In this document: in pieces, positions 1 through 64,000 of the stretch
Numbering within the stretch: position 1 is the first letter of the stretch
How the letters are laid out: each line of letters begins with the position of its first letter
NCBI GenBank assembly: GCA_044224905.1
Contig: JBGAJN010000001.1
Coordinates: forward strand, 129,110 to 193,109
Source: Limisphaerales bacterium
Lineage (GTDB): Bacteria; Verrucomicrobiota; Verrucomicrobiia; Limisphaerales; JBGAJN01
Direction of reading: 5' to 3'
Length of the DNA: 64,000 nt
Program-made: the position numbers and the translations under genes
Notes under the pieces: model-generated
What the model saw: the letters and a program-made list of their open reading frames with translations, nothing else
The model's database searches: none
What the model was told of the DNA's origin: nothing

Positions 1-372
1 GTGGCATAAGAGCCGGACCAACTTAAAAAGCAGGAGCCCATTTGCGCAGTGGATCGCGATGTTCACCGCCCGAAAGCCTGCCGTCGTGAATCCGCCGATC
101 GCGTAGTTGAGATAGAAGGTGAGGTAGGTGAACGGCCGCAGAATGAAATTCGTCGAGAGGTCGGGATCAAAACCGAGCGCGGCGGACTTTCGGGCGAACT
201 CAACAAAATGTGCCGGGTAAGCGAAACTGTTGAAGTCGCGGAAAAGCGGATTGTCGATCACGTAGATGTGATCGTCGAAGGCGAACGGAAAATGCAGCGT
301 GAACCCGTAGAGCGAAAGGCAAGTTGAAACGATCAACGCGTATGCGAAATAGTTCCAGCGAGCGGAGTTCAT
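1..372 (-). CDS. TMTC-like GT-C membrane glycosyltransferase, N-terminal part (runs off window start); paralog of 406..2250
   Basis: Not in the ORF track. Manual translation from ATG 372 gives MNSARWNYFAYALIVSTCLSLYGFTLHFPFAFDDHIYVIDNPLFRDF...DPDLSTNFILRPFTYLTFYLNY...VNIAIHCAN, which closely matches the N-terminus of the next gene. Confidence 0.85.
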   Translation of the reverse strand, partial: MNSARWNYFAYALIVSTCLSLYGFTLHFPFAFDDHIYVIDNPLFRDFNSFAYPAHFVEFARKSAALGFDPDLSTNFILRPFTYLTFYLNYAIGGFTTAGFRAVNIAIHCANGLLLFKLVRLLCH

Positions 373-405
373 GAAGGGCGGCTCTGGTTAAGCGGCGTGC
401 GGTCG

Positions 406-2250
406 CTAGGGCGTGCCGTCAGCGCGTCGTGCGGTGGCGCCTTCGAGTTGAGTTACAATTTGTTTCGTCGATGGGTCCAAGGGTTCGATTGCCGCCGCCG
501 CGCGGTAATGGCGAAGCGCCAATTCCGGCTCTTTTACCAACCTGTAAAGTTCGCCCAAGGCGAGGTGCCCCATGCGATAGCCGGGTTGGGCGGTTACGGA
601 GGCGCGAAGAGCGGTGATGCTGTTTTGGAGATCGCCCAGTTGAAAGTAAGCTGCGGCTAACTCGTGATAGAGTTTGTAATCAAAGGGCGCGGGTGTGTAT
701 TTGAGCCCGACCAGCCCGATGGCCACCGCCTCCTTGTGTCGGCCAAGATCATTTTCAATCTTTGCGAGATTGCGGTAGGCGATCACGTGATTGGGTTGGA
801 GCGTGATCACCCGGCGAAAACTGTTGGCGGCTTCCGGCAGATTGCCCGATTCGGCGCAGGCCCCGCCTAAATTGATCCAGGGGCGCGGCTTGTTCGGGCT
901 GTTCGCGGCCGTATTCCCCCATAGACTCAGTTCAGATCGCCAAACATTGTTTCGTACGATGGTGGCAGCGCCCAGAAATAGAGCCCAGACGGCAACACCC
1001 CAGATGGCCATGTTGCGCAGCTGTGAGCGAACGGGGAAACGCTCTCGAAGTAAATCGGCGACACATCCCAGGGCAATAAAGATTCCGACGGACGGGAGAT
1101 AAGATCGATGTTCCGCCATCAGATCAGGCAACGGCACCACGCTCGAATCGATGGACAGCGTCAGAAAAAACCAGATGACGCCGCAAAGAATGAGTGACCA
1201 CCTCGCGTCGCTGAGACGCTGCCGACACCAGAAGATTGTACCGGCGATAATGGTCGCAATCGTCAACCCTGAAACAAGGACGCGCCATTGCAGGATGGAC
1301 GTGGACACGGGAAAGTCGGGATCCACGTTGAGGCCGATCGGCACGAAGATCAGTCGCAAGTAGGTTAGAATCACCTGCGGTTGCGTCAGGGCGTAGTGGT
1401 ATTGATATTCTTTGGGGGCGAACGGATCAGCCACACGAAGCGCGGAGCCGAAGTCGACGTTGCCGTCCCTTTGTGCCCACGCCGTTAGTACGATCAGTAT
1501 TGGGATCAATGGCAGGCAGACAAAGTGTGGCCAGGCACGCTTCGTTGCACTTTTCAACGACGTTCCCACAACCAGCCAATCCAGACTCACCAGCATGAAG
1601 GGGGCGGTAAAAACAAATTCCTTCGAGAGCATTCCGAGTATCAGCGCAATGACCGAACTCCAGCGCCAAATCCTCGCCGCGGTTTTGTTGGCCGTCGAAG
1701 TGGAAGCGAAGTGGGCGAAGATCACCGCCAGATACCAGAGCGTGGCGAACGAGGTAAAACGCTGGATGACGTAAGTAACAGATTCAATTTGCAGCGGATG
1801 AACCAGGAAGAGTATCGCCGCCGATGCGGAAATGAAATGGATCGACGCGGCGGGCAGCACCACCTGCCGTCGCGAGTTCCGGAGCAGGTGCGACACGACG
1901 TGGAAGAGGAGAATCGCATTGGCGCAGTGGATTGCGATGTTGACTATCCGAAACCCGGCTGGGCGCAATCCTCCCAAGACGAAGTTGAGGTAAAAGGTTA
2001 AATAGGTGACCGGGCGTAAAATGAGATTTGTGGAAAGATCGGGATCCAATCCCATGGACTTCGCCTTGTTTGCGAACTCTACAAAGTGACCAGGAAACGT
2101 GAAGCTGCGGAAATCGCGGAACAGGGGATTGTCGACGAGGTAGATGTGGTCGTCGAAGACAAACGGGAATTGCAGGGTGAATCCGTAAAGCAACCCACCG
2201 ACCACAATGATGATTGCCCACGCGAGTAACTGAATTCGTTGCGCACTCAT
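406..2250 (-). CDS. TMTC-like (GT-C fold) protein O-glycosyltransferase with C-terminal TPR repeats
   Basis: DD motif after TM1 (FVFDD), RP..YLTF, HPLQIESV, SKE, EHRSYLP and RNNVW motifs; about 11 hydrophobic segments; TPR-like helices at the C-terminus. Confidence 0.8.
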   Translation of the reverse strand: MSAQRIQLLAWAIIIVVGGLLYGFTLQFPFVFDDHIYLVDNPLFRDFRSFTFPGHFVEFANKAKSMGLDPDLSTNLILRPVTYLTFYLNFVLGGLRPAGFRIVNIAIHCANAILLFHVVSHLLRNSRRQVVLPAASIHFISASAAILFLVHPLQIESVTYVIQRFTSFATLWYLAVIFAHFASTSTANKTAARIWRWSSVIALILGMLSKEFVFTAPFMLVSLDWLVVGTSLKSATKRAWPHFVCLPLIPILIVLTAWAQRDGNVDFGSALRVADPFAPKEYQYHYALTQPQVILTYLRLIFVPIGLNVDPDFPVSTSILQWRVLVSGLTIATIIAGTIFWCRQRLSDARWSLILCGVIWFFLTLSIDSSVVPLPDLMAEHRSYLPSVGIFIALGCVADLLRERFPVRSQLRNMAIWGVAVWALFLGAATIVRNNVWRSELSLWGNTAANSPNKPRPWINLGGACAESGNLPEAANSFRRVITLQPNHVIAYRNLAKIENDLGRHKEAVAIGLVGLKYTPAPFDYKLYHELAAAYFQLGDLQNSITALRASVTAQPGYRMGHLALGELYRLVKEPELALRHYRAAAAIEPLDPSTKQIVTQLEGATARRADGTP

Positions 2251-2295
2251 CGGAGCGATTGGAATCCGTTCGGATTGTTCGACGATGGGGCGTTG

Positions 2296-3834
2296 TCAGC
2301 CACGGTTTCGGCGGCGCATGATATTGCGCACAATGAATTGCGGCGCCCGCGTCAGATGCATGTAAATGCGGCCAGCGTACTCAGCAATCAGAGCGAGGAA
2401 AAGAGCTTGGAGTCCGCGGGTGAACCAAATGCTGGCATTGAGCCAGTCCATTGAATCGGGATCTTCGATCGCCGGGCTGATGTAGGCGGTTAGCACGTAC
2501 AGTCCGTAACCAAACCCAATGGTCGTGGTGACCAAGCCGTACAAACCGAGGAGTCGCACCGGATAAAGGGAAAACGCGATGACCATGTTTCCCCACAGCG
2601 CGATTAGCTTTCCGAGTGTGTAGCTTGATTTACCCTCTTTGCGCGGCTCGTGCTGCACTTGCACCACGCCCACTCTTCGGGTGGTGCGTAGGATGATGGC
2701 GTCGAGGTAAGGATCGGGACCGGTGTAATGCACCACTTCTCGCACCAGGAATCGCGACATGACCTTGAAGCTGGATAAATAGAGGTCCCGCGGTTTTCCC
2801 AAGGCGTAGGTGGCCATCCAATTGTGCAGCCGGCTGCCCGCATTCCGGAACGCCGAGTGATGTTTCGTGTCGTAGCGAACGTAAACTACGTCGTGTCCCT
2901 TCTGGATCTCCTCAATCAACCCTTTCACTTCGCCGGGAGGGTTCTGCAGATCGTCGTCCATGATCACGCAGTAGTCACCTTCAGCACAGTTCAAGCCAGC
3001 CATCACCGCGTTATGCTCGCCGAAGTTTTTGGCGAGCATCACGAAATCAACCACGTCCGGGTGCCTCTGATGCAAACGTTGGCAGACGGTTGCCGACCGG
3101 TCGCTGCTGCCGTCATCGACGAGGACAATTTGCAACCGGTATCCTGCGCTGAGCTCCTGAATCAGCTGATTCACCAGATGTTTGATCGTGCCCTCGGCGT
3201 TGTAGACGGGAATAACGATCGAAACTGCCAAGTCAGCGGCGGAGTCGGCAGTTGTCGGCTGGGTAATTGAGGTACCTGTGGTAACGACCTCGCTTGCAGC
3301 ACGCAGGTTCGCAGAGATGGGGTAAGGTGACGTTTCGCTGACGGGTTGGCCGGTTTGCGTGGCCACCGCGTGCGCCGCCCGGGCCGAGAGATAAGGTTTC
3401 CCGGCGGCGACGGAACGAATCGCATCGACGATCTTGTCGGTTGCCTCCTGTTTCATCACGTAGCCGGTGGCTCCGGCCCGCCACGCCCGCTCTGCATAGA
3501 ATACCTCATCGTGAATCGAGAGGACCAGGACCGGCATCTGTGGATGATCCAAACGAAGGGTTTCCACCAACTCGCTGGCCTCATGATGGCCCAAGCTCCA
3601 ATCGACGACGGCGATGTCAGGATTAAGCTGGCGCACGGCTTCGATCGCGGTCCGTTCGCTATCGGCTTCTCCGCAGGTGATGAGGTCGGATTCACCGTTG
3701 ATCAAGGTTGCCAGCCCCGCGCGCACGACGGCGTGATCGTCGACCAGCAGGACTCGCCGACGGGGAAGACCGCTGGCTGGCGACGGGATGGTGCCGGTGC
3801 GTCCGTCGGCTGACCCGCGCAGGATTCTATGCAT
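2296..3834 (-). CDS. Fusion of a NarL-type receiver domain with a GT2 polyprenol-phosphate glycosyltransferase (GtrB/ArnC/DPM1-like)
   Basis: N-terminal LLVDDH, VVDWSL, VLSIH, YVMK; C-terminal SIVIPVYN, VDDGSSD, NFGEHNA, MDDDLQNPP and two C-terminal TM helices. ATG 3834 overlaps the upstream stop (ATGCATAG). Confidence 0.88.
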   Translation of the reverse strand: MHRILRGSADGRTGTIPSPASGLPRRRVLLVDDHAVVRAGLATLINGESDLITCGEADSERTAIEAVRQLNPDIAVVDWSLGHHEASELVETLRLDHPQMPVLVLSIHDEVFYAERAWRAGATGYVMKQEATDKIVDAIRSVAAGKPYLSARAAHAVATQTGQPVSETSPYPISANLRAASEVVTTGTSITQPTTADSAADLAVSIVIPVYNAEGTIKHLVNQLIQELSAGYRLQIVLVDDGSSDRSATVCQRLHQRHPDVVDFVMLAKNFGEHNAVMAGLNCAEGDYCVIMDDDLQNPPGEVKGLIEEIQKGHDVVYVRYDTKHHSAFRNAGSRLHNWMATYALGKPRDLYLSSFKVMSRFLVREVVHYTGPDPYLDAIILRTTRRVGVVQVQHEPRKEGKSSYTLGKLIALWGNMVIAFSLYPVRLLGLYGLVTTTIGFGYGLYVLTAYISPAIEDPDSMDWLNASIWFTRGLQALFLALIAEYAGRIYMHLTRAPQFIVRNIMRRRNRG

Positions 3835-4057
3835 TGTTCCGTTTCTCGCGCGTGAGAGTTTCAAGCGCGACCGCGATGCGTTCCGTGTGAGTTACATATT
3901 TCGCGAGGCGCTCTTCGATTCGTTGCGAGTTTTCCGCTGCGATCTGGCGCATCTCCCTCAACCCTTCGCGGGTTGCCAAGCGACAGAGTATTGCCCCGAC
4001 CGTGACGCCCACGGTGAATGAGATTCCGACTGCGAATGCGTGTAGGTATTCCATCAT
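3827..4057 (-). CDS. Small protein with one TM helix and a coiled-coil-like tail (76 aa)
   Basis: MMEYLHAFAVGISFTVGVTVGAILC then a charged helical tail; its stop overlaps the REC-GT2 start by 8 nt. Confidence 0.65.
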   Translation of the reverse strand: MMEYLHAFAVGISFTVGVTVGAILCRLATREGLREMRQIAAENSQRIEERLAKYVTHTERIAVALETLTREKRNNA

Positions 4058-4207
4058 GATTGAATTGCGTTCCGCCCAACCCCGCCCCGTGGAGCCTGAT
4101 TCGCCATTGCGCGCCACGGCGGGATGGCGCGCATACGCTGGTTCCGTATGACTGGAGAGTAGAATGTCCCCGGTGAAAATGTAATCGGTGGGAGCCCGCT
4201 GGAGGAC

Positions 4208-4246
4208 TGCAGGATAACCCTTAGGGAGTATCAGGAATTTCCCTGA
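4208..4246. promoter_or_regulatory. Putative NarL/LuxR-type response regulator binding sites
   Basis: Inverted repeat TCAGG-N6-CCTGA at 4231-4246 plus a degenerate copy about 23 bp away (4208-4223), upstream of the small ORF/REC-GT2 operon. Confidence 0.5.
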
Positions 4247-4268
4247 GACGGGTCTGCGGAGGAACGGG

Positions 4269-4943
4269 TCAAACCTCGCCGGTTTGCTGTGCCCACTGAA
4301 TGGCGCGTTGCAGCAATTCTCCGCTCGAGTTGAGGTTCAGCTTGACCTTGATGTTGGCGCGGTGGGTTTCGACGGTTTTGACGCTGATGTGCAGGCGGTT
4401 CGCAACCTGTTGAGAGCCGTAACCTTTGCCGATCAGTAGCAGCACCTGAAGTTCGCGATCGGTCAATTGATTGAAAGTCGATTGTCCGGTGGTCTCCCCG
4501 CGACCGGTGACTCGGTTGAGAATGTTTGCTGTAATCTTGTTGCTGACGAAAACGCCTCCGCCCAACACGTGCCGGATCGCTTCCAGAACCTTCTCCGAAG
4601 CTTCGCGTTTCATGATGTAGCCGCGGGCTCCCGCGCGCAACGCACGTTCGGCGTAGAGCGACTCATCGTGCATCGACAGGACGAGCGTGAACACTTGTGG
4701 AAAGCGCGCCTTGAAATCCTTCAGCAGTTCCAAGCCGCGTTCTTCCTTGAGGGACAAATCAATGATCGCGAGGTCGGGATTGGCTTTCTCCGCCAGTTCC
4801 AGCGCAGCGGCGCGATCTTCCGCTTCACCGCAAATCATCAGGTCTTGTTGCTGATTGACGAGTTGGCCAATGCCTTGCCGCAGGAGGGGATGGTCGTCCA
4901 CCAGCAGGATTCGCTTTTTCGATTTGGTTTTGAAATCAGGCAT
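4269..4943 (-). CDS. NarL/FixJ-family response regulator (REC + LuxR HTH)
   Basis: LLVDDH, IIDLSL, LTDRELQVL...ISVKTVETHRANIKVKL. Confidence 0.95.
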   Translation of the reverse strand: MPDFKTKSKKRILLVDDHPLLRQGIGQLVNQQQDLMICGEAEDRAAALELAEKANPDLAIIDLSLKEERGLELLKDFKARFPQVFTLVLSMHDESLYAERALRAGARGYIMKREASEKVLEAIRHVLGGGVFVSNKITANILNRVTGRGETTGQSTFNQLTDRELQVLLLIGKGYGSQQVANRLHISVKTVETHRANIKVKLNLNSSGELLQRAIQWAQQTGEV

Positions 4944-4955
4944 CGGGTTGGCGCT

Positions 4956-6218
4956 TTAATTAAGTGAACTTCGCGGCAACGTGCAAGCGACGACTGTCCC
5001 GCAAGTATCGCCGCGGCGTACGTCCAAGGTGGCCCCGATCGTATGGGCGCGGTAATTCATTATTTCCAGGCCCAGTCCCTTGGAATGCTGGTGTTCAGGA
5101 ATCCCTTGGCCATCGTCGGTTACCGTCATTTGGATCGCGTGATCGTCCAACCGGAGTTCGATCAGGATTGAACTGGGCTTGCCGTGGCGCAGCGCGTTTT
5201 GAACAGCTTCCTGGGCGATGCGGTAGAGGTTGGTCGATGCCGCCTGATCAGGAATCGGAACGAGCTCTGGCGAATGCAGCCAGCATTTCACCTTGGTGGT
5301 CGTGTGGACGGTCTCCGCCAATTCTTTGAGCGCCAGCATCAAACCGGTCGGCTCGTCTGGAACCGGGTGGAGTCCGCGGGTTACCCGGCGGGTCTGTTCG
5401 ATGCTCTCATTGATCAAGCGAGTGATCTGTCCGGCGTCCGTTGCTTCTTGGTCGGTGAGTTTTTGCTGCAGGCTCCGGCTTAGAAGCGAAATCCCGGTGA
5501 GTTGCTGACACACGCCGTCGTGGAGATCCTGTCCAATGCGTCGCTGTTCGCGCTCGCTGATTTCGAGAACTTCCTTTTCGAGACGTTCGCGGTGAGCGAC
5601 GTCGGCCGTGAGAATGATCACGCTTGCCGCCGCCACCAGCGCGGCCAGCAGACTGCCCACAATCACGACGGCGATGGTTCGGCGCGCCACGGATTTCGCA
5701 TAATCATCGCGCTCCGCGAGCAACTCACGTTCGCGGGATTCAATCTCGTCGGTTACGCGACGTAGTTCGTCCATCATCTGCTTGCCCGGACCCGAGATTT
5801 TTGGAACGGCATCAAATCCTTGGAGCTTGCGCGTCTCGATCGTGTGGCCGAGCCGTTGCAGGCGGTTTGTTATCAACTGGCCGAGTTGATCGAGGAGTTT
5901 TTCAATCGCTGGATCTGTCACCAGGTCCCGAAGCATTCTCATGTCCTTGTCCGAATCGGTGACGACGGTGTCGTAAAGTTTCAGAAACGTCTCGTCTCCA
6001 GTGATGATGTAACCCCGGGCTTCGCTCTCGGCGCTCACGGCGTCGCCCAGAACCTCCTGCAGTTTGGTGATGGCTTGGTGGGTTCGAGCCACAATCGCGG
6101 CCGACTCCGCAAATTCCCGAGTGCTTTGAAACGCTACGAAGCCGATCGCGACAAGGGCCAGCAATGCCAGCGTGAATCCGATGGCAACTTTCTGGCTCAG
6201 GTGAGTTTCGATTTTCAT
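4956..6218 (-). CDS. Sensor histidine kinase (TM-CHASE3-TM-HisKA_3-HATPase)
   Basis: CHASE3-like AESEARGYIITGDETFL; H-box EQRRIGQDLHDG; RIAQEAVQNALRH, DDGQG, GLGL. Start chosen at ATG 6218. Confidence 0.92.
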   Translation of the reverse strand: MKIETHLSQKVAIGFTLALLALVAIGFVAFQSTREFAESAAIVARTHQAITKLQEVLGDAVSAESEARGYIITGDETFLKLYDTVVTDSDKDMRMLRDLVTDPAIEKLLDQLGQLITNRLQRLGHTIETRKLQGFDAVPKISGPGKQMMDELRRVTDEIESRERELLAERDDYAKSVARRTIAVVIVGSLLAALVAAASVIILTADVAHRERLEKEVLEISEREQRRIGQDLHDGVCQQLTGISLLSRSLQQKLTDQEATDAGQITRLINESIEQTRRVTRGLHPVPDEPTGLMLALKELAETVHTTTKVKCWLHSPELVPIPDQAASTNLYRIAQEAVQNALRHGKPSSILIELRLDDHAIQMTVTDDGQGIPEHQHSKGLGLEIMNYRAHTIGATLDVRRGDTCGTVVACTLPRSSLN

Positions 6219-6350
6219 GGTTTTGCGAACGCGGATTTGACGTTCCGTGGACGGGCTTTTGGCAAACACGCTTGTCAATCGGGATCAACAAGGCGCTGCT
6301 TCGCTCCTCCAGCCCTGGAGCTCAAGCCCGGATCTCGGGAGCGTAATCGG

Positions 6351-7643
6351 CTAACTCAGCGCTTTCGCTCCGATGTCGCGTCGGCAATGTGCGCCATCGA
6401 AATGGATCTTCTCGACCGCAGCATAAGCTGCAACCCGCGCTTCTGCTAGCGTGGACCGCCAGGCTGTCACACCTAGAACCCGTCCACCGTTCGTCACGAT
6501 CTGTCCGTCCTTCTTCGCCGTGCCGGCGTGGAAAACTTTCGTGTGCGGCAGCGCGTTCGCGGCATCGAGTCCCGCGATGGCTTTGCCCTTCGGATAATTT
6601 CCCGGATAGCCGCCGCTCGCCATCACCACGCAAACGCTCGCGCTGGGGCTCCACTTGAGTTCGATGTTCGCGAGCCGGCCTTCGACGCTCGCGAGCAACA
6701 GTTCAACAAGATCATTCTCCAGCCGCGTGAGATAGACCTGCGTCTCGGGATCGCCAAAGCGCGCGTTGAACTCGAGAATCTTCGGGCCATTCTTCGTGAG
6801 CATCACTCCGGGATACAAGATGCCGCGGTAGTCGATCCCCTCCGCCACGCAGCCGCGCATGAACGGTTCGAGAACTTTCCTCGCCGTCTCGGCGAGTTGC
6901 GCGTCATTCAGAAACGGCGTCGGTGAATACGTGCCCATGCCACCCGTGTTCAGGCCGAGATCGCCATCGAGAGCACGCTTGTGGTCTTGCGACGTTGGAA
7001 AAATCTTCGCCGTCTGGCCGTCGCACAAGGCGTGCAGGGAAACTTCGATGCCTTCGAGAAACTCCTGAATCACCACCCGCGAACCTGCCGCGCCGAAGGC
7101 TTTACTGACCATGATTTCGTCCACGGCTCGATCGGCTTCCGCTTGGTTCGAGCAAATCAAAACGCCTTTGCCGAGCGCGAGACCATCCGCCTTCACCACG
7201 CATTTGCCGCCGAGCGTTGCGCAAAAGGCCTTGGCAGGCCCGGCCTCCGAAAAAGTTCCGGCGGCGGCGGTGGGAATGCCGTATTTCTCCATGAACTTTT
7301 GGGAGAACACTTTTGAGGATTCAAACTGCGCCGCCTTTTGGTTCACGCCCCAAATGCGCAGCCCGTTCTTCTGAAACAAATCCACGATGCCGAGCGCGAG
7401 CGGGTTGTCCGGGCCGACCACCGTGAGATCGACTTTCTGCTCCTGCGCAAACGCGAGCAGCTTCGGCAACTCCTCCGCGCCGATCGCGACGCATTCGACC
7501 AGCGAACCATTCTTCGCGAGCCGTTCTTCGCCGATGCCCGCGTTGCCCGGCGCGCACCACATCCGCGTGGCAAGCGGCGACTGCGCGAGTTTCCACACCA
7601 GCGCATGCTCGCGTCCGCCCGATCCGATGACCAAAAGTTTCAT
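6351..7643 (-). CDS. purD: Phosphoribosylamine-glycine ligase
   Basis: MKLLVIGSGGREHAL, KADGLALGKGV, QDHKR, NTGGMG, EFNARFGDPETQ. Confidence 0.98.
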   Translation of the reverse strand: MKLLVIGSGGREHALVWKLAQSPLATRMWCAPGNAGIGEERLAKNGSLVECVAIGAEELPKLLAFAQEQKVDLTVVGPDNPLALGIVDLFQKNGLRIWGVNQKAAQFESSKVFSQKFMEKYGIPTAAAGTFSEAGPAKAFCATLGGKCVVKADGLALGKGVLICSNQAEADRAVDEIMVSKAFGAAGSRVVIQEFLEGIEVSLHALCDGQTAKIFPTSQDHKRALDGDLGLNTGGMGTYSPTPFLNDAQLAETARKVLEPFMRGCVAEGIDYRGILYPGVMLTKNGPKILEFNARFGDPETQVYLTRLENDLVELLLASVEGRLANIELKWSPSASVCVVMASGGYPGNYPKGKAIAGLDAANALPHTKVFHAGTAKKDGQIVTNGGRVLGVTAWRSTLAEARVAAYAAVEKIHFDGAHCRRDIGAKALS

Positions 7644-7864
7644 TCGCGCACCAATCAATCAGGAACGCGGCGCCCGAGGAAAGGTTTTATTCCGAACGGC
7701 CTCGCACCTTCGAATTCTTCGTCCTACGCAAACTCTTCAGTCTCCAATTGCCGCGCGGCCTCCAAAAAACGGCCAGCCTTGGCCAATGATCGCGAAGCCG
7801 TGCGTCGCGCGGCTCCTATCTTGGGTTGTGGTCCTCAACGTGAGGGCCGGCAACTCGACTCGTT

Positions 7865-10348
7865 ATGCCCACCATGAAAAGTCAAAGAAAACTCGGCGCT
7901 CGCCCGTCGGCTTCGCTCGGTGAAGTGGCGAAGCCGAAAGCGGTGCGTGCCGCTCGCTTCATCAAATGGTTTGCCGACATTCGCATCGAAGACGTGCCCA
8001 TTGTCGGTGGGAAGAACGCCTCGCTTGGCGAGATGTTCCACGAGTTGACGCCGAAGGGCGTGAAGGTGCCTGATGGTTTCGCGACGACTGCCGAAGCGTA
8101 TTGGCATTTCCTGCGCGAAGCGGGTTTGGAGCAGCAGATCCGCACCTCGCTGGATCTGCTCGACACGCAAAACGTCGAGCAGTTGCGCGAACGCGGGAGT
8201 CAAATCCGCCACGCGATTCTCGCGGCGGAATTGCCCGCTGATTTGGAGCGCGAGATCATCGCGGCCTACGACCTGATGAAAGGGCGCAACCTGCACCCCG
8301 TGGATGTCGCGGTGCGTTCGAGCGCGACGGCGGAGGATTTGCCGGATGCAAGCTTCGCCGGGCAGCAGGAGACTTACCTGAATGTCTGCGGTCACATGGC
8401 GTTGCTCGACACGGTGAAGCGTTGCTTCGCCTCGCTCTTCACTGATCGCGCGATCAGCTACCGCGCCGACAAGGGCTTCGACCACTTCAAGGTCGCGCTC
8501 AGCATCGGCGTGCAGCGGATGGTGCGCTCAGATCTCGCGGCCAGCGGCGTGATGTTCACGATCGATACCGAGACGGGTTTCCGCGACGCGGTGTTGATCA
8601 ATGCCGCCTACGGTCTCGGAGAAAACGTGGTGCAAGGTTCGGTGAATCCCGACGAATACTACGTCTTCAAGCCCACGCTAAAGACGGGCTTCAAGCCGAT
8701 TCTCCAAAAGATCGTCGGCACGAAGGAATTCAAGCTCATCTACGACGTCGGCGGCGGGAAGATGGTTAAGAACGTTCCCGTGCCCGCGGCGGATCGCGCG
8801 AAATTTGCGATCGACGATGAGGAGATTCTCCAGCTCGCGCGCTGGGCGTGCATCATCGAGGATCATTACTCGGCGAAGCGCGGTCAGTCGGTGCCGATGG
8901 ACATCGAGTGGGCAAAGGACGGTCACACGGGCGAACTGTTCATCGTGCAAGCGCGGCCCGAGACGGTGCAGTCGCGCAAGACGCTCGATGTGGTGGAGAC
9001 GTTCAAGCTCAAGCAACGCGGCACCGTGCTCATCAGTGGTCGCAGTGTCGGCGAGAAAATCGCCAGCGGACCGGTGCGCGTCATCAAGAGCGCAGAGCAC
9101 ATCGGGCAGTTCAAGCAAGGTGAGGTGCTCGTCACCGACAAGACCGATCCCGATTGGGAGCCGATCATGAAGAAGGCCGCCGCCATTGTGACCAACCGCG
9201 GCGGGCGCACGTGTCACGCGGCCATCGTGAGCCGCGAACTCGGCGTGCCCGCCATCGTCGGCACCGAGCACGGCACGGAAGTTCTGAAAGACGGGCAAGT
9301 CGTCACCGTGAGCTGTGCCGAGGGGGACATCGGGAATGTTTACGAAAGCAAGCTGCCCTTCGACGTGCAGCGAATGAATCTGAAAGAGCTCTCGCGTCCG
9401 CGCACGAAAGTGATGATGAACGTCGGCAATCCCGAGGAAGCCTTCTCACTAAGTTTCATTCCCAACGACGGTGTCGGGCTAGCGCGCGAGGAGTTCATCA
9501 TCACCACCTACATCAAGATTCATCCGCTCGCATTGCTCGATTACGACAAGCTCACGGACGCTGCGGCGAAGGCGCAGATTGACGCACTCACCGCCGGCTA
9601 CCCGGACAAGCCGCAGTTCTTCGTGGACAAGCTCGCGCAAGGGGTTGCGATGCTCGCTGCCGCGTTTTATCCGAAGGACGTCATCCTCCGCCTCAGCGAT
9701 TTCAAAACGAACGAATACGCGAACCTCATCGGCGGCAAAGCCTACGAGCCGACCGAGGAAAACCCGATGATCGGTTTCCGTGGCGCGAGCCGTTACTACC
9801 ATCCGCGCTATCAGGCCGGCTTCGCACTCGAATGCCGCGCGGTGAAAAAGGTCCGCGACGAAATGGGCCTCACGAACCTCAAGGTGATGATCCCGTTCTG
9901 CCGCACGATCGACGAAGGTAAACGCGTGCAAGCAGAGATGGCGAAGCACGGGCTCAAGCGCGGCGAGCGCGGGCTGGAGCTTTACGTCATGTGCGAAATC
10001 CCGAGCAACGTGATTCTCGCCGAGGAGTTCTGCGAAATCTTCGACGGCTTCAGCATCGGCTCCAACGACCTCACCCAACTCACGCTCGGTGTGGATCGCG
10101 ACAGCGAAATCGTCGCGCCGATCTTCGACGAGCGAAACGCCGCCGTGAAAAAGTTGATCGCGCAGGTCATAGCCGTCTGCCGCGCGAAGAAGCGCAAGAT
10201 CGGCATCTGCGGCCAGGCGCCGAGCGATTATCCGGACTTCGCGCAGTTCCTCGTCGAGCAGGGAATCAACAGCATCTCGCTCAATCCCGACACGGTCCTC
10301 AAGACCACGTTGGCGATCCTCGAGAAAGAAAAGAAGCTGGCGAAGTGA
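7865..10348 (+). CDS. ppsA: Phosphoenolpyruvate synthase
   Basis: VGGKNASLGEM, VRSSATAEDLP, GGRTCHAAI (phospho-His), EENPMIGFRG, FSIGSNDLTQ. Confidence 0.97.
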   Translation: MPTMKSQRKLGARPSASLGEVAKPKAVRAARFIKWFADIRIEDVPIVGGKNASLGEMFHELTPKGVKVPDGFATTAEAYWHFLREAGLEQQIRTSLDLLDTQNVEQLRERGSQIRHAILAAELPADLEREIIAAYDLMKGRNLHPVDVAVRSSATAEDLPDASFAGQQETYLNVCGHMALLDTVKRCFASLFTDRAISYRADKGFDHFKVALSIGVQRMVRSDLAASGVMFTIDTETGFRDAVLINAAYGLGENVVQGSVNPDEYYVFKPTLKTGFKPILQKIVGTKEFKLIYDVGGGKMVKNVPVPAADRAKFAIDDEEILQLARWACIIEDHYSAKRGQSVPMDIEWAKDGHTGELFIVQARPETVQSRKTLDVVETFKLKQRGTVLISGRSVGEKIASGPVRVIKSAEHIGQFKQGEVLVTDKTDPDWEPIMKKAAAIVTNRGGRTCHAAIVSRELGVPAIVGTEHGTEVLKDGQVVTVSCAEGDIGNVYESKLPFDVQRMNLKELSRPRTKVMMNVGNPEEAFSLSFIPNDGVGLAREEFIITTYIKIHPLALLDYDKLTDAAAKAQIDALTAGYPDKPQFFVDKLAQGVAMLAAAFYPKDVILRLSDFKTNEYANLIGGKAYEPTEENPMIGFRGASRYYHPRYQAGFALECRAVKKVRDEMGLTNLKVMIPFCRTIDEGKRVQAEMAKHGLKRGERGLELYVMCEIPSNVILAEEFCEIFDGFSIGSNDLTQLTLGVDRDSEIVAPIFDERNAAVKKLIAQVIAVCRAKKRKIGICGQAPSDYPDFAQFLVEQGINSISLNPDTVLKTTLAILEKEKKLAK

Positions 10349-10373
10349 ACGGGACGGGAGTTGATTTGAGGTC

Positions 10374-10850
10374 ATGAAACTTCGCAGGTCTTGGAGCGAA
10401 AAACTCGCCGACGACAAGGGGCTGCCGCGCGTTGGGCGCATCGAGGGCCGCATGACGAAGCGCTGGGGCACGGGCACGATGGTCATTCCCGCGCCGCGCG
10501 AAGTGGATGAGTTAATGCGCCAAGTGCCGAAAGGAAAGCTCACCACAATCAACGAACTCCGCACCGCGCTCGCGCGCAAACACCAAGCCGACATCGGCTG
10601 CCCGATCACGACGGGCATCTTCGCGTGGATCGCCGCGCACGCCGCCGAAGAACAACTTGCCGCCGGTCGCAAGCGCGTCACACCCTACTGGCGCACGTTG
10701 AAACTCGGCGGTGAATTGAATCCGAAATATCCCGGCGGTTTCGCCGCGCTGAAACGCCGCCTCGCCACGGAGGGACACAAAGTCATCTCACGGGGCAAGC
10801 GCGCCTTCGTCGCGGACTACGAGCGCAAGCTATTCCGATTCTCCACCTAA
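10374..10850 (+). CDS. MGMT/alkyltransferase-like DNA-binding domain protein
   Basis: [33 protein letters not shown]; the PCHR active site is replaced by PYWR. Confidence 0.7.
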
Positions 10851-10854
10851 ATTT

Positions 10855-13587
10855 ATGCACACCACCACGCCGCCACCCACCGACGCCGATCCGTTGCCGC
10901 CACACGCTTCACCTGCCAATCCGCTTCACGCCTTCTTTGCGCCGCGTTCCGTCGCCGTCATTGGCGCGACGGAAAATCCCGGCAGCGTCGGACGCGCAGT
11001 GATGGAAAATCTCCTCGCCTTCTCCGGCCACGTTTATCCGGTAAATCCCAAACGCGCCACGATCCTCGGGCGCGCGGCATTTCCCAGCATCGCCGCCGTG
11101 CGCGCGCCGGTGGATCTCGCCGTGATCGTCACCCCGGCGACGAGTGTGCCCGGCGTCATTCGCGAATCCGCCGCCGCGGGTGTGCGCAGCGCGGTCATTA
11201 TCTCGGCGGGCTTCAAAGAAGTCGGCGCCGCCGGTGCGGAACTCGAGCGGCAAGTGATGGAAGAGGCCCGCCGCGTGCGCATGCGGGTCATCGGTCCGAA
11301 CTGCCTTGGCGTGATGACGCCGCGGCTCGGTTTCAACGCCACGTTCGCCGCCGCGCTCGCGCGTCCGGGCAACGTCGCGTTTCTCAGCCAAAGCGGTGCG
11401 TTGTGCACGGCGATTCTCGACTGGAGCTTCCGCGAGAATGTCGGCTTCAGCGCGTTCGTTTCCGTGGGCTCGATGCTCGACGTTGGCTGGGGCGATCTGC
11501 TCTATCACCTCGCGGACGATCCGCACACGAAGAGCATCGTGTGCTATATGGAATCGGTTGGCGACGCGCGCAGCTTTCTCTCCGCCGCGCGCGAGGTTGC
11601 TTACACCAAGCCCATCATCGTCATCAAAGTCGGCCGCACAGACGCCGCTGCGAAGGCCGCCGCGTCGCACACCGGCTCGCTTACCGGCAGCGACTCCGTG
11701 CTGGAGGCCGCGTTCCGTCGCGTGGGCGTGCTGCGCGTGAACACGATTGGCGAGTTGTTCAACATGGCTGAACTGCTCGCCAAACAACCGCACCCAACCG
11801 GTCCGCGTCTCGCGATCGTCACGAATGCCGGCGGCCCCGGCGCGCTCGCGACCGATCTCCTCGTCACCAGCGGCGGTCAGCTCGCGCCGCTCGGCGATGC
11901 CACGCAGAAGGAATTGAACGCACTGCTCCCGCCGCATTGGAGCCACGGCAATCCCGTGGACGTGCTCGGAGATGCGGATGCCGCGCGTTACGCGAAGGCA
12001 GTGGAGATTGTCAGCCGCGATCCGAACACGGACGGCATGCTCGTCATTCTCACGCCGCAGGCGATGACCGATCCGCTTGGTACCGCCGAAGCCCTGCAAC
12101 CTTTCGCGCACACCGGAAAGCCGCTGCTGACAAGTTGGATGGGCGGCGCTTCGCTCGACACTTCGCGCACGCAGCTCAACGCTGCGGGCATTCCGACCTA
12201 CGATTATCCCGACACGGCCGCGCGCGCGTTTGCGTTGATGTGGCATTACAGCGCCAGCCTGCGACAGATTTACGAAACGCCCACGGCGCTCGCTGACAAG
12301 AATGCTGGCGCCAACATTGCCGCCGCGCTCGAAATCATCGAGCACGTCCGCCGCTCGAAGCGCACGTTGCTCACCGAGTTCGAATCGAAGAAACTCCTCG
12401 CCGCGTATGGCATTCCCACGGTCGAGACCCACATCGCCCGCAGCGAAGACGAAGCGGTCGCCGTCGCGGAGAAATTGGGATTCCCCGTCGCGCTGAAACT
12501 CCACTCCGAAACACTCACGCACAAAACCGATGTCGGCGGCGTGCAGTTGAACATCCGAACTGCAGCAGGCGTGCGGCACTCGTGGCAATCCATCCAGAAG
12601 TCGGTGACTGAGAAGGCGGGCGCGCAACATTTCCTCGGTGTGACCGTGCAGACCATGGTGCCGCGCGAGGGCTACGAACTCATCTTCGGGTGCAGCATTG
12701 ATCCGCAATTCGGCCCCGTGCTCCTCTTCGGCGCCGGCGGCCAGTTGGTGGAGGTCTTGAAAGACAGCGCCATCGCGTTGCCACCACTCAACGCCACGCT
12801 TGCACGGCGTTTGATGGAACAGACGAAAGTTTTCACCGCGCTTCAGGGCATTCGTGGTCGCAAACCAATCAACGTCGACGGCATCGCGCAGTTGCTGGTG
12901 CGGTTCAGCCAGCTTGTCATCGAGAATCCGCGCATCGCCGAGCTCGACATCAATCCGCTCCTCGTCTCGACCGAGCGCCTCATCGCCCTCGACGCGCGCG
13001 TGGTGCTGCACCCGCCAGAAATTGCCGACGAACATCTCCCGCGTCCGGCGATTCGCCCGTATCCCACGCAGTACGTCTCGGCCGCGAAGTTGCGCGATGG
13101 CACAGCGCTAACGCTGCGGCCCATCCGAGCCGAGGATGAGCCGCTCATGGTGAAGTTTCACGGCGGGCTGTCGGAGCGGAGCGTTTACCTGCGCTATTTC
13201 ACTCCGTTGCCATTGAGCGAACGGACCGCGCATCAGCGGCTCGCGCGTCTGTGCTTTGCCGATTACGACCGCGAACTCGCGCTGGTTGCCGAGCACCGCA
13301 ACACGCACGGAGCATCGGAAATCGCCGGCATCGCAAGGCTCATCAAGGAACACGGCGTGAACGAAGCCGAGTTTGGTGTGATTGTTGTGGACGCGTGGCA
13401 GGGTCGCGGCGTGGGCACGGTGTTAATGGAGAAACTCGTGCACACGGCGCGCGAGGAAAAGCTCGCGTGCGTGCGCGGCGTCATTCTCGCCGAGAACCAC
13501 GAGATGCTCGATCTCGCTCGTCGACTTGGCTTCGCGCTTCATCGCACGGAGGACACGAACGAGTTTGAGGCCGTGTTGAAATTCTAA
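10855..13587 (+). CDS. Bifunctional ADP-forming acetate-CoA ligase family protein / GNAT acetyltransferase (Pat/Pka-like)
   Basis: [40 protein letters not shown], then a C-terminal GNAT domain (WQGRGVG). Confidence 0.92.
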
Positions 13588-13590
13588 CCT

Positions 13591-14418
13591 ATGCCCGAAG
13601 TCTTTGGATTCGATGCCTACTCGCCGAAAGAAATCGCCGAGCGCGTGGAAAACGTCGGCGTCACCAAGGCGAATCTGCCGTTGCTGTCGATGTTCGCGCT
13701 GGGCGTGCTCGCGGGTGGATTCATCGGATTGGGGGCGATGTTCTTCACGATCGTCGCGAGTGATTCAGGTCTCTCATTCGCCGTAACGCGAGTGCTGGGT
13801 GGCGCGGTGTTCTCGCTCGGTTTGATCCTCGTGGTCATCGCGGGCGCCGAACTGTTCACCGGCAACAATCTGCTTGTAATGGGGTTGGTCAGCGGGCGAA
13901 TTCCGCCGGGCAAAGTTGTGGAAAACCTGGTCGTCGTTTATCTGGCGAACTTCCTCGGCGCGGCCGGGCTCGCGGTATGCGTCGCGCTCTCGGGTCACTG
14001 GAAGATGAACGGCGGAGCGATCGGAAAAACTGCGGTGACCATCGCGGCAGCAAAGTGCGCGCTGCCATTTGCCGAAGCTTTCTTCAAGGGCGTGCTCTGC
14101 AATCTGCTTGTCTGCCTCGCGGTGTGGCTCGCGATGGCGGGGCGCAATGTGACCGACAAAATCCTCGCGATCCTATTTCCCATCACGGCATTTGTGGCGG
14201 CGGGCTTTGAGCACAGCGTGGCGAACATGTATTTCATCCCGCTCGGCATCGCGCTACGCGGCGACGTGTTATTGCCCGGTGGCGTTGACGCGAGTGCGCT
14301 GGATTGGATCGGCCTTGCCCGAAATCTTTTGCCGGTGACGCTGGGCAACCTCGTCGGTGGCGCGGGAATGGTGGGCTTGATTTACTGGCTCATCTATCGG
14401 CGTAAAGCCCAAGCTTGA
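13591..14418 (+). CDS. Formate/nitrite transporter (FNT) family channel
   Basis: GAELFTGN, LCNLLVCLAVW, FVAAGFEHSVANM, VTLGNLVGG. Confidence 0.93.
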   Translation: MPEVFGFDAYSPKEIAERVENVGVTKANLPLLSMFALGVLAGGFIGLGAMFFTIVASDSGLSFAVTRVLGGAVFSLGLILVVIAGAELFTGNNLLVMGLVSGRIPPGKVVENLVVVYLANFLGAAGLAVCVALSGHWKMNGGAIGKTAVTIAAAKCALPFAEAFFKGVLCNLLVCLAVWLAMAGRNVTDKILAILFPITAFVAAGFEHSVANMYFIPLGIALRGDVLLPGGVDASALDWIGLARNLLPVTLGNLVGGAGMVGLIYWLIYRRKAQA

Positions 14419-14473
14419 GATACGGAATCCCAAGCTCCACGCAGTTTGGTAGCGAAATGAAGACTCGCCTGTC

Positions 14474-15529
14474 TCAGACGACCTTCGCCTCGCCCTTGCC
14501 TTTGATGACCATGCCGATCAACCACGCGTCGTGTTTCGCGGCGCGGATCGATTTGAGCACGGCGTCGGCTTTGTCGGCGGCGACGATGGTGACCATGCCG
14601 ATGCCCATGTTGAAGACCTGGTAGAGTTCGGCATCGGGCACGCCGCTCTTGGCCTCGATCATCTTGAAGATCGGGAGCATGTCCCAGGAACCTTTGCGGA
14701 TGACCACGTCGCACTTGTCGGAGAGCACACGGGGAATGTTGTCGACGAACCCGCCGCCGGTGATGTGCGCGAAGGCTTTCACGGCGTTCGCCTTGCCCGG
14801 CTTGTTGAATTTCTTCACCAATGTCTGCACGAGCGGACCGTAGCTGACGTGAACTTTCAGCAACTCATCGCCAATGGTGTTGCCGAGCTCGGCAACGCGG
14901 CTCGTGGGCTTAAGCTTCAGCTGTTCGAAGAAGATTTTCCGCGCGAGCGAATAGCCGTTGGTATGGAGGCCGGACGCCTTGATGCCGATGACGACGTCGC
15001 CGGGCTTCACGGTTTTCTGGCCGTTGAGCATGCGCGCCTTCTCCACGACGCCGACGATGGTGCCGCTGACGTCGTATTCGCCGGGCTGGTAAAAGCCGGG
15101 CATCTGCGCGGTCTCGCCACCGATGAGTGTGCAGTTGTTCGCCGCGCAACCGCGTGCGAAGCCCTTGATGATCTCGGTGAAAACGTGCGGCTCGAGTTTG
15201 CCGGTGCCGAGATAATCGAGGAAGAAGAGCGGTTCCGCGCCGAGCACGGCGATGTCATTAACGCAGTGGTTCACCAAGTCCTCGCCGATGGTGTCGTGGC
15301 GATCCATCGCGAAGGCGATCTTCAACTTGGTGCCAACGCCATCGACGGACGAGACGAGGACGGGCTGCTTGTACTTCTTCGTGTCGAGGGCGAAGAGTCC
15401 GCCGAAACCGCCAACCTTGCCGAGGACTTCGCGGCGATGGGTCGAGGCGAGAAGTTGCGGAAGCGTGGCCTTCATCTTGTTGCCAAGATCGATGTCCACA
15501 CCGGCGGCTGCGTATGCTTTTATCTTCAT
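14474..15529 (-). CDS. purM: Phosphoribosylformylglycinamidine cyclo-ligase (AIR synthase)
   Basis: YAAAGVDI, GGFGG, DGVGTK, GGETAQMPG, SGLHTNGYSL, FNMGIG. Confidence 0.97.
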   Translation of the reverse strand: MKIKAYAAAGVDIDLGNKMKATLPQLLASTHRREVLGKVGGFGGLFALDTKKYKQPVLVSSVDGVGTKLKIAFAMDRHDTIGEDLVNHCVNDIAVLGAEPLFFLDYLGTGKLEPHVFTEIIKGFARGCAANNCTLIGGETAQMPGFYQPGEYDVSGTIVGVVEKARMLNGQKTVKPGDVVIGIKASGLHTNGYSLARKIFFEQLKLKPTSRVAELGNTIGDELLKVHVSYGPLVQTLVKKFNKPGKANAVKAFAHITGGGFVDNIPRVLSDKCDVVIRKGSWDMLPIFKMIEAKSGVPDAELYQVFNMGIGMVTIVAADKADAVLKSIRAAKHDAWLIGMVIKGKGEAKVV

Positions 15530-15530
15530 A

Positions 15531-15559
15531 GGATTCTGGATTCGGGAGTCAGGATTCAG
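15531..15559. repeat. Left arm of a 29-bp inverted repeat made of heptamer units
   Basis: GGATTCTGGATTCGGGAGTCAGGATTCAG; 28/29 match to the reverse complement of 15934-15962. Confidence 0.95.
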
Positions 15560-15920
15560 CGTTTGCGGTCGAACGCGAATAGGACGAAATCAATCCGCTG
15601 CATAGCCGACTGACTTCGGAGCAAAGATTCTGAATTCGCTCAACATTTTCACGATCACCGAGTTCATTGTCACCGACAACGTAAAGCAATGATTTCACTT
15701 CACCTGCCGAGGCTTTCGCAACATTCCACAGCTGAAGTTTTTCAGCGCGATGAACACGTTCGAAGCCCTCTGCGAGGTTGGCCATGACCGAAACGGCAGC
15801 CCGTTGCAACTGATCACGCAAGCCAAAGTCTTTGTTCAAGGAGGCCAGACGGCCCAGCCGATAAATCTCATTCGTTAGCTCACGCGCCTTTTGCCAGGCT
15901 TTTAAGTCCTCAAACTTCAT
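15549..15920 (-). CDS. Four helix bundle protein (23S rRNA IVP / TIGR02436-like)
   Basis: MKFEDLKAWQKARELT...DFGLRDQLQRAAVSVMANLAEGFER...AKASAGEV; visibly lower GC than its neighbours. Confidence 0.92.
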   Translation of the reverse strand: MKFEDLKAWQKARELTNEIYRLGRLASLNKDFGLRDQLQRAAVSVMANLAEGFERVHRAEKLQLWNVAKASAGEVKSLLYVVGDNELGDRENVERIQNLCSEVSRLCSGLISSYSRSTANAES

Positions 15921-15933
15921 GTGCAAACGGTGA

Positions 15934-15962
15934 CTGAATCCTGACTCCTGAATCCAGAATCC
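15934..15962. repeat. Right arm of the 29-bp heptamer inverted repeat
   Basis: CTGAATC CTGACTC CTGAATC CAGAATC C, directly adjacent to the purF stop codon. Confidence 0.95.
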
Positions 15963-17432
15963 TTAAAGGAGCTTCGGCTGCAATTCTTCCTTCGCCAACG
16001 ATTCGCCGAGGCTCTCCACGCGGGCGCGACGGCGTTCCATGATCTGCTTGTCCACGGTCGGATCGTAAGGCACAGGATAATTGCCGTCGTAGCAGGCCAT
16101 GCAGAAACCTTCCTTCGGCAGACCAGTCGCCTTGACCATGCCTTCCTTCGAAAGGTAACCGAGCGAGTCCGCGTTCAAATACTTCCGGATCTCGTCGATC
16201 GAATAATTCGCCGCCATCAACTTTTTGCGGTCGGGGAAATCGATACCGTACACGCACGGATTCATGTGCGGCGGGCAACTCACCAGCACGTGAACTTCCT
16301 TCGCGCCGGCTTCCTTCAAATTGTTCACGCGCGTCTTGCACGTGGTGCCGCGCACGATCGAATCGTCCACGATGATCACGCGCTTGTCCTTCACCAGCTC
16401 GGGGATGAGGTTCAACTTCACGCGCACGTTGAAATCACGGATGAGCTGCGACGGCTGCAAGAAACTGCGGCCGATGTAATGGTTGCGCACGAACGCCATC
16501 TCGTAGGGTACGCCCGATTCCATCGCGTAACCGAGCGCGGCGGAGTTGCCGCTGTCAGGCACGGGAACGACAATGTCGGCTTTGATGGGGAACTCGCGCG
16601 CGAGCTGGCGCCCCATTTCCACGCGGACTTTGTAAACGTTGCGATTCGAAATCGTGCTGTCGGGGCGGGCGAAATAAACGTATTCGAAAATGCAGAACGC
16701 GCGGCGTTGCTGCTCGGGAAACGCTTGAATGCTCCGCAGACCGTTCTTATCGATGATGACGATCTCGCCCGGTTCGACATCGCGGACGAACTTCGCGTGG
16801 ATCAAATCAAACGCGCACGTCTCGCTCGAAAGCACCCAAGCACCATCCACCTTGCCGATCGAGAGCGGACGGAACCCATGCGGATCACGCACGCCGATCA
16901 ACTCATTCTCAGTCATGATGACGAGCGAGTAGGCGCCTTCGATACGGCGGACGGTTTCGATGAGATTGTTTTCGCTATGATTGAAGGCCGGCTGCGCGAG
17001 GAGATTGAGAATGATCTCGCTGTCCACGGTGGTCTGGAACATCGAGCCCTTGCCTTCGAGTTCGTCGCGAACTTTCGCGGCATTGGTCAGGTTGCCGTTG
17101 TGCGCGATGGCGATTTGGCCGCGCCAGCAATTGCCCGTCAGCGGCTGCGCGTTGCGGATGTGCGAGGAACCGGTCGTCGAATAGCGCGTGTGACCAACGG
17201 CCATTTTGCCAACGAGCTTGCACAAGATTTCGCTGTCGAAAATCTGCGAGACGAGGCCCATGCCTTTGTGCTCGCGGAATTGTGTCCCGTCGCTGGTGAC
17301 GATGCCGGCGCTCTCCTGACCGCGGTGTTGGAGCGCGTACAGCCCGAAGTACGTCAGCTCAGCCGCGTTCGGGTGACCGAAAATGCCGAACACGCCGCAA
17401 TAATGTTTTGGGTAATACTCGGAACTCTGCAT
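15963..17432 (-). CDS. purF: Amidophosphoribosyltransferase
   Basis: Propeptide then CGVFG, LQHRGQE, GHTRYST, HNGNL, PVPDSG, IVDDSIVRGTT; Fe-S cysteines (CPP, FCMAC). Confidence 0.98.
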   Translation of the reverse strand: MQSSEYYPKHYCGVFGIFGHPNAAELTYFGLYALQHRGQESAGIVTSDGTQFREHKGMGLVSQIFDSEILCKLVGKMAVGHTRYSTTGSSHIRNAQPLTGNCWRGQIAIAHNGNLTNAAKVRDELEGKGSMFQTTVDSEIILNLLAQPAFNHSENNLIETVRRIEGAYSLVIMTENELIGVRDPHGFRPLSIGKVDGAWVLSSETCAFDLIHAKFVRDVEPGEIVIIDKNGLRSIQAFPEQQRRAFCIFEYVYFARPDSTISNRNVYKVRVEMGRQLAREFPIKADIVVPVPDSGNSAALGYAMESGVPYEMAFVRNHYIGRSFLQPSQLIRDFNVRVKLNLIPELVKDKRVIIVDDSIVRGTTCKTRVNNLKEAGAKEVHVLVSCPPHMNPCVYGIDFPDRKKLMAANYSIDEIRKYLNADSLGYLSKEGMVKATGLPKEGFCMACYDGNYPVPYDPTVDKQIMERRRARVESLGESLAKEELQPKLL

Positions 17433-17590
17433 CGCGCGCGGAAACTGAACCGGACGCAGGCACACTTGGCAAGCGGAGAATGGGAAAAGCTGGCTATGGG
17501 CCCCAATCCAAGCGGAAAATCGGCGCGCAAAAACCGCGTTTCGGCGAAATGACGTCGAAAGGACGAATCGGAGCCGTTCTACGGGGCCGA

Positions 17591-18262
17591 CTATTTGGCG
17601 CCGCTAAGGTGCTTCAATTGGATATTCCGAAACGCCGCGCGCGTCTGATACGTGGCAATTCCAAACGGAACCGAGCTCTCGATTTCGCCGGGGCGCATGG
17701 AAATTTTTTTGTCGGCCGTTTCCAAATCCGTAAGCTTCTCATCGTCGAGCCACATCTCGATCTTTGCATCCGTCACGCGGACGCGAATGCGATACCACTT
17801 GCCCGAATCATAGCGGACAAACTTCGTCGTTTCGTTCTCTGAAGCGTCAGATGCATCCACGCTGGAAATACCCGTTACCGCACCGCCCCAGCCGCCGAAG
17901 ACCACCGTGAAGTGCGCGTCCTTGTAGGGCATCGTCAGGCCGCAGAAGAAATCGTTGCCGTTGATGCGCATTGCTTCGAGCGTCACCTCGTAGTTCACCT
18001 TGGGAACTGGGTTGGTGTAAGAGAGCCCGCTCAACGCTTCGCCCTGATCGATGATCAGCGCGGGTTTGCCGTCCTTGAACTTCTCTTCAACGGTCCCGCC
18101 TGCTTGAGTGGAAAAATCCGTGGGCTTCCAACCTTTCAAGGTCTTCCCGTCGAACAGTGACACCACGCTGTCGCCGGCGGATTTTGCCGCGGGCTTCTTC
18201 TCCTCCGCCGCGCCGAGATGGAACGCGGTGGCCAGCAACAACAGGGCGGCGAGTTTCTTCAT
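17591..18262 (-). CDS. Secreted DUF1080 (3-keto-disaccharide hydrolase-like) protein
   Basis: Signal peptide MKKLAALLLLATAFHLGA, SLFDGKTLKGW, WYRIRVRV, FRNIQLK. Confidence 0.8.
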   Translation of the reverse strand: MKKLAALLLLATAFHLGAAEEKKPAAKSAGDSVVSLFDGKTLKGWKPTDFSTQAGGTVEEKFKDGKPALIIDQGEALSGLSYTNPVPKVNYEVTLEAMRINGNDFFCGLTMPYKDAHFTVVFGGWGGAVTGISSVDASDASENETTKFVRYDSGKWYRIRVRVTDAKIEMWLDDEKLTDLETADKKISMRPGEIESSVPFGIATYQTRAAFRNIQLKHLSGAK

Positions 18263-18461
18263 ACGAGATTCAGACGTGGTGTGCGTTGGTTTTGTTTGAT
18301 GAACGGGGAGAAGTTGCCGCAGCCCGTCGCATTCTCCAAGACCGAATGCGCCGACGACGCCGAAAAATTCTGTTCCCTCCGCGACGGTTTTCGCTATTGT
18401 TGCCGGCCGATTGTCTCCCCGCAGGCGTGTCCGGCGCGGCAGCCCTTCGCGACGCAATATC

Positions 18462-19589
18462 ATGAGCAAACCGATGAAAGCCGTGGGCGTGGTGCCCAGC
18501 CGGAAGGAAGTCCGGCAGCTCGAACACCCGCACCCGCAACTCACCCAGGACAACGAAGTCCACATCCGCACCCTCGAGGTCGGCATCTGTGGCACCGACC
18601 GCGAGATTTGCACGTTCGCCTACGGGCAAGGCCCTGCCGGCTGCGATTACCTCGTGCTCGGTCACGAATGCCTCGGCGAAGTCGTCGAAGTCGGCTCCAA
18701 GGTGAAGCAGTTTAAGAAGGGCGATCTCGTCGTGCCCAGCGTGCGCCGGCCCTGCACGGATCCGAACTGCATTCCGTGCCGCGAAGGCCGGCAGGATTTT
18801 TGTTCGACATGGAAATTCACCGAGCGCGGCATCAACCAGCGCCACGGCTACATGACGGAATATTTCGTCGAGGAAGAAACTTACCTCACGCCCGTGCCGA
18901 CGAATCTCCGCGACGTCGCCGTGATGGCGGAACCGCTCACCGTCGCCGAGAAAGGTCTCGCGCAAATGTGGCAGGTGCAGAAGCGCGTGCCCGGTTGGGA
19001 GCATCACAATCGCGACGGCAAAGGCCGCGGTTACGGCAAGAACGCCGTCGTGCTCGGCGCCGGCCCCATTGGCCTGCTCGGCGCGATGAAACTGCTCATC
19101 GAGGGCTTCAAGGTCTTCATCTATTCGCGTTCGCCCAAGCCCAACTTCAAGGCCGACCTCGCCGAGTCCATCGGCGCGGAATACATCTCGTCCGTCAAGA
19201 TGGGCGCCGACGATCTCGCGCAACACATCGGCAACATTGATCTCGTTTACGAAGCCGTAGGCGAAGGCCACGTCTCCTTCGAGGTCGTGCGCGTGCTTGG
19301 CATCAACGGCGTGTTCGTCTTCACCGGCATCCCGGCGCAGAAGCCCGCGATCCCGATCTACGCCGACAACATCATGCGGAACATCACGCTGAAGAACCAC
19401 GCGCTCGTTGGCACCGTCAACGCCAGCCCGCAGGCCTTCATCGACGCCATCCACGACCTCGGCGAATTCAAGAAGCGCTGGCCCAAGCAGCTCGCGCAAC
19501 TCATCACCGGTCGCCACACCGTCGACGCTTACCGCGAACTCCTCGTCGGCAAGGCGCAAGGTATCAAGAACGTGATCGAGTTCGTGTGA
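18462..19589 (+). CDS. Zn-dependent glucose 1-dehydrogenase-like (MDR family)
   Basis: VGICGTDREI, LGHE, RRPC..C..C.......C, ERGI..HGYM, EPL...EK, VLGAGPIG, GTVNA. Confidence 0.85.
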   Translation: MSKPMKAVGVVPSRKEVRQLEHPHPQLTQDNEVHIRTLEVGICGTDREICTFAYGQGPAGCDYLVLGHECLGEVVEVGSKVKQFKKGDLVVPSVRRPCTDPNCIPCREGRQDFCSTWKFTERGINQRHGYMTEYFVEEETYLTPVPTNLRDVAVMAEPLTVAEKGLAQMWQVQKRVPGWEHHNRDGKGRGYGKNAVVLGAGPIGLLGAMKLLIEGFKVFIYSRSPKPNFKADLAESIGAEYISSVKMGADDLAQHIGNIDLVYEAVGEGHVSFEVVRVLGINGVFVFTGIPAQKPAIPIYADNIMRNITLKNHALVGTVNASPQAFIDAIHDLGEFKKRWPKQLAQLITGRHTVDAYRELLVGKAQGIKNVIEFV

Positions 19590-19599
19590 ACCCATCCCA

Positions 19600-19678
19600 A
19601 GCCACGGATTGAACACAGAACAAACACGGATTCCTGAACACATCCTTCCCGTGTTCAATCCGTGTTTCATCCGTGGCT
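19600..19678. repeat. Intercistronic palindrome built from 10-mer units (AACACGGATT-like)
   Basis: AGCCACGGATTGAACACAGAACAAACACGGA ... TCCCGTGTTCAATCCGTGTTTCATCCGTGGCT. Confidence 0.8.
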
Positions 19679-19690
19679 AAAGAATAATTT

Positions 19691-20335
19691 ATGGCAAAGC
19701 AAAATTCCTGGATCGACGTCTCCGTTCCCATCCGCAATGGCATGCACCATTGGCCGGGCGATCCGCCGCCGTTCATCACGAACCATGTGAGCACCAAGAA
19801 AGGCGACGTGTGCAACGTCTCTGCGATCTACACCAGCTCCCACATGGGCACGCACATGGACGCACCGCTGCATTTCCTCCCCGACACCAAAACCATGGAC
19901 GACCTCCCGTGGGACGCCGTCATCGGCCCCGCGCGTGTCGTGGAGATCAAAGACAAGGAAGCCATCAAGCCCGCCGAGTTGAAGAAGCTCAAGCCGCGCC
20001 GGGGCGAGCGCCTCCTCTTCAAGACGCGCAACTCCGCCGGGAGCTGGAAGAAGCCCGAGTTCGACAAGGACTTCATCTACATCGCCAAGGAAGGCGCGCA
20101 ATACCTCGTGGACTGTGGCGTTCGCACGGTGGGCGTCGATTACCTCAGCGTGGGCGGCTTTTACAAAGACGGCATCCCCACGCACCACATCCTGCTCGGC
20201 GCCGAAGTGTGGATCATCGAGGGCCTGAACTTCGAGCACGTGAAACCCGGCAACTACGACCTCATCTGCCTCCCCATCAAGTTCGCCAACGGCGACGGCG
20301 CGCCGTCACGGTGTTTGATTAAGAAGCGCGGTTAG
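19691..20335 (+). CDS. Cyclase family metal-dependent hydrolase (kynurenine formamidase-like)
   Basis: HMGTHMDAPLH (HxGTHxDxPxH), VGVDYLS, IIEGL, DGAPSR. Confidence 0.9.
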   Translation: MAKQNSWIDVSVPIRNGMHHWPGDPPPFITNHVSTKKGDVCNVSAIYTSSHMGTHMDAPLHFLPDTKTMDDLPWDAVIGPARVVEIKDKEAIKPAELKKLKPRRGERLLFKTRNSAGSWKKPEFDKDFIYIAKEGAQYLVDCGVRTVGVDYLSVGGFYKDGIPTHHILLGAEVWIIEGLNFEHVKPGNYDLICLPIKFANGDGAPSRCLIKKRG

Positions 20336-20446
20336 GAACCGAAGCTGCCCCCCGCCCCAATCGGCTCCTATTCGGAGGCCACCGCGCTAAGGCGGTTCAG
20401 CTTTTCCTTCGCGTCTCGGCGCTTGGGCGTCAATATTCGTCGCGTC

Positions 20447-21424
20447 TTACCTTGCAAAGATCTGGCGGATGATGTCTTCGATGGGGACTTCCTGAATGTC
20501 GATGTCGCTCACGGGCAGTTGATCGAGCAATGCCTTGCACGCGGCGATCACCCGATCGCGCTTCACTTTGAGCGTGATGCTCACGGCGGTTTTCTCCACC
20601 ACTTCGCCGAACGGTAGCAGGTTCGCATCGGGGCAGGCGTTAGCGCCAGCGCATTGGATGGTGATCAGTTTGAAGTCGGCAAAGCGGTCGAGGATTTCGT
20701 GGAGCTGGCCGTCGAAGAATATTTTCCCGTGATCGATGATGACGACGCGGCGGCACAATTCCTGAATGTCGGCCATGTAATGGCTGGTGAGGACGATGGT
20801 GGTCCGGCGCGTGGCGTTGTGGTGGCGAAGAAAGTCGCGCACGGTCTTCTGCGAGATGACGTCGAGGCCGATGGTGGGCTCGTCGAGGAAGAGGACCTTC
20901 GGCTGGTGCAGCAGCGCGGCGATCAATTCCATCTTCATGCGCTCGCCGAGGGAGAGTTCGCGCACCATGACGTTGAGCTTGTCCTTCACGGCGAGCAGCT
21001 CGGTGAGGTCGCCCACGGTGCGGTCGAAGGATTCCTTGGGGATGCCGTAGATCTTGGCGTTGAGTTCGAGGGATTCGCGCGCGGGCAGATCCCACCAGAG
21101 CTGGTTCTTCTGGCCGAGCAACAGGGCGAACTGCCGGCGGTAACCATCGGCGCGTTCCCACGGCGTGTAGCCGAGCACGGTGGCCTTTCCGCTGGTGGGG
21201 AACAACAGGCCGGCGAGCATTTTCAACGTGGTGGTTTTGCCCGCGCCATTGGGCCCGAGGAAACCGACGAGCTCGCCTTCTTCAATGCCGAAGCTGACGT
21301 CTTTCACGGCGTGGACGAGTTCCACTTCGCGATGGAAGAGTCCCTTCAACGCACCCTTGAGACCGGGCGCCTTTTTGTGGGTCTCGAAAGTTTTGGTCAG
21401 TCCGCTGACTTGTATCACCGGCAT
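20447..21424 (-). CDS. ABC transporter ATP-binding protein (ABC-2 type)
   Basis: Walker A GPNGAGKTT, signature LSLGERM, Walker B LFLDEPTIGLD, H-loop TSH. Confidence 0.93.
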   Translation of the reverse strand: MPVIQVSGLTKTFETHKKAPGLKGALKGLFHREVELVHAVKDVSFGIEEGELVGFLGPNGAGKTTTLKMLAGLLFPTSGKATVLGYTPWERADGYRRQFALLLGQKNQLWWDLPARESLELNAKIYGIPKESFDRTVGDLTELLAVKDKLNVMVRELSLGERMKMELIAALLHQPKVLFLDEPTIGLDVISQKTVRDFLRHHNATRRTTIVLTSHYMADIQELCRRVVIIDHGKIFFDGQLHEILDRFADFKLITIQCAGANACPDANLLPFGEVVEKTAVSITLKVKRDRVIAACKALLDQLPVSDIDIQEVPIEDIIRQIFAR

Positions 21425-21519
21425 GGGATGAGCTTTTCTTGGTGTGAGTCAGATGTCGAGCAGTAGCAAGAGGGCTAGGGTATCGCCTGCTTGCGTGGAA
21501 TCCTCAACCCGAAGTTATT

Positions 21520-21643
21520 CCCGCGAAACACGCAAAGCACTCGAAACTGGAAGGCAAAGAAAACGGAGCTGCAAATAAATTGAGTAGGGCCGGAATGGAA
21601 ACCGGAATCATCTGCTTTCGCGTCGATTCGCGTGTTTCGCGGG
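21520..21643. repeat. Intergenic imperfect inverted repeat (CCCGCGAAACACGC arms)
   Basis: 21520-21546 pairs with 21616-21643; the outer 14 bp are perfect. Confidence 0.75.
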
Positions 21644-21742
21644 CACGACTTCTTCAGCGGAAAACTCCGCGGGAGAAACCCAACCACGAGATTCATCGCC
21701 ACAACACGAATCGCTGGTCGTGCAAGATTCGCAGCCCGGAGG

Positions 21743-23125
21743 TCAGCGCTTCAACTGGGTCTCGAGATAGGTGACGACCTGGCGAACGTTCGTATCGACG
21801 GACATCCGGTCTTTCACCAGGCGGCACGCGTGCAACACGGTGCCGTGATCGCGTCCACCGAAGGCTTCGCCAATGGTGTTGAGCGAGCTCTCGGTCATCT
21901 GCCGCGCGAGGAACATGGCGATCTGCCGCGGGAACGCGATGTTCTCGGGGCGACGTTTGCTGGTCATGTCGGCGAGGCGGATGTCGAAGTGTTCGGCGAC
22001 CTTGCGCTGGATGCTGTCGATGCTGAGGAGGAAGCGGCCTTCCTCGTGGAGAATTTCGCGGAGCAAGGTTTCGACGACGTCGACGGTGAGCTTGCGGCCA
22101 GTGAGCGTGGCGTAGGAGGCGACGCGGATGAGCGCGCCTTCAAGGCGACGGATGTTCGCGCGAATGCGGTGCGCGAGGAAGTTCATCACGTCATCAGGGA
22201 GGTCGACGTTGAGGGACTTCTGTTTCTTGCGGAGAATCGCGAGACGGGTTTCCACGTCGGGCGGTTGCATGTCGGTAACGAGACCCCATTCGAAACGCGA
22301 GACGAGGCGGTGTTCGAGATTTTGGATTTCGCTCGCGGGCCGATCACAGGTGAGGACGATCTGTTTGTGCGATTCGTGGAGGGCGTTGAAGGTGTGGAAG
22401 AATTCTTCCTGAATGCGTTCCTTGCCGGCGAGGAACTGGATGTCATCGATCAACAGGACGTCGGTCTGCCGATATTTTTTACGGAAGCGCGCGAGGTTGT
22501 TGTTCTGAATGCCGTCGATGTACTCGTTGGTGAATTTCTCGGAGGAAACGTACGCGACGCGCGCGCCCTTCTTGTGATCCGCGACATATTGACCAATCGC
22601 GTGCAGCAAATGCGTTTTGCCCAAACCGACGCCGCCGTAAAGGAACAGCGGGTTGTAGGATTTGCCGGGCGATTGCGCGACGGCCAACGCCGCCGCGTGC
22701 GCGAAGGTGTTGTTGTTGCCGACGACGAAGGTGTCAAAGGTGTTCTTGGGATTGAACGAGAGTTCGCGCTCCGTCGAGCGATCGTTCGGCGCGTGGTCTT
22801 CCTTCGCGGCTGCAACCTTGGGCCGTGACTTGGTTGCGGGAGCAACCGCGGGAGCCGGAGCCGCAACTGCGGTGGACACTTGGAACTTCACCTTGAACGT
22901 CCGACCACTCGCGTGAGTGACGACGTCCTGGATGAGTCCGAGATAATTGTCCGTCAGCCAGACCTCGCAAAAGTCGTTACCGACTTCGAGCGTCAGATGA
23001 TCGCCATCCACGCCCAGCGCGCGGATCGGGGAAAACCAGAGATTAAAGATATCTGGCTTAAGCATCGAACGGAGCATTTCCTGCGAGGAAGCCCAAATTT
23101 GTTCAGCATTCTGTTGCATTTCCAC
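21743..23125 (-). CDS. dnaA: Chromosomal replication initiator DnaA
   Basis: YNPLFLYGGVGLGKTHL, LLIDDIQF, QEEFFHTFN, FGGRDHGTVLHA. Start is GTG 23125 or ATG 23119. Confidence 0.98.
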   Translation of the reverse strand: MEMQQNAEQIWASSQEMLRSMLKPDIFNLWFSPIRALGVDGDHLTLEVGNDFCEVWLTDNYLGLIQDVVTHASGRTFKVKFQVSTAVAAPAPAVAPATKSRPKVAAAKEDHAPNDRSTERELSFNPKNTFDTFVVGNNNTFAHAAALAVAQSPGKSYNPLFLYGGVGLGKTHLLHAIGQYVADHKKGARVAYVSSEKFTNEYIDGIQNNNLARFRKKYRQTDVLLIDDIQFLAGKERIQEEFFHTFNALHESHKQIVLTCDRPASEIQNLEHRLVSRFEWGLVTDMQPPDVETRLAILRKKQKSLNVDLPDDVMNFLAHRIRANIRRLEGALIRVASYATLTGRKLTVDVVETLLREILHEEGRFLLSIDSIQRKVAEHFDIRLADMTSKRRPENIAFPRQIAMFLARQMTESSLNTIGEAFGGRDHGTVLHACRLVKDRMSVDTNVRQVVTYLETQLKR

Positions 23126-23154
23126 GTCGTCCCAAAAATTCGTTTTCCGACACT

Positions 23155-23562
23155 TTATTCACTTGACCTGATTCAGGTCCGTCTCGCGCAGTCCCGTCAT
23201 CATTTCTGGCGCCCCAAAAACCGTCCGAAATCTCTTCGCATCATCAGGGAGGGCTACCCTCTCTGGCAATTTGCAAATCTGAAAAACCGCAAATCGCTCA
23301 ACATCAACAAGAAAGAACCGATTCAAAACTCACTGATCCGGATTCCCCGCCACTGAGACTGCCACCAACAAACCTGCGGTTGTTTTCCGCGCGAACTCTT
23401 AAGACATCCGTGAATGACAAGGAAGGGAAACATATTAACTGTTATTCACGAGTTATACACAACGGCTGTTTTCCCCGATTTTCTGAACAAAGTGACAATT
23501 TCGTGGCAAAAATGGGCGCGCCAACACGCATCGCGTCGGACAAACTTTTTTACTTTTCCACA
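23155..23562. promoter_or_regulatory. DnaA boxes in the AT-richer dnaA upstream region (autoregulatory site and/or oriC candidate)
   Basis: TTATACACA 23453-61 and TTTTCCACA 23554-62 match TTWTNCACA; TTATTCACG 23442-50 and TTATTCACT 23155-63 have one mismatch. Confidence 0.6.
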
Positions 23563-23829
23563 TCGCGATTCACCGGCGGATTTCGAGGGAGAAAAAGCAG
23601 CCGCAACGAGATGGTTTTCACCGAAGAATTTCTGAATTCCATAAGTCGCCCGGGACGATAACCCAGAGCAGAACGAATCGATGGATACCGCGAAGAGATC
23701 GGAGCACGGCGGCATGCTATAAGTTTCGGGAAAATTCAAGCCGCGTGCTTGCTTAAGCGTACTCATGCGCTAGTCGTCAGTAGGAATGTACAGACAAAAT
23801 CCTTTGCGCTTTATTGCGCCGGGAAAAAC

Positions 23830-24183
<354 letters not shown>

Positions 24184-24397
24184 CTAGCCGCCGACCTCCG
24201 GCTGTAAACATGTTTTTCGAGAAATGAAATCTGCCACGCTAGATCGTGATTCCGGCAGGCGCTTCCCCGATTTTGTTTCGACGAGATCTCAGAAAAACCA
24301 CGCATCGCGAAGCCGCCGCACGCGATCCGAGCAAAACAACCAATGCTTATTCCAAGTATCGGCCACACCACTATCGTAAGAATTTCTTTCCACCCAC

Positions 24398-24426
24398 TTG
24401 ACACCAAGATCACGCAGTGGTTAACT
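24398..24426 (+). promoter_or_regulatory. Sigma70-type promoter
   Basis: TTGACA-N17-TTAACT (same hexamers and spacing as the E. coli trp promoter), with TG just upstream of the -10. Confidence 0.6.
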
Positions 24427-24432
24427 CAACTC

Positions 24433-24606
24433 GAAGTAAGCAAAGATTTCGGGCAGTTAGATAAAATTGTTCTTTGATTGCCCAACAGATTTCGGTCCGG
24501 GCTAGTTACAGGCTCAGATCGAGAATCCCCTAAGCCTACTTGTGTAACTTATTCCGTATATTCCACGGGCTCGTTCGTCATCCCCTGACTGACGAGCCCG
24601 TTTTTA
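24433..24606 (+). ncRNA. Candidate small RNA, about 170 nt, with three hairpins
   Basis: Lies between the promoter and a strong terminator; no ATG-initiated ORF; stems at 24451-24483, 24504-24549 and 24565-24601. Confidence 0.5.
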
Positions 24607-24610
24607 TTTT
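24565..24610 (+). terminator. Intrinsic terminator
   Basis: ACGGGCTCGT...ACGAGCCCGT followed by TTTTATTTT. Confidence 0.75.
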
Positions 24611-25284
24611 CTCCGACGAGTTTCGTTGTCGGCGATCAAGCGATTCAACTCAGCCAAAATCTTCTGGCACGTCTCCTCCACCGTCAGTCCGGCATTGTTG
24701 ATGATCCGCGCGCCCAACGGCACCATCAATGGCGCCGCCGCACGTTGGCTGTCGCGATGATCGCGTTCACGCAAATCCTCCACCTGTCCCTGACCAGCAC
24801 GCCGACGAGCCCGTTCCTCCGGCGGCGCATCAAGGAAGAATTTGTAATCCGTGTCCGGGAAGACATTCGTGCCGATGTCACGCCCCTCCATCACCAAGTT
24901 GCCAAAAGCTCGGCACTCACGCTGGGTATTTTTCATCCAACGGCGCACCGCCGGCACTGCCGCAACCTTCGAAGCGGCGGCTGAGATTTCTGGAGAACGA
25001 ATTTCTGCGACCGGATCGTGCCCGTCGACCAACAGACGCACCGCATTATCCACACACGTGAGCTTTGTTTTCCAACGTCGACAGGCTGCCCCGATCGCCC
25101 GCGCATCATTCACGTCCACACCTTTCCGCAGGCAGTGCCACGCCAGCGTGCGGTACATCGCTCCGGTGTCCACATAGAGAAACCCCAACTCCTTCGCCAA
25201 CGCACGCGCTGTGCTGCTTTTGCCACTCGCACCCGGACCGTCGATCGCGACGACGACGTGAGTGTGAGCCGGTTGGGACGACAT
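24604..25284 (-). CDS. cmk: Cytidylate kinase (canonical copy)
   Basis: AIDGPGASGKS, DTGAMYR, ASKVA, MEGRDIG, RDHRDSQRAAAPL. Confidence 0.92.
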   Translation of the reverse strand: MSSQPAHTHVVVAIDGPGASGKSSTARALAKELGFLYVDTGAMYRTLAWHCLRKGVDVNDARAIGAACRRWKTKLTCVDNAVRLLVDGHDPVAEIRSPEISAAASKVAAVPAVRRWMKNTQRECRAFGNLVMEGRDIGTNVFPDTDYKFFLDAPPEERARRRAGQGQVEDLRERDHRDSQRAAAPLMVPLGARIINNAGLTVEETCQKILAELNRLIADNETRRRK

Positions 25285-25363
25285 GTCGGAAGATTGCACG
25301 CGGCGAAGATTTTCTGTCAGCCGGAAACTCGTGGAAAAATCACTGACTAGAGTGCTGAGTTGC

Positions 25364-26047
25364 TCAAGCAAAGACATCTGGCGCGCGCTCGCGCAAGATT
25401 TTCAAAAGCTCCTGCAACGTGTCCTCAACCTTATGCTGCGAAGTATCGATGATTTCCGCATCTGCAGCGGGCAGGTTCAAATCCTTGTCCAACTCATCGC
25501 GACGCGCCTGGTCGCCTCCGTAGCCGGCCCGTTCAAGGCGACGATGCCGGATGGTTTCGTCTGCCGTGAGGAAAAATTTGAACGGCGTCTCTCGGAAAAT
25601 CCGCGTGCCGATGTCGCGCCCATCCATCACGAGGCTGCCAAACTCCGCGCAGCCGCGCTGGAACGGCAACATCCATTCGCGCACCGCTGGCACGTGCGAA
25701 ACGAGCGCAACTTTGTTCGCCACTTCGGGCGCACGCAATTCGGCCAGCGGCCGGTAACCATCCACGAGCACGCACAACTCTCCTTCAGTCGAGACCAGTT
25801 TTACCGGCCAGGAAGTGCAGGCTCGCGCGACCGCGGCGGACTGCTCGGCGGATAGATGATCCATTTTCTCTGCCGGAAAAACGCCCGTACGCAAGCAATA
25901 CCAAGTCAGGGCGCGATACATCACACCGGTGTCGACGTGCAGGAAGCCGACGCGACGCGCCAACTCGCGCGACACCGAGCCTTTGCCCGTGGCGCTAGGA
26001 CCGTCGATGGCGATGACGATGGGGGTTTTCAAGTTAACAGATGGCAA
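25364..26047 (-). CDS. cmk: Cytidylate kinase paralog (divergent)
   Basis: AIDGPSATGKG, DTGVMYR, MDGRDIG, KFFLTA; start uncertain (TTG). Confidence 0.85.
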   Translation of the reverse strand: MPSVNLKTPIVIAIDGPSATGKGSVSRELARRVGFLHVDTGVMYRALTWYCLRTGVFPAEKMDHLSAEQSAAVARACTSWPVKLVSTEGELCVLVDGYRPLAELRAPEVANKVALVSHVPAVREWMLPFQRGCAEFGSLVMDGRDIGTRIFRETPFKFFLTADETIRHRRLERAGYGGDQARRDELDKDLNLPAADAEIIDTSQHKVEDTLQELLKILRERAPDVFA

Positions 26048-26057
26048 CTGCCGTCAC

Positions 26058-27404
26058 TCATTCCGCAAAAAGTTCATCCATTCCCAATTTGCGTCCGCTA
26101 CGCCCATCGCGAATCTCCACTCCGAGACCGTGCGGAGGCGGCGCCGCGAGTTTCTGGAAAAAATTCGGGAACGTCTTCTTCACACAGGAAGGATTTTTGA
26201 TTTTGATCCCCGGCACTTTCAAGCCCAGAACCGCGAAACACATCGCCATCCGGTGATCGTTGTAAGTCTCGATCTCGGCTCCGTGGAGCCTATTCTCGGA
26301 AGGAAACACAGTCAGCGTGTCGCCTTGTTCAAGGACTTCTGCACCACACTTGGTCAACTCGGTTCGTAAGGCTTCAACGCGTTCGCATTCTTGAACTCGA
26401 AGCCTCCCCAAGTCGGTGAAGTGAAGAGCCAAACTGCTGAAGGGGGCCAACACGATTGCCGTCATGATGCTGTCCGCTAAATCGGTTTGTCGTGAAATCT
26501 CATTAGGAGGCGACAAAAACATCGTAAACTTCTCATCAGCCTGCCACCCCGAGTTGGGCCACCCGACAACGCTGACGCAAGAGAATTGGTGCAACTCACG
26601 AGGCGTAAACTCGCGCCCATCGGTCAGCTTTTCAGGAACTGGCGTGAGTTGGCGCGACGGTGCCAGGCGCGAAGCAGCCCAAAAATAGCTGCCACTCGAC
26701 GCGTCGGGTTCAATATGGAATCGGCCTTTGCGCGCGGGAAAACTGAAAATCAAAGCTTTCGTCATCGCCACGTATGGCGACTCCTCCGCATTTTCTCCGA
26801 CAATTTCCACCTGCCATCTTCCTACCTTCGCACACAAAACGAGGGCGCTCGCAAACTGCGAACTCGCTTCGATACTGACGCGACATTTGCCCGGACGCGG
26901 GCCAGCCCCGTGGATCAACGCTGGCAACTTGTCGTTCGTCGAGTCGATGCGATAGCCAAGATCGCGCAACGCTTGAAACAGCGCAGCTTGCGGGCGTTCG
27001 TGCATGCGCGGCACGCCGTGCAAACGGTAAACACCTTCGCCGAGGCAGACCATCGCCGCGAGAAAGCGCGCCGCGGTGCCGGCGTTGCCGACGAATAATT
27101 CCAAGGGTTGTTCCGCACTTCCGCCGCGCGGGACTTTGCCGCCGAGACCGTAAACCGTGATCGTGCGATTGCACGTCTCGTCGGGATCGGGAGCGACGTT
27201 CACCATGAAGCCGAGTTCCTGCAAACACTCGACCATCACTTGCGTGTCCTCACTCCACAACGCGCCCGTCAGCACCGTCTCGCCGTCCGCCAGCGCCGCC
27301 AGCACGAGAGCTCGGTTGGTGATGCTCTTGGAGCCCGGCACGGTGATCTCCGCACGCACTGGCGCGGTGAGGGGAACGATTTCGATAAGATCGGGAAGCG
27401 GCAT
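26058..27404 (-). CDS. aroA: 3-phosphoshikimate 1-carboxyvinyltransferase (EPSP synthase)
   Basis: PGSKS, GNAGT, SSQF, PDASS, RVQECER, NDHRMAM, KKTFP. Confidence 0.93.
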   Translation of the reverse strand: MPLPDLIEIVPLTAPVRAEITVPGSKSITNRALVLAALADGETVLTGALWSEDTQVMVECLQELGFMVNVAPDPDETCNRTITVYGLGGKVPRGGSAEQPLELFVGNAGTAARFLAAMVCLGEGVYRLHGVPRMHERPQAALFQALRDLGYRIDSTNDKLPALIHGAGPRPGKCRVSIEASSQFASALVLCAKVGRWQVEIVGENAEESPYVAMTKALIFSFPARKGRFHIEPDASSGSYFWAASRLAPSRQLTPVPEKLTDGREFTPRELHQFSCVSVVGWPNSGWQADEKFTMFLSPPNEISRQTDLADSIMTAIVLAPFSSLALHFTDLGRLRVQECERVEALRTELTKCGAEVLEQGDTLTVFPSENRLHGAEIETYNDHRMAMCFAVLGLKVPGIKIKNPSCVKKTFPNFFQKLAAPPPHGLGVEIRDGRSGRKLGMDELFAE

Positions 27405-27426
27405 CGCAGGAAAAACAATCCTCAAC

Positions 27427-28305
27427 TCATTCCGGTGAATTGCCCTGACCGATCCACGCATCGCGGCGCTGCTTGGCCTTTTCAAAAAATTCTTCGATCA
27501 CGCGAACCTCGCCTTTTTCCAGCGCGAGTTGAAATTCCTGCAAGTCCTCAATGAACACGCCAAGCACGCGCGCGAGCTTTTGGCGGTTGGCGAGCGCGAT
27601 ATCGCGCCACATTTCAGGCGAGCCCGATGCAATTCGCGTCGTGTCCCGGAATCCATTCGCGCACAGAAGCGCCTGCTCCTTTGGATGCGCCGGACTGAGG
27701 ACGTAGTTCGCCAGTTCGGCGGCAACGACGTGGGGCAAGTGGCTGCAACGACTCACAAAATCATCGTGCAAATCAGCAGTAAGCCGAATCGTTCGCGCAC
27801 CGACGGACTGCCAGAGCTCTTCGACTTTCTTGAGGGCGCTGGCGTTGGAACGCGGTGTCGGAGTCAGAATGCAGATGGCCTTCTCAAACAAATCCGCGCG
27901 CGCAGCCTTCGGCCCGGTTTGCTCCGAGCCGGCCATGGGATGACTTCCGATAAAATGTGCGCCAGCTTCAGCAACGATCTGCTCCAACTCGCTCACCACA
28001 CTCCCCTTCACGCTGCCGACATCGGTGACGATTGCGCCGCGTTTTAAGTGAGGGAGAAGTTGAACGGTGATTTCGCGCATCTGCGCGAGCGGGGTGCAGA
28101 GAACGATCAAATCCGCGTCTTTGACGATCGGCGCAAGTTCGCGTGAGGCGGCGTGAACGACGCCAAGTTGCTCGCATTCCTTGATGCTAGCCGAGCGCCG
28201 GACGAAGCCTTCCACTCGCGACGCGAGTTTGCGCTGCTTGATCGCCAGCCCCAGTGAGCCGCCGAGCAAACCCACGCCAATGAGGCTGATTTTCGACCAA
28301 TGCAC
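27427..28305 (-). CDS. tyrA: Prephenate/arogenate dehydrogenase
   Basis: GVGLLGGS, TDVGSVK, HPMAGSE, SHLPH, GFRDTTRIA; GTG start at 28305. Confidence 0.93.
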   Translation of the reverse strand: MHWSKISLIGVGLLGGSLGLAIKQRKLASRVEGFVRRSASIKECEQLGVVHAASRELAPIVKDADLIVLCTPLAQMREITVQLLPHLKRGAIVTDVGSVKGSVVSELEQIVAEAGAHFIGSHPMAGSEQTGPKAARADLFEKAICILTPTPRSNASALKKVEELWQSVGARTIRLTADLHDDFVSRCSHLPHVVAAELANYVLSPAHPKEQALLCANGFRDTTRIASGSPEMWRDIALANRQKLARVLGVFIEDLQEFQLALEKGEVRVIEEFFEKAKQRRDAWIGQGNSPE

Positions 28306-28312
28306 CGCGAGA

Positions 28313-28340
28313 GTTTCGGGTTTCAAGTTTCAGGTTTCAA
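28313..28340. repeat. Solo heptamer tandem repeat (GTTTCRR x4)
   Basis: GTTTCGG GTTTCAA GTTTCAG GTTTCAA just upstream of the tyrA start. Confidence 0.7.
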
Positions 28341-28371
28341 GCGGCAAGTTATCGAAGCACGTGCTCGCGCT

Positions 28372-29217
28372 CTAAACCGTCGCCTCGCGGACGCGTTCCA
28401 AAATCACGTCGGGCAGATGGGACTCATTGCCGATGCTCGAGGAATACCAAACGCGTTTCCCATGGCGCTCGGTCGGATTCGGCCAGGTCGGCTGACCAGC
28501 CCGCAAACGCGCGCGCACGTCGGCTTCGGTTTCACCCAGCATCATCGGAATATCTTCGAAGCTGTGGAGTCCATCGCTGATAAAGAACGGTACCATGACG
28601 ACGTTGTCCGTGCGCGCGAGGCGATAGCAGTCCGCGATGCGAGGCTCTTCTTCCATGAACACCGCGTGAACGTCCGCAAAGATCTTTTGCGGCCGGATCA
28701 ATTCGACCTGACGTTCAATCGCCTTCCGGGAGTTCTCGTTGTTACCGGTGCCATGACCAGCGATGAACAACGTCGTGTCCACAGCCGACGGGGGATTTGT
28801 TCCTCCGGGAAATTTTTCCACAACTTCGCGCGCGCGGGCGAGAATGACGTTGGTCATGCTGGAATGGGTGCCCACCGGCCCGCAGTAGTGCAACGTTTGG
28901 CCGCCGCGCTTTTGAACTCGCGGAAAATTGGGCTCATCATTTCGACACATTCCAAGTTCACGCGGGATAACTTGCTCGGTAAAATAGCCCTCGCTGATAA
29001 ACAGCGGCACGATGAACACGCGCGGGGCGAATACGCCGCGCAAGACTCCGGCAATGTTCGGCTCCTGTTTCCAAAAGCCCTCAACCACCTGCGCGAAGAT
29101 GCCGCGACGTCGTAGCGCGTCCGCATGCTGGTAGGTCGGCGCGGCGGAATCGGCATTAAGCGTCGAGCCGTGGCCTATCAGCACCAAAGCGGCATCAGAG
29201 TATTCGTGTGCAAGCAC
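28372..29217 (-). CDS. CbiX/SirB-family chelatase-like protein (two CbiX domains)
   Basis: LIGHGS...VPLFISEGYF...GPVGTH and AGHGT...FMEEEP...VPFFISDGLH. Confidence 0.8.
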   Translation of the reverse strand: MLAHEYSDAALVLIGHGSTLNADSAAPTYQHADALRRRGIFAQVVEGFWKQEPNIAGVLRGVFAPRVFIVPLFISEGYFTEQVIPRELGMCRNDEPNFPRVQKRGGQTLHYCGPVGTHSSMTNVILARAREVVEKFPGGTNPPSAVDTTLFIAGHGTGNNENSRKAIERQVELIRPQKIFADVHAVFMEEEPRIADCYRLARTDNVVMVPFFISDGLHSFEDIPMMLGETEADVRARLRAGQPTWPNPTERHGKRVWYSSSIGNESHLPDVILERVREATV

Positions 29218-29654
29218 CCGGAGAGGGTTAGCGCATCGAACGCCCGGGCGCAAGCCGGCGGAAACCTTACTAAGCATCCTGTTTTTCCCACTGCGGTTCA
29301 AATACTTACAAACCAAAAGCAAAACACAGGGAAGAATTCCATACCGCTGTAACCACCCAGCAGATCGGTCCGTCTGTGCTCGTAACCCATGAAAACGGGA
29401 ATATCGAACAAAGTGCAGGCAAAAGCGTCACATTCAGGTGCGCAAACTGACAGCTGTTCGTCCATTGACACTGATGGGGTGCGTTTTTTGATTGTCTTTC
29501 CAACAACAACACGGCACAACCACACCCCGCAATCTGTGACTCTCGATAACACGAACAACTCAAGGCTGGTTGTCCCCTGTATCCCTTGAATTTTTAGAAT
29601 TTGCGTCCACGTCGGACGCAACAAACAAAACACATACAACAAACCAACAAATCC

Positions 29655-29882
29655 ATGAAGAAGTTATTCCTCGCTATGATCGTCGCGGTTTGCGCGCTGT
29701 CGATGACGGCCACCGCTGCTGAAAAGAAAAAGGGCGGCCTGTCCCCCGAACAAAAAGAGTTCGCTGAAAAGAAGGGCCTCTTGAAGGACGGCAAGCTCGA
29801 TAAGGAAGCTGTCGCCAAGCTCAGCCCTGAAGACAAGGCTGCTTTCGACAAGCTGTTCCCGCACGGCAAGAAGAAGAAATAG
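29655..29882 (+). CDS. Small secreted Lys-rich protein (75 aa)
   Basis: Signal peptide MKKLFLAMIVAVCALSMTATA; strong codon bias; own terminator. Confidence 0.8.
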   Translation: MKKLFLAMIVAVCALSMTATAAEKKKGGLSPEQKEFAEKKGLLKDGKLDKEAVAKLSPEDKAAFDKLFPHGKKKK

Positions 29883-29912
29883 TCGAGCGTCGGATTAATT
29901 CCGAACACTCTC

Positions 29913-29946
29913 AACGCTCCACCACCGCAAGGTGGTGGAGCGTTTT
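29913..29946 (+). terminator. Intrinsic terminator
   Basis: AACGCTCCACCACC-GCAA-GGTGGTGGAGCGTT-TT. Confidence 0.85.
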
Positions 29947-30112
29947 GCCTTCTCGCTGCACACGCAACACTCTCTGAAGCGTTTCATCTCGAGGTCGCCT
30001 TCAGCCCGTAGTCAGGAAAAGCCCCTGCCTCAGGAACGCCCGCTCGATAAAAGAATTTGATTCAAATAACCCTTTGAGCTTTGGCGTCCGTTTTGATCTA
30101 ACAATCCACACC

Positions 30113-33100
30113 ATGATTCGCGTTATCTACCTTCTCACCGTTGTCACCCTGCTGCGCATCTCCACCGCCGACGCCGCGACACCCGAGTGGCTCTGGTTCC
30201 AGAAAACCTCCGGCACCGACATTCGTTACTTCCGCAAGACGTTCACGGTTGAAGGCCGTGTCTCCGCGGCAGAGCTCGTCGCCACAGCCGATGACAAATT
30301 GGAAGTCTTCCTCAACGGTGAGCGCGTGTTGCAGAACAGCGCGTGGCAAAGTCCCGCCAAAGCCGATCTCGCGACGAAACTTGTCGGCGGTCTGAACGTG
30401 CTCGCCGTTCGCGCGGAGAATCGTGGCAGCAGCGCGGCTGGAGCGCTGGCTCAACTGGAGATCACCTCGAACAAAGGCAAGACTACCATTGTCACGGACA
30501 CCTCGTGGAAAGCCTCCGCCAAGGAAGAAGCCGGTTGGAACAAAACCGCTTTTGCTGATTCTGCGTGGGCAGTGCCACAGTCGCTCGGAAAGCTCGGGAC
30601 CTCGCCGTGGGGCAATGTGCTTGCCGCGAACAAAGAATCTGGCTCTTCGAAGTCCGCCAAGGGTTCAAAGTCTGGCAAGCCTTCCCTCGCTGCCGCGAAG
30701 CGCGAAGCCACACCCGCCGAAGCGCTCTACACCTTGCCCGGTTTCAAGGTTGAGCTGATTCATTCGTCCGAAGGTGAAGAAGGTTCGTGGGTCGCGATGG
30801 TAAAGGACAACAAAGGTCGCCTCATCCTCAGCCCGCAACATGGCAAAGGCGGCGAGAGTGCTGGCGGTTTGCTGCGCCTCACGATCGGCGCGGACGGAAA
30901 AGTCGCGAAGCGCGAATTCATTGCGAAGCCGCTCTACGATGCTCAGGGGCTGGCTTTCGCGAATAACACGATTTACGCCGTCGTGAACAAATACTCCACG
31001 AGCTTCAAAAGCGGCCTCTACCGCATTCGCGACACGAGCGGCAATGACAAGTTCGAGGACATTCAGTTGCTGAAAGAAATTCCCGGTGGCGGCGAACACG
31101 GGCCACACGCGGTCGTCGTTGGTCCGGACGGAATGCTCTACGTCATGGCCGGCAATCACACCAAGCTCATCGAAGGCATCGACCCGAACTCGCCGCATAA
31201 GAATTATCAAGAGGATCACGTGCTTCCGCGTCAGTGGGACGCCAACGGTCACGCTGCTGGAATTCTCGCGCCGGGTGGCCACATTTACCGCGTCGATCCC
31301 GAAGGCAAGAAGTGGGAGCTGTATGTCGCGGGTTTCCGCAACCAATACGACTTTTCGTTCAACGCCGACGGCGAAATCTTTGTTTACGATTCCGACATGG
31401 AATGGGAATGGGGCACGCACTGGTATCGTCCTACGCGTGTGTATCATTGTCCGAGTGCCGCGGACGTTGGTTGGCGTTCTGGCTCGGCCAAGTGGCCCAG
31501 CTATTATCCAGACGCCACGCCGCCGATTCTTGATGTGGGTGTAGGCTGCCCCACGGGCACCGCGTTTGGTTACGGCGCAAAGTTCCCCGCGAAATACCAA
31601 CGGGCCTATTACATTCTCGATTGGACCTACGGACGCGTCATCGCGGTTCATCTCACGCCCAACGGCGCGACCTACAGTGCCACGATGGAAAACTTCGTCT
31701 GCCCGCTCGGGCTCGCGAAGCCGGGTGAAGAAAAGAAACCACTGAACGTCACCGACCTCGAAATCGGCAACGACGGCGCGATGTATTTCACGGTCGGCGG
31801 CCGCGGAGTTCAGTCCGGTTTGTATCGCGTGACCTACAACGGTGCGGAAAACACTTCGCCCGCTACCCTCACTGACACGGCCGGTGCCGACGCGCGGAAG
31901 CTTCGCCATCAGCTTGAAGCCTTCCACGGCAAACAGGACCCGAAAGCCGTCGACTTCGCCTGGCCTCATTTGAACAGCGAGGACCGCGCGATCCGTTACG
32001 CCGCACGCATCGCCATCGAGAGCCAACCGCTCGCGCAATGGGAATTTCGTGCGCTGGCCGAAAAGGAAGTCAACGCCGGGCTCACCGCGTTGCTCGCCCT
32101 CGCACGAGTTGGCGGCAAGGATGTTCAGGACGAATGCTTGAAAGCGCTCGCTAAGTGGCCTCTTGCGACTTTGAGCGAGGACAAACAATTGGACAAACTC
32201 CGCGTCATCGAAGTCAGCTTCGCCCGCAACGGCAAGCCTTCGCCGGAAGTTGCGCAGATGGGCATCGAGAAGCTCAGCGCGTTCTATCCCGCGAAAAGTT
32301 ACAACTTGAACCGTGAGCTGGTGCAGCTGCTCGTGTTCCTCGAAGCGCCGGGCGTTGTTGAAAAAACGCTCACTTTGCTGGACGCGGCACCGACGCAGGA
32401 GCAGCAGTTCGCCTATCTGTTCCATCTCCGCACGCTCGCAACCGGCTGGACCGCGGCGCAGCGCCAACACTACTTCACGGCGTTGAACAGTTACCCGAAC
32501 CCTTCGGCCAAGCACGAGGTGTTGACCGTGAAGTGGTTTACCGATGCGGGCCGCGACTACTCCGACGGCAACAGCTTCCGCAAGCAACTCGACAAAGTTC
32601 GCGACGACGCGATTGCGACACTGACTGACAGCGAAAAGACTCAACTCGCCAGCTTGATCTCCGTGCGCGCATCGGACGCTCCCGCCAAGAGCAAAACCGC
32701 ATTGCCGCAGCCCAAGACACGCGCCTTCGTGAAGGAGTGGAAGATGGCCGACTTCGCCGCCGACTTCGACAAGACCAAGAAGGGCCGCAACTACAACGCC
32801 GGTCGTCAGGCCTTCGTCGATGCGCAATGCGTCGCGTGTCACAAGATCGGCAACGACGGCGGCGGCGTAGGCCCCGAGCTCACCGCGATCGCCGCGCGTT
32901 TCAGCTCGCGCGATATTTTGGAATCGATCCTCGAACCATCGAAGGTCGTCTCCGAGCAGTTCAAGAACACCACCGTCGTGCTCAACAACGGTGACGACGT
33001 CACCGGCCGGCTCGTAGACGAAACGGCCGACAAGATCGTGCTGCAACCGAATCAACTCCTCCCGCAAAAGGTCGAGGCGAAGAAATCTGACATCAAGACG

Positions 33101-33253
33101 CGCAAGCTCTCCGATCTCTCGCCAATGCCCGAAGGTCTCGTCAGCGTCCTCTCCAAGGACGATCTGCTGGATCTCGTCGCATTCCTTGAAGCGGGCGGCC
33201 GCCGTGACGGGCGCGCCTTCGCGGATGGAGACAAGAAAGCGGCTAAGCGCTGA
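30113..33253 (+). CDS. PVC-type beta-propeller dehydrogenase-like / HEAT / cytochrome c protein with an N-terminal carbohydrate-binding-like domain
   Basis: Signal peptide; YFRKTF...ADD...FLNG domain; GEHGPH, GFRNQYD, DSDMEW, WYRPTR; CVACH heme site, GPELT, SPMPEGL. Confidence 0.85.
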   Translation: MIRVIYLLTVVTLLRISTADAATPEWLWFQKTSGTDIRYFRKTFTVEGRVSAAELVATADDKLEVFLNGERVLQNSAWQSPAKADLATKLVGGLNVLAVRAENRGSSAAGALAQLEITSNKGKTTIVTDTSWKASAKEEAGWNKTAFADSAWAVPQSLGKLGTSPWGNVLAANKESGSSKSAKGSKSGKPSLAAAKREATPAEALYTLPGFKVELIHSSEGEEGSWVAMVKDNKGRLILSPQHGKGGESAGGLLRLTIGADGKVAKREFIAKPLYDAQGLAFANNTIYAVVNKYSTSFKSGLYRIRDTSGNDKFEDIQLLKEIPGGGEHGPHAVVVGPDGMLYVMAGNHTKLIEGIDPNSPHKNYQEDHVLPRQWDANGHAAGILAPGGHIYRVDPEGKKWELYVAGFRNQYDFSFNADGEIFVYDSDMEWEWGTHWYRPTRVYHCPSAADVGWRSGSAKWPSYYPDATPPILDVGVGCPTGTAFGYGAKFPAKYQRAYYILDWTYGRVIAVHLTPNGATYSATMENFVCPLGLAKPGEEKKPLNVTDLEIGNDGAMYFTVGGRGVQSGLYRVTYNGAENTSPATLTDTAGADARKLRHQLEAFHGKQDPKAVDFAWPHLNSEDRAIRYAARIAIESQPLAQWEFRALAEKEVNAGLTALLALARVGGKDVQDECLKALAKWPLATLSEDKQLDKLRVIEVSFARNGKPSPEVAQMGIEKLSAFYPAKSYNLNRELVQLLVFLEAPGVVEKTLTLLDAAPTQEQQFAYLFHLRTLATGWTAAQRQHYFTALNSYPNPSAKHEVLTVKWFTDAGRDYSDGNSFRKQLDKVRDDAIATLTDSEKTQLASLISVRASDAPAKSKTALPQPKTRAFVKEWKMADFAADFDKTKKGRNYNAGRQAFVDAQCVACHKIGNDGGGVGPELTAIAARFSSRDILESILEPSKVVSEQFKNTTVVLNNGDDVTGRLVDETADKIVLQPNQLLPQKVEAKKSDIKTRKLSDLSPMPEGLVSVLSKDDLLDLVAFLEAGGRRDGRAFADGDKKAAKR

Positions 33254-33298
33254 TCGAACGGCGACACTGGTGTCGCTTTCCTCATTTTCAACGAACAC

Positions 33299-33327
33299 AG
33301 GCGGCGACGTTTAGTCGCCGCCTTTTT
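33299..33327 (+). terminator. Intrinsic terminator
   Basis: AGGCGGCGAC-GTTTA-GTCGCCGCCT-TTTT. Confidence 0.8.
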
Positions 33328-33376
33328 GCTCACGCCTTGCCGCGACGCGCTGGAGTTGGTTTGATGCCGCGAAGTC

Positions 33377-35893
33377 ATGCGCCCGCTGTTGAAATTCCTC
33401 GCCCTGATCGTTGCGACATTTTGCGCTGCTAAGTTGTTCGCGCAGTCTCCAAAAAACTCCGCGACTCCGCCGCGCGATATTCAGGCACCGCCCGGATTCA
33501 AAGTAGAACTCCTCCATTCCGCTTTGCCCGACGAAGGTTCGTGGGTCTGCATGACCGTGGATGACAAGGGGCGCTTCATCATCGCGCCGCAGAATTTGAA
33601 CTTGCCCGAAGAAGGTTCGCTCTGGCGCGTCACGCTCGGCACGAATGGCCTCGTGCAAAAGTTCGAGCGCGTGCCGCTGCCGATCTACGAAGCGCAAGGC
33701 TTGCTCTACACCAACGGCGCGCTCTACGTCGTGGTGAATAAATACAAGGGCCAGTTCGACAGTGGCCTCTACCGGCTCACGGACACCGACGGCGACGACC
33801 AACTCGACAAGATCGAGCTGTTGAAAAAGATCGATGGCTCCGGCGAACACGGCCCGCACGCCGTCGTGGCAGGACCGGACAAGCAGCTCTACATCGTGTG
33901 CGGCAACGACACGCGTTTGCCCAAAGGCATCGCCGCCGATTCACCGCACAAGAATTTCGCCGACGATCAATTGCTCCCGCAACAAACCTGGCCCGCGAAC
34001 TACACATGGGCGAACAGCTGGCCACCCGGCAGCTTCGTCGTGCGCACGGATCTCGATGGCAAAAACTGGACGTTGCTCTGCGCCGGTTTGCGCAACGCTT
34101 ACGATGTCGCCTTCAATCGCGAGGGCGAAATGTTCACGTTTGACAGCGACATGGATTGGGATGAAGGCGCGCCGTGGTATCGCCCGACGCGCATTAGTCA
34201 TTTGGTCTCGGGCGGCGAATACGGCTGGCGGCGTGGCACCGGCAAGTGGCCCGACTATTATCCCGACAGCCTCCACAGCACGCTCGACATCGGACGCAGC
34301 TCGCCCACCGGTGTGAAGTTCGGCACGGGCGCGACGAACTTTCCGCCGCGTTTCCGTCGGCAAATGTTCATGTGCGATTGGGCTTTCGGCACGATCTACG
34401 CCGCGACGTTCACGCCGAGCGGGGCCAGTTACAAAGCGATCGCCGAACCATTTCTCACGGGTCGTCCGCTCAACGTCACCGATCTCGAATTCGGCGCGGA
34501 TGGCGGGATGTATTTCATCACCGGCGGGCGCGGCACGGCCTCGGGACTTTATCGCGTGACATACCAACAACCGATGACACGCGACCCGATCGATTGGAGC
34601 CTCGAGTTTCAACAAGGCGTGAAGGCGCGCAAACTTCGCCACGAACTCGAAACCTCCCACGGAAAGCACGATGCAAAAGCCGTCGACGTCGCGTGGCCAC
34701 ATCTCGATAGCGATGATCGCTCCCTGCGTTACGCCGCGCGCATCGCAATCGAGTGGCAGGACGTTTCGCTCTGGCAACGCCGTGCTCTCGACGAAACGCA
34801 CCCCACGGCTTCGATCCACGCGCTACTCGCGCTCGCCCGTTGTGGTGGCAAAGAAACTCAAGAGGGGCTCCTTCAGGCGCTCGGTCGATTGAAAGGAGCC
34901 GAACTAGACGAGGAGCAAACGCTCGATGCTCTGCGCGTGCTGAGCCTTTCATTCATCCGCCAAGGCAAGCCCAATGCCGATGGCTGCACCCGCATCGCGG
35001 CGTATTTGGATTCGCTGTATCCGACGAAGAGTGTTCGCGTGAATCGTGAGCTGTGCCAGTTGCTCGTCTACCTTGAAGCGCCGGGTGTCGTGGCGAAAAG
35101 CCTCGCGCTGCTCGCGGAGGCGCCCACGCAGGAGGAGCAGTTGCAATACGCGTTCCCGTTGCGGCTCATGCGCACGGGCTGGACGCCGGAGTTGCGCGAA
35201 AAATATTTCCGCTGGTTCCCGCAAACCGCGGCGAACTACAAGGGCAGCAGCAAGGTGCTCATCTTCCTCGCCGACACGCGACGCGATGCGATCACGACGT
35301 TGAGCGATGCGGAGAAGGCATCCCTGAAAACTATACTCGACGAAAAGCTGACGCCGGCGGCGCCGAGCGTGACGTTGAAGGCGCGACCGTTCGTGAAGGA
35401 ATGGAAGATGGACGATCTGCTCCCGTCATTGGACGAGGTCGGACGCGATCGATCCTTCGAACGCGGGCGAGAAATGTTCACCGCGGCGCAGTGCATCCTC
35501 TGCCATCGGTTCAGCAATCAGGGCGGCGCGATCGGCCCCGATCTCAGCTCCGTCGGGAGCCGCTTCAATCGCTACGACATTCTCGAAACCATGCTGCTGC
35601 CGTCGAAGGTCGTCTCAGATCAATTCCAGAACATGGTGTTCGTGAAGCAGGACGGCGACGACGTGACCGGCCGCGTGGTCGAGGAAAACGACGAGCGCGT
35701 CGTGATCCTCACGAACCCGCTTGCCGATACCCGCGTCACCGTGTCGAAGAGCGAGATCAAAGAGAAGCGCGTCTCGACGTTGTCACCGATGCCGGAAGGA
35801 TTGCTTAACGCTCTGACGCGTGACGAGATTCTCGATCTCATTGCGTATCTGGAGTCCGGTGGAAACGCGAATTACGCAGCGTTCAAGAAATAG
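33377..35893 (+). CDS. PVC-type heme-binding CxxCH protein, paralog of the upstream gene
   Basis: GEHGPH, GLRNAYD, DSDMDW, WYRPTR, CILCH, GPDLS, SPMPEGL. Confidence 0.85.
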   Translation: MRPLLKFLALIVATFCAAKLFAQSPKNSATPPRDIQAPPGFKVELLHSALPDEGSWVCMTVDDKGRFIIAPQNLNLPEEGSLWRVTLGTNGLVQKFERVPLPIYEAQGLLYTNGALYVVVNKYKGQFDSGLYRLTDTDGDDQLDKIELLKKIDGSGEHGPHAVVAGPDKQLYIVCGNDTRLPKGIAADSPHKNFADDQLLPQQTWPANYTWANSWPPGSFVVRTDLDGKNWTLLCAGLRNAYDVAFNREGEMFTFDSDMDWDEGAPWYRPTRISHLVSGGEYGWRRGTGKWPDYYPDSLHSTLDIGRSSPTGVKFGTGATNFPPRFRRQMFMCDWAFGTIYAATFTPSGASYKAIAEPFLTGRPLNVTDLEFGADGGMYFITGGRGTASGLYRVTYQQPMTRDPIDWSLEFQQGVKARKLRHELETSHGKHDAKAVDVAWPHLDSDDRSLRYAARIAIEWQDVSLWQRRALDETHPTASIHALLALARCGGKETQEGLLQALGRLKGAELDEEQTLDALRVLSLSFIRQGKPNADGCTRIAAYLDSLYPTKSVRVNRELCQLLVYLEAPGVVAKSLALLAEAPTQEEQLQYAFPLRLMRTGWTPELREKYFRWFPQTAANYKGSSKVLIFLADTRRDAITTLSDAEKASLKTILDEKLTPAAPSVTLKARPFVKEWKMDDLLPSLDEVGRDRSFERGREMFTAAQCILCHRFSNQGGAIGPDLSSVGSRFNRYDILETMLLPSKVVSDQFQNMVFVKQDGDDVTGRVVEENDERVVILTNPLADTRVTVSKSEIKEKRVSTLSPMPEGLLNALTRDEILDLIAYLESGGNANYAAFKK

Positions 35894-35952
35894 GAACGCA
35901 GGCTTTCCACTCGAATCGCACTCGCCTACGCTGCGGACAATTCACCAATCGC

Positions 35953-37494
35953 ATGAAGCGCATCACCCTCCTTTTCCTCGCCTTTGTCGCGTCGCTGGCT
36001 CACGCCGCGGACGCCAAGCGCCCGAACATTCTCTTCATCTACACCGACGATCATTCGTATCGCACGATCTCTTGCTACGAAGGCGCGGAACCGTGGGCGA
36101 AGACGCCGAACATGGACCGGCTCGCGTCTCGCGGCGTCCGTTTCACCCACGCTTACATCGGCACGTGGTGCATGCCTTCGCGCGCAACGATGCTCACGGG
36201 CTTGCATCAGTTCGGCGTGCAGACGATGCGCATGGAAGGGAAATATCCCGGCTGCGAATACGATCCGGCGAAGTGCAAATTTTGGCCCGCCGAGTTTCGC
36301 AAGCAGGGCTATCAGACCGCGCAAATTGGCAAGTGGCACACGGGAACCGACACGGGCTTCGGCCGCGACTGGGATTATCAAATCGTGTGGAACCGTCCGA
36401 AGTTCACCGAGAACGCGGGTAATTATTACTACAACCAGTTGCTTTGTTTCAACGGCGGTGAACCACAGCTCACGAAGGGTTACTCAACAGACAACTATAC
36501 CAAGTGGGCTGTTGACTACATCAAAGGTGAAAATCGTGATGCAGCGAAACCTTGGTATCTCTGGCTCTGCTATGGCGGTGTGCATTCGCCCTACACGCCT
36601 GCTGACCGGCATATGAATGACTACGCTGGTGCGAAGGTTCCCACGCCCGCGGACATCTACCCACCGCGCCCCGGAAAGCCTGATTACATGCAGAAGATCA
36701 ACACGTGGGCGCCGGGCCCGAACGGCGAACCGGTCCTGCGCAAGAGCGCCAAAGGCCAGGAAGTCGGCGATGACGAAAAGGCCGGGCAAGGTCGCACGCT
36801 CAGCGATTGGGTCCGTCAATACAATCAAGCCGTGCGTTCGCTCGACGAAGGCATTGGCAAAGTGATCGCCGCACTCGAGGAATCGGGCCAGTTGAAAAAA
36901 ACGCTCGTCATCTTCACCTCGGATCAAGGTTTCGCGTGGGGCCAGCACGGGTTCCGTCACAAGCTCGCGCCGTACGATGCGAACATTCGTTCGCCGCTTG
37001 TCATCTCAATGCCGGGCACAATTCCCGAGGGGAAGGTCTGTCGCGCGCCTGTCGGTGGCGTGGACTTGGTGCCGACGATTCACAGTTTTGCCGGTCTTAA
37101 GCAGCCGTGGGCAATGCACGGGCACGATCTCTCGCCGTTACTGAAGAATCCGGACAGCAAATGGCCGCACGCGACGATGCTGCCCTTCACGGGCGATTTC
37201 TTTGGCGCGGACACCGATCACGTGCCAACGGACAAGCATCTCTATCATAACGGCGTCGCGTGGTATGTGCTACTGACCGAGGGCCGCTTCAAATACGTGC
37301 GCACGCTCGTGGCGAACGAAATCGAAGAACTCTACGATCTCCAGGCTGATCCTGAAGAACTCACCAACCTCGCGCTTAAGCCCGAACACGCGGCGACGTT
37401 GAAGAAATTCCATGACGCGACGGTGGCGGAACTGAAGCGCACCCACGCCGGAATGGTGGACCATCTTCCGCCGGTGCGGACGGCTTCACGCTAA
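35953..37494 (+). CDS. Secreted formylglycine-dependent sulfatase
   Basis: RPNILFIYTDD, CMPSRATMLTG (CxPxR), GKWH, FTSDQG, ELYDL..DP.E..NL. Confidence 0.93.
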   Translation: MKRITLLFLAFVASLAHAADAKRPNILFIYTDDHSYRTISCYEGAEPWAKTPNMDRLASRGVRFTHAYIGTWCMPSRATMLTGLHQFGVQTMRMEGKYPGCEYDPAKCKFWPAEFRKQGYQTAQIGKWHTGTDTGFGRDWDYQIVWNRPKFTENAGNYYYNQLLCFNGGEPQLTKGYSTDNYTKWAVDYIKGENRDAAKPWYLWLCYGGVHSPYTPADRHMNDYAGAKVPTPADIYPPRPGKPDYMQKINTWAPGPNGEPVLRKSAKGQEVGDDEKAGQGRTLSDWVRQYNQAVRSLDEGIGKVIAALEESGQLKKTLVIFTSDQGFAWGQHGFRHKLAPYDANIRSPLVISMPGTIPEGKVCRAPVGGVDLVPTIHSFAGLKQPWAMHGHDLSPLLKNPDSKWPHATMLPFTGDFFGADTDHVPTDKHLYHNGVAWYVLLTEGRFKYVRTLVANEIEELYDLQADPEELTNLALKPEHAATLKKFHDATVAELKRTHAGMVDHLPPVRTASR

Positions 37495-37637
37495 GAAAGT
37501 CCCTGTTGGCTTCGCCGCAAAAGCGGCGCGCGGGAAGTGAGGAATCGTTGTCCGATTCGGAATTGCGTGGCAATTTTCGGCGCCCGTGTGACAACTCACG
37601 GCTTGCTGCACGTCGGGTTAGCGCGCCAAATCACTGC

Positions 37638-40319
37638 GTGAAAGCTCAGTTTCGATTCGTAATCGTCGCACTGCTTGGCTTGGCAATCTTGCCCCGCACG
37701 TCCAGCGCCGGCGAATGGTTCGTCGCGACCAACGGAAGTGACACCAATCCCGGCACGAAGGAGAAACCCTTCGCTACGCTGGCCCGCGCACGTGATGAGG
37801 TGCGCACACACAAAGACTCTGGCGCTGCGACCCTTTGGGTTCGCGGTGGTCTCCACGCGATCACGCAGACGCTGAAGTTCGGTGCAGCTGACTCGGGCAC
37901 GGCGGCGGCGCCAATTGTTTATCGTGCCTACCCAAACGAGAAGGCCGTGCTCATCGGCGGTCGGCAGATTACCAGGTTCACTCCGTGGCGGGATTCCATT
38001 TTGAAGGCGGACGTCGCCGCGCAAGGCTTCAAGGGCATCGCGTTCAAGCAGCTCTTCTTCGACGGCAAACGTCAGATCCTCGCGCGCTATCCGAATTTCG
38101 ATGCGCGCAATCCTTACGGCGGCGGTTGGGCTTACGCGGATGGCAAACCGGTCCCGATGTATCAGGACATCGCGGGCGAAACGAAGAACACGCTCCGTTT
38201 CAAGCCGCAGGACGCGCGCGCTTGGGCACGGCCGCAGGAAGTCGAGGTGTTCGTGTTCCCGCGGTACAATTGGTGGAACAACATCGTACGCGTGAAATCC
38301 GTCGAGACGGATGCGCGCGTTGCCACATTGGCAGCGAATTGCTCCTATGCAATCCGTCCCGGCGACCGCTACTACTTCCAGAACGCGCTCGAGGAGCTCG
38401 ACGCGCCGGGCGAGTGGTATCTCGATGCGAAGGCGGGCACGCTCTATTTCTGGCCGCCGGAGCCGCTCGCGAACAAACCCGTTTACGCTGCGACCACGCG
38501 GACAATCCTCGAGCTCGATCACGCGGCGAACATCACCTTCCGCGGTTTCACCATCGAGTGCGCCGAGGCCACGGCGGTGACGTTGCGCGACTCGACGAAC
38601 TGCCTGATCGCCGGCTGCACGATTCGGAATGTGGGCGACTACAACGGCTCGGGCGCGAGCATCAGCGGAGGTGTGCGCAATGGCGTGAGCGGCTGCGACG
38701 TTTACGAGATCGGCAGCAGTGGCATCGGACTCAGTGGTGGTGATCGCAAGACGCTGACGGCGGCGGAGAATTTCGCGGACAACAATTACATCCATCACAT
38801 CGGCGTCTTCTACAAACACGGCGTCGGCGTTTCCCTCAATGGCGTCGGCAATCGCGCGTCGCACAATCTCATTCACGACTGCCCGCGCATGGGCATCCAG
38901 TTTTCCGGCAACAACCTCGTGCTCGAATACAATCACATCCGCCACGTGAACCTGGAGACGGAGGACACGGGCGCAGTTTACACCGGCGGGCGCGACTGGA
39001 TTTCGTCGCGCGGATCCGTTGTGCGTTACAACTATTTTCACGACATCCTCGGCTACGGAAAGGACGCGAAGGGCAACTGGACTTCGCCGCATTTCGCGTG
39101 GGGCGTTTACCTCGACGACAACACGGGCGGTGTGGACGTCATCGGCAACATCGTCGCTCGCTGCTCGCGCGCGGGGTTGCACCTGCACAATGGCCGCGAC
39201 AACTTTGTCGCGAACAACCTCTTCATCGAGGGCGGCCAGCAGCAGTTAGAATACAGCGGGTGGACGACGAAGCATCGCTACTGGACCAACCACATGGCGA
39301 CGATGCTGAAGGGTTTCGAATCCGTCGCTGATCAGCCCGCGTGGCAGACGATGCGCAACATGCGTCTGCATCCGACGAACGCGCCGTTGCCTGACGGCAC
39401 GATCATGGCGGGGAACGTCTTCACGCGAAACATCGTCGCGTGGACAAACGACGCCGCGAAGCTTGTGCGCTACAGCCGCGTTTCACCCGCGCACAATTTC
39501 ACCGACTCGAATCTCTACTGGCACGTGGGTCTACCGTTGAAGACCGGCGAACGCAGTGCCGGCCGCGAGATCGGCGACAATCTCGCGCCGAATCCCGGCT
39601 TCGAGGACGGCGTTGCTGGAAAACTGCCGACGGACTGGACGTGGCAGATTCACCCGAAGAATGCGGCGGCGTCCGTCGTCGATGGCGGCGCGAGCGGCAA
39701 GCACGCGTTCCGGATCGAGGCAGCGTTCGATGCGAGCAAACCCCGCGACAACTATCCCATCCTCGTCAGCAAGGACATCGCGCTCACGCCCGGCAAATCG
39801 TATCGCCTGCGCGCGAAGCTAAAAACGTCCGGCGGCGAAGCGAACGCCGCTTTGAAGGTTCAATCGTACAAGGCGAACGTCTATTTTTGGTCGAGCAATC
39901 CGAGTGACGTGAAGGTTGGACCGCAGTGGCAGGAGGCGGAGTTCAGTTTCAAGATTCCGGCGCCGGGCGAGAAAGGATTCCACGCTGAGATGAAAGCGTT
40001 TCGCGTGCGTCTGGATTGGCCGGCGAAGTCGGGAGCGCTACTTGCGGACGATGTGTCTTTGCGCGAAGTGGAGACGCTCGACGAATGGACTTCGTGGCGC
40101 GCCTTGGGCTACGACGCGCATTCGCTCGTCGCGGATCCGTTGTTCGAGAACTGGAGCAAGGACGACTACCGGCTGAAGCCGAACTCGCCGGCATTCAAAG
40201 TCGGCTTCGAGCGGATTCCCGTCGAGAAGATTGGTCCCTACGCGAGCGAGTTGCGCGCGACCTGGCCGATCATCGAGGCCGAGGGCGTGCGAGAAAAGCC
40301 GCTGATGGCGCGCCCGTGA
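37638..40319 (+). CDS. Secreted right-handed parallel beta-helix protein (GH141-like) with an inserted CBM4/9-like domain
   Basis: FVATNGSDTNPGT..PFATL, LDAPGEWY, DTGAVY, GVYLDD, NLAPNPGFE domain; GTG start inferred. Confidence 0.75.
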   Translation: MKAQFRFVIVALLGLAILPRTSSAGEWFVATNGSDTNPGTKEKPFATLARARDEVRTHKDSGAATLWVRGGLHAITQTLKFGAADSGTAAAPIVYRAYPNEKAVLIGGRQITRFTPWRDSILKADVAAQGFKGIAFKQLFFDGKRQILARYPNFDARNPYGGGWAYADGKPVPMYQDIAGETKNTLRFKPQDARAWARPQEVEVFVFPRYNWWNNIVRVKSVETDARVATLAANCSYAIRPGDRYYFQNALEELDAPGEWYLDAKAGTLYFWPPEPLANKPVYAATTRTILELDHAANITFRGFTIECAEATAVTLRDSTNCLIAGCTIRNVGDYNGSGASISGGVRNGVSGCDVYEIGSSGIGLSGGDRKTLTAAENFADNNYIHHIGVFYKHGVGVSLNGVGNRASHNLIHDCPRMGIQFSGNNLVLEYNHIRHVNLETEDTGAVYTGGRDWISSRGSVVRYNYFHDILGYGKDAKGNWTSPHFAWGVYLDDNTGGVDVIGNIVARCSRAGLHLHNGRDNFVANNLFIEGGQQQLEYSGWTTKHRYWTNHMATMLKGFESVADQPAWQTMRNMRLHPTNAPLPDGTIMAGNVFTRNIVAWTNDAAKLVRYSRVSPAHNFTDSNLYWHVGLPLKTGERSAGREIGDNLAPNPGFEDGVAGKLPTDWTWQIHPKNAAASVVDGGASGKHAFRIEAAFDASKPRDNYPILVSKDIALTPGKSYRLRAKLKTSGGEANAALKVQSYKANVYFWSSNPSDVKVGPQWQEAEFSFKIPAPGEKGFHAEMKAFRVRLDWPAKSGALLADDVSLREVETLDEWTSWRALGYDAHSLVADPLFENWSKDDYRLKPNSPAFKVGFERIPVEKIGPYASELRATWPIIEAEGVREKPLMARP

Positions 40320-40425
40320 AGGCAGTTGAACGAAATACCGGCTTGCCGCGTTTGCTTTTTCGCGCCTAAACTCCGCGCCTAGTTTTCACGGAAAACATTA
40401 TTACGCATCAATCGTTAAGCACTGC

Positions 40426-41694
<1,269 letters not shown>

Positions 41695-41712
41695 CGCTTA
41701 ACTGAATTCACG

Positions 41713-41748
41713 AAACGGCGGTTGGCGGAAACGTCAGCCGCCGTTTTT
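41713..41748 (+). terminator. Intrinsic terminator (possibly bidirectional)
   Basis: AAACGGCGGTTGGCG-GAAA-CGTCAGCCGCCGTTT-TT. Confidence 0.85.
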
Positions 41749-41780
41749 CTTTTCCACGACAGCCGGCCGACGTTGACCGT

Positions 41781-42320
41781 TCAGAGGTAATCGATGTGGA
41801 AATGATGCCGCTCGCACTTCAGGCAGCGGAATACGTAGAGCGTGGGGCTTGCATCGCGCTTGAGACTGTCGAGCAGACGAGTGGCGGCGCTGCCGGAGAT
41901 CTGCATGTTGTAAACGATGTGGCTCATGATCTCGCCTTCAAGTTCGTGACATTGCGCTCGGATTTCCGCGATGCCCGCGGGCATGAGAAACACCGTCGCG
42001 TCGTCACAACACGCGGGCCAGTGACCGCTTTGCCATGAGTTGTAGCCGGGCGTGCGTTCGCAGATTTCCTCCGCGGCTTTCTCGGGGACCTTGTCATCGA
42101 TGGCCTCGTAGTCCATGAACGTGGCGTCGAATTTCTTGTGCGCCTTGCCGTCGGCGATGCACCACGGGCAGAGGCAATCGTCGAGCTCCTCCTCGGAGTA
42201 AACCGGGCCGGTGTAGATAAAGCCGCGCTCCTTCTTGCAGCAACGGCACTTCTCGGTTGACTCAATCACGCTGCCACTGCGCAACGGGTCCGGATGATAA
42301 CGGAAGACAGGTAGGCTCAT
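41781..42320 (-). CDS. CbrC/UPF0167 family protein
   Basis: FRYHPDP, CRCC, LCPWCIADG, RTPGYNSWQ..HW..CC, YVFRC..C. Confidence 0.88.
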   Translation of the reverse strand: MSLPVFRYHPDPLRSGSVIESTEKCRCCKKERGFIYTGPVYSEEELDDCLCPWCIADGKAHKKFDATFMDYEAIDDKVPEKAAEEICERTPGYNSWQSGHWPACCDDATVFLMPAGIAEIRAQCHELEGEIMSHIVYNMQISGSAATRLLDSLKRDASPTLYVFRCLKCERHHFHIDYL

Positions 42321-42362
42321 GGCTTGGTGGTGAAATGGGTTCGGTTCAACGTGGTTATTCGT

Positions 42363-43145
42363 TCAGCAGATTAGCAAATGCGCCGGCTTGCCTGCGCTGT
42401 AGTCGGCCTTCCACCAATGTGGATCGCTGGGCTCGGTATAAGTGACGCCCGCAGGCAGCGGCGAGGGTTTTGTGCGGAATGGATGTCGCAGGCGCACGGA
42501 AACGCTTTCCTTGTCGGGCCAGCCGTAGCCGGTTTCCGCGATTTCGTTGCCGGCGGCGAGTTCCGCTTCGAGAATTGTCCGGAGCGCCGGATACAACGCG
42601 GCGAGCGCGGGAGCGTTGCGGAATTCATTCCAACGCGGGCGCGTGATTTCATACACGGCCTGCTTTTCCTCCGGACGTTTCAGCAACGGGTCGTGATGCG
42701 TCTCGATGCGCAGCAGTTGAAACCCGCATTTTTCCAACACGCGGCGAGAAGCGGCGTTGGATTCCAACGCGCTCGAGCCGATCCGTTCGAGGCGGAGATT
42801 GTTGAAGGCAAACTCGAGCGTAAGTTTCACCCCGAACGTCGCGACGCCTTTGCCCCAATGCTTGCGCCCGACCCAGTAACCAATTTCGCGCGCGGCATCG
42901 CCTTCGATCCCGTGAAGGCCGCATGCGCCAACGACTTCTTTACGATCCTTGATCACGAAAACATACGCAGTGCCCTCGGAGCGTTCCTTGAGTTGTCGGG
43001 CGACGAATTCACGGGCTCCGTTTTCCGGATACGGATGCGGGATGCGCGTCGTCGCGGCAATGGTGGGATCGGAAACGAGGCGCTGGATCGCGTCTGCGTC
43101 CTCCGGTGTCACCAGGTAAAGGCCGAGCGTCTTGGTCGTGCTCAC
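42363..43145 (-). CDS. RimJ/RimL-type GNAT acetyltransferase with an extra C-terminal domain
   Basis: IPHPYP, EIGYW, WGKGVAT, NAASRRVLEKCGF; about 80-aa tail; GTG start inferred. Confidence 0.8.
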   Translation of the reverse strand: MSTTKTLGLYLVTPEDADAIQRLVSDPTIAATTRIPHPYPENGAREFVARQLKERSEGTAYVFVIKDRKEVVGACGLHGIEGDAAREIGYWVGRKHWGKGVATFGVKLTLEFAFNNLRLERIGSSALESNAASRRVLEKCGFQLLRIETHHDPLLKRPEEKQAVYEITRPRWNEFRNAPALAALYPALRTILEAELAAGNEIAETGYGWPDKESVSVRLRHPFRTKPSPLPAGVTYTEPSDPHWWKADYSAGKPAHLLIC

Positions 43146-43248
43146 AAACAAATTTATAAATCGCCCGCGCTCCACCGCAACCACCGAACGGCACGGAACC
43201 TTACGGCGCGGTTTGCCAGTCCGCCGCCAATCGTGGAACATGGCGCGC

Positions 43249-44070
43249 ATGGCGCTATTGAAGCTATCGGACGTTGAACTCCACTACGAACTGGCGGGAA
43301 GCGGTCCGCCGGTGCTCTTGATTCAAGGTGTCGGTGCGAGCGGAGAGGCATGGCGTCCGCAGGTGAATGCACTCGCGCAGAACTTTCAGACCCTCATCTT
43401 CGACAATCGGGGAATCGGACGGAGTATTCCGTGCCGTGGTCCGATCCGCATTGAAGCGATGGCGGCCGACGCGCGGGCGCTGATGGATGAGGCGGGTTGG
43501 GACTCCGCGCACGTGATTGGGCATTCGATGGGTGGCGTCATCGCCCAACAACTCGCGCTCGATGCGCCAAAGCGTGTGCGCAGCCTTTCATTACTCTGCA
43601 CATTCGCCCGGGGCAAAGACGGCGCGCGCCTGACGCCGTGGGTGCTGTGGATGACTTTGCGAACACGCATTGGCTCCCGACCTCAGCGGCGGCGCGCTTT
43701 CCTTGAAATGCTGTTTCCGAAAACTGAACTCGCACATTCAAACCTCGACGACCTGGCCGCGCGGGTGGCAAAGCTGGTTGGTCGTGACCTCGCCGATTCC
43801 CCTTCGATTCTGATGAAACAGGTTCAAGCGCTGGCGCGTCATGATGAGTCAGGTCGACTGCGTGAGCTCGCTGGAATTCCCACCCTCGTCATCAGCGCCG
43901 AGCACGATCCCATCGCAGTACCGCGCTACGGGCGCCGGATCGCGGAGTTGATTCCCGGCGCGACGTATGAGGAAGTCGGCGGCGCGGCGCATGGCGTGAC
44001 GATTCAAATGCCGGAACGGATCAATGGGCGACTGGGCGCGTTTTTCCGCGCTAACGAAGGCCGAGTGTAG
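43249..44070 (+). CDS. Alpha/beta hydrolase
   Basis: FDNRGIGRS, GHSMGG nucleophile elbow, PTLVI..EHD, AAH. Confidence 0.88.
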   Translation: MALLKLSDVELHYELAGSGPPVLLIQGVGASGEAWRPQVNALAQNFQTLIFDNRGIGRSIPCRGPIRIEAMAADARALMDEAGWDSAHVIGHSMGGVIAQQLALDAPKRVRSLSLLCTFARGKDGARLTPWVLWMTLRTRIGSRPQRRRAFLEMLFPKTELAHSNLDDLAARVAKLVGRDLADSPSILMKQVQALARHDESGRLRELAGIPTLVISAEHDPIAVPRYGRRIAELIPGATYEEVGGAAHGVTIQMPERINGRLGAFFRANEGRV

Positions 44071-44133
44071 AAGACTCGCAGCGAAGTCTTCGCGCCGTTG
44101 ACCTCGCGGGCACCAGACAGGTAGCTTGCGGGT

Positions 44134-44880
44134 ATGTTACACCGTTCCCTCAGTCTCATCGCTCTCGTCCTCATCGCTTGTGTCAGTTGCACGTCAGTCG
44201 CCGAAACCAAGAAGCCGCTACGCGCGCTGCTCATCACCGGTGGGTGCTGTCATAACTACGAGTTCCAGGCTGAGTCGATAAAAGCTGCCGTAGCCAAGGT
44301 CGCGCCAGTCGAGTGGACCGTGGTGAACGAAGGCGGGAAAGGGACCGAGGCGATGATCCCACTTTACGACAAGCCGGACTGGGCGAAGGGCTACGACGTC
44401 GTGGTGCACAACGAATGTTTCGCGAACACGACCAATCAAACCTACATCCGCAAGATCACGTCGGCGCACAAGGCGGGCGTTCCGGGCGTGGTGATTCATT
44501 GCGCGATGCACACGTATCGCGCGACGCACATCAATGATTGGCGCGAATTCCTCGGAGTAACGAGCCGTCGGCACGATCACCAAAGCAACTACGCCGTGAA
44601 AGTCGTCGAACCGAAGCATCCCATCGTGAAGGGAATGCCGGCGAATTGGGTCACGCCCAAGGATGAGCTCTACGTGATTGAAAAGCTGTGGCCCAACGCG
44701 AAGGCGCTCGCCACTTCGAAGAGCGAGAAGGATGGCAACGATTATCCCGTCATTTGGACGAACCTATACGGCAAGGCGCGCGTCTTCGGCACGACCTACG
44801 GGCATTCGGACGACACCTTCCGCGATCCGGTGTTCCTCGATTATTTGAGCCGCGGCATTCTCTGGGCGGCGGGAAAATAG
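44134..44880 (+). CDS. ThuA-like domain protein (exported)
   Basis: ALLITGGCCH, IHCAMH, DELY, RVFGTTYGH, GILWA. Confidence 0.85.
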   Translation: MLHRSLSLIALVLIACVSCTSVAETKKPLRALLITGGCCHNYEFQAESIKAAVAKVAPVEWTVVNEGGKGTEAMIPLYDKPDWAKGYDVVVHNECFANTTNQTYIRKITSAHKAGVPGVVIHCAMHTYRATHINDWREFLGVTSRRHDHQSNYAVKVVEPKHPIVKGMPANWVTPKDELYVIEKLWPNAKALATSKSEKDGNDYPVIWTNLYGKARVFGTTYGHSDDTFRDPVFLDYLSRGILWAAGK

Positions 44881-45060
44881 AATCAAATTCGCGCGACGAG
44901 TTCCCGCGAGTTAAAGCGTTGTTCCTTGCGGGCACGACTCTCAGCGGCCGCTTGCCGTGACCTCGCGGAAAAATGATTCCTCATTTTATTTCTCGCGCCG
45001 GTTGGGAGACAGGCACATGTTTCGGAAAGAGTTCAGTTAAACCAATTCTTTAGGACATTT

Positions 45061-46698
45061 ATGCAAGAGAGCGCCATCCATCCGATCATCTACGTTCGTG
45101 GCTACGCCATGACACAAACTGAAATCGAAGACACCGTGGCCGATCCGTACATGGGCTTCAACATCGGCTCGTGCAAGGTGCGGCAACTTTGGGACGGCAC
45201 AGTTAAGAAATATTACTTCGAATCACCGCTCGTTCGCCTGCTCAAGCAATACGGCTACGACGACGTTTACGAAGACGGCGCCGACCGTGTCGCCGAACCA
45301 CCGCCGGCTGATCCCACGGTCGCGGGTTCCGCGGTGCCGTATCGCAGCATCGTGATCTACCGTTACTACGAGCCATCGTCGGAGGATTTGGGCACGGGAC
45401 AAAAGCCGGACATGAAACGGTTCGCGACCGGTTTGGGCAAATTGATCCTCGATCTTCGCGAGCGGATTTATCCCGACGGCGCCAAGACCGTCATTACGCC
45501 GGAAGAGAAGGCGCTCGGCAAATTGCCGTATGAGCAGTTTCGCGTGTACCTCGTCGCGCACTCGATGGGCGGTCTAGTGTGCCGTGCGTTTCTGCAGAAT
45601 CCCGCATTCGGCGAGGCGAAATCCCGCGCGCTGGTGGACAAGGTCTTCACCTACGCGACGCCGCACAACGGAATTGAAGTCGGCGTTCTCGGCAACGTAC
45701 CCGCATGGTTCTCGCTCTACGGAATGAACACGTTTAATCGCGATGAGATCGCCAAGTTGCTCGGTCTCACCAAGCAACAACGCGACGGCGACAACGTGGA
45801 CATCGTGACCAACTTCGACGCCGACCGGATCTTCAATCTCGTGGGCACCAATCCAGGCGATTACAAGACCGCTGGAGGCCTCTCCAGCTTCGCAGTCGGC
45901 GAAGCCAGCGACGGACTCGTGCGGATCAAGAACGCGACCACCCGGGGGCGCGTGGGCAAAACGTTCGTGCAGTCGCCACAAGCGTTCGTAAACCGGAGTC
46001 ATTCCGGATTTTTCGGCATCGTGAACAGCGAGGAAGGTTATCAGAACCTTACGCGGTTCCTTTTTGGCGACGTCCGCGCGGATGGTTATCTGGAAATTGA
46101 CGAGCTCACCTTGCCGCCTGCGGTGCAGAAGGAATACGATGCCGGCAAACAAGTCCGCGCCTCCTATTTGTTCGAGGTGGCGGTCAGTATTCGCGGCAAG
46201 ACGTGGCAACTGCACCGCCGCACCGCGAACGAAAACAGCGCCATCTTCCGCAAATTCGACGAGCTGTTCCCGAAGTGGGACTCCAAAAAGAAAGTCTGGG
46301 TGCCTGATCCCGACGCAGGTCCGATGCTGTTCAATGCATTCCTGGACATGGGGCAGAGTCAGACCGGCAAGACGCTGGCATTTGCTGCCGACATTTGCGT
46401 GCGTGTGCCAGAGTACGAAGTCGACGGCATCCTGTTTTTCAAAAATCACTTCGAAGGCGGCTACCTTTATCGCGACATGGTCATGCTGGAAGCGACGCCG
46501 CCCGCCACCGAAAAAGGACCGTGGAAGGTCGTATATCAATTCGCCAGCAATCAGGCGCAAGCGCCCCAAGCTGCAGAAATCGTCGCCAAGGACGGCACGT
46601 TGCTCACATTCGAGGTTCCGATCGAGCAACCGAACGCGCCCGGAATCAAAGCGCGATTGCGGATCGAAACGCGCTTTTGGAACACTCCGTCGGCTTAG
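45061..46698 (+). CDS. Lipase-like alpha/beta hydrolase with a C-terminal beta-rich domain
   Basis: PIIYVRG, LVAHSMGGL, TYATPHNG, SDGLV, SHSG. Confidence 0.7.
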   Translation: MQESAIHPIIYVRGYAMTQTEIEDTVADPYMGFNIGSCKVRQLWDGTVKKYYFESPLVRLLKQYGYDDVYEDGADRVAEPPPADPTVAGSAVPYRSIVIYRYYEPSSEDLGTGQKPDMKRFATGLGKLILDLRERIYPDGAKTVITPEEKALGKLPYEQFRVYLVAHSMGGLVCRAFLQNPAFGEAKSRALVDKVFTYATPHNGIEVGVLGNVPAWFSLYGMNTFNRDEIAKLLGLTKQQRDGDNVDIVTNFDADRIFNLVGTNPGDYKTAGGLSSFAVGEASDGLVRIKNATTRGRVGKTFVQSPQAFVNRSHSGFFGIVNSEEGYQNLTRFLFGDVRADGYLEIDELTLPPAVQKEYDAGKQVRASYLFEVAVSIRGKTWQLHRRTANENSAIFRKFDELFPKWDSKKKVWVPDPDAGPMLFNAFLDMGQSQTGKTLAFAADICVRVPEYEVDGILFFKNHFEGGYLYRDMVMLEATPPATEKGPWKVVYQFASNQAQAPQAAEIVAKDGTLLTFEVPIEQPNAPGIKARLRIETRFWNTPSA

Positions 46699-46800
46699 TG
46701 CTGGCGAAGGAAATCAATCTTGCGACCGTTTTCGTTACGGTCGCAAAATTTTCCAGAATCAATTCGCCATTTCCGGAGAACGTTGCAAGATGGCTGACTG

Positions 46801-47412
46801 ATGCAGTCGCCTGATTCTATTGAAAATGTAAATGAAACCGCACCGACGGCGCCCAGCCGGTCGGTGATTACTGATCCTGATTTTTCCAATTCACCCAAAC
46901 CGATCGCCGAGTTCGCCGGCCGGCCGGATTTTCCCAAGTGCGTGCTCGGGGAACACGTTGATATCGGCGGCGTCGGTGGTGTGGTGGTGGAAATCGTCAA
47001 GCAGTCCATCAAGGTGCAGTCGCCTGATGGCAGCATACAAAGCTTCAACTTCAACCGCCTCCGTACGATCTACGGTCCGCGGCCTGAGCCCGTGGAGATT
47101 CCCCAGCCTGTTGAACCCGCCGCGCCAGCGCCGCGTCCGGTTTTTCAAAAACGCCCGGCACCCGAACCGGCTCCGGCACCGAAGCGCGAGTTCATCGAGA
47201 ACCCGGATTTCACTAAGCCTGTGCAATCCATCACAGAACTTGCGGGTCTGCCGAATTTCCCGAAGTGCGCCTATGGCGCGCATGTGGATATCGCCGGCTA
47301 CGTCGGCGTGATCGTGGAACTGGTTAAGGATTCCGTGAAGGTGCAATCGCAGGACGGAATCATCCGCAGCTATAACGGACCCACGTTGCGCAAAATCTAC
47401 GGCAAGGCTTGA
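46801..47412 (+). CDS. Hypothetical protein with two ~70-aa repeats joined by a Pro-rich linker
   Basis: Both repeats follow PDF...FPKC..G.HVDI.G..GV.VE.VK.S.KVQS.DG...S.N...LR.IYG. Confidence 0.8.
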   Translation: MQSPDSIENVNETAPTAPSRSVITDPDFSNSPKPIAEFAGRPDFPKCVLGEHVDIGGVGGVVVEIVKQSIKVQSPDGSIQSFNFNRLRTIYGPRPEPVEIPQPVEPAAPAPRPVFQKRPAPEPAPAPKREFIENPDFTKPVQSITELAGLPNFPKCAYGAHVDIAGYVGVIVELVKDSVKVQSQDGIIRSYNGPTLRKIYGKA

Positions 47413-47452
47413 GCCTCGTTCGCGGCGACGGTATGGGTGACGTTGATCTCCG

Positions 47453-48274
47453 ATGAATGACTTCACCGACCATCCGATCAATCGCCGCGAGTCGTTGCAA
47501 CTCGGCGCGTTGCTGTCGCTCGGCCTCTGGCCGGGGCGATTGCGCGCGGCGGACAACGGTCGCGGCGAAAAGTTTTCCTTCGTCGCGATCAATGACGCGC
47601 ATTACCAAAGCCCGCGGTGCGGTGAATGGTTTGTCCACGTCACCGCCAGCATCCGCGCGCTCCCGACGAAGCCCGAGTTCTGTCTCATGGTGGGTGATCT
47701 CGCCGAACACGGAACCAAGTCCGAGCTCGGCGCGATGCGTGACGTGTTGCGTGGTTTGCAGATGCCGTTTCACGCGGTGATCGGCAATCACGATTACACC
47801 GGTCGGAGTGATCGCTCCAATTGGGACGCTCTCCTGCCCGGGAGTTTGAACTACCACTTCGAACACCGCGGCTGGCGTTTCATCGGACTCGACACGAGCG
47901 AGGGCGCGAATTCCAAGAACACGCGCGTGCAATCCCCCACGTTGCGCTGGCTCGATGACACGTTGCCGAAACTGGATCGCGCCACGCCCACTGCTGTGTT
48001 TACGCATTTCCCGCTTGGCGGCTTCGTGCCGATGCGCCCGCTCAATGCGGACGAGTTGCTCCGGCGTTTCAAGGAATTCAACCTCACCGCCGTGTTCAAC
48101 GGCCACTATCACGGCCTCACGGAGCGGACTTACGCACATGCCACGGTGACCACGAACCGTTGCTGCGCGATCAGTCGGAGCAACCACGACGGATCGAAGG
48201 AAAAGGGCTACTTCCTCTGCACGGCGAACGAAGGACAAATAGTCCGCGAGTTCATCGAAGTGAAGATGGCGTGA
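47453..48274 (+). CDS. Tat-exported metallophosphoesterase
   Basis: INRRESL signal; NDAH, VGDL, GNHD, THFP, GHYH. Confidence 0.88.
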   Translation: MNDFTDHPINRRESLQLGALLSLGLWPGRLRAADNGRGEKFSFVAINDAHYQSPRCGEWFVHVTASIRALPTKPEFCLMVGDLAEHGTKSELGAMRDVLRGLQMPFHAVIGNHDYTGRSDRSNWDALLPGSLNYHFEHRGWRFIGLDTSEGANSKNTRVQSPTLRWLDDTLPKLDRATPTAVFTHFPLGGFVPMRPLNADELLRRFKEFNLTAVFNGHYHGLTERTYAHATVTTNRCCAISRSNHDGSKEKGYFLCTANEGQIVREFIEVKMA

Positions 48275-48293
48275 TCGCCAACATTCGCAGACG

Positions 48294-49259
48294 TCAGCTT
48301 TTCACCACCACCGTCTGCCCGACTTCGCGCAGTCCGATTCGCTCCGGCTCTTTGGCCAGTGCGCCGGCGAAGCGTTCGATTGGCTCAAGAAAGCTTTCGT
48401 TGCTGAGCTTGAAACACTGGTGGTGGATCGGAACGACGATTCGCGCGTTCGCCGCGTTGGCCATCTCCACAGCCTGCTCGGGCGTGCAGTGATAGTGAAT
48501 CCAAGGATCATACGCACCGATCGGCATGATCGCGGCAGCGAATGGACCCTGCGCGCGATAGCCGGCGAACAACGACGTGTGCGCCGTGTCCCCGCCGAAC
48601 AACAACTTGCGCCCCTCGCGCTCGATGACGTAGCCGTTGTAGCCGCGTTGCGTATCACTGCGAACACGCGCGCCCCAATGCTTCACTTCCAGTCCGCGAA
48701 GGAGCACTTCGCCGCGTCGAGTGTTGATCTTCGCGGTTTCGCCCCAGCGCAGTTCCGACACGGACGAATAAGCGCGACGCGGCAGCAGGTCGGAAGTTTC
48801 GCGGGCCATCACCGCCACGGGTTTGCCACGAACGGCGGCGAGCGACGGAATATCCAAGTGATCAAAGTGCGCGTGCGAGACGATCACGAGATCGATCTCG
48901 GGAAGTTGCGCGGGTGTTAGTGCGCAAGCAACGAGGCGTTGCGGCCCCAGCGTGCCCACCAACATGTCCACGCCGACGCGGGGAAAGAAGGTCGGATCGG
49001 TCAGAATGCGGACGCCGTAGAAATTGATCAGCACGCTCGCGTGTCCAAGCCACGCTATCGTAATCGCGTTGTCCGACCACTGCGCGGGCGTTGGTTGAAG
49101 CGGCGCGCGCGGGACCTCTCGACCAATCTCCGCGATGCGCCCACGCAGAAAACGCGCCGGCCACGAAGAGGAAGTCGCCGTCCAAAGCCCGCCCACTCCC
49201 ACCACCGCAGAGGAGGCGAGAAACGACCGGCGATTGAACCAGCGGCGTGTTGGCTTCAC
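48294..49259 (-). CDS. Tat-exported MBL-fold hydrolase (NAPE-PLD/RomA-like)
   Basis: NRRSFL, WLGHAS, SHAHFDHLD, GGDT, PIGAY, PIH. Confidence 0.88.
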   Translation of the reverse strand: MKPTRRWFNRRSFLASSAVVGVGGLWTATSSSWPARFLRGRIAEIGREVPRAPLQPTPAQWSDNAITIAWLGHASVLINFYGVRILTDPTFFPRVGVDMLVGTLGPQRLVACALTPAQLPEIDLVIVSHAHFDHLDIPSLAAVRGKPVAVMARETSDLLPRRAYSSVSELRWGETAKINTRRGEVLLRGLEVKHWGARVRSDTQRGYNGYVIEREGRKLLFGGDTAHTSLFAGYRAQGPFAAAIMPIGAYDPWIHYHCTPEQAVEMANAANARIVVPIHHQCFKLSNESFLEPIERFAGALAKEPERIGLREVGQTVVVKS

Positions 49260-49383
49260 AGGGGGTTAGTTAAGCCAGAATCGGCCTTCGCGCAATGTGT
49301 CTTGGCGTGGTTTTCCGAGGACACGGTTTCGGAAATTGCATCGACAACCCAAGCGAACGAAGCTAGCTTCGTCAAAACAATCT

Positions 49384-49674
49384 ATGAGGACTCGAACAAT
49401 CTCTCTCATCTGTTCCGCTCTGATGATTTTCCTGACCACGACGCCGCAGTCTCATGCTGCCGACGTGGACTCCGCATCGGTCGCCGCAGACGTGTTGGTT
49501 GGCCGGCCGCTATGCTTTGCCGCCACCGTAGTAGGCAGTGCCTTCTTCGTCGTGGCCCTGCCGTTTGCGCTTTTCTCCAAGAGCGTGAACAAGACCGCTG
49601 ACGTGCTGGTCGGGACGCCGGCGCGCGCGACCTTCACCCGGCCGTTGGGCGACTTCAATCAAATCGGCGACTGA
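49384..49674 (+). CDS. Small exported/membrane hypothetical protein
   Basis: Signal peptide, DVLVGRP...hydrophobic helix...PARATFTRPLG. Confidence 0.7.
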   Translation: MRTRTISLICSALMIFLTTTPQSHAADVDSASVAADVLVGRPLCFAATVVGSAFFVVALPFALFSKSVNKTADVLVGTPARATFTRPLGDFNQIGD

Positions 49675-49721
49675 CGCCCGATCCGGTTCTCCGGAACATC
49701 GCGGACCTACGGGAGCAAGGT

Positions 49722-50786
49722 ATGCCGCTCGAACTGCGATCTCTGCCGAAAGTTCTCCTCCACGAGCATCTCGACGGCGGCGTGCGCCCGCAAACCGTCA
49801 TCGATCTCGCCCGCGCGGTAAATTACTCCGAACTCCCGACCGACAAACCCGCTGAACTCGCTGCGTGGTTTCATCGCGGCGCCAATCGCGGTTCGCTCCC
49901 GCTCTACCTCGAGGGCTTCAAGCACACCATCGCTGTGATGCAGACGCGCGCGGCGCTGGAACGCATCGCGTTTGAGTTCATCGAGGACATGCGCGACGAC
50001 GGCGTCGTGTACGCGGAGGTGCGTTTCGCACCGTGCTTTCACCGCGAAAAAGGACTCACGGACGAAGCAATCATTGGCGCAGTGCTCGACGGCTTGCGAC
50101 GCGGCGAAGAGAAGACCGGCTTGAAGTGGGGGCTGATTGTTTGCGCGATGCGCGACCGCACGGATTCATTGGAAGCCGCGGAACTCGCGATCAACTTCCG
50201 TTCGCGCGGCGTGGTGGGTTTCGATCTTGCGGGCGAGGAAGCCGGGCATCCGCCGAAAAAACACGTCGAGGCGTTCGGTGCCATCCAACGGGCGAATTTT
50301 TATTCCACCCTCCACGCTGGCGAGGCGTTCGGCGTGGCTTCGATTTGGCAGGCGTTGCAAATCTGCGGCGCGCACCGGCTCGGTCACGCGACGCGGCTCT
50401 CGGACGACATGACCATCGTGGACGGCAAGATCGTGAAGCTCGGCACGCTCGCGCAATACGTCCTCGACCGCCGCATTCCGCTGGAGATGTGTCTTTCGAG
50501 CAATGTCCACACTGGTTCCGTGGCGTCGCTGTGCGAGCATCCGTTCAAAATGTATTTCGATCACGGCTTTCGCGTTACCTTGAACACCGACGATCGCTTG
50601 ATGAGCGACACGACGATGACGAAGGAGTTTGCGATCGCCGTGGAAGAGTTCGGTCTCACGCTGGCGGACTTGGAAAAAGTCACGATGAACTCGATCAAGA
50701 GCGCGTTCATTCCGTTCAACGATCGGCTGCACCTCATCTACGACGTGATCAAGCCGGGCTATGCCAAGGTGCGTGGGACGAATTGA
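49722..50786 (+). CDS. add: Adenosine deaminase
   Basis: PKVLLHEHLDG, GFDLAGEE, HAGE, RLGH, CLSSN, NTDD. Confidence 0.93.
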   Translation: MPLELRSLPKVLLHEHLDGGVRPQTVIDLARAVNYSELPTDKPAELAAWFHRGANRGSLPLYLEGFKHTIAVMQTRAALERIAFEFIEDMRDDGVVYAEVRFAPCFHREKGLTDEAIIGAVLDGLRRGEEKTGLKWGLIVCAMRDRTDSLEAAELAINFRSRGVVGFDLAGEEAGHPPKKHVEAFGAIQRANFYSTLHAGEAFGVASIWQALQICGAHRLGHATRLSDDMTIVDGKIVKLGTLAQYVLDRRIPLEMCLSSNVHTGSVASLCEHPFKMYFDHGFRVTLNTDDRLMSDTTMTKEFAIAVEEFGLTLADLEKVTMNSIKSAFIPFNDRLHLIYDVIKPGYAKVRGTN

Positions 50787-50809
50787 CGGAACGTGAGGTG
50801 TGCCGCACT

Positions 50810-51370
50810 TCACTCGGTCGCGTGGGCATAGAAACTTTGGTGGAGGAGGAAATTCAAATCGTGAACGGCCATGCTCAGGTCGGCGTAATTCGCCGCCGTT
50901 TCATCGTCCAAAGGTCCTGATTCGATCCGCTGCTTCACGCGTCGATAGCGGCGGCTGAAGGGGAGATGTTCGTTGTCCTCGCCGAGAGCGCGCAGGAGCG
51001 CGCGGACTTTCTCCGCGCGTTGGCGCGCTTGTTTGATCGTTCTCAAGGCGGCGGCGACTTCGAGTTTTCCCGCCGCCACGGATTGGAGCAGGCCGCATTC
51101 GAAGTTGCGGCAATGTGACGGGCGGTCGGCATAGACACCGCAACGGCAATCGGCTCCCAGCGCGGTGCACGGTTGCGGGAAGCGCGTCTTGGTTTTGAGC
51201 CGTTGCAAGGTCAGGCCCAGCGCTTCGAGCTTTGTTGCGCTGTCGCCGGGTTCAAGTTCGACGTCGCGGAAGAGCACGCCGTTGCAGCACAGGCCGCAGT
51301 TCAGGCACAGCTTCGCGACGTACGCGTCGCCGGCTGATTTCGGCGTGCTGGCTTCATTACGGACGGACAT
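50810..51370 (-). CDS. YkgJ-family CxxCxxCC cysteine-cluster protein
   Basis: CLNCGLCC, PC..L...CGVYADRP..CRNFEC. Confidence 0.85.
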   Translation of the reverse strand: MSVRNEASTPKSAGDAYVAKLCLNCGLCCNGVLFRDVELEPGDSATKLEALGLTLQRLKTKTRFPQPCTALGADCRCGVYADRPSHCRNFECGLLQSVAAGKLEVAAALRTIKQARQRAEKVRALLRALGEDNEHLPFSRRYRRVKQRIESGPLDDETAANYADLSMAVHDLNFLLHQSFYAHATE

Positions 51371-51603
51371 CGCCCGAGTCTAGGCACTATTGGCCTGACA
51401 AGCAAAGCCGGCACCTCACGGAAAAGCGCCTGTGATTGCAGTTTGGCATTGCCTCGCTCGCGCCCCTTGGTAATTCTTTGGCCACATTTCCGAAACGAAA
51501 GACAACATGATGGTGCGCAGTTTCAACAGCGTTATCCCGCAGGGCCGGAACCCCGCCTGACCGGTCAGAAACGGCGCCCAATTCACGCAGCACAGGAGAC
51601 CCA

Positions 51604-52641
51604 ATGAGCGAAAACAACTTCCCCAAACTTCACAACGCAATGTGGCCCGGCCTCGTCGGCAAGGGCAGCCCCGGCGCCGAACCGTTCATCGACCTCGACA
51701 CCATGCTCGACCTCACGGCCAAGGCTGAGGTCAACGGCGTGAAATTCGACGGCGTCGATCTGTTCCTCTACAACCCGCATGTCGACATCGACATCTCGGA
51801 CGACGGCATCAAGAAACTCGCGGACAAGATTCGCGCCAAGGGTTTCGTCGTCGGTTCCGTCGTCGCGCCGGTTTGGTTCGATGGTTCCGCGATGGGCGAC
51901 GAAACCAAGCGCGCCAATTGGGTGACCGCCGTTCGCAAGGCGTGCGGCATCGCTCAGAAACTCCGCAAGCTCGGAGTTCGTCCGTACGGCATTGTTCGCA
52001 TCGACTCCGCCGCGAGCGTGACCGATTGGGAAAAGGATCCGAAGAACAACACCAAGCTCATCGCGAAAACGTTCCGCGAAGGCGGCAAGGTGGCCAAGGA
52101 CCACGGCGAACGTCTCGCTGCCGAAGGCGAAATTTGCTGGGGCGGCATGCACAGTTGGAAATACATGATCCAAACCCTCGAGGAGACGAACATGCCCAAG
52201 GTCGTCGGCTTCCAGGCGGACATGGCCCACACGCTCCTCTACACGCTCGGCTACAACGCCCCCGAGCACCGCATCGTGCCCGAGAAATTCCAGTGGCAGC
52301 CGGATCAATTCCACGCTGCGATGAAGAAAATGACCAAGGCGCTGCGTCCTTGGACGTTTGATTTCCACGTCGCGCAAAACGACGCGACGGTCAAGGGCTC
52401 CGGCGGCCACGACAAGACGGGCCGTCATTGCCAGGCCACCGATCCGAACGGCAAGTTGAACATCGCGCGCGATGCCGGCTACTGGATGCGCGACGATGCC
52501 GGCAAGGTGACCAAGAAATTCAATCACATCTGCTGGGATGGCTGCATGTTCCCGAACGACGTGATGATGAAACAGGAAACGTGGAACAACATTCTCGCCG
52601 CGATGATTCAGGTGCGCGAGAACCACGGTTGGAAGGCTTAA
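51604..52641 (+). CDS. Sugar phosphate isomerase/epimerase (xylose isomerase-like TIM barrel)
   Basis: AEGE, QADMAH, FHVAQND, CWDG; SD-like AGGAG upstream. Confidence 0.8.
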
Positions 52642-52661
52642 TTTAACCAGAGGAATAACCC

Positions 52662-52729
52662 GCCCGCGAAATGCGCGAACGATCCGAATCAAGCGTTTGA
52701 ACTCGCGTCGTTGAGCGTGATTCACGGGC
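52662..52729. repeat. Intercistronic imperfect palindrome, same family as 21520-21643
   Basis: GCCCGCGAAATGCGCGAACGA ... TCGTTGAGCGTGATTCACGGGC. Confidence 0.6.
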
Positions 52730-52744
52730 CAACCAAAAATCCAT

Positions 52745-53893
52745 ATGGCAAAGAAACAACTCCGCATCGGACTCATCGGCTACAGCTTCATGGGCCGAGC
52801 TCACAGCAACGCGTTCCATCAGGTCAATCACTTCTTCCCCTCGAGCTACGAGGTCATCCCGCAGGCTGTCTGCGGTCGCGACGAAGCCAAGGTGAAGGAA
52901 TTCGCTGATCGTTGGGGCTACAAGTCCATTGAGACCGACTGGCGCAAGCTCATCGAGCGCGATGACATTGACGTCGTCGATATCGCCACGCCCAACAACA
53001 TGCACGCCGAGCAGGCCATCGCCGCTGCCAAGGCTGGAAAAATGATCCTCTGCGAGAAACCCCTCGGCCTGAACTCCAAGGACGCCGAGAAAATGCTCAA
53101 GGCCATTGAGAAGGCCGGCGTGAAAAACATGGTCTGGTATAATTACCGCCGTTGCCCGGCTGTCGTCCTCGCGAAGCAGATCATCGATTCCGGCAAGCTC
53201 GGCCGCATTTTCCACTACCGTGCGAACTTCCTCCAGGACTGGACCATCAACGCCGACCTTCCGCAGGGCGGCACCGGCCTCTGGCGCCTCGACGCCAAGG
53301 TCGCCGGCTCCGGCGTCACGGGCGACCTGCTCGCGCACTGCATCGACACCGCCATGTGGCTCAACGGCGGTATCAAGGACGTCAGCGCGATGACCGAGAC
53401 GTTCGTCAAGGAGCGTAAACACAATCTCACCGGCAAGGTCGAGAAGGTGAGCATCGACGACGCCTGCCTCTTCCACTGCCACTTCAACAACGGTTCCCTC
53501 GGCCTCTTCGAGTCCACCCGCTACGCCCGCGGCCACAAGGCGCTCTACACCTTCGAGATCAACGGCGCGAACATGTCGCTCAAGTGGGATCTGCACGATC
53601 TGCACCGCCTCCAGATTTTCGATTACTCCGATGAAGGCACGGAACGCGGCTGGAAGAGCGTCCATGTCAGCGACGGCGACCATCCCTACTGCGGCAAGTG
53701 GTGGGTGCCCGGCCTCCAGCTCGGATATGAACACAGCTTCGTTCATGCGATGGTCGAGTTCGTCCAGGGCCTCGAGAGTGGCAAGGGCTGCAAGCCCAAC
53801 TTCAAAGACGGCCTCGCCACGGACTACGTCGTGGACGCCGTGCTCGCCTCCGCGAAGCAGGGCAAGTGGCAGAAGGTCAAGCAGGTGAAGTAA
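52745..53893 (+). CDS. Gfo/Idh/MocA family oxidoreductase
   Basis: [26 protein letters not shown]. Confidence 0.92.
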
Positions 53894-53909
53894 GTCGAAT
53901 TTAAAACGC

Positions 53910-53944
53910 AACGCGGGAGGATGAAAACATCCTCCCGCGTTTTT
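53910..53944 (+). terminator. Intrinsic terminator between convergent genes
   Basis: AACGCGGGAGGATG-AAAA-CATCCTCCCGCGTT-TTT. Confidence 0.85.
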
Positions 53945-53979
53945 CTTTCAGTAAGTAACGAGTAAGTCGAGCGCTGGGC

Positions 53980-54441
53980 TCACGCCTTCCCGCCGAAGCT
54001 CACGTAGTCATCGAGATCGAGCACGTCGAACCAGGTCGTCAGATCTTCACGAGTCTTCGAGAGGTTCGTGACGTACTTGGCAAAGTACTGCCAAGTTTCG
54101 GCGTCGCTGTCGGGGCCGCGCCGTTCCTGATACGCGGACCACTGCTGGATCTCCCACGGCGCGCGCTGGTGCTTCGCGTGGGCACTAACCCAGGCGAGAA
54201 TCTCTTCGTCGCCTTTGCCCTTCTTCAATTCAGCCAGCAACTTCTTTGGATCGATGCCGGTGAACTGGACGAATCGCTGATCGAGCGGGCAGTTGTAGTG
54301 ATACTCCCCGTTTTTCCCGAGCAGCGTGGCCCGCCCCTTGTCCAGCATGCGTGGCAGAAGAACGTAGCCGCCGAGCCGAACGCGTGTGCTGCGTGGCGGG
54401 CGTTGAGTGAGATCGGTGGGTGGAATTTTTGAGGTGCTCAT
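53980..54441 (-). CDS. DUF5069-like protein
   Basis: DL..RPPRS..LGG...LPRMLDKGRA...GEYHYNCPLD...F..FTGI. Confidence 0.75.
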   Translation of the reverse strand: MSTSKIPPTDLTQRPPRSTRVRLGGYVLLPRMLDKGRATLLGKNGEYHYNCPLDQRFVQFTGIDPKKLLAELKKGKGDEEILAWVSAHAKHQRAPWEIQQWSAYQERRGPDSDAETWQYFAKYVTNLSKTREDLTTWFDVLDLDDYVSFGGKA

Positions 54442-54461
54442 AGGTATTTTGTTTTTCCGTT

Positions 54462-57400
54462 TTATTTGCCGGAGGAATTCTTGGCCGCGAGCGGTGCGAG
54501 TTGCCCGTTGTCCCAACCGCCGCCGATCGCCTTAATGAGTTGCACGGCAGTGATCAACCGTTGACCCGCGATCTGCGCCGCGCCGCGTTCGTTCGCCAAG
54601 GCGGTGCGTTCGCTTTCCACCACTTCGAGGTAGCTCACGAATCCCGCGTCGTAACGCGTGCGCGAAAGCTTCGCGACCTTTTGTGATGCCGCGACGGCGC
54701 GTGCCTGCGCCGCCGCTTGCTCGGTCAGCAAGCGCGACGCCGTGAGGGCGTTCTGCGTCTCCTGAAACGCGACCAAGATGCGCTGACGATAGTTCGCCAC
54801 GCTTTCGTCCCACGTCGCTTGCGCGCGGCGGAGGTTCGCCTTGTTGCGACCGCCTTGGAAAATCGGCAGCGTGATGCTCGGGCCAATGCTCCACACGCGG
54901 CTCTGCCAGTTGAACAACGTCTCCACGTCGGCGCTCTCCCAACCGGCGACGCCGGTGATCCGCACGATCGGGAAAAACGCGGCCTTCGCGACGCCGATGC
55001 GCGCATTGTTCGCAGCGAGCAACCGTTCCGCCTCCGCGATGTCGGGGCGACGTTCGAGCAATTCGCCCGGCAGACCAGCGGGAATCAAGGGTGGCGCGGC
55101 ATCGAACGGGAGCGGGTTTTCCGTCACGTCGAACTCACTCGCCGCCGCGCCCACGACCACCGCGAGGGCGTTCTTCAATTCGCTCCGCCGCCGCTCCACG
55201 CCCACGACTTCGGTGGCAATGGTCGCGAGTTCGGTCTCGGCGCGCGCGAGTTCGAGCTCGCTGGCCGTGCCGCTTTTAGCGCGGGACTCGATGATCTTGA
55301 GCGCCTCGCGTCGCAAGGCAACCGTGCGGGTCAGCGTGGCGCGCTCCGCATCCAGCGCGCGGAGCGAGAAATAATTCTGGGCGACGTCCGCATGCATCAT
55401 GAGCCGCACGGTCTCAAACGCGGCGATCTTCGCATCGGCTTCGCGCGTCGATGCCTCGAACGAACGCCGCACGCGCCCCCACAGATCGAGTTCGTAGTTG
55501 AGATCGAACGGCACGCGAATGTTGCCAACTTCAGTGATGGGAAACGCCAAACCCGCGTTGGGTGAATAGCGCTGGCGGCTGTAGTTCGGATCGAGCGTAA
55601 TGTTGGGGAAATAATCCGCCTTCGCCTGCCGCGAGTTCGCACGCGCCTGTTCGATGCGCGCCGCTGCGGCTCGCAAGTCCTGGTTGTTGGCCAGTGCGCG
55701 AAGCTGAAGCTGATTCAGCGTTTCGTCGTTGAAGACTTTCCACCATTCACCGCGTGGGAGCGCATCGGCGGGACGGCCTTCTTTCCACGCGCCGGCGTTG
55801 GTGTCACTGAAGGACGAGGGGATCGCATTGGTGGGGCGTTGATAGTTCGGGCCGACGGCGGCGTTCAACGTGAGGGCCGAGGCGAGCAGCAACACCACCA
55901 CGGTTCCGGCCACGCCGTGAGAGCCGAGCGGTGGCGTTTGGGGCTTCGGTTCCGTCGCGGACTTTTTCTTCCAACCCAGCTTCATCAGCACCACGTAGAA
56001 CACCGGCGTGAGGAACAATCCGAACACCGTCACGCCAATCATGCCGGCGAACACGGCGACGCCCATTGCGCGGCGCATTTCCGCGCCGGCGCCTGTGGAG
56101 ACGACGAGCGGGAACACGCCCGCGATGAACGCGATACTCGTCATCAAGATGGGCCGCAAGCGCAAGCGCGCCGCTTCGATGGCCGCCTGCATCGGTTCCA
56201 TGCCTTCGTCCTGTTTGTGTTTGGCGAACTCCACAATAAGGATCGCGTTCTTGCACGCGAGGCCGACGAGCACGATGAGACCGATCTGCGTGAAGATGTT
56301 GTTGTCGCCGCCGCTGAGCCATACCCCGGCGATCGCGAAGAGCAGACACATCGGCACGATGAGGATGATCGCGATCGGCAATCGCAGGCTCTCGTATTGC
56401 GCGGCAAGCACGAGGAACACGAGCAGGATGCACAGCGGGTAAATGTAAACCGCCGAATTGCCCGCGAGGATGCGTTGATACGTGAGATCGGTCCATTCGA
56501 ACGCCATGCCCTTCGGCAGATTTTCCTGCGCGAGTTTGGCGATCAACGCCTCGGCCTGACCTGAACTGTAACCAGGCGCGGGGCCGCCGTTGATTTCCGC
56601 GGCGGGATAACCGTTGTAACGCATCGCGCGATCGGGCCCGTAGGCTTCCTTCACTTTCACGAGCGCGCCGAGCGGCACCATCTGGCCTTTGGCGTTGCGC
56701 GTCTTGAGGCGCGTGATGTCTTCCGGGCGTTCGCGAAATTGCGCGTCGGCCTGCGCGACGACCTGATAGGTGCGGCCGAAGCGGTTAAAGTCATTCACGT
56801 AGAGCGAGCCGAGATAGACCTGCATCGTCTCGAAAAGATTTTGCAACGGCACGCCCTGCGTCTTGGCCTTCACACGATCGATGTCGAGATCGAGTTGCGG
56901 GACGTTGACCGTGAACGTGGAGAACACGCCGCCGAGTCCCGGCGTCTGGTAACTCTTTCCGATGATCCCTTGCAGATTCTGGAACAACGCGTCGTAGCCG
57001 AGATCGGCGCGGTCCTCGACGAAGAGTTTGAATCCGCCAATCGTGCCGAGTCCATTCACCGGTGGCGGCATCACCGCGAGCACGAACGCATCCTGAATCG
57101 CGCCGAACTCCTGATTGAGCGCGGCGGCGATGGCGGGCCCACTGAGGTTCGCGCCATGCCGTTGGTCGAATGGTTTGAGGCCGAAGAACACGATTCCGGC
57201 ATTGGGCGCGACGCTGAAGCCGCTGATGCTCAAGCCGGGAAACGCGATGGCGTCCTGCACGCCCGGATGCTTGAGTCCGATTTCCGACATGCGCCGGATG
57301 ACGGCCTCAGAACGATCGAGGGACGACGCGTCGGGCAATTGCGCGAAGGCGACGAGGTATTGCTTGTCCTGAGTGGGCACGAAGCCAGTGGGGACTTTGT

Positions 57401-59093
57401 TGAAACTCCAGCCCGTGAGGCAAACCAGGCCGACGTAAAGGACGAGCGCGATGACGCTCTTGCGAATCGTGCTTGCAACGCCGGCGGAATATTTTTTGCC
57501 AGACCATTCGAAGAGACGATTGAACGGCCGGAAGAACCAGCCGAACATTTTGTCCATCGTGCGCCACAACCAGTCCTTCGGTGCGTGGTGATCTTTCAAG
57601 AGCACGGCGCTCAACGCGGGTGACAAGGTCAGCGAATTGAATGCCGAGATCACGGTCGAGATCGCGATGGTGATCGCGAACTGTTTGTAGAACTGGCCGG
57701 TCAATCCGCTGATGAACGCCGTCGGGATGAACACCGCGCAGAGCACGAGCGCCGTAGCGATGATGGGGCCGGTCACTTCGTTCATCGCACGCTTCGTGGC
57801 GTCCACGGCGGACAGGCCGAGCGCGATGTTGCGTTCCACGTTTTCGACGACGACGATCGCGTCGTCCACGACGATGCCGATGGCGAGCACGAGGCCGAAT
57901 AGCGAGAGCGCGTTGATACTGAAACCAAACGCGTGCATCACGGCGAACGTGCCAACGAGCGACACCGGAACCGCCGCGAGCGGAATGATCGACGCGCGCC
58001 ACGTCTGGAGGAACAGGATGACCACGATGACGACCAGCAGGACGGCTTCGAAGAGCGTCGTGACAACCGCCTTGATGGAGTTGCGCACGAAGACGGTTGG
58101 GTCATAGACCACCGAGTAGTCGATGCCTTCGGGGAAATTTTTCTTCACTTCCTCCATCGCGTGACGAACGTCGTCGGAGAGTTGAATGGCGTTGGCGCCG
58201 GGTGATTGAAAGATCGGGAGCGCGACGGCCCGACGATTGTTTAGCAACGAACGTAGCGAATAGCCGGAAGCTCCGAGCTCCAGGCGGGCGACGTCTTTGA
58301 GCAGCGTCTTCTCTCCGCGTTCGCCGGTCTTGACGATGATCTGGCCGAACTCGCCTTCGTCGATCAATCGGCCCTTGGCGTTAATCTGGAGTTCGTAATC
58401 GACCGGCCGACCGACGGGCTGGCGACCAATTCCGCCGGCGGCGACTTGCACGTTCTGTTCGCGAATGGCGTTGATGACGTCGCTCGCGGTGAGGCCTTTA
58501 GCGGCGACTTTGTTCGGATCGAGCCATACGCGCATGGCGTAATCGCCGGAGCCGAAGAGTTGCACGGAGCCCACGCCGGGAATGCGCGCGAGCACGTCCT
58601 TCACCTGCAAGCTGGCGTAGTTGCGGACGTAGATTTCGTCGTAGCGATCGTTCGGCGAGAACAAGTGCACGACCATCGTGAGATCAGGCGATTGCTTCGT
58701 CGTCGTGACGCCGAGGCGGCGAACTTCTTCCGGCAATTTCGGCAACGCCTGTGAGACGCGGTTCTGCACTTGGACCTGCGCCTTGTCGATGTCGGTGCCG
58801 AGTTTGAACGTCACGGTGAGCGTCATCACGCCATCGCTCGTGGCCTGCGAGAACATGTAGAGCGAGTTCTCGACGCCGTTGACCGCCTGTTCGAGCGGCG
58901 CGGCAACGGTCTCGGCGATCGTCTTGGGATTCGCGCCCGGATACGTCGCCATCACGACGATCGTGGGCGGGACGACTTCTGGATATTCGCTGATGGGCAA
59001 TCGCCACATGGCGATGAAGCCGATCAGGAAAATCAGGATCGACAGCACGCCGGCGAAGATCGGGCGTTTGATGAAGAAGTGGGAAAAGTTCAT
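54462..59093 (-). CDS. RND (HAE1, MexF-like) efflux permease fused to a NodT/OprM-type outer membrane factor
   Basis: aa 1-~1040: FFIKRPIFA, IGIVVDDAIVVVENV, KNAILIVEFA, RLRPILMT. aa ~1080-1543: VGPNY.RP, WWKVF.D, YELDLWG, LLERRPDI, KAIGGGW. One uninterrupted frame. Confidence 0.92.
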   Translation of the reverse strand: MNFSHFFIKRPIFAGVLSILIFLIGFIAMWRLPISEYPEVVPPTIVVMATYPGANPKTIAETVAAPLEQAVNGVENSLYMFSQATSDGVMTLTVTFKLGTDIDKAQVQVQNRVSQALPKLPEEVRRLGVTTTKQSPDLTMVVHLFSPNDRYDEIYVRNYASLQVKDVLARIPGVGSVQLFGSGDYAMRVWLDPNKVAAKGLTASDVINAIREQNVQVAAGGIGRQPVGRPVDYELQINAKGRLIDEGEFGQIIVKTGERGEKTLLKDVARLELGASGYSLRSLLNNRRAVALPIFQSPGANAIQLSDDVRHAMEEVKKNFPEGIDYSVVYDPTVFVRNSIKAVVTTLFEAVLLVVIVVILFLQTWRASIIPLAAVPVSLVGTFAVMHAFGFSINALSLFGLVLAIGIVVDDAIVVVENVERNIALGLSAVDATKRAMNEVTGPIIATALVLCAVFIPTAFISGLTGQFYKQFAITIAISTVISAFNSLTLSPALSAVLLKDHHAPKDWLWRTMDKMFGWFFRPFNRLFEWSGKKYSAGVASTIRKSVIALVLYVGLVCLTGWSFNKVPTGFVPTQDKQYLVAFAQLPDASSLDRSEAVIRRMSEIGLKHPGVQDAIAFPGLSISGFSVAPNAGIVFFGLKPFDQRHGANLSGPAIAAALNQEFGAIQDAFVLAVMPPPVNGLGTIGGFKLFVEDRADLGYDALFQNLQGIIGKSYQTPGLGGVFSTFTVNVPQLDLDIDRVKAKTQGVPLQNLFETMQVYLGSLYVNDFNRFGRTYQVVAQADAQFRERPEDITRLKTRNAKGQMVPLGALVKVKEAYGPDRAMRYNGYPAAEINGGPAPGYSSGQAEALIAKLAQENLPKGMAFEWTDLTYQRILAGNSAVYIYPLCILLVFLVLAAQYESLRLPIAIILIVPMCLLFAIAGVWLSGGDNNIFTQIGLIVLVGLACKNAILIVEFAKHKQDEGMEPMQAAIEAARLRLRPILMTSIAFIAGVFPLVVSTGAGAEMRRAMGVAVFAGMIGVTVFGLFLTPVFYVVLMKLGWKKKSATEPKPQTPPLGSHGVAGTVVVLLLASALTLNAAVGPNYQRPTNAIPSSFSDTNAGAWKEGRPADALPRGEWWKVFNDETLNQLQLRALANNQDLRAAAARIEQARANSRQAKADYFPNITLDPNYSRQRYSPNAGLAFPITEVGNIRVPFDLNYELDLWGRVRRSFEASTREADAKIAAFETVRLMMHADVAQNYFSLRALDAERATLTRTVALRREALKIIESRAKSGTASELELARAETELATIATEVVGVERRRSELKNALAVVVGAAASEFDVTENPLPFDAAPPLIPAGLPGELLERRPDIAEAERLLAANNARIGVAKAAFFPIVRITGVAGWESADVETLFNWQSRVWSIGPSITLPIFQGGRNKANLRRAQATWDESVANYRQRILVAFQETQNALTASRLLTEQAAAQARAVAASQKVAKLSRTRYDAGFVSYLEVVESERTALANERGAAQIAGQRLITAVQLIKAIGGGWDNGQLAPLAAKNSSGK

Positions 59094-59150
59094 GGCAAGG
59101 GTTGCTTCGTGGGCGCGGAACCTCCGCGCAAGACCACAAGCGTTGGCGCG

Positions 59151-60341
59151 TTATTTCTTGGCGACTTTCGTTTCGCTTTCGGCGGCGGCGACTTCCTTCT
59201 GCGGCGTCACGGGCATACCGGGACGAACGCGCTGGAGGCCGTTGACGACAACTTGTTCGCCGGGTTGCAAGCCTTCGCGAATCACGCGCTTGCCTTCAAC
59301 CACGGGGCCGATTTTCACCGGACGATATTCGACCGTGTTCGTCGCGGAGAGCGTGAGCACGAACTTCTGGCTTTGATCGGTGCCGATGGCGCGGTCGCTG
59401 ACGAGCAACGTGGGCTTGCGCTCGCTACCCGGGACGCGCACCCGCGCGAAGAGTCCGGGGAGCAAACGGCCGTCGCGATTCGGAAACACGGTGCGCAAGA
59501 GAATGCTTCCCGTGGCTGGATCGAGACGGTTGTCGAAGGATTCGATGAAGCCCTGATGGGGAAAGCCATCCTCGTCGGCCAAACCCATTTCGACCGCAAC
59601 GCGACCGTCGCCGTTCGTGATCTTCTCCTGCAGATGTTGGAACTTCAGCAGTGTCGCCTCGTCGACATCCGCGTAAGCGTAAATCGGATCGACGGAAACA
59701 ATCGTCGTCAGCACGGTGTTCATGCCGGGACCGCCGCTGATGTAATTGCCGACGGTCATCCACGCACGACTGACGCGGCCGTCGATCGGCGCGCGAACCT
59801 CGGTAAATTCCAGGTCGAGTTTCGCGGTGTCGTTTGCCGCTTTCGCCGCAGCCAGACCGCCACGGGCTTCGGAGAGCTTGGAGTTGCGTTGCTCCGATTC
59901 CTCGATGGAGATCGCCTTTTCCAACAGCAATTCCTTCGCGCGATTAGCTTCGCGTTCGGCAGTGTTCAGCTTCGACTGCGCACGCACGAGCTCGGCGGCA
60001 GTGCGATCAAACTCGGCTTGATGCCAGCGAGGATCGATCACGAAGAGCACGTCGCCCTTCTTGACGAGCTGGCCGGACTGGAAACGAACTTCGCGAATAT
60101 GCCCACTCACCCGTGGGCGTACTTCGACCGTTTCCACGGCGTCGAGACGGCCGGTGAATTCGTTGTATTCCACAAGCTCACGTTGCTCAACGGGTGCGAC
60201 GGTGACAGCGGGTGGCGGGGGCATCGGGGCAACGGCGTGCGGCTTGCAACCGCCCGCGATCAAAGCTGCGGAAGCCGCCGCGAGGATGAATATCGGTTTC
60301 ATGGTGGTGAAGATTTTTGAGATGGCGGCGGTGCAACTCAT
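59151..60341 (-). CDS. RND periplasmic adaptor (MFP) lipoprotein
   Basis: Lipobox IAGGC, VRPRVSG, GQLVKKGD.LF.ID, RAPIDG, PGLF. ATG 60341 forms an ATGA overlap with the upstream stop (alternative start 60302). Confidence 0.93.
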   Translation of the reverse strand: MSCTAAISKIFTTMKPIFILAAASAALIAGGCKPHAVAPMPPPPAVTVAPVEQRELVEYNEFTGRLDAVETVEVRPRVSGHIREVRFQSGQLVKKGDVLFVIDPRWHQAEFDRTAAELVRAQSKLNTAEREANRAKELLLEKAISIEESEQRNSKLSEARGGLAAAKAANDTAKLDLEFTEVRAPIDGRVSRAWMTVGNYISGGPGMNTVLTTIVSVDPIYAYADVDEATLLKFQHLQEKITNGDGRVAVEMGLADEDGFPHQGFIESFDNRLDPATGSILLRTVFPNRDGRLLPGLFARVRVPGSERKPTLLVSDRAIGTDQSQKFVLTLSATNTVEYRPVKIGPVVEGKRVIREGLQPGEQVVVNGLQRVRPGMPVTPQKEVAAAESETKVAKK

Positions 60342-60991
60342 TCTACGCGGCTGATCACTTGCTCGGCGGGGAACCGAACTTTGGCCATGCCGGCATACTT
60401 GTCATCCGCAGCGCGGTAACCGGCAGGGCAGGCGGCGACGGTTGCGTAGCCTTCTTTGTCGAGGCCGAGAATCTCGTCATAACGCGCGGGCTCGAGGCCT
60501 TCCATCGGGCAGGCGTCGATTCCCAGCAATGCGGCTCCAGCCATAAACTGGCCGAGCGCGATGTAAACCTGACGCGTCGCCCATGCGTTCGCGTCCAGTT
60601 CGGGATTCGCAAGAAAGCCGAGCAGCATGTTCTTGAAACCGTCGAGTGATTCCATCGGGACGTTGCGCACCTCCACTATGCGTTTCATGTAGCGCTCAAC
60701 ATCGGCCGCACCCAGCCCGCGCTTGACGGCGAACACAACGAGGTGCGAGGCGTCGGCGACCTGACGTTGGTTCCAGGAAACGGGCACCAACTTTTCGCGA
60801 ATGGCGGGATTGCTGACGACGATGAAGCGCCACGGTTGCAAACCGAAGGACGATGGCGCGAGCACCAGCGTCTCTTCCAAAGCCCGCCAAGTGGCCGCAG
60901 GAATCTTCTTGGCGGGATCGAACTTCTTCGTGGCGCAGCGCCAGCGGAGTTGGGTAAGGAGCGTTTCAGCGGGAATCGGATGCGTTGTCAT
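60338..60991 (-). CDS. NAD(P)H nitroreductase (NfsB-like)
   Basis: WRCATKKFD, APSSFGLQPW, GIDACPMEG, GYR, KVR. Confidence 0.92.
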   Translation of the reverse strand: MTTHPIPAETLLTQLRWRCATKKFDPAKKIPAATWRALEETLVLAPSSFGLQPWRFIVVSNPAIREKLVPVSWNQRQVADASHLVVFAVKRGLGAADVERYMKRIVEVRNVPMESLDGFKNMLLGFLANPELDANAWATRQVYIALGQFMAGAALLGIDACPMEGLEPARYDEILGLDKEGYATVAACPAGYRAADDKYAGMAKVRFPAEQVISRVE

Positions 60992-61037
60992 GGTCAGTTT
61001 CAGGTTCAAGTTTTGAATGTTTCAGTGGGGACAGTCT

Positions 61038-61385
61038 TCAGGCGGCAAACGAAATTGCAGATGGCTCGCGAAGTTGGCTTTGGCGGACGAACCACACGGT
61101 AGCTTCCGCGATTTTCTCGTCAGCCAGCGCAGGCAGAAACAGCCGCGGAAATGGCGTTAACGCGGCCAATGACCAAGCGTCGGCCATAGCGCGATCGAAT
61201 AGAGCACTGGGCAGTTTGCCGTTCAACTCGATCGCCAACTTTTCGGTGAAGTCTTTCCGAAACGCTTCAAGCGAGTCCCATTCGCGCGGCGGCAGGGCGC
61301 TGGGCGCAAGGCGGATGAAATTCAACGGCTGCGGAGCGATGTCTTCGCTCCAGAGCACCGGCAGATGTTTTCTGGAGTTTTTCAT
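61038..61385 (-). CDS. Hypothetical helical protein
   Basis: Co-oriented ORF filling the gap in the operon; A.A.A..LA..T.FP.LFLP.LA.EK...W..RQ pattern. Confidence 0.6.
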   Translation of the reverse strand: MKNSRKHLPVLWSEDIAPQPLNFIRLAPSALPPREWDSLEAFRKDFTEKLAIELNGKLPSALFDRAMADAWSLAALTPFPRLFLPALADEKIAEATVWFVRQSQLREPSAISFAA

Positions 61386-61397
61386 GGTGGTGATGAT

Positions 61398-61417
61398 GTG
61401 TAACTGACTAGTCAACT
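61398..61417. promoter_or_regulatory. Degenerate second TetR operator
   Basis: GTGTAACTGACTAGTCAACT matches the 62506 palindrome at 12/20 positions, including GTCAACT. Confidence 0.45.
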
Positions 61418-61426
61418 ATTGTGTGG

Positions 61427-62095
61427 TTAAAGTAACCAAACCGATTCCCCCAGCGGGGCAGTTGATTGCTCGGTTGCGACTACTTTAGCCGCGACGACTT
61501 CCGCCCGGGCGCCAATCACGCGCATGATAGCTGGCTCAATGTCGCGAAGAATCTCCACGTCGTTCAGAATTTTGGCCAAGAATAAGAAACCGAGCAGGCA
61601 CGCCGACAAATTGCGTGCGGCCACGGCGGCATCGCTGATATCGATCAGCCCTTCGCGTTGAGCGTCGATCAGGGCGGACTCGATATACTTGCAGTTGCGC
61701 AAAAAGATCTCCTGAGCTTTACCGCGAAGCTTCTCTTCTTGGGCGCAGATTTCCGAGCCCACCGATCCAAATGGACAACCCAGCACGTGCCCGCACTTGT
61801 TCGCCATCGCCTTTTGGTCTTCGTAAATGAACCGACAAAGCTGCGAGATCCGCTCCAGCGGCGGCACCTGCGGCGAGAAGATGCGGTCGTAGCCCGAACG
61901 CTTCTGTTGCCAGAATTCCTCGTACGCCTCCAACGCCAGATCGACCTTGGACGGGAAGAAATGGTAAAAACTTCCTTTGTTTACGCCCGCGCGCTCGCAG
62001 ATCTGATCCACACTGACGCCGTTGTAGCTGTTGTTCCAAATCAGCTCAAAGGCGATGGCGAGGAGCTTCTCTTTTGCGTCGCTAGTTCTTCCCAT
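61427..62095 (-). CDS. TetR/AcrR family regulator (NemR-like)
   Basis: HTH SVDQICERAGVNKGSFYHFFPSK; C-terminal GCPFGS; several Cys. Confidence 0.92.
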   Translation of the reverse strand: MGRTSDAKEKLLAIAFELIWNNSYNGVSVDQICERAGVNKGSFYHFFPSKVDLALEAYEEFWQQKRSGYDRIFSPQVPPLERISQLCRFIYEDQKAMANKCGHVLGCPFGSVGSEICAQEEKLRGKAQEIFLRNCKYIESALIDAQREGLIDISDAAVAARNLSACLLGFLFLAKILNDVEILRDIEPAIMRVIGARAEVVAAKVVATEQSTAPLGESVWLL

Positions 62096-62113
62096 ACGGT
62101 AGATTGGTTGAGG

Positions 62114-62467
62114 TTAGTTAAGGTGCGCTGCGAGCTTGGCCGCGAGCACCTTCTTCGAGGTGAGCCCGGTAATGCGTTCGACTACCACGCCGTTCTTGAA
62201 GACCAGCAAGGCTGGAATGCCGCTGATATTCAAGCGTGTGAGGGTTGCTGGATTCTCGTCTACGTTCATCTTGGCGACAATTGCGCGCCCAGCGAAATCG
62301 CCGGCGAGCTCTTCGATAACCGGCGCAATCATTCGGCACGGCCCGCACCAAGGCGCCCAAAAATCCACCAGCACAGGTTGAGAAGATTGCAGTACGGCGG
62401 TGGCAAAGGAGCCGTCGGTCACGGCAACGCTGGCCTGAGGAGAGTTGGTTTCAACGTTCGTATTCAT
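62114..62467 (-). CDS. trxA: Thioredoxin
   Basis: VDFWAPWCGPC, GIPAL, FKNG. Confidence 0.93.
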   Translation of the reverse strand: MNTNVETNSPQASVAVTDGSFATAVLQSSQPVLVDFWAPWCGPCRMIAPVIEELAGDFAGRAIVAKMNVDENPATLTRLNISGIPALLVFKNGVVVERITGLTSKKVLAAKLAAHLN

Positions 62468-62505
62468 ATGCTCAGTCTTTCTTTTCGTTGGGCGAATGTG
62501 CCGCC

Positions 62506-62525
62506 AGTTGACCGATCGGTCAACT
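62506..62525. promoter_or_regulatory. Perfect 20-bp palindrome, probable TetR (NemR-like) operator
   Basis: AGTTGACCGATCGGTCAACT, about 40 bp upstream of the trxA ATG; the GACC-N4-GGTC core resembles the NemR box. Confidence 0.7.
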
Positions 62526-62700
62526 AATATTTTTCCAGAGCCGAAAGCGCTCGCGGAACGAGTCATTCACCGATGGCGGAGAGCGGGAGTTCGAGGAGCT
62601 TGCCGATTCGCGAAACCGTGCCACCGGACGTAAGCGACAAGGCGATTTTTCGCGTGCAATCCCATTGAGCAAGGCGTAAAAACCAACCCACAGAACAACT

Positions 62701-63114
62701 ATGAACACCAAATTCATCCTCACTCTCGGCCTCTCCGCTGCATTCGCCACGGCAGCGTTCGCGGGACTCGATCTCGGCGACGCCTCCAAACTCCCGCCCG
62801 CTTCCAAGCAAGCTGGTGTGACTTACGCCAAGGACATTAAGCCAATCTTCGAAAAATCCTGCGTCAAGTGCCACAGCGGCGAGAAGCCCAAAGGCAAATA
62901 CAGCATGGAATCCCTCGCCTCCATCCTCAAAGGCGGCAAAGAAGGCGTCAGCGTGGTCGCCGGCAACAGCGCCAAGAGCGCGCTCGTTCACTGGTCCGCC
63001 GACCTCGTGGCTGACTCCGAAATGCCCCCGAAGGACAAGCGCGACAAGTATCCTGCGCTCACGAAGGACCAAGTCGGCCTAGTCCGTGCGTGGATTGATC
63101 AAGGCGCGAAGTAA
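62701..63114 (+). CDS. Planctomycete-type cytochrome c domain protein (exported)
   Basis: Signal peptide, DIKPIF..SCVKCH, MPP, WIDQGA. Confidence 0.88.
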   Translation: MNTKFILTLGLSAAFATAAFAGLDLGDASKLPPASKQAGVTYAKDIKPIFEKSCVKCHSGEKPKGKYSMESLASILKGGKEGVSVVAGNSAKSALVHWSADLVADSEMPPKDKRDKYPALTKDQVGLVRAWIDQGAK

Positions 63115-63132
63115 TTCGCCGTAGTTTTCGCG

Positions 63133-63162
63133 AAACGCCTCCGGGAAACCGGAGGCGTTTTT
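63133..63162 (+). terminator. Intrinsic terminator
   Basis: AAACGCCTCCGG-GAAA-CCGGAGGCGTTT-TT. Confidence 0.85.
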
Positions 63163-63221
63163 ATTTTACCGACGTGGATTCGTTCCTTCCGCAAAACGCA
63201 CCGTCATGCTTTAGTTAGCGC

Positions 63222-64000
63222 GTGCGCATCGGTTCGTTAACGCTCGGTTCCAATCTGTTTCTCTCGCCGCTGGCGGGTTACACCAACCTGCCTTTCCGGC
63301 TGACGTTGCGCGAGCTGGGCGGACTTGATCTCGCGACCACCGACCTCGTCAACGCGCGCTCGTTGATCGAGAAGAATCCCAAGGCTTTCAAGTTGATCGA
63401 AACCAACGCCGCGGATCGACCGCTGGCGGTGCAGTTGTTCGGCTCGGTGCCGGAAGAAATGCGCGACGCGGCGGCGTATCTCGAATCGATTGGCATCGCC
63501 TCGATCGACATCAACATGGGCTGCCCCGTGCGCAAGGTGTGCAAGGTCGGCGGCGGCTCCGCAATGATGACCGAACTCGATAAGACCGCCGCGCTGGTGA
63601 AAGGCATGGTGGACGCGGTTAAAATCCCGGTGACCGCGAAAATGCGCCTCGGCTGGGACGATGCGAACCTCACCGCGCCCGACCTCGCCCGCGCGTTGGA
63701 GGACGTCGGCATCAGCGCGATCTTCGTGCACGGTCGGACGCGTGAACAGGGCTTCGGCGGCACCGTAAAACTCGCGGGCATCCGCGCGGTGGTATCGGCG
63801 GTGAAAAGCATTCCGGTCATTGGCAACGGAGACGTCACCACGCCGCAAGCGGCGAAGAAGATGTTCGATGAAACGGGCTGCGCCGGCGTGAGCATCGGCC
63901 GCGGCGCGTTCTATAATCCTTGGATCTTTCTGCACGCACGGCACTACGTCCAAACGGGTGAGTTGTTACCCGATCCAGCGTTTGAAGAGCGCATTCGCGT
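63222..64000 (+). CDS. dusB: tRNA-dihydrouridine synthase (runs off window end)
   Basis: Not in the ORF track. Manual translation from GTG 63222: VRIGSLTLGSNLFLSPLAGYTNLPFR...VQLFG...DINMGCP...KMRLGWD...VHGRT...IGNGD...IGRG. Confidence 0.92.
   Translation, partial: MRIGSLTLGSNLFLSPLAGYTNLPFRLTLRELGGLDLATTDLVNARSLIEKNPKAFKLIETNAADRPLAVQLFGSVPEEMRDAAAYLESIGIASIDINMGCPVRKVCKVGGGSAMMTELDKTAALVKGMVDAVKIPVTAKMRLGWDDANLTAPDLARALEDVGISAIFVHGRTREQGFGGTVKLAGIRAVVSAVKSIPVIGNGDVTTPQAAKKMFDETGCAGVSIGRGAFYNPWIFLHARHYVQTGELLPDPAFEERIR

Follow-up and report, generated by a model that had tools for sequence, protein, structure and literature searches.

The locus lies at the start of the window, that is, the whole stretch of 64,000 nucleotides analysed, where all genes of the cluster are on the minus strand (Table 1). 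It is composed of a sensor histidine kinase, a NarL-type regulator, a small ORF, a fusion of a receiver domain with a GT2-family glycosyltransferase (REC::GT2) and two paralogous membrane proteins with TPR repeats and a predicted GT-C fold. This co-oriented layout, proposed in an earlier note on the same DNA, was borne out by the ORFs and by Pfam.

Table 1. Features of the cluster in the window.
Feature	Position	Strand	Size	Basis and remarks
Sensor histidine kinase	4956..6278	-	440 aa	Pfam and hydrophobic segments
NarL/FixJ-type response regulator	4269..4943	-	224 aa	Pfam, NCBIfam
Small ORF, one hydrophobic helix	3827..4117	-		ORF list, hydrophobicity
REC::GT2 fusion protein	2296..3864	-	522 aa from TTG 3864, 512 aa from ATG 3834	ORF list, Pfam
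REC domain of fusion, NarL-type	3415..3753	-		PF00072, 77.8 bits
Predicted ArnC/GtrB-type polyprenyl-phosphate glycosyltransferase part of fusion	2311..3225	-		Profile matches to structures
Predicted GT-C-fold membrane glycosyltransferase with C-terminal TPR domain	406..2250	-	614 aa	Fold, hhalign, Pfam
Second GT-C/TPR paralog, first 124 codons	1..372	-	612 aa (whole gene)	Remainder before the window; whole gene L009:16644-18482

The kinase shows the order TM segment, periplasmic CHASE3 domain (97 bits in Pfam), TM segment, HisKA_3 (45 bits) and HATPase_c (53 bits), the hydrophobic segments that flank CHASE3 being at residues 31-49 and 204-222. It was the sole CHASE3 protein found in the genome with this one query. 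The regulator gene begins 12 nt past the kinase stop and encodes a Response_reg domain (87 bits) and a GerE helix-turn-helix (58 bits). Eight HisKA_3 kinase cores were found in the genome, the cluster kinase included, and all eight adjoin one NarL regulator; two other NarL-type regulators are orphans without an adjacent kinase. Homologues of the kinase (33-53% identity) and orthologues of the regulator (41-69%) are present in the related loci L010, L011, L119 and L121, the latter forming one clade in the tree (support 78/76).

The small ORF encodes one hydrophobic segment with a tail that is helical and charged. Translation probably begins at ATG 4057 (76 aa), and the ORF runs 8 nt into REC::GT2, counted from the ATG of the latter. 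In Pfam it gave only a weak ZapG-like match below the cut-off (E 0.006). The small transmembrane protein of the earlier description is thus present as an ORF, but no counterpart was seen in the corresponding intergenic stretches of L010, L119 and L121, and its membership of the system is doubtful.

Glycosyltransferases and associated sugar genes

The GT2 half of the fusion comprises a GT-A domain, in which the metal motif reads DDDLQN, as well as juxtamembrane helices and a C-terminal pair of TM helices. Among solved structures its profile matched ArnC best (9hwj, E 7.5e-61, chain residues 8-316 of 322), with further matches to GtrB (5ekp, E 1.9e-45) and DPMS (5mlz, E 1.1e-26). These full-length matches support the proposed assignment to the polyprenyl-phosphate glycosyltransferases, and on sequence grounds we class the half as a full-length enzyme of the ArnC/GtrB type. 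ArnC, according to a preprint, is tetrameric, has its GT-A domain at the N-terminus in the cytosol and carries the metal motif DADLQN, so that a receiver attached at that end would be cytoplasmic and multivalent.

For the 614 aa GT-C/TPR protein an AlphaFold model (pLDDT 91, pTM 0.88) was aligned to known structures with VIA-align, and residues 1 to about 460 gave Z scores of 19.0 with AglB (3waj), 18.5 with ArnT (5f15) and 18.4 with Pmt1/2 (6p2r). Comparison with PMT_2 proteins by hhalign gave probabilities of 95.5% (local) and 98% (global), the TPR region was found by Pfam, and the DD motif is invariant, as are other residues. By structural alignment and profile comparison, these membrane proteins have the GT-C fold. 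The second paralog is 54-55% identical to the first and retains the DD, HPLQxE, K-E and xHR motifs; related loci carry one copy each, nearer to the first paralog.

The two proteins had been described as tandem TMTC-like transferases. The fold, the architecture and the presence of two paralogs agree with this description, but the DUF1736 signature is missed and the tandem pair is special to this genome. Membership of the TMTC family is not supported by the DUF1736 result (E 0.011 in one of eight members; 12.4 bits, cut-off 27), although fold and architecture match nonetheless. TMTC1-4, the eukaryotic O-mannosyltransferases, also have an N-terminal GT-C part of about 11 helices followed by C-terminal TPR repeats, and their motifs (PMC7801869) were matched by eye: the first-loop DD, a basic residue plus RP, HP..E, a conserved Lys and AE(H)R before TM10. 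A DUF1736 cluster of the ESM-Atlas matched the GT-C/TPR protein at 0.93 (rank 21). Besides the missed signature, the cluster differs in its ArnC-like donor synthase, where TMTC enzymes have DPM1, and in its bacterial host.

A bacterial enzyme of similar description is TfpW of Pseudomonas aeruginosa, a pilin D-Araf glycosyltransferase which, in a preprint, is modelled on ArnT and acts on protein. As described there, its N-terminus lies in the cytoplasm and its C-terminal TPR domain in the periplasm, 11 TM helices are predicted, and a DDX motif is present; the likeness is one of description only. TfpW adjoins pilA, and neither a kinase nor a REC takes part in its system.

Beyond the window the cluster runs on with genes for a methyltransferase, an SDR and a DegT aminotransferase; these sugar-modifying genes, just outside, were missed by the earlier note. 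The SDR is ambiguous among epimerase, decarboxylase and dehydratase, while the aminotransferase is closest to the 3-aminotransferases DesV, QdtB and WbpE rather than to ArnB. No flippase turned up, the GtrA family having no match in the genome.

The cluster is conserved in other Verrucomicrobiota loci. Eight loci could be assessed, the present one among them: a GT-C/TPR gene directly follows GT2 in seven, the methyltransferase and the SDR are each present in seven, and DegT in five. The CHASE3 kinase and NarL pair is found in all five loci which have a GT-C/TPR gene and enough contig (the present one, L010, L011, L119 and L121). By hand comparison of the match listings, which is indirect, at least 15 further REC::GT2 matches agree with a GT-C/TPR match in the length of the longest contig.

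The fused receiver

REC::GT2 is a single open frame, the database form being the one that starts at ATG 3834, in which Response_reg covers residues 38-150 (78 bits) and Glycos_transf_2 residues 215-375 (102 bits). The two halves are not interrupted by any stop or frameshift, and PF00072 and PF00535 occur together in 64 of the 120 homologues listed (counted by hand). The AlphaFold model (pTM 0.58) shows two folded domains joined by a linker, residues 168-197, whose pLDDT is under 50. In an alignment of 31 fusions, with identity falling to 43%, every sequence has the phospho-Asp D78 (in VVDWSL) and S106, and D32, D33 and K128 are retained in at least 90% (P0001 numbering), which confirms the claim that the fused receiver keeps the DD pair, the phospho-Asp, the Ser and the Lys. 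The fusion is rare in genomes: it was present in 3 of 401 sampled genomes of the phylum, and no further one was found among 301 genomes of another class.

A visible likeness of the fused receiver to that of the adjacent regulator had also been noted. The likeness is real (46.1% identity, 123 bits) but unspecific, since five other NarL-type regulators of the same genome are about equally close (44.6-46.1%, 110-122 bits). It is of subfamily level only and is no evidence for a shared kinase. In the tree, 34 fused receivers form one clade (support 100/100) which is separate from, and no sister of, the clade of the neighbouring regulator. The alpha-1 helices of all receivers compared look alike, so that sequence yields no kinase specificity.

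The extra receiver takes different forms amongst loci: L121 lacks it, L010 and L012 carry it as a separate gene between NarL and GT2, and elsewhere it is joined either to GT2 or, in P0183, P0191 and P0199, to the GT-C/TPR protein. The phospho-site positions are also intact in the REC::GT-C forms, whose receivers are 54-66% identical to the GT2-fused clade versus 42-56% to NarL receivers; as judged from these identities, the same receiver clade occurs fused to either enzyme of the pathway. As L121 runs the GT2 and GT-C pair without extra receiver, and L122 has a GT2 with neither kinase nor GT-C/TPR gene nearby, the receiver is dispensable.

Proposed pathway and alternatives

We interpret the cluster, with a probability of roughly 0.6, as an accessory envelope-glycosylation operon of Verrucomicrobiota, similar to ArnC/ArnT and GtrB/GtrC, under two-component control, in which the donor synthase is phospho-gated; as a glycosylation module it is uncharacterised to date. 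The domains, folds, phospho-site conservation, synteny and alternative fusions were observed here, whereas we infer which kinase serves the fused receiver, the direction of the regulation, and what sugar and acceptor are involved. A nucleotide sugar would be tailored in the cytoplasm by the SDR epimerase/dehydratase, the SAM methyltransferase and, in most loci, the DegT aminotransferase, and loaded by the ArnC-like GT2 onto polyprenyl phosphate at the inner membrane face. A putative flippase would turn the lipid-linked sugar over, and the GT-C/TPR enzyme would then pass the sugar to a periplasmic acceptor; with two paralogs in this genome there are possibly two acceptors. Because of the TPR domain we lean towards protein as the acceptor, as a guess.

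The acceptor may instead be lipid A, LPS core, O-antigen or another envelope glycan, the outcome being a signal-induced modification of surface charge or serotype, and this is a possibility to be taken seriously. The Arn system (PmrF; ArnB, ArnA, ArnC, ArnT; PmrAB/PhoPQ) is under two-component control and follows the same path of sugar tailoring by SDR and DegT enzymes, polyprenyl loading by a GT2 and transfer by a periplasmic GT-C enzyme; ArnC is the closest solved-structure match of the GT2, ArnT ranks with the best fold matches of the GT-C protein, and SDR and DegT genes adjoin. However, no curated Arn model was reached (NF007986 for ArnC, 167 bits against a cut-off of 529; ArnB, 207 against 631), the aminotransferase resembles other enzymes more than ArnB, and the characterised GT-C enzymes with C-terminal TPR, TMTC and TfpW, act on proteins (PMC7801869 and the TfpW preprint). 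Further differences from Arn are that the formyltransferase, the deformylase and ArnE/F are unseen in the cluster, that the GT-C enzyme here carries TPR repeats, and that Arn is controlled at transcription alone, while the present enzyme bears a receiver of its own. This alternative bears on the acceptor alone and can stand together with the regulatory reading.

In that regulatory reading, the CHASE3 kinase would sense an extracytoplasmic cue and phosphorylate the NarL regulator for transcriptional control. It would most likely also phosphorylate the receiver tethered to the GT2 N-terminus by a disordered linker of about 30 residues, and phosphorylation-driven dimerisation of the receiver, or its docking on the probably tetrameric enzyme, may gate the synthesis of the lipid-linked donor. 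What points to the neighbouring kinase is the consistent pairing of the HisKA_3 kinases found in the genome with NarL regulators, and that the fused receiver has no kinase of its own besides the neighbour. If true, the pathway would be controlled both at gene expression and directly at the enzyme.

In the same pathway the fused receiver might draw its phosphate from acetyl phosphate or a different kinase, or be mainly a phosphate sink which tunes the NarL branch, the neighbouring kinase giving it no regulatory input. The lack of specific likeness to the neighbour's receiver, the two orphan regulators, which indicate that partners are not always adjacent, and the dispensability of the receiver in relatives would fit. 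We consider this unlikely: kinase and NarL regulator stay with the cluster in all loci long enough to judge, even in the rearranged L011, there is no second kinase in the cluster, and the receiver clade moves between both pathway enzymes, which would be needless for a pure sink. That the receiver is a pseudo-receiver, a structural or oligomerisation module independent of phosphorylation, would agree with the relatives L121 and L122 working without it and with the undefined relative orientation of the domains in the model, but it is very improbable given the conservation of the five phospho-site positions across the fusions and in the REC::GT-C forms, positions which pseudo-receivers usually lose.

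The proposed phospho-gated operon may also be compared with the three-component systems of lipid-linked glycosylation, GtrA/GtrB/GtrC and CsbB/GtcA/YfhO, in which a GtrB-type GT2 likewise has a GT-C-fold transferase as its dedicated partner. It differs from these in the lack of a GtrA-family match in the genome and in its kinase, its regulator, its REC fusion and the TPR repeats of its GT-C protein. A receiver fused to a GT2-family enzyme is known from Galperin's census, where MTH_548 combines REC with a BcsA-like glycosyltransferase (PMC5847659). The same article states the principle that a REC domain puts a metabolic enzyme under signal control. The fusions of that census are archaeal, with a processive-synthase-like GT2 (PF13641), and are not known from experimental study. 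Compared with this type, the output here is predicted to be a polyprenyl-phosphate monosaccharide synthase within a conserved kinase, regulator and GT-C operon, and the receiver is also found stand-alone or fused to the GT-C protein.

Layout and surroundings of the gene cluster

The cluster and its neighbours are listed in the following table. The kinase and the regulator, 12 nt apart, form a NarL/FixJ two-component layout, a HisKA_3 and HATPase_c kinase adjoining a regulator with a receiver (REC) and a GerE domain. In the fusion (REC::GT2), receiver (Response_reg, residues 38-150) and glycosyltransferase (Glycos_transf_2, residues 215-375) lie in one open frame with no intervening stop or frame shift, as the earlier note had read it. 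The small membrane protein that this note placed in the cluster exists as an open reading frame, whose stop overlaps by 8 nt the ATG at 3834 of the fusion; in three related loci the corresponding gaps showed no counterpart, and the frame probably either was added in this lineage or is no gene at all. With dnaA about 16 kb away and purD, purM and purF scattered around, the glycosylation cluster is located in a housekeeping, origin-proximal region. Promoter-like sites (3 observed, 2.4 expected) and terminator-like sites (7 observed, 9.0 expected) in 1-7800 were at chance level.

Features of the cluster and its flanks (positions in the window, G000:C2:129110-193109; L009, the DNA directly before it)
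Feature	Position	Strand	Remarks
Rho factor	L009:8475-10064	minus	housekeeping, beyond the sugar genes; N-terminal extension of ~115 residues ahead of Rho_N
SHMT fusion, 734 aa	L009:10215-12419	minus	housekeeping, beyond the sugar genes; low-molecular-weight phosphotyrosine phosphatase, RpiB and serine hydroxymethyltransferase, an unusual triple fusion
S41 peptidase	L009		housekeeping, beyond the sugar genes
NAD-dependent SDR epimerase/dehydratase and DegT-family aminotransferase	L009	opposite to methyltransferase	converging on the methyltransferase
Class-I SAM methyltransferase, 251 aa	L009	same as second paralog	after the second paralog
Second membrane+TPR paralog, 612 aa	starts at 372, completed at L009:16644-18482	minus	
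First membrane+TPR protein, 614 aa	406-2250	minus	
REC::GT2 fusion	2296-3864	minus	522 aa from TTG 3864, 512 aa from ATG 3834
Small ORF	3827-4117	minus	one hydrophobic helix; inside the ~400-nt gap after the regulator
NarL-type regulator, 224 aa	4269-4943	minus	REC and GerE
Histidine kinase, 440 aa	4956-6278	minus	CHASE3 (flanked by two hydrophobic segments), HisKA_3, HATPase_c
purD	6351-7658		precedes the cluster in transcription order
Acyl-CoA synthetase, ADP-forming, 910 aa	10855-13587	plus	CoA_binding, Succ_CoA_lig, ATP-grasp_5 and C-terminal GNAT acetyltransferase; Pat-like protein acetyltransferase architecture
PEP synthase			same flank as purM, purF and dnaA
purM	14474-15529		
purF	15963-17465		
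dnaA	21743-23125	minus	

The two membrane glycosyltransferases

Lipid-linked glycosylation by a GT2 and a GT-C enzyme is textbook knowledge. The glycosyltransferase half of the fusion (PF00535, 102 bits) is of the ArnC/GtrB/DPMS polyprenyl-phosphate class, in agreement with the earlier proposal. When a profile of 31 fusions was compared with solved structures, the C-terminal 310 residues aligned over nearly the full length of ArnC (9hwj, E 7.5e-61, chain residues 8-316 of 322; 8vxh and 9bhc, E 1.4e-58), and also with GtrB (5ekp, E 1.9e-45) and DPMS (5mlz, E 1.1e-26). Besides this full-length structural alignment, the half has a GT-A domain with a DxD-Q motif and juxtamembrane and C-terminal transmembrane helices; the AlphaFold model of the fusion has helices at 424-452 and 461-495. 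The metal motif DDDLQNPP is invariant in the 31 fusions, and the corresponding motifs are given as DADLQN for ArnC, DADLQD for GtrB and DADLQH for DPMS (10.1101/2025.01.29.634835). The ArnC equivalog of NCBIfam (NF007986) scored 167.3 bits, below its cut-off of 529, and by its sequence the GT2 half is an ArnC-like member of the ArnC/GtrB class but no ArnC orthologue. The model shows two confident domains joined by a linker (168-197) with pLDDT below 50, and has a pTM of 0.58, so that the receiver is predicted to be flexibly tethered. As ArnC is described as a tetramer with a cytosolic N-terminal GT-A domain (10.1101/2025.01.29.634835), four receivers per enzyme would, by analogy, hang in the cytoplasm.

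The membrane+TPR proteins had been taken for TMTC-like GT-C enzymes. The GT-C fold and a TMTC/TfpW-like architecture, with the GT-C domain at the N-terminus and TPR repeats at the C-terminus, are borne out, and membership in the TMTC family is not, since the TMTC signature DUF1736 (PF08409) gave E 0.011 in one of eight members and, in the second paralog, 12.4 bits where the cut-off is 27. Pfam recognised TPR families only, at residues 450-600, and no family on the N-terminal domain. With an eight-sequence profile, hmmsearch of the PDB sequences returned one chance match (E 1.3) and hhalign against three single PMT_2 proteins of the same genome returned probabilities below 1%; PF13231 (PMT_2) had no match over its cut-off on these genes, neither in the genome search nor in the scans of family members. 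Deeper profiles, built from the N-terminal 445 residues of 31 family members and from 30 PMT_2 proteins of genomes of the same class, aligned with a probability of 95.5% in local mode (E 1.4e-8, 189 columns; reversed control 13%) and 98% in global mode (E 1.8e-12, 363 columns; reversed control 0.1%). Homology of the N-terminus to PMT_2 is supported at this profile-profile level. In the alignment the conserved DD of the family falls on D-E of the PMT_2 proteins; D33 of this pair is invariant in both the 31- and the 8-sequence alignment and D34 in the latter, being kept in at least 90% of the 31, and the two residues provide the acidic motif of GT-C enzymes in the first periplasmic loop.

The AlphaFold model of the first membrane+TPR protein (pLDDT 91, pTM 0.88) has TPR helices from residue 440. 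Foldseek with the whole model returned TPR proteins only. In a VIA-align comparison with 48,161 chains, GT-C enzymes took the top ranks for model residues 1 to about 460, namely AglB (3waj, Z 19.0, 340 residues aligned), ArnT (5f15, Z 18.5, 340 residues), Pmt1/2 (6p2r, Z 18.4, 370 residues), ALG12 (Z 17.1), STT3B (Z 17.0) and Pmt4 (Z 16.9), with an rmsd of 4.7-4.8 for the first three; this is a multi-span GT-C fold. Over the last 160 residues the matches are to OGT, MamA and designed TPRs. ESM-Atlas neighbours, to be read as leads only, have PMT_2 in 21-30% of members (score 0.98) and include a chordate DUF1736 cluster (0.93). The motifs described for TMTC are DD in loop 1, a basic residue followed by RP, HP..E in the TM3/EL2 region, a Lys in EL3 and AER before TM10 (PMC7801869); counterparts found here by eye are the invariant columns FDDH, LRP, HPLQxE, K-E and AEHR.

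Among the sugar genes, the SDR is ambiguous (GalE-like 6e-40, UXS 1e-34, RmlB 3e-34), the closest matches of the aminotransferase are 7b0d (6e-117), DesV, QdtB and WbpE, with ArnB at about 1e-47, and the methyltransferase has weak matches only. No GtrA-family flippase (PF04138) was matched in the genome at E <= 0.01, and the pathway may use a flippase of non-GtrA type. As for the acceptor, we lean towards a protein, by analogy, since both characterised types of GT-C+TPR enzyme, TMTC and TfpW, have protein substrates (PMC7801869 for TMTC); LPS, lipid A or a glycan is a serious alternative.

Related loci and four states of the extra receiver

In a sample of 401 genomes of the phylum, three had the fusion: the window's own and two (G287 and G026) that belong to a single genus in another class. 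Orthologues of GT2 without the fusion occur in G299 (64% identity) and in G330, a genome of the same order (59%). Scanning 301 genomes of that other class yielded no further fusion, with only G287, G026 and G299 reappearing. A contig scan added four loci, L010 to L013 (named Verrucomicrobia, Verrucomicrobiia or Chthoniobacteraceae), and another 76 loci kept from it match the GT2 part only.

Gene order in related loci, from tblastn with the window's proteins (MT, methyltransferase)
Locus	Layout	Extra receiver
L119 (G287)	SDR, DegT, convergent MT, GT-C/TPR, REC::GT2, NarL, kinase; like the window, with one GT-C only	fused to GT2
L120 (G026)	as L119, up to the contig end	fused to GT2
L011	REC::GT2, GT-C/TPR, SDR, DegT, kinase, NarL	fused to GT2
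L013	fusion at the contig end	fused to GT2
L010	kinase, NarL, REC, GT2, GT-C/TPR, MT, then convergent SDR	stand-alone
L012	REC, GT2, GT-C/TPR, MT, SDR	stand-alone
L121 (G299)	kinase, NarL, GT2 without REC, GT-C/TPR, MT	none
L122 (G330)	GT2, SDR, DegT, 691-aa multi-span protein, MT; no kinase or GT-C/TPR match	

The expectation of the earlier note that fusions lie near GT-C genes held, in L119, L120 and L011. In the eight assessable loci, which are few and related (the window's own included, L013 left out), the GT-C/TPR gene directly follows GT2 in seven; methyltransferase and SDR are present in seven each and DegT in five. Wherever a GT-C-bearing locus lies on a contig that reaches far enough, kinase and regulator are found, in five loci of five. 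Inspection by hand showed that for at least 15 fused GT2 matches, and for about as many unfused ones, the longest contig equals in size that of a GT-C/TPR match, which suggests that the pairing is general in metagenomes. The other loci have a single GT-C/TPR gene, nearer to the window's first paralog, and the tandem pair is thus a local duplication. In L122, from the nearest relative with an unfused GT2, the place of this gene, between methyltransferase and DegT, is taken by the 691-aa ORF (L122:5473-7548, minus), which has at least eight hydrophobic segments and no Pfam family and may be a membrane transferase of another, unrecognised type.

The extra receiver was found in four states. It is missing in L121, and in L010 and L012 it is a single-domain gene between regulator and GT2. 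In this stand-alone receiver the phospho-site reads TDISL and the acidic pair is DE, not DD; in the tree it lies among the NarL paralogs on a long branch. A second, independent GT2 fusion in these two loci was considered and rejected on the ORF listings, which show a separate receiver gene of 159 aa in L010, ended by a stop, and one of 134 aa in L012, in a frame other than that of GT2. At L010:10376-10394 the receiver and GT2 are in the same frame, with just one stop codon and 15 nt in between, an arrangement which could reflect a recent split, an intermediate of fusion or a site of read-through. Between the NarL regulator and this receiver, the gap at L010:9422-9900 contains a short tandem repeat with translated units ...ATGPGFH.../...SVARDSD....

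Fusion to GT2, the third state, was seen in 64 of 120 homologues among the matches listed. In the fourth, seen in 3 of 120 among the matches listed (P0183, P0191 and P0199, 779-829 aa), the receiver is at the N-terminus of the GT-C/TPR protein. These three receivers also read VDWSLG, and share 54-66% identity with the GT2-fused clade (62-64% with the window's own) as compared with 42-56% with NarL receivers. The position is topologically sound, since the N-terminus of GT-C enzymes is described as cytoplasmic in the TMTC and TfpW papers (PMC7801869 for TMTC). In the metagenome scan for such loci only REC-like stretches matched, and in the 401 phylum genomes no match extended into the receiver part.

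The fused receiver and its proposed control of the pathway

The receiver of the fusion (PF00072, 77.8 bits, cut-off 30.2) keeps all phosphorylation residues, as the earlier note had said. In 31 fusions with identities down to 43%, the phospho-acceptor D78 (VVDWSL) with the following Trp-Ser, and S106 (LVLS), are invariant, and the acidic pair D32 and D33 and the lysine K128 are kept in at least 90% (numbering of protein P0001). Its likeness to the receiver of the neighbouring regulator, to which the earlier note had given weight, is real (46.1% identity, 123 bits) and not specific, five other NarL-type regulators of the genome reaching 44.6-46.1% and 110-122 bits; the neighbouring regulator's receiver is itself closer to those paralogs (48-58%) than to the fused one. 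In a maximum-likelihood tree of 47 receivers, 34 GT2-fused receivers form one clade (support 100/100) separate from all NarL regulators, and the cluster-adjacent regulators form their own (78/76). Kinase specificity is usually read in the alpha-1 helices of receivers, which are alike in all those compared. Given the unspecific likeness, the separate clades and the similar helices, the sequence speaks neither for nor against a shared kinase. We infer that the CHASE3 kinase is the phosphodonor of the fused receiver, because the cluster contains no other kinase and because each of the eight HisKA_3 kinases found in the genome already adjoins one NarL regulator; phosphorylation would then alter GT2 activity. 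Two orphan NarL-type regulators of the same receiver subfamily, without an adjoining HisKA_3 kinase, are encoded at G000:C1:306193 and G000:C3:844254 of the window's genome.

The strongest argument that the receiver acts on the pathway enzymes and is no annotation accident is the presence of one receiver clade, as judged by sequence, on either of two consecutive membrane enzymes. The domains, folds, phospho-site conservation, synteny and alternative fusions are observed, and the comparative support for the finding is good. A further, tentative reading, to which we give a probability of about 0.4, is that two-component phosphorylation acts directly on the enzymes of lipid-linked glycosylation. 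The donor synthase (GT2) and the periplasmic transferase (GT-C/TPR) would each in turn have acquired a receiver from one dedicated clade, and the phosphorylated receiver would switch on, or physically couple, the two membrane enzymes. If this reading is true, one extracytoplasmic signal would alter surface glycosylation in seconds through the enzyme and in minutes through transcription, and this would be the first case of receiver-gated polyprenyl-phosphate sugar synthesis. To our knowledge, Arn- and Gtr-type envelope glycosylation is regulated through transcription only; here the committed membrane step, the loading of sugar onto the lipid carrier, bears its own receiver domain, which offers a simple and testable model for post-translational control of lipid-linked donor supply, with a natural comparison set of no receiver, stand-alone receiver, receiver on GT2 and receiver on GT-C. 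Among bacteria, the cluster also supplies a relative of the TMTC-type GT-C/TPR architecture that is genetically compact and whose dedicated donor synthase can be identified, and it could help to define what GT-C/TPR enzymes recognise.

Our literature search found no paper in which this operon, or an ArnC/GtrB-type enzyme bearing a receiver, is described or studied. Metabolic enzymes with a fused receiver are in themselves already known, and the census of Galperin includes a receiver with a BcsA-like glycosyltransferase in methanogens (PMC5847659). Several homologues of the present fusion carry the automatic JGI name 'NarL/FixJ family response regulator/glycosyltransferase'.

Follow-up and report, generated by a model that had tools for sequence, protein, structure and literature searches.

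To our knowledge, no function has been assigned to the four-helix-bundle (FHB) or S23p family of proteins since its discovery in the intervening sequences (IVSs) of ribosomal RNA. The flanking of a gene by inverted copies of a short repeat is known from REP/BIME elements with their RAYT genes and from MITEs. Among ORF-bearing 23S IVSs (Coxiella burnetii, Leptospira), that of Coxiella is described in the relevant passages of PMC4990558 as 428 nt long, closed by a 28-bp terminal stem and furnished with tandem heptamers upstream of an S23p open reading frame (ORF); RNase III is reported to cut in the stem, and the ORF to be decaying and probably untranslated. Tandem heptamer arrays are also known from Beggiatoaceae, where their commonest end position is 1 nt before start codons, with sets of TAACTGA (excerpts of PMC4679880), and the MTYCTGA class of heptamers has in part of that literature been reported from Geobacter too. 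FHB genes have further been reported as CRISPR-associated, lying between cmr2 and cmr3, an arrangement read as a functional link with cas nucleases, and the family motif has been given as GxxRxxxSxxxNxxE (passages of PMC3936711). The accessory protein Avd of diversity-generating retroelements (DGRs) is, according to sections of PMC10053308 and the description of 8UB7, a pentamer that binds nucleic acid and reverse transcriptase (RT).

The locus presented here, in a 64-kb window (the whole stretch of Limisphaerales DNA analysed), is an IVS-type hairpin cassette residing in an operon instead of 23S rRNA. The sequence-only reading had proposed an mRNA analogue of an IVS, and as regards anatomy the likeness to the Coxiella element, as portrayed in PMC4990558, holds good: 433 nt against 428, a terminal stem of 36 bp (29 of them in the arms) against 28, heptamers 5' of the ORF, a loop that holds an S23p/FHB ORF, the absence of a transposase and a sporadic occurrence. 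The differences, judged from the same passages, are that the cassette lies between protein-coding genes and not in helix 25 or 45 of 23S rRNA (Rfam gave no family at threshold, rRNA included, anywhere in the 64-kb window); that its ORF is intact, with related Nostocales ORFs under purifying selection, whereas that of Coxiella is reported to be degenerating; and that excision by RNase III, demonstrated for the IVS, is a prediction for the cassette.

Anatomy of the cassette

The features of the locus, all on the minus strand, are listed below in the 5' to 3' order of that strand.

15963..17465, minus strand: purF (amidophosphoribosyltransferase; TIGR01134, 6e-160), stop codon TAA at 15965-15963
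15934..15962, minus strand: 5' arm, 29 nt, four tandem heptamers (GGATTCT, GGATTCA, GGAGTCA, GGATTCA) followed by G
15933-15930, minus strand: 4-nt bulge TCAC, separating the 5' arm from the left strand of the upper stem
15923..15929, minus strand: left strand of the upper stem, CGTTTGC, 2 nt 5' of the FHB ATG; partner at 15560-15566
Up to the FHB ATG at 15920, minus strand: 13-nt spacer between the 5' arm and that ATG
15549..15920, minus strand: FHB gene, 123 aa, ATG at 15920, stop codon TGA at 15551-15549
15560..15566, minus strand: right strand of the upper stem, GCAAACG, within the 3' coding end of FHB (duplexfold)
15531..15559, minus strand: 3' arm, heptamers CTGAATC, CTGACTC, CCGAATC and CAGAATC followed by C, complementary to the 5' arm at 28/29 positions
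15530, minus strand: lone T, separating the purM ATG from the 3' arm
14474..15529, minus strand: purM (AIR synthetase; TIGR00878, 6.7e-114)
14465..14481, minus strand: terminator-like hairpin and T-run at the end of purM

The 5' arm begins directly after the purF stop and is resolved by TRF into 4.3 copies of a period-7 repeat. The 3' arm encodes the last three sense codons and the stop of FHB, carries TGA in two frames (15558-15556 and the FHB stop itself) and terminates 1 nt from the purM ATG (15529-15527). The lone T15530 pairs with A15963, the last base of the purF TAA, and the base of the stem therefore spans from the purF stop codon to the purM start codon. The layout that had been read earlier (one arm after the purF TAA, the FHB stop inside the other, then T and the purM ATG) is thus confirmed. 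An inverted-repeat search returned arms of 30 nt (15530-15559 and 15934-15963), 97% complementary and 374 nt apart, in keeping with the 28/29 complementarity noted before, the sole mismatch being A opposite C. Seven further pairs (15929-15923 with 15566-15560) found by duplexfold, and seen in the MFE fold as well, extend the stem to 36 pairs at -63.1 kcal/mol. In the 491-nt RNA, whose fold of -196.5 kcal/mol compares with -154.2 +/- 6.1 for shuffles (z = -6.9; 0/100 as good), the terminal stem is present in both the MFE and the centroid structures.

A query with the arm, allowing up to 3 mismatches in 64 kb, found the two arms and no other site (expected 0.00; 0/100 shuffles gave at least 2), the cassette heptamer was not found elsewhere in the window, and a repeat search near the locus yielded, apart from the arms, chance 12-mers only. 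PADLOC returned no match. Between 14300 and 17800 there are four terminator-like sites against a shuffle mean of 4.1; apart from that at the end of purM they lie inside coding sequence, with none inside the cassette and none between purF and purM. Promoter-like sites likewise show no excess (one against 1.2 expected). A second, solo heptamer array, at 28312-28341 of the window, precedes a probable GTG start by 8 nt.

In a different register (ATCCTGA, CTCCCGA, ATCCAGA), the 3' arm fits the MTYCTGA class, and it stops one nucleotide short of a start codon, the position commonest for the Beggiatoaceae arrays of PMC4679880. The arrays described in those excerpts are direct repeats without a cargo gene, whereas here two inverted arrays enclose one; neither 'S23' nor 'four helix' occurs in the published heptamer-array passages that were searched. 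Identity between the heptamers of the window and those of Nostocales was considered as a sign of transfer and set aside, as the FHB proteins concerned are only 34-37% identical and the MTYCTGA class is also found in Geobacter.

The four-helix-bundle protein

The 123-aa ORF matches PF05635 at 3.7e-29 (101.5 bits, cut-off 33.8) over profile positions 1-105 of 106, and TIGR02436 at 1.1e-26 (93.1 bits, cut-off 24). PF05635 is its sole Pfam match, with no nuclease or transposase domain. The AF2 model (pLDDT 93.7) predicts helices at residues 3-23, 32-54, 58-84 and 90-119, and Foldseek superposes it on XCC0516 (2GSC) and BT_0352 (2RLD), both with five chains per entry, at TM 0.80-0.83 and rmsd 1.5-2.3; phmmer detects the same two proteins at 9.5e-9 and 2.2e-5. 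The motif region reads QLQRAAVSVMANLAEG, with R, S, N and E of the family motif in register and Q instead of G at the first position; across 30 homologues S44, N48 and E51 never vary and R40 scarcely does. The family is a very large one (of 8000 scored candidates, 7980 reached significance), and the nearest relatives (P0002-P0010), from metagenome contigs, are 78-88% identical; tblastn with FHB against phage genomes gave no match at 1e-6. Among 17 diverged pairs from related Nostocales cassettes, dN/dS lies between 0.10 and 0.20, a sequence comparison which indicates that the FHB protein is maintained by purifying selection.

An earlier statement that the protein is related to DGR Avd holds at the level of the predicted fold (Foldseek TM 0.75 to the Avd chains 8UB7 and 4DWL). 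That FHB is itself such an accessory protein would also accord with a weak hit (8.2e-4) to the PHROG entry 'Avd protein of DGR', and is nevertheless very improbable: sequence identity to Avd is 12-14%, the non-DGR members 2GSC and 2RLD match far better, the ORFs of at least 200 aa in 4956-26047 (about 10 kb on each side) include no RT, and the repeat search that returned only the arms revealed no template/variable pair.

Insertion between purF and purM

We compared 80 purF loci from Verrucomicrobiota (73-86% identity), 69 of which extend at least 1200 nt downstream and one of which (L075) extends 938 nt. purM follows purF in eight, and none of these eight carries an FHB gene. The cassette has a GC content of 50.3% in a window of 59.1%, placing it in the lowest 2% of 433-nt windows, and the GC3 of FHB is 0.52 against 0.77 and 0.84 for purF and purM. 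Because it is absent from all eight relatives and foreign in composition, the cassette is recognised as an insertion, which bears out the earlier proposal of a transposase-less insert. The native ends of both neighbours are retained around it: the C-terminus of PurF (..QPKLL*) matches those of its relatives in length, and the N-terminus of PurM (MKIKAY) aligns with their MK.KAY. No target-site duplication is present in the window, the flanks being ..TTTAA and TATG... The same comparison leaves little room for FHB as an ordinary resident of the purF-purM operon whose inverted repeat forms a local regulatory or stabilising hairpin. In favour of a resident, FHB is co-oriented with its neighbours and tightly packed between them, there is no excess of promoter- or terminator-like sites, and the protein family is conserved, but the 8/8 relatives without FHB, the foreign GC3 and the homologous cassettes in unrelated operons described below already contradict this, and we regard it as scarcely credible.

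The claim that removal of the cassette would leave a typical coupled junction fares less evenly. Spacers in the eight relatives measure 2, 3, 8, 51, 70, 74, 114 and 287 nt; those of 2-8 nt, in three of the eight, agree with it, whereas the four nearest relatives (81-84% purM identity) have 51, 70, 74 and 287 nt. In L076 a geneless heptamer hairpin occupies the purF-purM junction, its stem starting with the stop TGA and ending 2 nt before the ATG.

Related cassettes and their mobility

One FHB gene is present in the window and one other FHB gene in 1.24 Mb of relatives, a set that also holds seven inverted pairs of like build without a gene (loops of 14-151 nt). A survey of 17 FHB loci, representing 13 insertion events in Verrucomicrobiota, Nostocales, Riemerella and Gemmatirosa (the plasmid sample being mostly Nostocales), found inverted arrays of tandem 7-8-mers around FHB in 12 of the 13, and most of the events are at stop/start junctions. 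Hosts of homologous cassettes include kdsB-pyrG (L032), cas10-cmr3, nrdA-nrdB and plasmid transfer genes. Where co-directional junctions were measured, the arm begins within 0-2 nt of the upstream stop or overlaps it in eight of ten events, and in seven of ten 0-8 nt separate its end from the downstream start; FHB is oriented as its neighbours in 10/12 events with co-directional neighbours. In L083/L084, as in the window, the base of the stem connects the final nucleotide of the stop with the nucleotide immediately 5' of the AUG. The expectation that repeats of other copies would be placed non-randomly relative to stop and start codons is thus borne out in these loci, as is the assertion that FHB genes occur near heptamer repeats, a statement we did not find in the published literature. 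That the insertions fell in very short spacers could be enough to explain the abutment on codons.

The pattern has exceptions. In L099 (nrdA-nrdB) FHB runs antisense to the flanking genes, the arms still reaching from stop to start, and it does so again in L100, where a nested hairpin has inserted within the FHB gene. L088 is without complementary arms, L089 lies between convergent genes in our own reading of the ORFs, and in L081, L085 and L094/L095 the end of the 3' arm and the start are 22-40 nt apart. A search for empty sites of the other verrucomicrobial cassette, at kdsB-pyrG, found that adjacency in no further examined locus. In L086 the annotated start of the downstream gene is placed upstream of the arm.

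Filled and empty sites are clearest in Nostoc plasmid operons. Junction A is empty (tag-GTT-atg) in five loci and filled in four; junction B is empty in six, and a different cassette fills it in L081. Comparison of filled tag-ATCAG...CTGATT-atg with empty tag-GTT-atg reveals no target-site duplication. With blastn, Aulosira, Trichormus and Scytonema gave matches in other contexts that cover the cassette and nothing beyond it (query 1439/1442-1857, 82-84%), and the FHB gene of L083 is nearer to that of L085 in another context (83% nt) than to that of L084 at the same junction (78%); one cassette lineage is found in three contexts. pNPUN02 has one related solo array in 50 kb. No enzyme for movement was found with the cassette. 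Like REP/BIME-RAYT elements and MITEs, these cassettes place a gene between inverted short repeats and are accompanied by geneless hairpins in intercistronic spacers, and like MITEs they have terminal inverted repeats; unlike them, the flanked gene is no HUH/Y1 transposase (given PF05635 as its only match), the repeat unit varies by cassette, even within one plasmid family, and the target is not duplicated. Arm sequences differ completely between cassettes.

Together with the insertion evidence, the resulting picture is that of a promoter-less, transposase-less mobile cassette, built like an ORF-bearing 23S IVS, which has probably been inserted exactly at the purF-purM junction.

The predicted hairpin in the mRNA

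The cassette would be transcribed together with the purF-purM operon, and its arms are predicted to form the 36-bp stem in the mRNA, with the terminal A of the purF stop paired to the U that precedes the purM AUG and with the initiation regions of FHB and of purM alike masked. There is some chance, though a rather low one, that the arms act at the DNA level only, whether as the terminal inverted repeats or hairpins of a non-autonomous element that is moved by an enzyme encoded elsewhere or as recombination handles between heptamer arrays; the hairpin would then be a tolerated by-product and the stop/start position merely where an insert is harmless. Filled and empty sites, the reappearance of one lineage in several contexts, the insertion nested within the FHB gene of L100, the seven geneless hairpins and the antisense cassettes of L099 and L100 are all consistent with this, and stem energies show no sense-strand bias: the sense strand is better in six of ten cassettes and the antisense in four, so that these energies do not distinguish selection at the RNA level from selection at the DNA level. 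The single mismatch of the window, A-C on the mRNA, would be G-U on the opposite strand. The purine-rich 5' arm was dropped as a sign of orientation because the polarity of hairpin arms is identical on both strands. Against action on DNA alone stand the lack of any target-site duplication, arms that differ wholly between cassettes, unlike ends recognised by one transposase, and the co-orientation and proximity to stop codons seen in 10/12 and 8/10 events; furthermore, a stem that buries two initiation regions can hardly be neutral in mRNA.

If, as we favour, the mobile cassette folds within the operon transcript, the likeliest fate of so perfect a double strand, by analogy with IVSs, would be cleavage by RNase III, for which we see about an even chance and which would yield separate messages for purF, FHB and purM. 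Ahead of any cleavage, or in its absence, we tentatively suggest that a ribosome ending at the purF UAA would melt the lower stem; since it would free exactly the strand that precedes the purM AUG, translation of purM would stay dependent on that of purF. Translation of FHB would end within the 3' arm, at a TGA situated 19 nt upstream of the purM AUG, and may offer a second route by re-initiation, but as FHB is antisense in L099 and L100 a relay through its translation cannot be general.

Ribosome shunting or bypass is known from the leaders of plant pararetroviruses and from T4 gene 60. It is conceivable, albeit improbable, that ribosomes likewise pass from the purF stop straight to the purM AUG across the base of the stem, skipping the loop. 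A stem base that ties the end of the stop to the nucleotide preceding the AUG, in the window as in L083/L084, the same geometry in the geneless hairpin of L076 at the same purF-purM junction, and the arms of L099 that span stop to start despite an antisense FHB would all suit such a bridge. However, we know of no precedent for bacterial shunting across about 430 nt, the 3' arms of L081, L085 and L094/L095 end 22-40 nt from the start, and a terminating ribosome that simply unmasks the start region explains the same geometry.

More speculatively, 23S IVSs, the widespread orphan FHB genes and the heptamer arrays at start codons may be parts of one system, which we think unlikely. Its cassettes would home to, or survive only at, sites where an RNA hairpin is harmless (the tips of rRNA helices and stop/start junctions), and, owing to the stem, ribosomes or RNase III would deal with the transcript as though the insert were absent. 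A pentameric, Avd-like FHB might recognise the heptamer arrays, in which case five subunits against four or five repeats would be meaningful, and might aid the spread or maintenance of the element, perhaps with a host reverse transcriptase.

Implications

In the literature searched, outside the subscription journals, we found no account of FHB genes forming hairpin cassettes at the junctions of operons. The FHB gene can now be seen as travelling in a self-contained cassette that a hairpin closes and whose filled and empty sites are clear-cut, in housekeeping and plasmid operons alike, and the IVS of rRNA in consequence as a special case of a more general element. This view explains the 'association' of the family with other, unrelated systems, type III CRISPR loci among them: in Picosynechococcus (L087), inverted AGGAGATA arrays adjoin the cas10 stop and the cmr3 start, the same family and arrangement as in the passages of PMC3936711, but read here as incidental insertion at one more operon junction and not as a functional link. 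It also links FHB proteins with the tandem arrays of heptamers, so far unexplained, that lie close to start codons. Genome annotation is affected too, since predicted starts can be displaced by such cassettes and their arms, as in L086. Finally, the plasmids of Nostoc punctiforme provide culturable and tractable systems for the study of RNase III processing, of coupling across the hairpin and of movement.

A hairpin-closed insertion between purF and purM

Read on the minus strand, the purF-purM junction of the window holds a 433-nt cassette in which inverted arms of tandem heptamers enclose the gene of a four-helix-bundle protein (FHB). The sequence-only reading had described this order of purF, arm, gene, arm and purM, and every detail of it was borne out:

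15963..17465, minus strand: purF (TIGR01134, 6e-160), with its stop TAA at 15965-15963
15962-15934, minus strand: 5' arm, 29 nt, directly after the purF TAA (GGATTCT GGATTCA GGAGTCA GGATTCA G)
ATG 15920 to TGA 15551-15549, minus strand: FHB ORF, 123 aa, its ATG 13 nt past the 5' arm
15559-15531, minus strand: 3' arm, with the FHB stop TGA inside it
15530, minus strand: single T between the 3' arm and the purM ATG
14474..15529, minus strand: purM (TIGR00878, 6.7e-114)

The 5' arm comprises four tandem heptamers and one further base (period 7, 4.3 copies by TRF) and is complementary to the 3' arm at 28 of 29 positions, the inverted repeat reaching 30 nt (97%) with the last A of the purF TAA paired to the T before the purM ATG. 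Owing to the heptamer period, TGA is present in two frames of the 3' arm, which supplies the FHB stop 19 nt before the purM AUG. No further copy of the arms was found in the window at up to three mismatches, and two matches arose in none of 100 shuffles. In a 491-nt RNA the terminal stem appears in both the MFE and centroid folds (z = -6.9; 0/100 shuffles as stable), and seven extra pairs past a 4-nt bulge (CGTTTGC/GCAAACG) bring it to 36 pairs and -63 kcal/mol, its top lying 2 nt short of the FHB start codon.

The cassette is an insertion. A purF search gave 80 Verrucomicrobiota loci (Limisphaerales/Pedosphaera-like MAGs; L001-L080) at 73-86% identity, a set from which the window's own genome is absent; the sequence continues for 1200 nt or more past purF in 69 of them, and for 938 nt in L075. 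The two genes are adjacent in eight, with spacers of 70 (L002), 2 (L034), 287 (L038), 51 (L044), 74 (L045), 3 (L075), 114 (L076) and 8 nt (L080), and the search for empty sites that had been proposed from the sequence found all eight junctions free of the cassette and of any FHB gene. The purF C-terminus (..QPKLL, then stop) and purM N-terminus (MK.KAY) are the same in the window and its relatives, so that the insert was placed exactly between native gene ends. Its composition is foreign, with a GC content of 50.3% against 59.1% (among the lowest 2% of 433-nt windows) and a GC3 of 0.52 for the FHB gene against 0.77 for purF and 0.84 for purM. Removal of the cassette would leave TAA-T-ATG, which had been read as the original coupled junction; this is plausible because the spacer is only 2-8 nt in three relatives, although the four nearest (purM 81-84%) have 51-287 nt. 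The junction as a whole seems to collect small inserts.

Housekeeping genes surround the cassette (purD, a PEP-utilising enzyme, an acetyl-CoA-synthetase-like protein, a formate/nitrite transporter and dnaA). With dnaA ~6 kb away from the cassette, a location of the window close to the replication origin is probable; dnaA and two tandem cytidylate kinase ORFs, which overlap by 14 nt, occupy 21743-23125 and 24604-26047. Among the relatives, the 287-nt spacer of L038 (3673-3959) contains a short ORF whose two CxxC pairs, judged by eye, resemble a zinc ribbon. Contigs L002, L008, L014, L016, L025, L065 and L078, with purF 75-82% identical to that of the window, are labelled as MAGs of Akkermansia muciniphila, Klebsiella, Bifidobacteriaceae and the like, labels that look unreliable.

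The four-helix-bundle protein

The window ORF truly belongs to the PF05635/TIGR02436 family: it covers the entire PF05635 profile (3.7e-29), matches TIGR02436 'four helix bundle protein' (1.1e-26) and contains the family motif R-x3-S-x3-N-x2-E, as given in the available text of PMC3936711. Its AF2 model (pLDDT 93.7) has four long helices and is closest to XCC0516 (2GSC, also matched by sequence at 9.5e-9) and BT_0352 (2RLD), at TM 0.80-0.83, followed at about 0.75 by Avd chains, the accessory proteins of diversity-generating retroelements (DGRs). With significant scores for 7980 of the 8000 candidates evaluated, the family is very large, and the nearest relatives of the window protein share 88, 85, 84 and 81% identity with it. 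Among the FHB genes of the Nostocales cassettes described below, values of dN/dS were 0.10-0.20 in all 17 diverged pairs, four near-identical pairs being uninformative, and thus indicate that the protein is maintained by selection.

Cassettes at other operon junctions

An HMM built from 120 homologues found one further FHB gene in 1.24 Mb of relatives (L032, 13103..13615), on the same strand as its neighbours kdsB (PF02348) and pyrG (PF06418). Inverted arrays of tandem 8-mers flank it, the 5' arm overlapping the last codons and stop of kdsB and the 3' array stopping 3 nt short of the pyrG start. In plasmids, tblastn returned 18 records with an FHB match, of which 13 were analysed; the five left out had scores equal to those of matched records H3, H11 or H16, and the comparison does not extend to the second places of H7, H9 and H13. 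Together with two loci from a DNA search, the window and L032, they form a small sample, rich in Nostocales plasmids, of 17 loci grouped as 13 insertion events, in which some gene starts (L082, L086, L089) are our own reading.

The hairpin-cassette architecture around FHB is general. Inverted tandem 7-8-mer arrays surround the gene in 12 of the 13 events, the sole exception (L088) sitting between transposase genes. The 5'-arm units vary from cassette to cassette (GGATTCA, TTCAACGN, TCAGGAG, GGGGAAA, AAGGTTY, AGGGTGT, AGGAGATA, GAGGGCAG, GGGAGTA), and in every array-flanked cassette the two arms are mutually complementary. Distances from arm to codon were measured for ten events, all at junctions of co-directional genes. 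The 5' arm begins 0-2 nt past the upstream stop, or overlaps it, in eight (the window, L032, L082, the L083 group, L085, L086, L087 and L099) and 3-5 nt past it in L081 and L094/L095; the 3' arm ends 0-8 nt ahead of the downstream start in seven, if an unannotated ATG (L082) and an internal one (L086) are treated as starts, and 22-40 nt ahead in L081, L085 and L094/L095. Random placement relative to codons was thus not seen at other copies, in agreement with the sequence-only reading, which had tied the repeats to stops and starts. On Calothrix brevissima plasmid1 (L086:1869-1915) the downstream gene is annotated from a start that precedes the 3' arm, which makes the heptamer array encode the first residues of the predicted protein; the true start looks to be an in-frame ATG 6 nt beyond the array.

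Of the 12 events with co-directional neighbours, 10 have the FHB gene in the same orientation as these neighbours (one-sided binomial 0.019). The exceptions are a degenerate copy (L100) and an antisense cassette between nrdA and nrdB on Nostoc edaphicum plasmid pNe_5 (L099:1093-1589), whose arms of ~7 and ~5 GGGAGTA-type heptamers extend from the stop of nrdA to within ~7 nt of the start of nrdB. At L089 the gene lies between convergent ORFs, by our own ORF reading of an unannotated record. On a Picosynechococcus PCC 7003 plasmid a cassette (L087:1450-1879) separates cas10/cmr2 from cmr3 in a type III-B locus; its inverted AGGAGATA arrays begin at the stop of cas10 and reach to within ~5 nt of the start of cmr3.

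Filled and empty sites

A blastn comparison of the Nostoc punctiforme locus with plasmids gave 22 records, including homologous operons without the FHB gene and cassette-only matches (query 1439/1442-1857, 82-84%) between different genes in Aulosira, Trichormus and Scytonema plasmids. Two consecutive stop/start junctions of one Nostoc plasmid operon, A and B, occur both filled and empty. Junction A is empty in five loci (tag-GTT-atg; L090-L093, L081) and filled in L083 and L084 (tag-ATCAGGAGTCAGG...CTTCTGGATTCTGATT-atg); L097 and L098 carry a cassette of that lineage there too, its arm ends differing slightly. Junction B, one gene beyond, is empty in six loci (taa-AA-atg, tag-CA-atg, taa-TTT-atg or overlapping TAATG) and filled in L081 by another cassette with GGGGAAA-type arms. 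No target duplication was seen between filled and empty Nostoc plasmid junctions. At the nucleotide level the L083 FHB gene shares 83% identity with its counterpart in L085, which has a different context, and 78% with the one in L084, which occupies the same junction; the flanking sequences of L083 and L084, at 87% identity, are less diverged than their FHB genes. These sequence comparisons suggest repeated insertion or cassette exchange. On pNsp_b of Nostoc sp. ATCC 53789 (L100:700-1520) an FHB gene with GGGGAAA-type arms is annotated as two fragments, split by a nested hairpin insertion whose arms share the cassette's repeat type.

Heptamer arrays without the gene

Period-7 tandem arrays are unusually frequent in the verrucomicrobial loci, where TRF returned 264 rows of period 7 against 105 of period 8 and 135 of period 5. 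Filtering left 148 arrays forming 16 inverted pairs, of which seven are geneless, with loops of 14-151 nt as against 351-493 nt in FHB-bearing pairs. A geneless heptamer hairpin (ATGACCA... / TTGGTCA x3) makes up the 114-nt purF-purM spacer of L076 (11476-11590), its stem beginning with the TGA that ends purF and stopping 2 nt short of the purM ATG (-61 kcal/mol when folded with flanks of 30 nt). Two tandem CTGAATA units lie inside the 74-nt spacer of L045. Plasmid pNPUN02 of Nostoc punctiforme (L096) carries a solo array at 22341-22380 (AGGAGTC AGGAGTC AGGATTC AG), whose heptamers fall in the class seen in the cassette arms and the window arm, and, within 50 kb, a geneless inverted pair of CAATTCG arrays (19961-20135).

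The window itself has a solo array on the minus strand at 28312-28341 (CTTGAAA CCTGAAA CTTGAAA CCCGAAA), in the spacer between two minus-strand genes, with a probable GTG start codon 8 nt further downstream, a position like that of the Beggiatoaceae TAACTGA arrays. According to the available text of PMC4679880, Beggiatoaceae, cyanobacteria and Bacteroidetes carry these direct repeats, most of which point toward a start codon, the largest class ending 1 nt upstream; that of PMC2700814 reports sites of five tandem heptamers, consensus MTYCTGA, in Geobacter metallireducens. Both texts, so far as available, describe heptamer arrays without a link to the FHB family. With its register shifted, the window 3' arm, which ends 1 nt before the purM ATG, falls in the MTYCTGA class.

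How the cassette may work

The cassette shows no excess of promoter-like sites and its gene is usually co-oriented with its neighbours, so it would be transcribed as part of the host operon message. In this mRNA the 36-bp stem would mask the initiation region of FHB, just beyond its top, and that of purM, through the 3' arm. Cleavage inside the stem by RNase III, to which we give about an even chance, is rated the likeliest fate of so long a perfect duplex by analogy with the 23S rRNA intervening sequence (IVS) of Coxiella, whose 28-bp stem the RNase III of Coxiella and that of E. coli both cut mid-way (PMC4990558, available text). More tentatively, a ribosome halting at the purF UAA, at the foot of the stem, would have to melt the lower stem, possibly releasing the strand immediately upstream of the purM AUG and so coupling the two genes. 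A relay may also run through translation of FHB itself, ending at the arm-supplied stop 19 nt ahead of the purM AUG; the antisense gene of L099 means that such a relay cannot be general. The boldest reading, in which ribosomes pass directly across the stem base from the purF stop to the purM AUG, is improbable. Arms acting purely at the DNA level are rather unlikely, and stem energies, better on the sense strand at six loci and on the antisense strand at four, do not decide between a role in RNA and one in DNA.

Relation to known systems

The cassette is built like an ORF-bearing 23S IVS and, by analogy, would work like one; unlike that class, it does not reside in 23S rRNA, the defining feature. 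Having an IVS-like build outside 23S rRNA, the element is classed as an IVS-type cassette of operon junctions. A DGR was rejected because the ORFs of at least 200 aa from 4956 to 26047 of the window include no reverse transcriptase, a RAYT/REP system because there is no HUH enzyme, and a classical MITE because there is no target duplication. The literature searched, which excludes most subscription journals, yielded no published description of an FHB hairpin cassette, and no published source was traced for the statement in the sequence-only reading that the family occurs near heptamer repeats.

FHB genes in type III CRISPR loci have been noted as a possible functional association (PMC3936711, available text). 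The gene in the type III-B locus of L087 looks like one more junction insertion, which may explain earlier reports of the FHB family as CRISPR-associated.

Follow-up and report, generated by a model that had tools for sequence, protein, structure and literature searches.

A single open reading frame (ORF) in the window, the whole 64,000-nucleotide stretch of DNA that was analyzed, encoded an RND permease followed in frame by an outer-membrane channel (OMF). Judged from the sequence, the fused chain is probably a membrane polyprotein that is cut by signal peptidase I and belongs to a tripartite efflux system of the MexEF-OprN/OqxAB type. If it is cut, the two halves of one protein end in different membranes.

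Organization of the fused gene

The RND permease-OMF precursor ORF (54462..59093; this and all features below are on the minus strand) started with ATG, ended with the stop codon at 54462-54464, and encoded 1543 aa (167.6 kDa). It comprised three parts, an RND permease, a 42-aa linker and a NodT/OprN-like OMF, and the two domains were complete. A check of the translation confirmed all of the coordinates in the original prediction, among them those of the hydrophobic stretch at aa 1060-1079 and of the ATG at 55985.

The RND permease domain (55986..59087, aa 3-1036) was of the HAE1, OqxB/MexF-like type and ended with TM12. Pfam placed ACR_tran at aa 3-1036 (1175 bits) on the fused ORF, together with OEP. 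The NCBIfam model RND_permease_1 matched aa 4-1037 with 1460.4 bits (cut-off 1250), and TIGR00915 scored 1168 bits, also above its cut-off. The top PDB matches, 8yr0_A, 7wlv_A, 8zxs_A and 7cz9_A, reached 1393-1501 bits over the full length, and the motifs VVDDAIVV (408), ACKNAIL (946) and RLRPILMTS (978) were present.

The predicted mature OMF (54465..55859, aa 1079-1543; 465 aa, 50.8 kDa) was NodT/OprN/OprJ/OprM-like. The NCBIfam model outer_NodT (TIGR01845) covered aa 1074-1526, or profile positions 5-460 of 460, with 401.7 bits (cut-off 210). Matches to PDB sequences included OprJ (3.8e-65), CusC, OprM and OprN. The AlphaFold model had a mean pLDDT of 81.7, and Foldseek aligned the OMF half with OprN, OprJ, OprM and CusC at target-normalised TM scores of 0.83-0.87. 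According to profile and model, the OMF half was conserved over its whole length, barrel strands included. The five Cys residues of the fused ORF were at 452, 558, 888, 916 and 947, and the checked translation contained none in or after the linker, so the earlier statement that no Cys precedes VGP was borne out.

Conservation of the fusion

A homologue search with the OMF half, covering proteins of 848-2701 aa, gave 673 of 8000 scored candidates at E<=1e-3. All 120 long homologues among the matches listed carried PF00873 and PF02321, and 106 of them were at least 1380 aa long; this search for the ACR_tran + OEP architecture indirectly supported the proposal that the fusion is evolved and conserved. 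The proposed 1:1 stoichiometry was supported in so far as a single ORF gives one pump chain per channel chain. The nearest copy (P0002, locus L001), from an independent Verrucomicrobiota MAG, was 78-80% identical and shared the in-frame junction. The layout of TM12, a linker of 43-55 aa and VGPxY was found in 126/126 sequences (120 proteins and 6 locus ORFs).

Among the 80 fetched loci, one, L038, did look artefactual, its "linker" being an RND tail translated out of frame. However, a sequencing or assembly artefact, or a recent pseudogene formed by loss of a stop codon, is scarcely credible for the window, because the in-frame junction was repeated in the independent MAG, several data sources contributed more than 100 diverged homologues that also had it, and the two halves were intact and conserved.

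Anatomy of the linker

The first part of the linker was a cytoplasmic tail of low hydropathy (55917..55985, aa 1037-1059) made up of MKLGWKKK and a Pro-rich spacer, in which M1037 was encoded by the ATG at 55985 and KKK occupied aa 1042-1044. In the AlphaFold model it was coil (aa 1039-1061), with pLDDT <50 at aa 1040-1062. The RND genes of split relatives ended in the same MKLGWKKK-Pro-rich tail, reading ..VMKLGWKKKPVPAPQSEPVKNV (L078) and ..LVMKLGRKKKPEAAAELPAAAIPTPH (L016) up to the stop codon. By this comparison, aa 1037-1059 are the C-terminal tail that the RND protein had before the fusion.

The second part was an internal signal-peptide remnant (55860..55916, aa 1060-1078) with a core from V1061 to L1076 and the end T-L-N-A. 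It lay within GVAGTVVVLLLASALTLNAA (aa 1060-1079, nt 55857-55916), which was followed by VGPNYQRP from aa 1080. Hydropathy peaked at 2.3 over a core of 15-16 residues, and the model had a 15-residue helix at aa 1062-1076; a hydrophobic helix this short is what one expects of a signal peptide that is cleaved, not of a stable anchor. In alignment with 9j3d_A, an OprJ-like precursor, the remnant matched the signal peptide and lipobox, and in the PDB sequence alignment V1080 was placed opposite residue 3 of mature OprJ, with the lipid-bearing Cys opposite A1078. The OMF genes of split relatives opened with M-K/R, a hydrophobic run and then a lipobox or an A-x-A-type end. Its register with stand-alone OMF signal peptides, and with the lipobox Cys in precursors of solved OMFs, indirectly supports reading the hydrophobic stretch as a true remnant of a signal peptide. 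On these alignments, the linker consists of the RND tail fused in frame with what used to be the OMF signal peptide. The topology of the hydrophobic stretch would allow export of the OMF: the RND protein ends in the cytoplasm, and the segment would run N-in/C-out. Unlike in a normal signal-peptide n-region, K1042-1044 and K1050 were located 10-19 residues ahead of the hydrophobic core.

The functional OMF might instead come from internal initiation, either at ATG 55985 (M1037) or at some other start in frame, with the fusion a tolerated by-product; an OMF begun at M1037 would carry a signal peptide with a long n-region, MKLGWKKK. M1037 was conserved in most family members, and P0426 was annotated as a 506-aa OMF that begins at the equivalent Met (MRLGWKK). 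However, M1037 is a conserved residue of the RND tail that is present in split RND genes too, which weakens the case for this start. Between KKK and the core, no conserved in-frame start was found in the window and six fused loci, and L003 and L004 had none there. An independent start would also not require the frame to be kept, as it was in 126/126 family sequences. Of the 34 gene starts in the window, just 1 had a Shine-Dalgarno motif, so the absence of such a motif ahead of M1037 says nothing either way. Moreover, with no stop codon at the junction, each ribosome that translates the pump would also make the fused chain, to be processed or wasted. Internal initiation as the source of the OMF is thus considered unlikely.

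Cut-site pattern and proposed processing

A fusion that arises by loss of a stop codon retains the signal peptide automatically, so the presence of one in single sequences proves nothing, and conservation in diverged fused families is what counts. The close fused family had 118 distinct linkers, of which 101 had no Cys and 17 carried an L-x-G-C lipobox at the corresponding position. With positions numbered backward from the VGP Val, the 101 Cys-less linkers had S or P at -8 (79), A at -7 (74), A at -5 (84) and G at -4 (81); their ends read [S/P]-A-x-A↓G (the arrow marks the predicted cut), and the x-x-A↓A form of the window occurred in 13/101. Strict A-x-A was found near the junction in 76/101, compared with 43/101 in the Ala-rich 10 residues just before it; given this control, the bare A-x-A count is only moderately specific, and the weight of the argument lies in the constant position of the motif. 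The pattern indicates that the linker end is under selection for a peptidase site. From it, the signal peptidase I cut in the window is predicted at A1078↓A1079 (LNA↓A). The -3 residue of the window was Leu (L1076), where Ala dominates in the family, so its cut site is weaker than most.

The chain might also be cut by another protease or elsewhere, for example after A1079, or in the Pro-rich spacer with subsequent trimming. NAA↓V is formally a possible small-residue site, and the exact site comes from pattern comparison only. However, the family alignment set small residues two and four places before +1 in one register, and Asn at -3 is disfavoured by signal peptidase I, which counts against NAA↓V. 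The spacer is cytoplasmic, where signal peptidases are not active. A different protease or position is therefore improbable.

Another explanation is that the chain stays uncut, with the OMF tethered through helix 13 as a permanent periplasmic duct, or inactive. We regard this as very unlikely, although the Leu at -3 is not optimal. Only 0-4 residues separated the hydrophobic segment from the first conserved residues of the OMF in the family, so an uncut chain, lacking any spacer beyond the helix, could not extend to the outer membrane; going by solved structures, the beta-barrel would lie out of range. The OMF N-terminus aligned with the outer-membrane-anchored end of solved OMFs, in which the part equivalent to the V1080 region is located at that membrane. 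Conservation of an A-x-A or lipobox end would serve no purpose in an anchor that stays uncut, and conservation of the OMF half throughout, barrel strands included, does not fit either. In favour of an uncut chain, stable partner fusions do exist in the RND superfamily, such as SecDF of Thermus (PMC8277102).

Under the preferred reading, in which export, cleavage, its precise position and the destination of both products are inferred, processing by signal peptidase I would run as follows. The 12-helix RND permease would insert into the inner membrane during translation. The Lys/Pro-rich cytoplasmic tail would be followed by a short hydrophobic segment, the signal peptide of a once-downstream OMF gene; this segment would span the membrane as helix 13 (N-in/C-out) and direct Sec-dependent export of the 465-aa OMF domain. 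Signal peptidase I would then cleave LNA(1078)↓A(1079)VGPNY. The freed, non-lipidated OMF (~51 kDa) would insert into the outer membrane and trimerise, and the pump (~117 kDa) would retain the signal peptide as its C-terminal 13th helix. Together with the adaptor encoded just upstream, the two products would form an ordinary tripartite pump.

Stand-alone OMFs and phylogeny

Stand-alone non-lipoprotein OMFs of Verrucomicrobiota, among them P0313-P0318, P0322-P0334 and those of the Prosthecobacter-type loci L012-L028, had 57-65% identity to the OMF half of the window. They shared with it a Cys-less end, A-x-A↓S/A-VGP or ALA↓Q-IGP, in the same register, but they were separate genes, each beginning at its own Met followed by a short basic n-region. 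The N-terminal signal peptides of the closest stand-alone OMFs ended in ..ARAS↓VGP, ..IQAS↓VGP and ..SHAA↓VGP, matching the register of LNAA↓VGP in the window.

The lipobox was absent from 68-69 of 81 close stand-alone OMFs, and also from the split Prosthecobacter-type relatives. The premise that such OMFs are normally C-x-VGP lipoproteins is thus not true in this lineage, and E. coli TolC is the textbook non-lipidated OMF. Loss of the lipobox, proposed earlier as a mark of an evolved fusion, fails in that role. Loss and fusion are independent, since stand-alone OMFs also lacked the Cys while 17/118 linkers of the close family and 43/43 divergent fusions kept it.

The FastTree phylogenies were built on the OMF half alone and had many weak nodes; on the OMF tree, seven changes between the fused and split states were required, at least five of them forced by the starred branches. 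The starred clade of 17 rows that held the window also held its closest stand-alone OMFs, with nine fused and eight stand-alone sequences in all. On this tree, the fused and split states interchange repeatedly, as expected if both yield the same mature proteins.

Divergent fusions in other lineages

More divergent RND-OMF fusions were found in the P0236 family (Caldimicrobium sp. MAGs), P0284 (Bryobacteraceae MAG) and P0296 (Acidobacteriota MAG), among others. They shared the order of RND TM12, basic patch, hydrophobic run, peptidase-type end and OMF. They differed from the window in keeping the Cys (signal peptidase II type) and in having shorter linkers: in 43/43, the hydrophobic run and Cys were located 17-43 residues past the RND end. 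On the tree they grouped with split OMFs from other phyla, and so are independent fusions. Lgt/LspA are not known to act on a lipobox inside a chain, which bears on the lipobox-type relatives. In the ESM Atlas, CusA/CzcA+OEP clusters existed, and ACR_tran + OEP occurred in 21 of the 30 nearest clusters. NCBI named the divergent fusions only "multidrug efflux RND transporter permease subunit", and a literature search found no paper on RND-OMF fusions of this kind.

Neighboring genes

The periplasmic adaptor (membrane fusion protein) gene (59151..60341), MexE/OqxA-like, matched TIGR01730 RND_mfp with 274.7 bits (cut-off 94.9) and Pfam HlyD_D23. It scored 394 bits on the MexE model and 318 bits on the OqxA model, each below its own cut-off. 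An adaptor gene was also upstream of the RND gene in L002, L003, L012, L016, L029, L076 and L078.

Upstream of the pump genes, a TetR-family regulator gene (61427..62095; Pfam TetR_N and TetR_C_13) probably encodes the local repressor. A TetR homologue preceded the adaptor gene in the fused loci L002 and L003 and in the split loci L012, L016 and L029. Between regulator and adaptor there was a nitroreductase-family gene (60338..61009; Pfam Nitroreductase 1.3e-24), whose end overlapped the adaptor gene start by 4 nt and which scored 136.8 bits on NCBIfam PRK11053, below the cut-off of 227. No nitroreductase homologue was found between the TetR and adaptor genes in the 11 loci searched; only L029 had one, ~3.7 kb downstream of the OMF gene.

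Comparison with known systems

The window shared the gene order of regulator, adaptor, RND and OMF with MexEF-OprN (Pseudomonas aeruginosa)/OqxAB. Its adaptor scored best on the MexE/OqxA models and its RND half on OqxB/RND_permease_1, and the OMF fold was nearest to OprN, OprJ and OprM. The OqxB, MexE and OqxA models scored below their own cut-offs, so the proteins are relatives and not orthologues. In contrast to these systems, RND and OMF formed one ORF, the OMF had no lipobox Cys and the regulator was TetR-type; MexT of MexEF-OprN is a LysR-type regulator.

FbcH of Bradyrhizobium japonicum is reportedly a cytochrome b-c1 polyprotein that is split at an internal signal peptide (work of Thony-Meyer and co-workers, from about 1989-1991). 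Its processing is said to have been attributed to signal peptidase, with both products remaining at the inner membrane. The likeness lies in a polytopic inner-membrane protein whose chain continues through an internal signal peptide into an exported partner from the same complex; the complex is another one, and the second product of the window would have to cross the periplasm to the outer membrane. SecDF of Thermus thermophilus is an RND-superfamily fusion of two partner proteins in one chain (PMC8277102). SecDF differs from the proposed polyprotein in being uncut, with its halves in the same membrane, and the likeness is that two partners of one machine are carried on one chain.

The fused gene and its two halves

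The gene at 54462-59093 on the reverse strand is a single ORF of 1543 aa (P0001), in which an RND permease is followed by a linker and an outer-membrane factor (OMF). The positions on which the original prediction was built were all exact: the hydrophobic stretch covers aa 1060-1079 (nt 55857-55916), aa 1080 is the first residue of VGPNYQRP, and the ATG at 55985 encodes M1037. In Pfam, ACR_tran covered aa 3-1036 (model positions 1-1020 of 1021), and OEP was found in two stretches of the OMF half. The NCBIfam model NF000282 (RND_permease_1) matched aa 4-1037 with 1460.4 bits (cut-off 1250; model positions 1-1028 of 1029), and TIGR00915 gave 1168.2 bits (cut-off 940). The exception-type OqxB model NF000037 scored 1463.1 bits, below the required 2200, which marks the RND half as a relative and not OqxB itself. 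It matched the solved pumps 8yr0_A, 7wlv_A, 8zxs_A, and 7cz9_A with 1393-1501 bits. The proton relay of AcrB consists of D407, D408, K940, and R971 in TM4, TM10, and TM11; the RND half carries the candidate motifs VVDDAIVV (from aa 408), ACKNAIL (946), and RLRPILMTS (978), as located by motif search.

The OMF half matched the NodT model TIGR01845 at aa 1074-1526 with 401.7 bits (cut-off 210.05), over positions 5-460 of the 460 in the profile. Both domains thus matched full-length models above the cut-offs, which indicated that both halves are complete. The nearest sequence matches of the OMF half were OprJ, CusC, OprM, and OprN (E 1e-58 to 1e-65). Modelled with AlphaFold2 from 42 aligned sequences, aa 1001-1543 reached a mean pLDDT of 81.7 and a pTM of 0.72. 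The OMF half was folded confidently, and Foldseek aligned this fold with OprN, OprJ, OprM, and CusC at TM scores of 0.83-0.87 normalised by target (0.85-0.87 for OprN 5azo/5azp). A lipobox Cys as first mature residue is absent, the last Cys of the whole protein being C947.

Conservation of the fusion

The OMF half was searched against proteins of 848-2701 aa; 8000 candidates were scored and 673 had E ≤ 1e-3. PF00873 and PF02321 occurred together in all 120 matches listed of these 673, and 106 of the 120 were at least 1380 aa long. The linker layout was likewise constant: in 126 of 126 sequences (the 120 proteins plus six ORFs from related loci), TM12 (..TPVFY) was followed by 43-55 residues and then by VGPxY. 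The check first proposed for the fusion, a joint ACR_tran and OEP architecture with a conserved linker, therefore came out in its favor. Named fused members belonged to Pedosphaera parvula Ellin514, Pedosphaera sp., and MAGs of Verrucomicrobia or Verrucomicrobiales, and JGI names such proteins "HAE1 family protein/NodT family OMF." The closest fused copy (L001), from an independent Verrucomicrobiota MAG, shared 78-80% identity and an identical in-frame junction. This conservation, across the 120 listed homologues, L001, and the 126 linkers, ruled out an assembly or sequencing artefact.

Among 80 loci kept of 117 related ones, six were real fusions, a figure from which no frequency can be derived, as the search used patterns of the fused protein only and under-sampled fused relatives. 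Locus L038, from a Syntrophaceae MAG, was considered as a further fusion and rejected. The apparent linker in L038:1-3492 is an out-of-frame MdtB/C-like RND tail, which is also seen in L070, and the RND match ends at query residue 951; the junction is probably a frameshift in the MAG, and the locus was treated as split in the trees. Fused genes of Pedosphaera type, with a lipobox, also occur on two short MAG contigs: L006, of 2784 bp and binned as Akkermansia sp., and L008, of 3044 bp and binned as Candidatus Limnocylindria. Both grouped with other Verrucomicrobiota sequences on the tree, and their bin labels are probably wrong.

Anatomy and origin of the linker

The linker comprises two parts. 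The first is ..LMKLGWKKK plus a Pro-rich stretch. The same tail closes the RND gene of split relatives, in which RND and OMF are separate genes: L078 (..VMKLGWKKKPVPAPQSEPVKNV, then stop), L076, and Prosthecobacter-type loci (..LVMKLGRKKKPEAAAELPAAAIPTPH, then stop). The first part of the linker is therefore the C-terminal tail of the RND protein, and M1037, which lies within it, is an RND residue and no relic of an OMF start. The rest of the linker, a hydrophobic run with its end, corresponds to the OMF gene's signal peptide. In the split relative L078 the OMF gene starts with MRILLLLTTSVLLAAC, which has a lipobox and precedes AVGPDY; in L016 it starts with MRTLLFLILASSALAQ, which has no Cys and precedes IGPNY. 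In the HMMER alignment with the OprJ-like precursor 9j3d_A, the window segment VLLLASALTLNAA falls on the signal peptide, LLPLAIAALAGCS; A1078 then coincides with the Cys that carries the lipid, and V1080 with residue 3 of mature OprJ.

In the AlphaFold2 model, the TM12 helix extends to aa 1038, aa 1039-1061 are coil, and the linker helix has only 15 residues (aa 1062-1076); pLDDT is below 50 at aa 1040-1062. Directly before the hydrophobic core, most family members have a motif like G-P-A-L-G-S-A-G-A (P-L-G-S-H-G-V-A-G in the window), at the equivalent of aa 1053-1063 (nt 55905-55937). It is conserved beyond what a mere spacer needs, and the split RND genes that were compared lack it in their C-terminal tails.

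The linker end as a putative peptidase site

The 126 family sequences contained 118 distinct linkers, of which 17 had an L-x-G-C lipobox just before VGP and 101 had no Cys. In the latter, counting backwards from the V of VGP, position -8 was S or P in 79, -7 was A in 74, -6 was variable (K, Q, R, and others), -5 was A in 84, and -4 was G in 81 of the 101. This arrangement, with Ala at the -3 and -1 places of a predicted cut, is the classical [helix breaker]-A-x-A/G end of signal peptidase I substrates. The shorter x-x-A/A-VGP form, as in the window, was found in 13 of the 101. A-x-A occurred in the last ten residues of 76 Cys-less linkers vs. 43 in the preceding ten Ala-rich residues; the bare count is only moderately specific, and it is the fixed register that carries weight.

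In the window, a core at V1061-L1076 (about 7-16 residues are expected for signal peptidase I) is followed by small residues. The putative site has A1078 at -1 and L1076 at -3, where Leu is tolerated and not optimal. There is no basic n-region directly before the core, the nearest Lys (K1050) being 10 residues before it, and the segment, which begins at aa 1060, is internal and not N-terminal.

Proposed processing and alternatives

The C-terminus of RND proteins is cytoplasmic, so the next hydrophobic segment would insert in the N-in/C-out orientation. RND pumps already send two loops of ~300 residues each through Sec; a third large exported domain would therefore be mechanistically ordinary. 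We propose that signal peptidase I would cut between A1078 and A1079 and release a non-lipidated OMF of 465 aa (50.8 kDa), leaving a pump of 116.7 kDa that carries helix 13. The signal peptide, itself uncut, would be kept on the pump as this 13th helix and may have gained a role of its own, like AcrZ, a small helix on AcrB. This export-and-cleave model, with its predicted LNA/A site, is supported by the comparison of linkers and signal peptides. The 1:1 synthesis of pump and channel, which had also been anticipated, follows from the single ORF; assembled pumps have a 3:6:3 make-up.

An uncut chain could also be imagined as the working form. It would leave only 0-4 residues between the helix and the first conserved residues of the OMF, and the N-terminal end of solved OMFs sits at the outer membrane, so that this form is unlikely. 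A further possibility is that the OMF may be made from the internal start at ATG 55985. P0426 (506 aa; efflux outer-membrane subunit in NCBI), from a MAG labelled Methylomirabilota, is annotated from a Met equivalent to M1037 (MRLGWKK..); its contig may have a broken RND part upstream, or else the annotator picked an internal start. However, every ribosome translating the pump would make the fused chain, and processing would be needed anyway. No conserved in-frame start was found inside the linker in the window and the six loci. GGAG, GAGG, or AGGA lay at -18 to -4 in one of 34 window gene starts, these being the first start codon of each ORF and some of them possibly wrong. The organism thus seems to rely little on Shine-Dalgarno sites, and a Shine-Dalgarno test of ATG 55985 is uninformative.

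If the chain is cut as proposed, fused and split arrangements would yield the same mature proteins. Since the cytoplasmic C-terminus of the pump matches an N-in signal peptide, the fusion would arise and revert easily. The fusion may be nearly neutral, or it may be under selection, for instance because pump and channel are then made in equal amounts or coupled locally.

Stand-alone relatives and phylogeny

The same OMF region was searched among shorter proteins, and the best 120 matches comprised 81 stand-alone OMFs (beginning with Met and with no more than 45 aa of presequence), 30 fragments of fused proteins, and nine outside the fused/split count. Four of the nine had no VGP motif or no complete OMF and were absent from the tree, and five were in the tree unlabelled. 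Five fragments (P0385, P0388, P0412, P0423, and P0427) begin inside TM12. The 81 stand-alone OMFs shared 57-65% identity with the window and were as close to it as most fused relatives. Their signal peptides end, for instance, in ..NLFAA/VGPNY, ..ARAS/VGPDY, and ..IQAS/VGPDY, and a lipobox was absent in 68-69 of the 81. The loss of the lipobox had been taken as the mark of an evolved fusion. That argument did not hold: loss of the Cys is found in most of these stand-alone relatives too, and it is not seen in the fusions of other lineages.

In a FastTree phylogeny of 308 OMF domains, the window fell in a starred clade of 17 rows, nine fused and eight stand-alone. The fused/split label needs seven changes on this tree, with at least five forced by starred branches, and nine, with at least six forced, on a separate 203-row tree that included divergent fusions; both are quick trees of one domain only with many weak nodes. 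As read from these domain phylogenies, the fused/split state appears labile, and the order of events is not shown by the trees.

Gene neighborhood and the rest of the window

Upstream of the fused ORF, on the same strand, lie a MexE/OqxA-like adaptor gene (59151-60341, reverse strand; Pfam, NCBIfam), a nitroreductase-family gene (60338-61009, reverse strand), and a TetR regulator gene (61427-62095, reverse strand; Pfam). The nitroreductase-family gene, between the TetR and adaptor genes, overlaps the adaptor start by 4 nt, which suggests co-expression of reductase and pump, perhaps for nitroaromatic or quinone-type compounds. Among 11 loci searched, a nitroreductase homologue was found near the pump in one only (L029). 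No second OEP gene was detected among the 37 further window ORFs scanned. When read from its first TTG, a DUF5069 ORF (53980-54516, reverse strand) shares 55 nt with the end of the fused ORF; the real start probably lies downstream of this TTG.

The remainder of the window is ordinary chromosome. The dnaA gene (21743-23125, reverse strand; Bac_DnaA, DnaA_N, and DnaA_C domains) is followed at 23126-24603 by ~1.5 kb with a single small ORF, and the window probably adjoins the chromosomal replication origin. Two tandem cytidylate-kinase-family genes (24604-25377 and 25364-26047, both reverse strand; Pfam 7e-58 and 5e-40) overlap by 14 nt. Proteins of 1059 and 838 aa, whose sole match was a weak cytochrome-c motif, are encoded beside a sulfatase (30074-33253, 33377-35893, and 35953-37494, all forward strand). 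Such a cluster is typical of Planctomycetota and Verrucomicrobiota genomes.

Fusions in other lineages

When aa 900-1250 were scanned, without a profile, against 1.84 billion representative proteins, 55,812 matches had E ≤ 1e-3, and among the best 150 there were 11 more full-length fusions, 30-46% identical. One of these 11, P0236, served as the query of another search, which retrieved 43 proteins at E ≤ 1e-3 including the query, and ACR_tran and OEP occurred together in 32 of the 42 others. Named divergent fusions came from Caldimicrobium sp., Bryobacteraceae, and Acidobacteriota MAGs, and NCBI names them "multidrug efflux RND transporter permease subunit." A hydrophobic run with a Cys, 17-43 residues past the RND end, was present in all 43 divergent fusions; the Cys stood in a loose lipobox in 39 and in x-[Y/H/Q]-G-C in four. 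The family of the window is unusual in that an A-x-A end has taken the place of the lipobox. In the ESM Atlas, ACR_tran plus OEP was found in 21 of the 30 nearest clusters, among them CusA/CzcA-type clusters with 56 and 348 members. Together, the divergent fusions and these clusters indicated that the RND-OMF architecture is recurrent and has gone unremarked in databases.

Eight cellulose-synthase-type proteins (P0299, P0302-P0307, and P0310; GT2 plus PilZ, ~1132-1142 aa), one of them named from Variovorax sp. OAS795, have a C-terminal OEP preceded by a hydrophobic run and a lipobox (..VSGC, ..TTGC, or ..LGGC). They represent another inner-membrane machine joined to an outer-membrane channel via an internal lipoprotein signal peptide. 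Such fusions thus far involve several subfamilies of HAE1 RND pumps, CusA/CzcA-type pumps, and cellulose synthases.

Significance and comparison with known systems

No description of a natural RND-OMF fusion was found in the openly searchable full-text literature, with subscription papers, TCDB, and InterPro outside the scope. The passages on fusions and polyproteins in a 2021 Chem Rev review (PMC8277102) mention no RND-OMF fusion. Fused genes are named only "RND permease" or only "OMF lipoprotein," so that name-based surveys miss the channel or the pump half.

We tentatively suggest, as a possibility rather than a probability, that these proteins follow an undescribed general route, in which an inner-membrane machine and an outer-membrane channel are made as one chain, which signal peptidase I or II would then divide at a signal peptide within it. 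In itself, a conserved natural pump-channel polyprotein would be new in three ways: as a rare bacterial example of one chain supplying two different membranes, as a natural system for studying how signal peptidases I and II deal with a signal peptide that lies inside a chain, behind a 12-helix protein, and in that it would fix the co-expression of pump and channel at one chain each. The cleavage question is directly testable, since a cultured carrier, Pedosphaera parvula Ellin514 (P0028), exists.

In textbooks, tripartite efflux pumps are encoded by three genes, and their outer channel is usually regarded as a component that is made separately and often shared. The system described here is an ordinary tripartite RND pump, two parts of which are made in a manner that is unusual, conserved, and testable. 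To our knowledge, the closest precedent for a pump-channel polyprotein is one that is split at an internal signal peptide: FbcH of Bradyrhizobium, a cytochrome b-c1 polyprotein.
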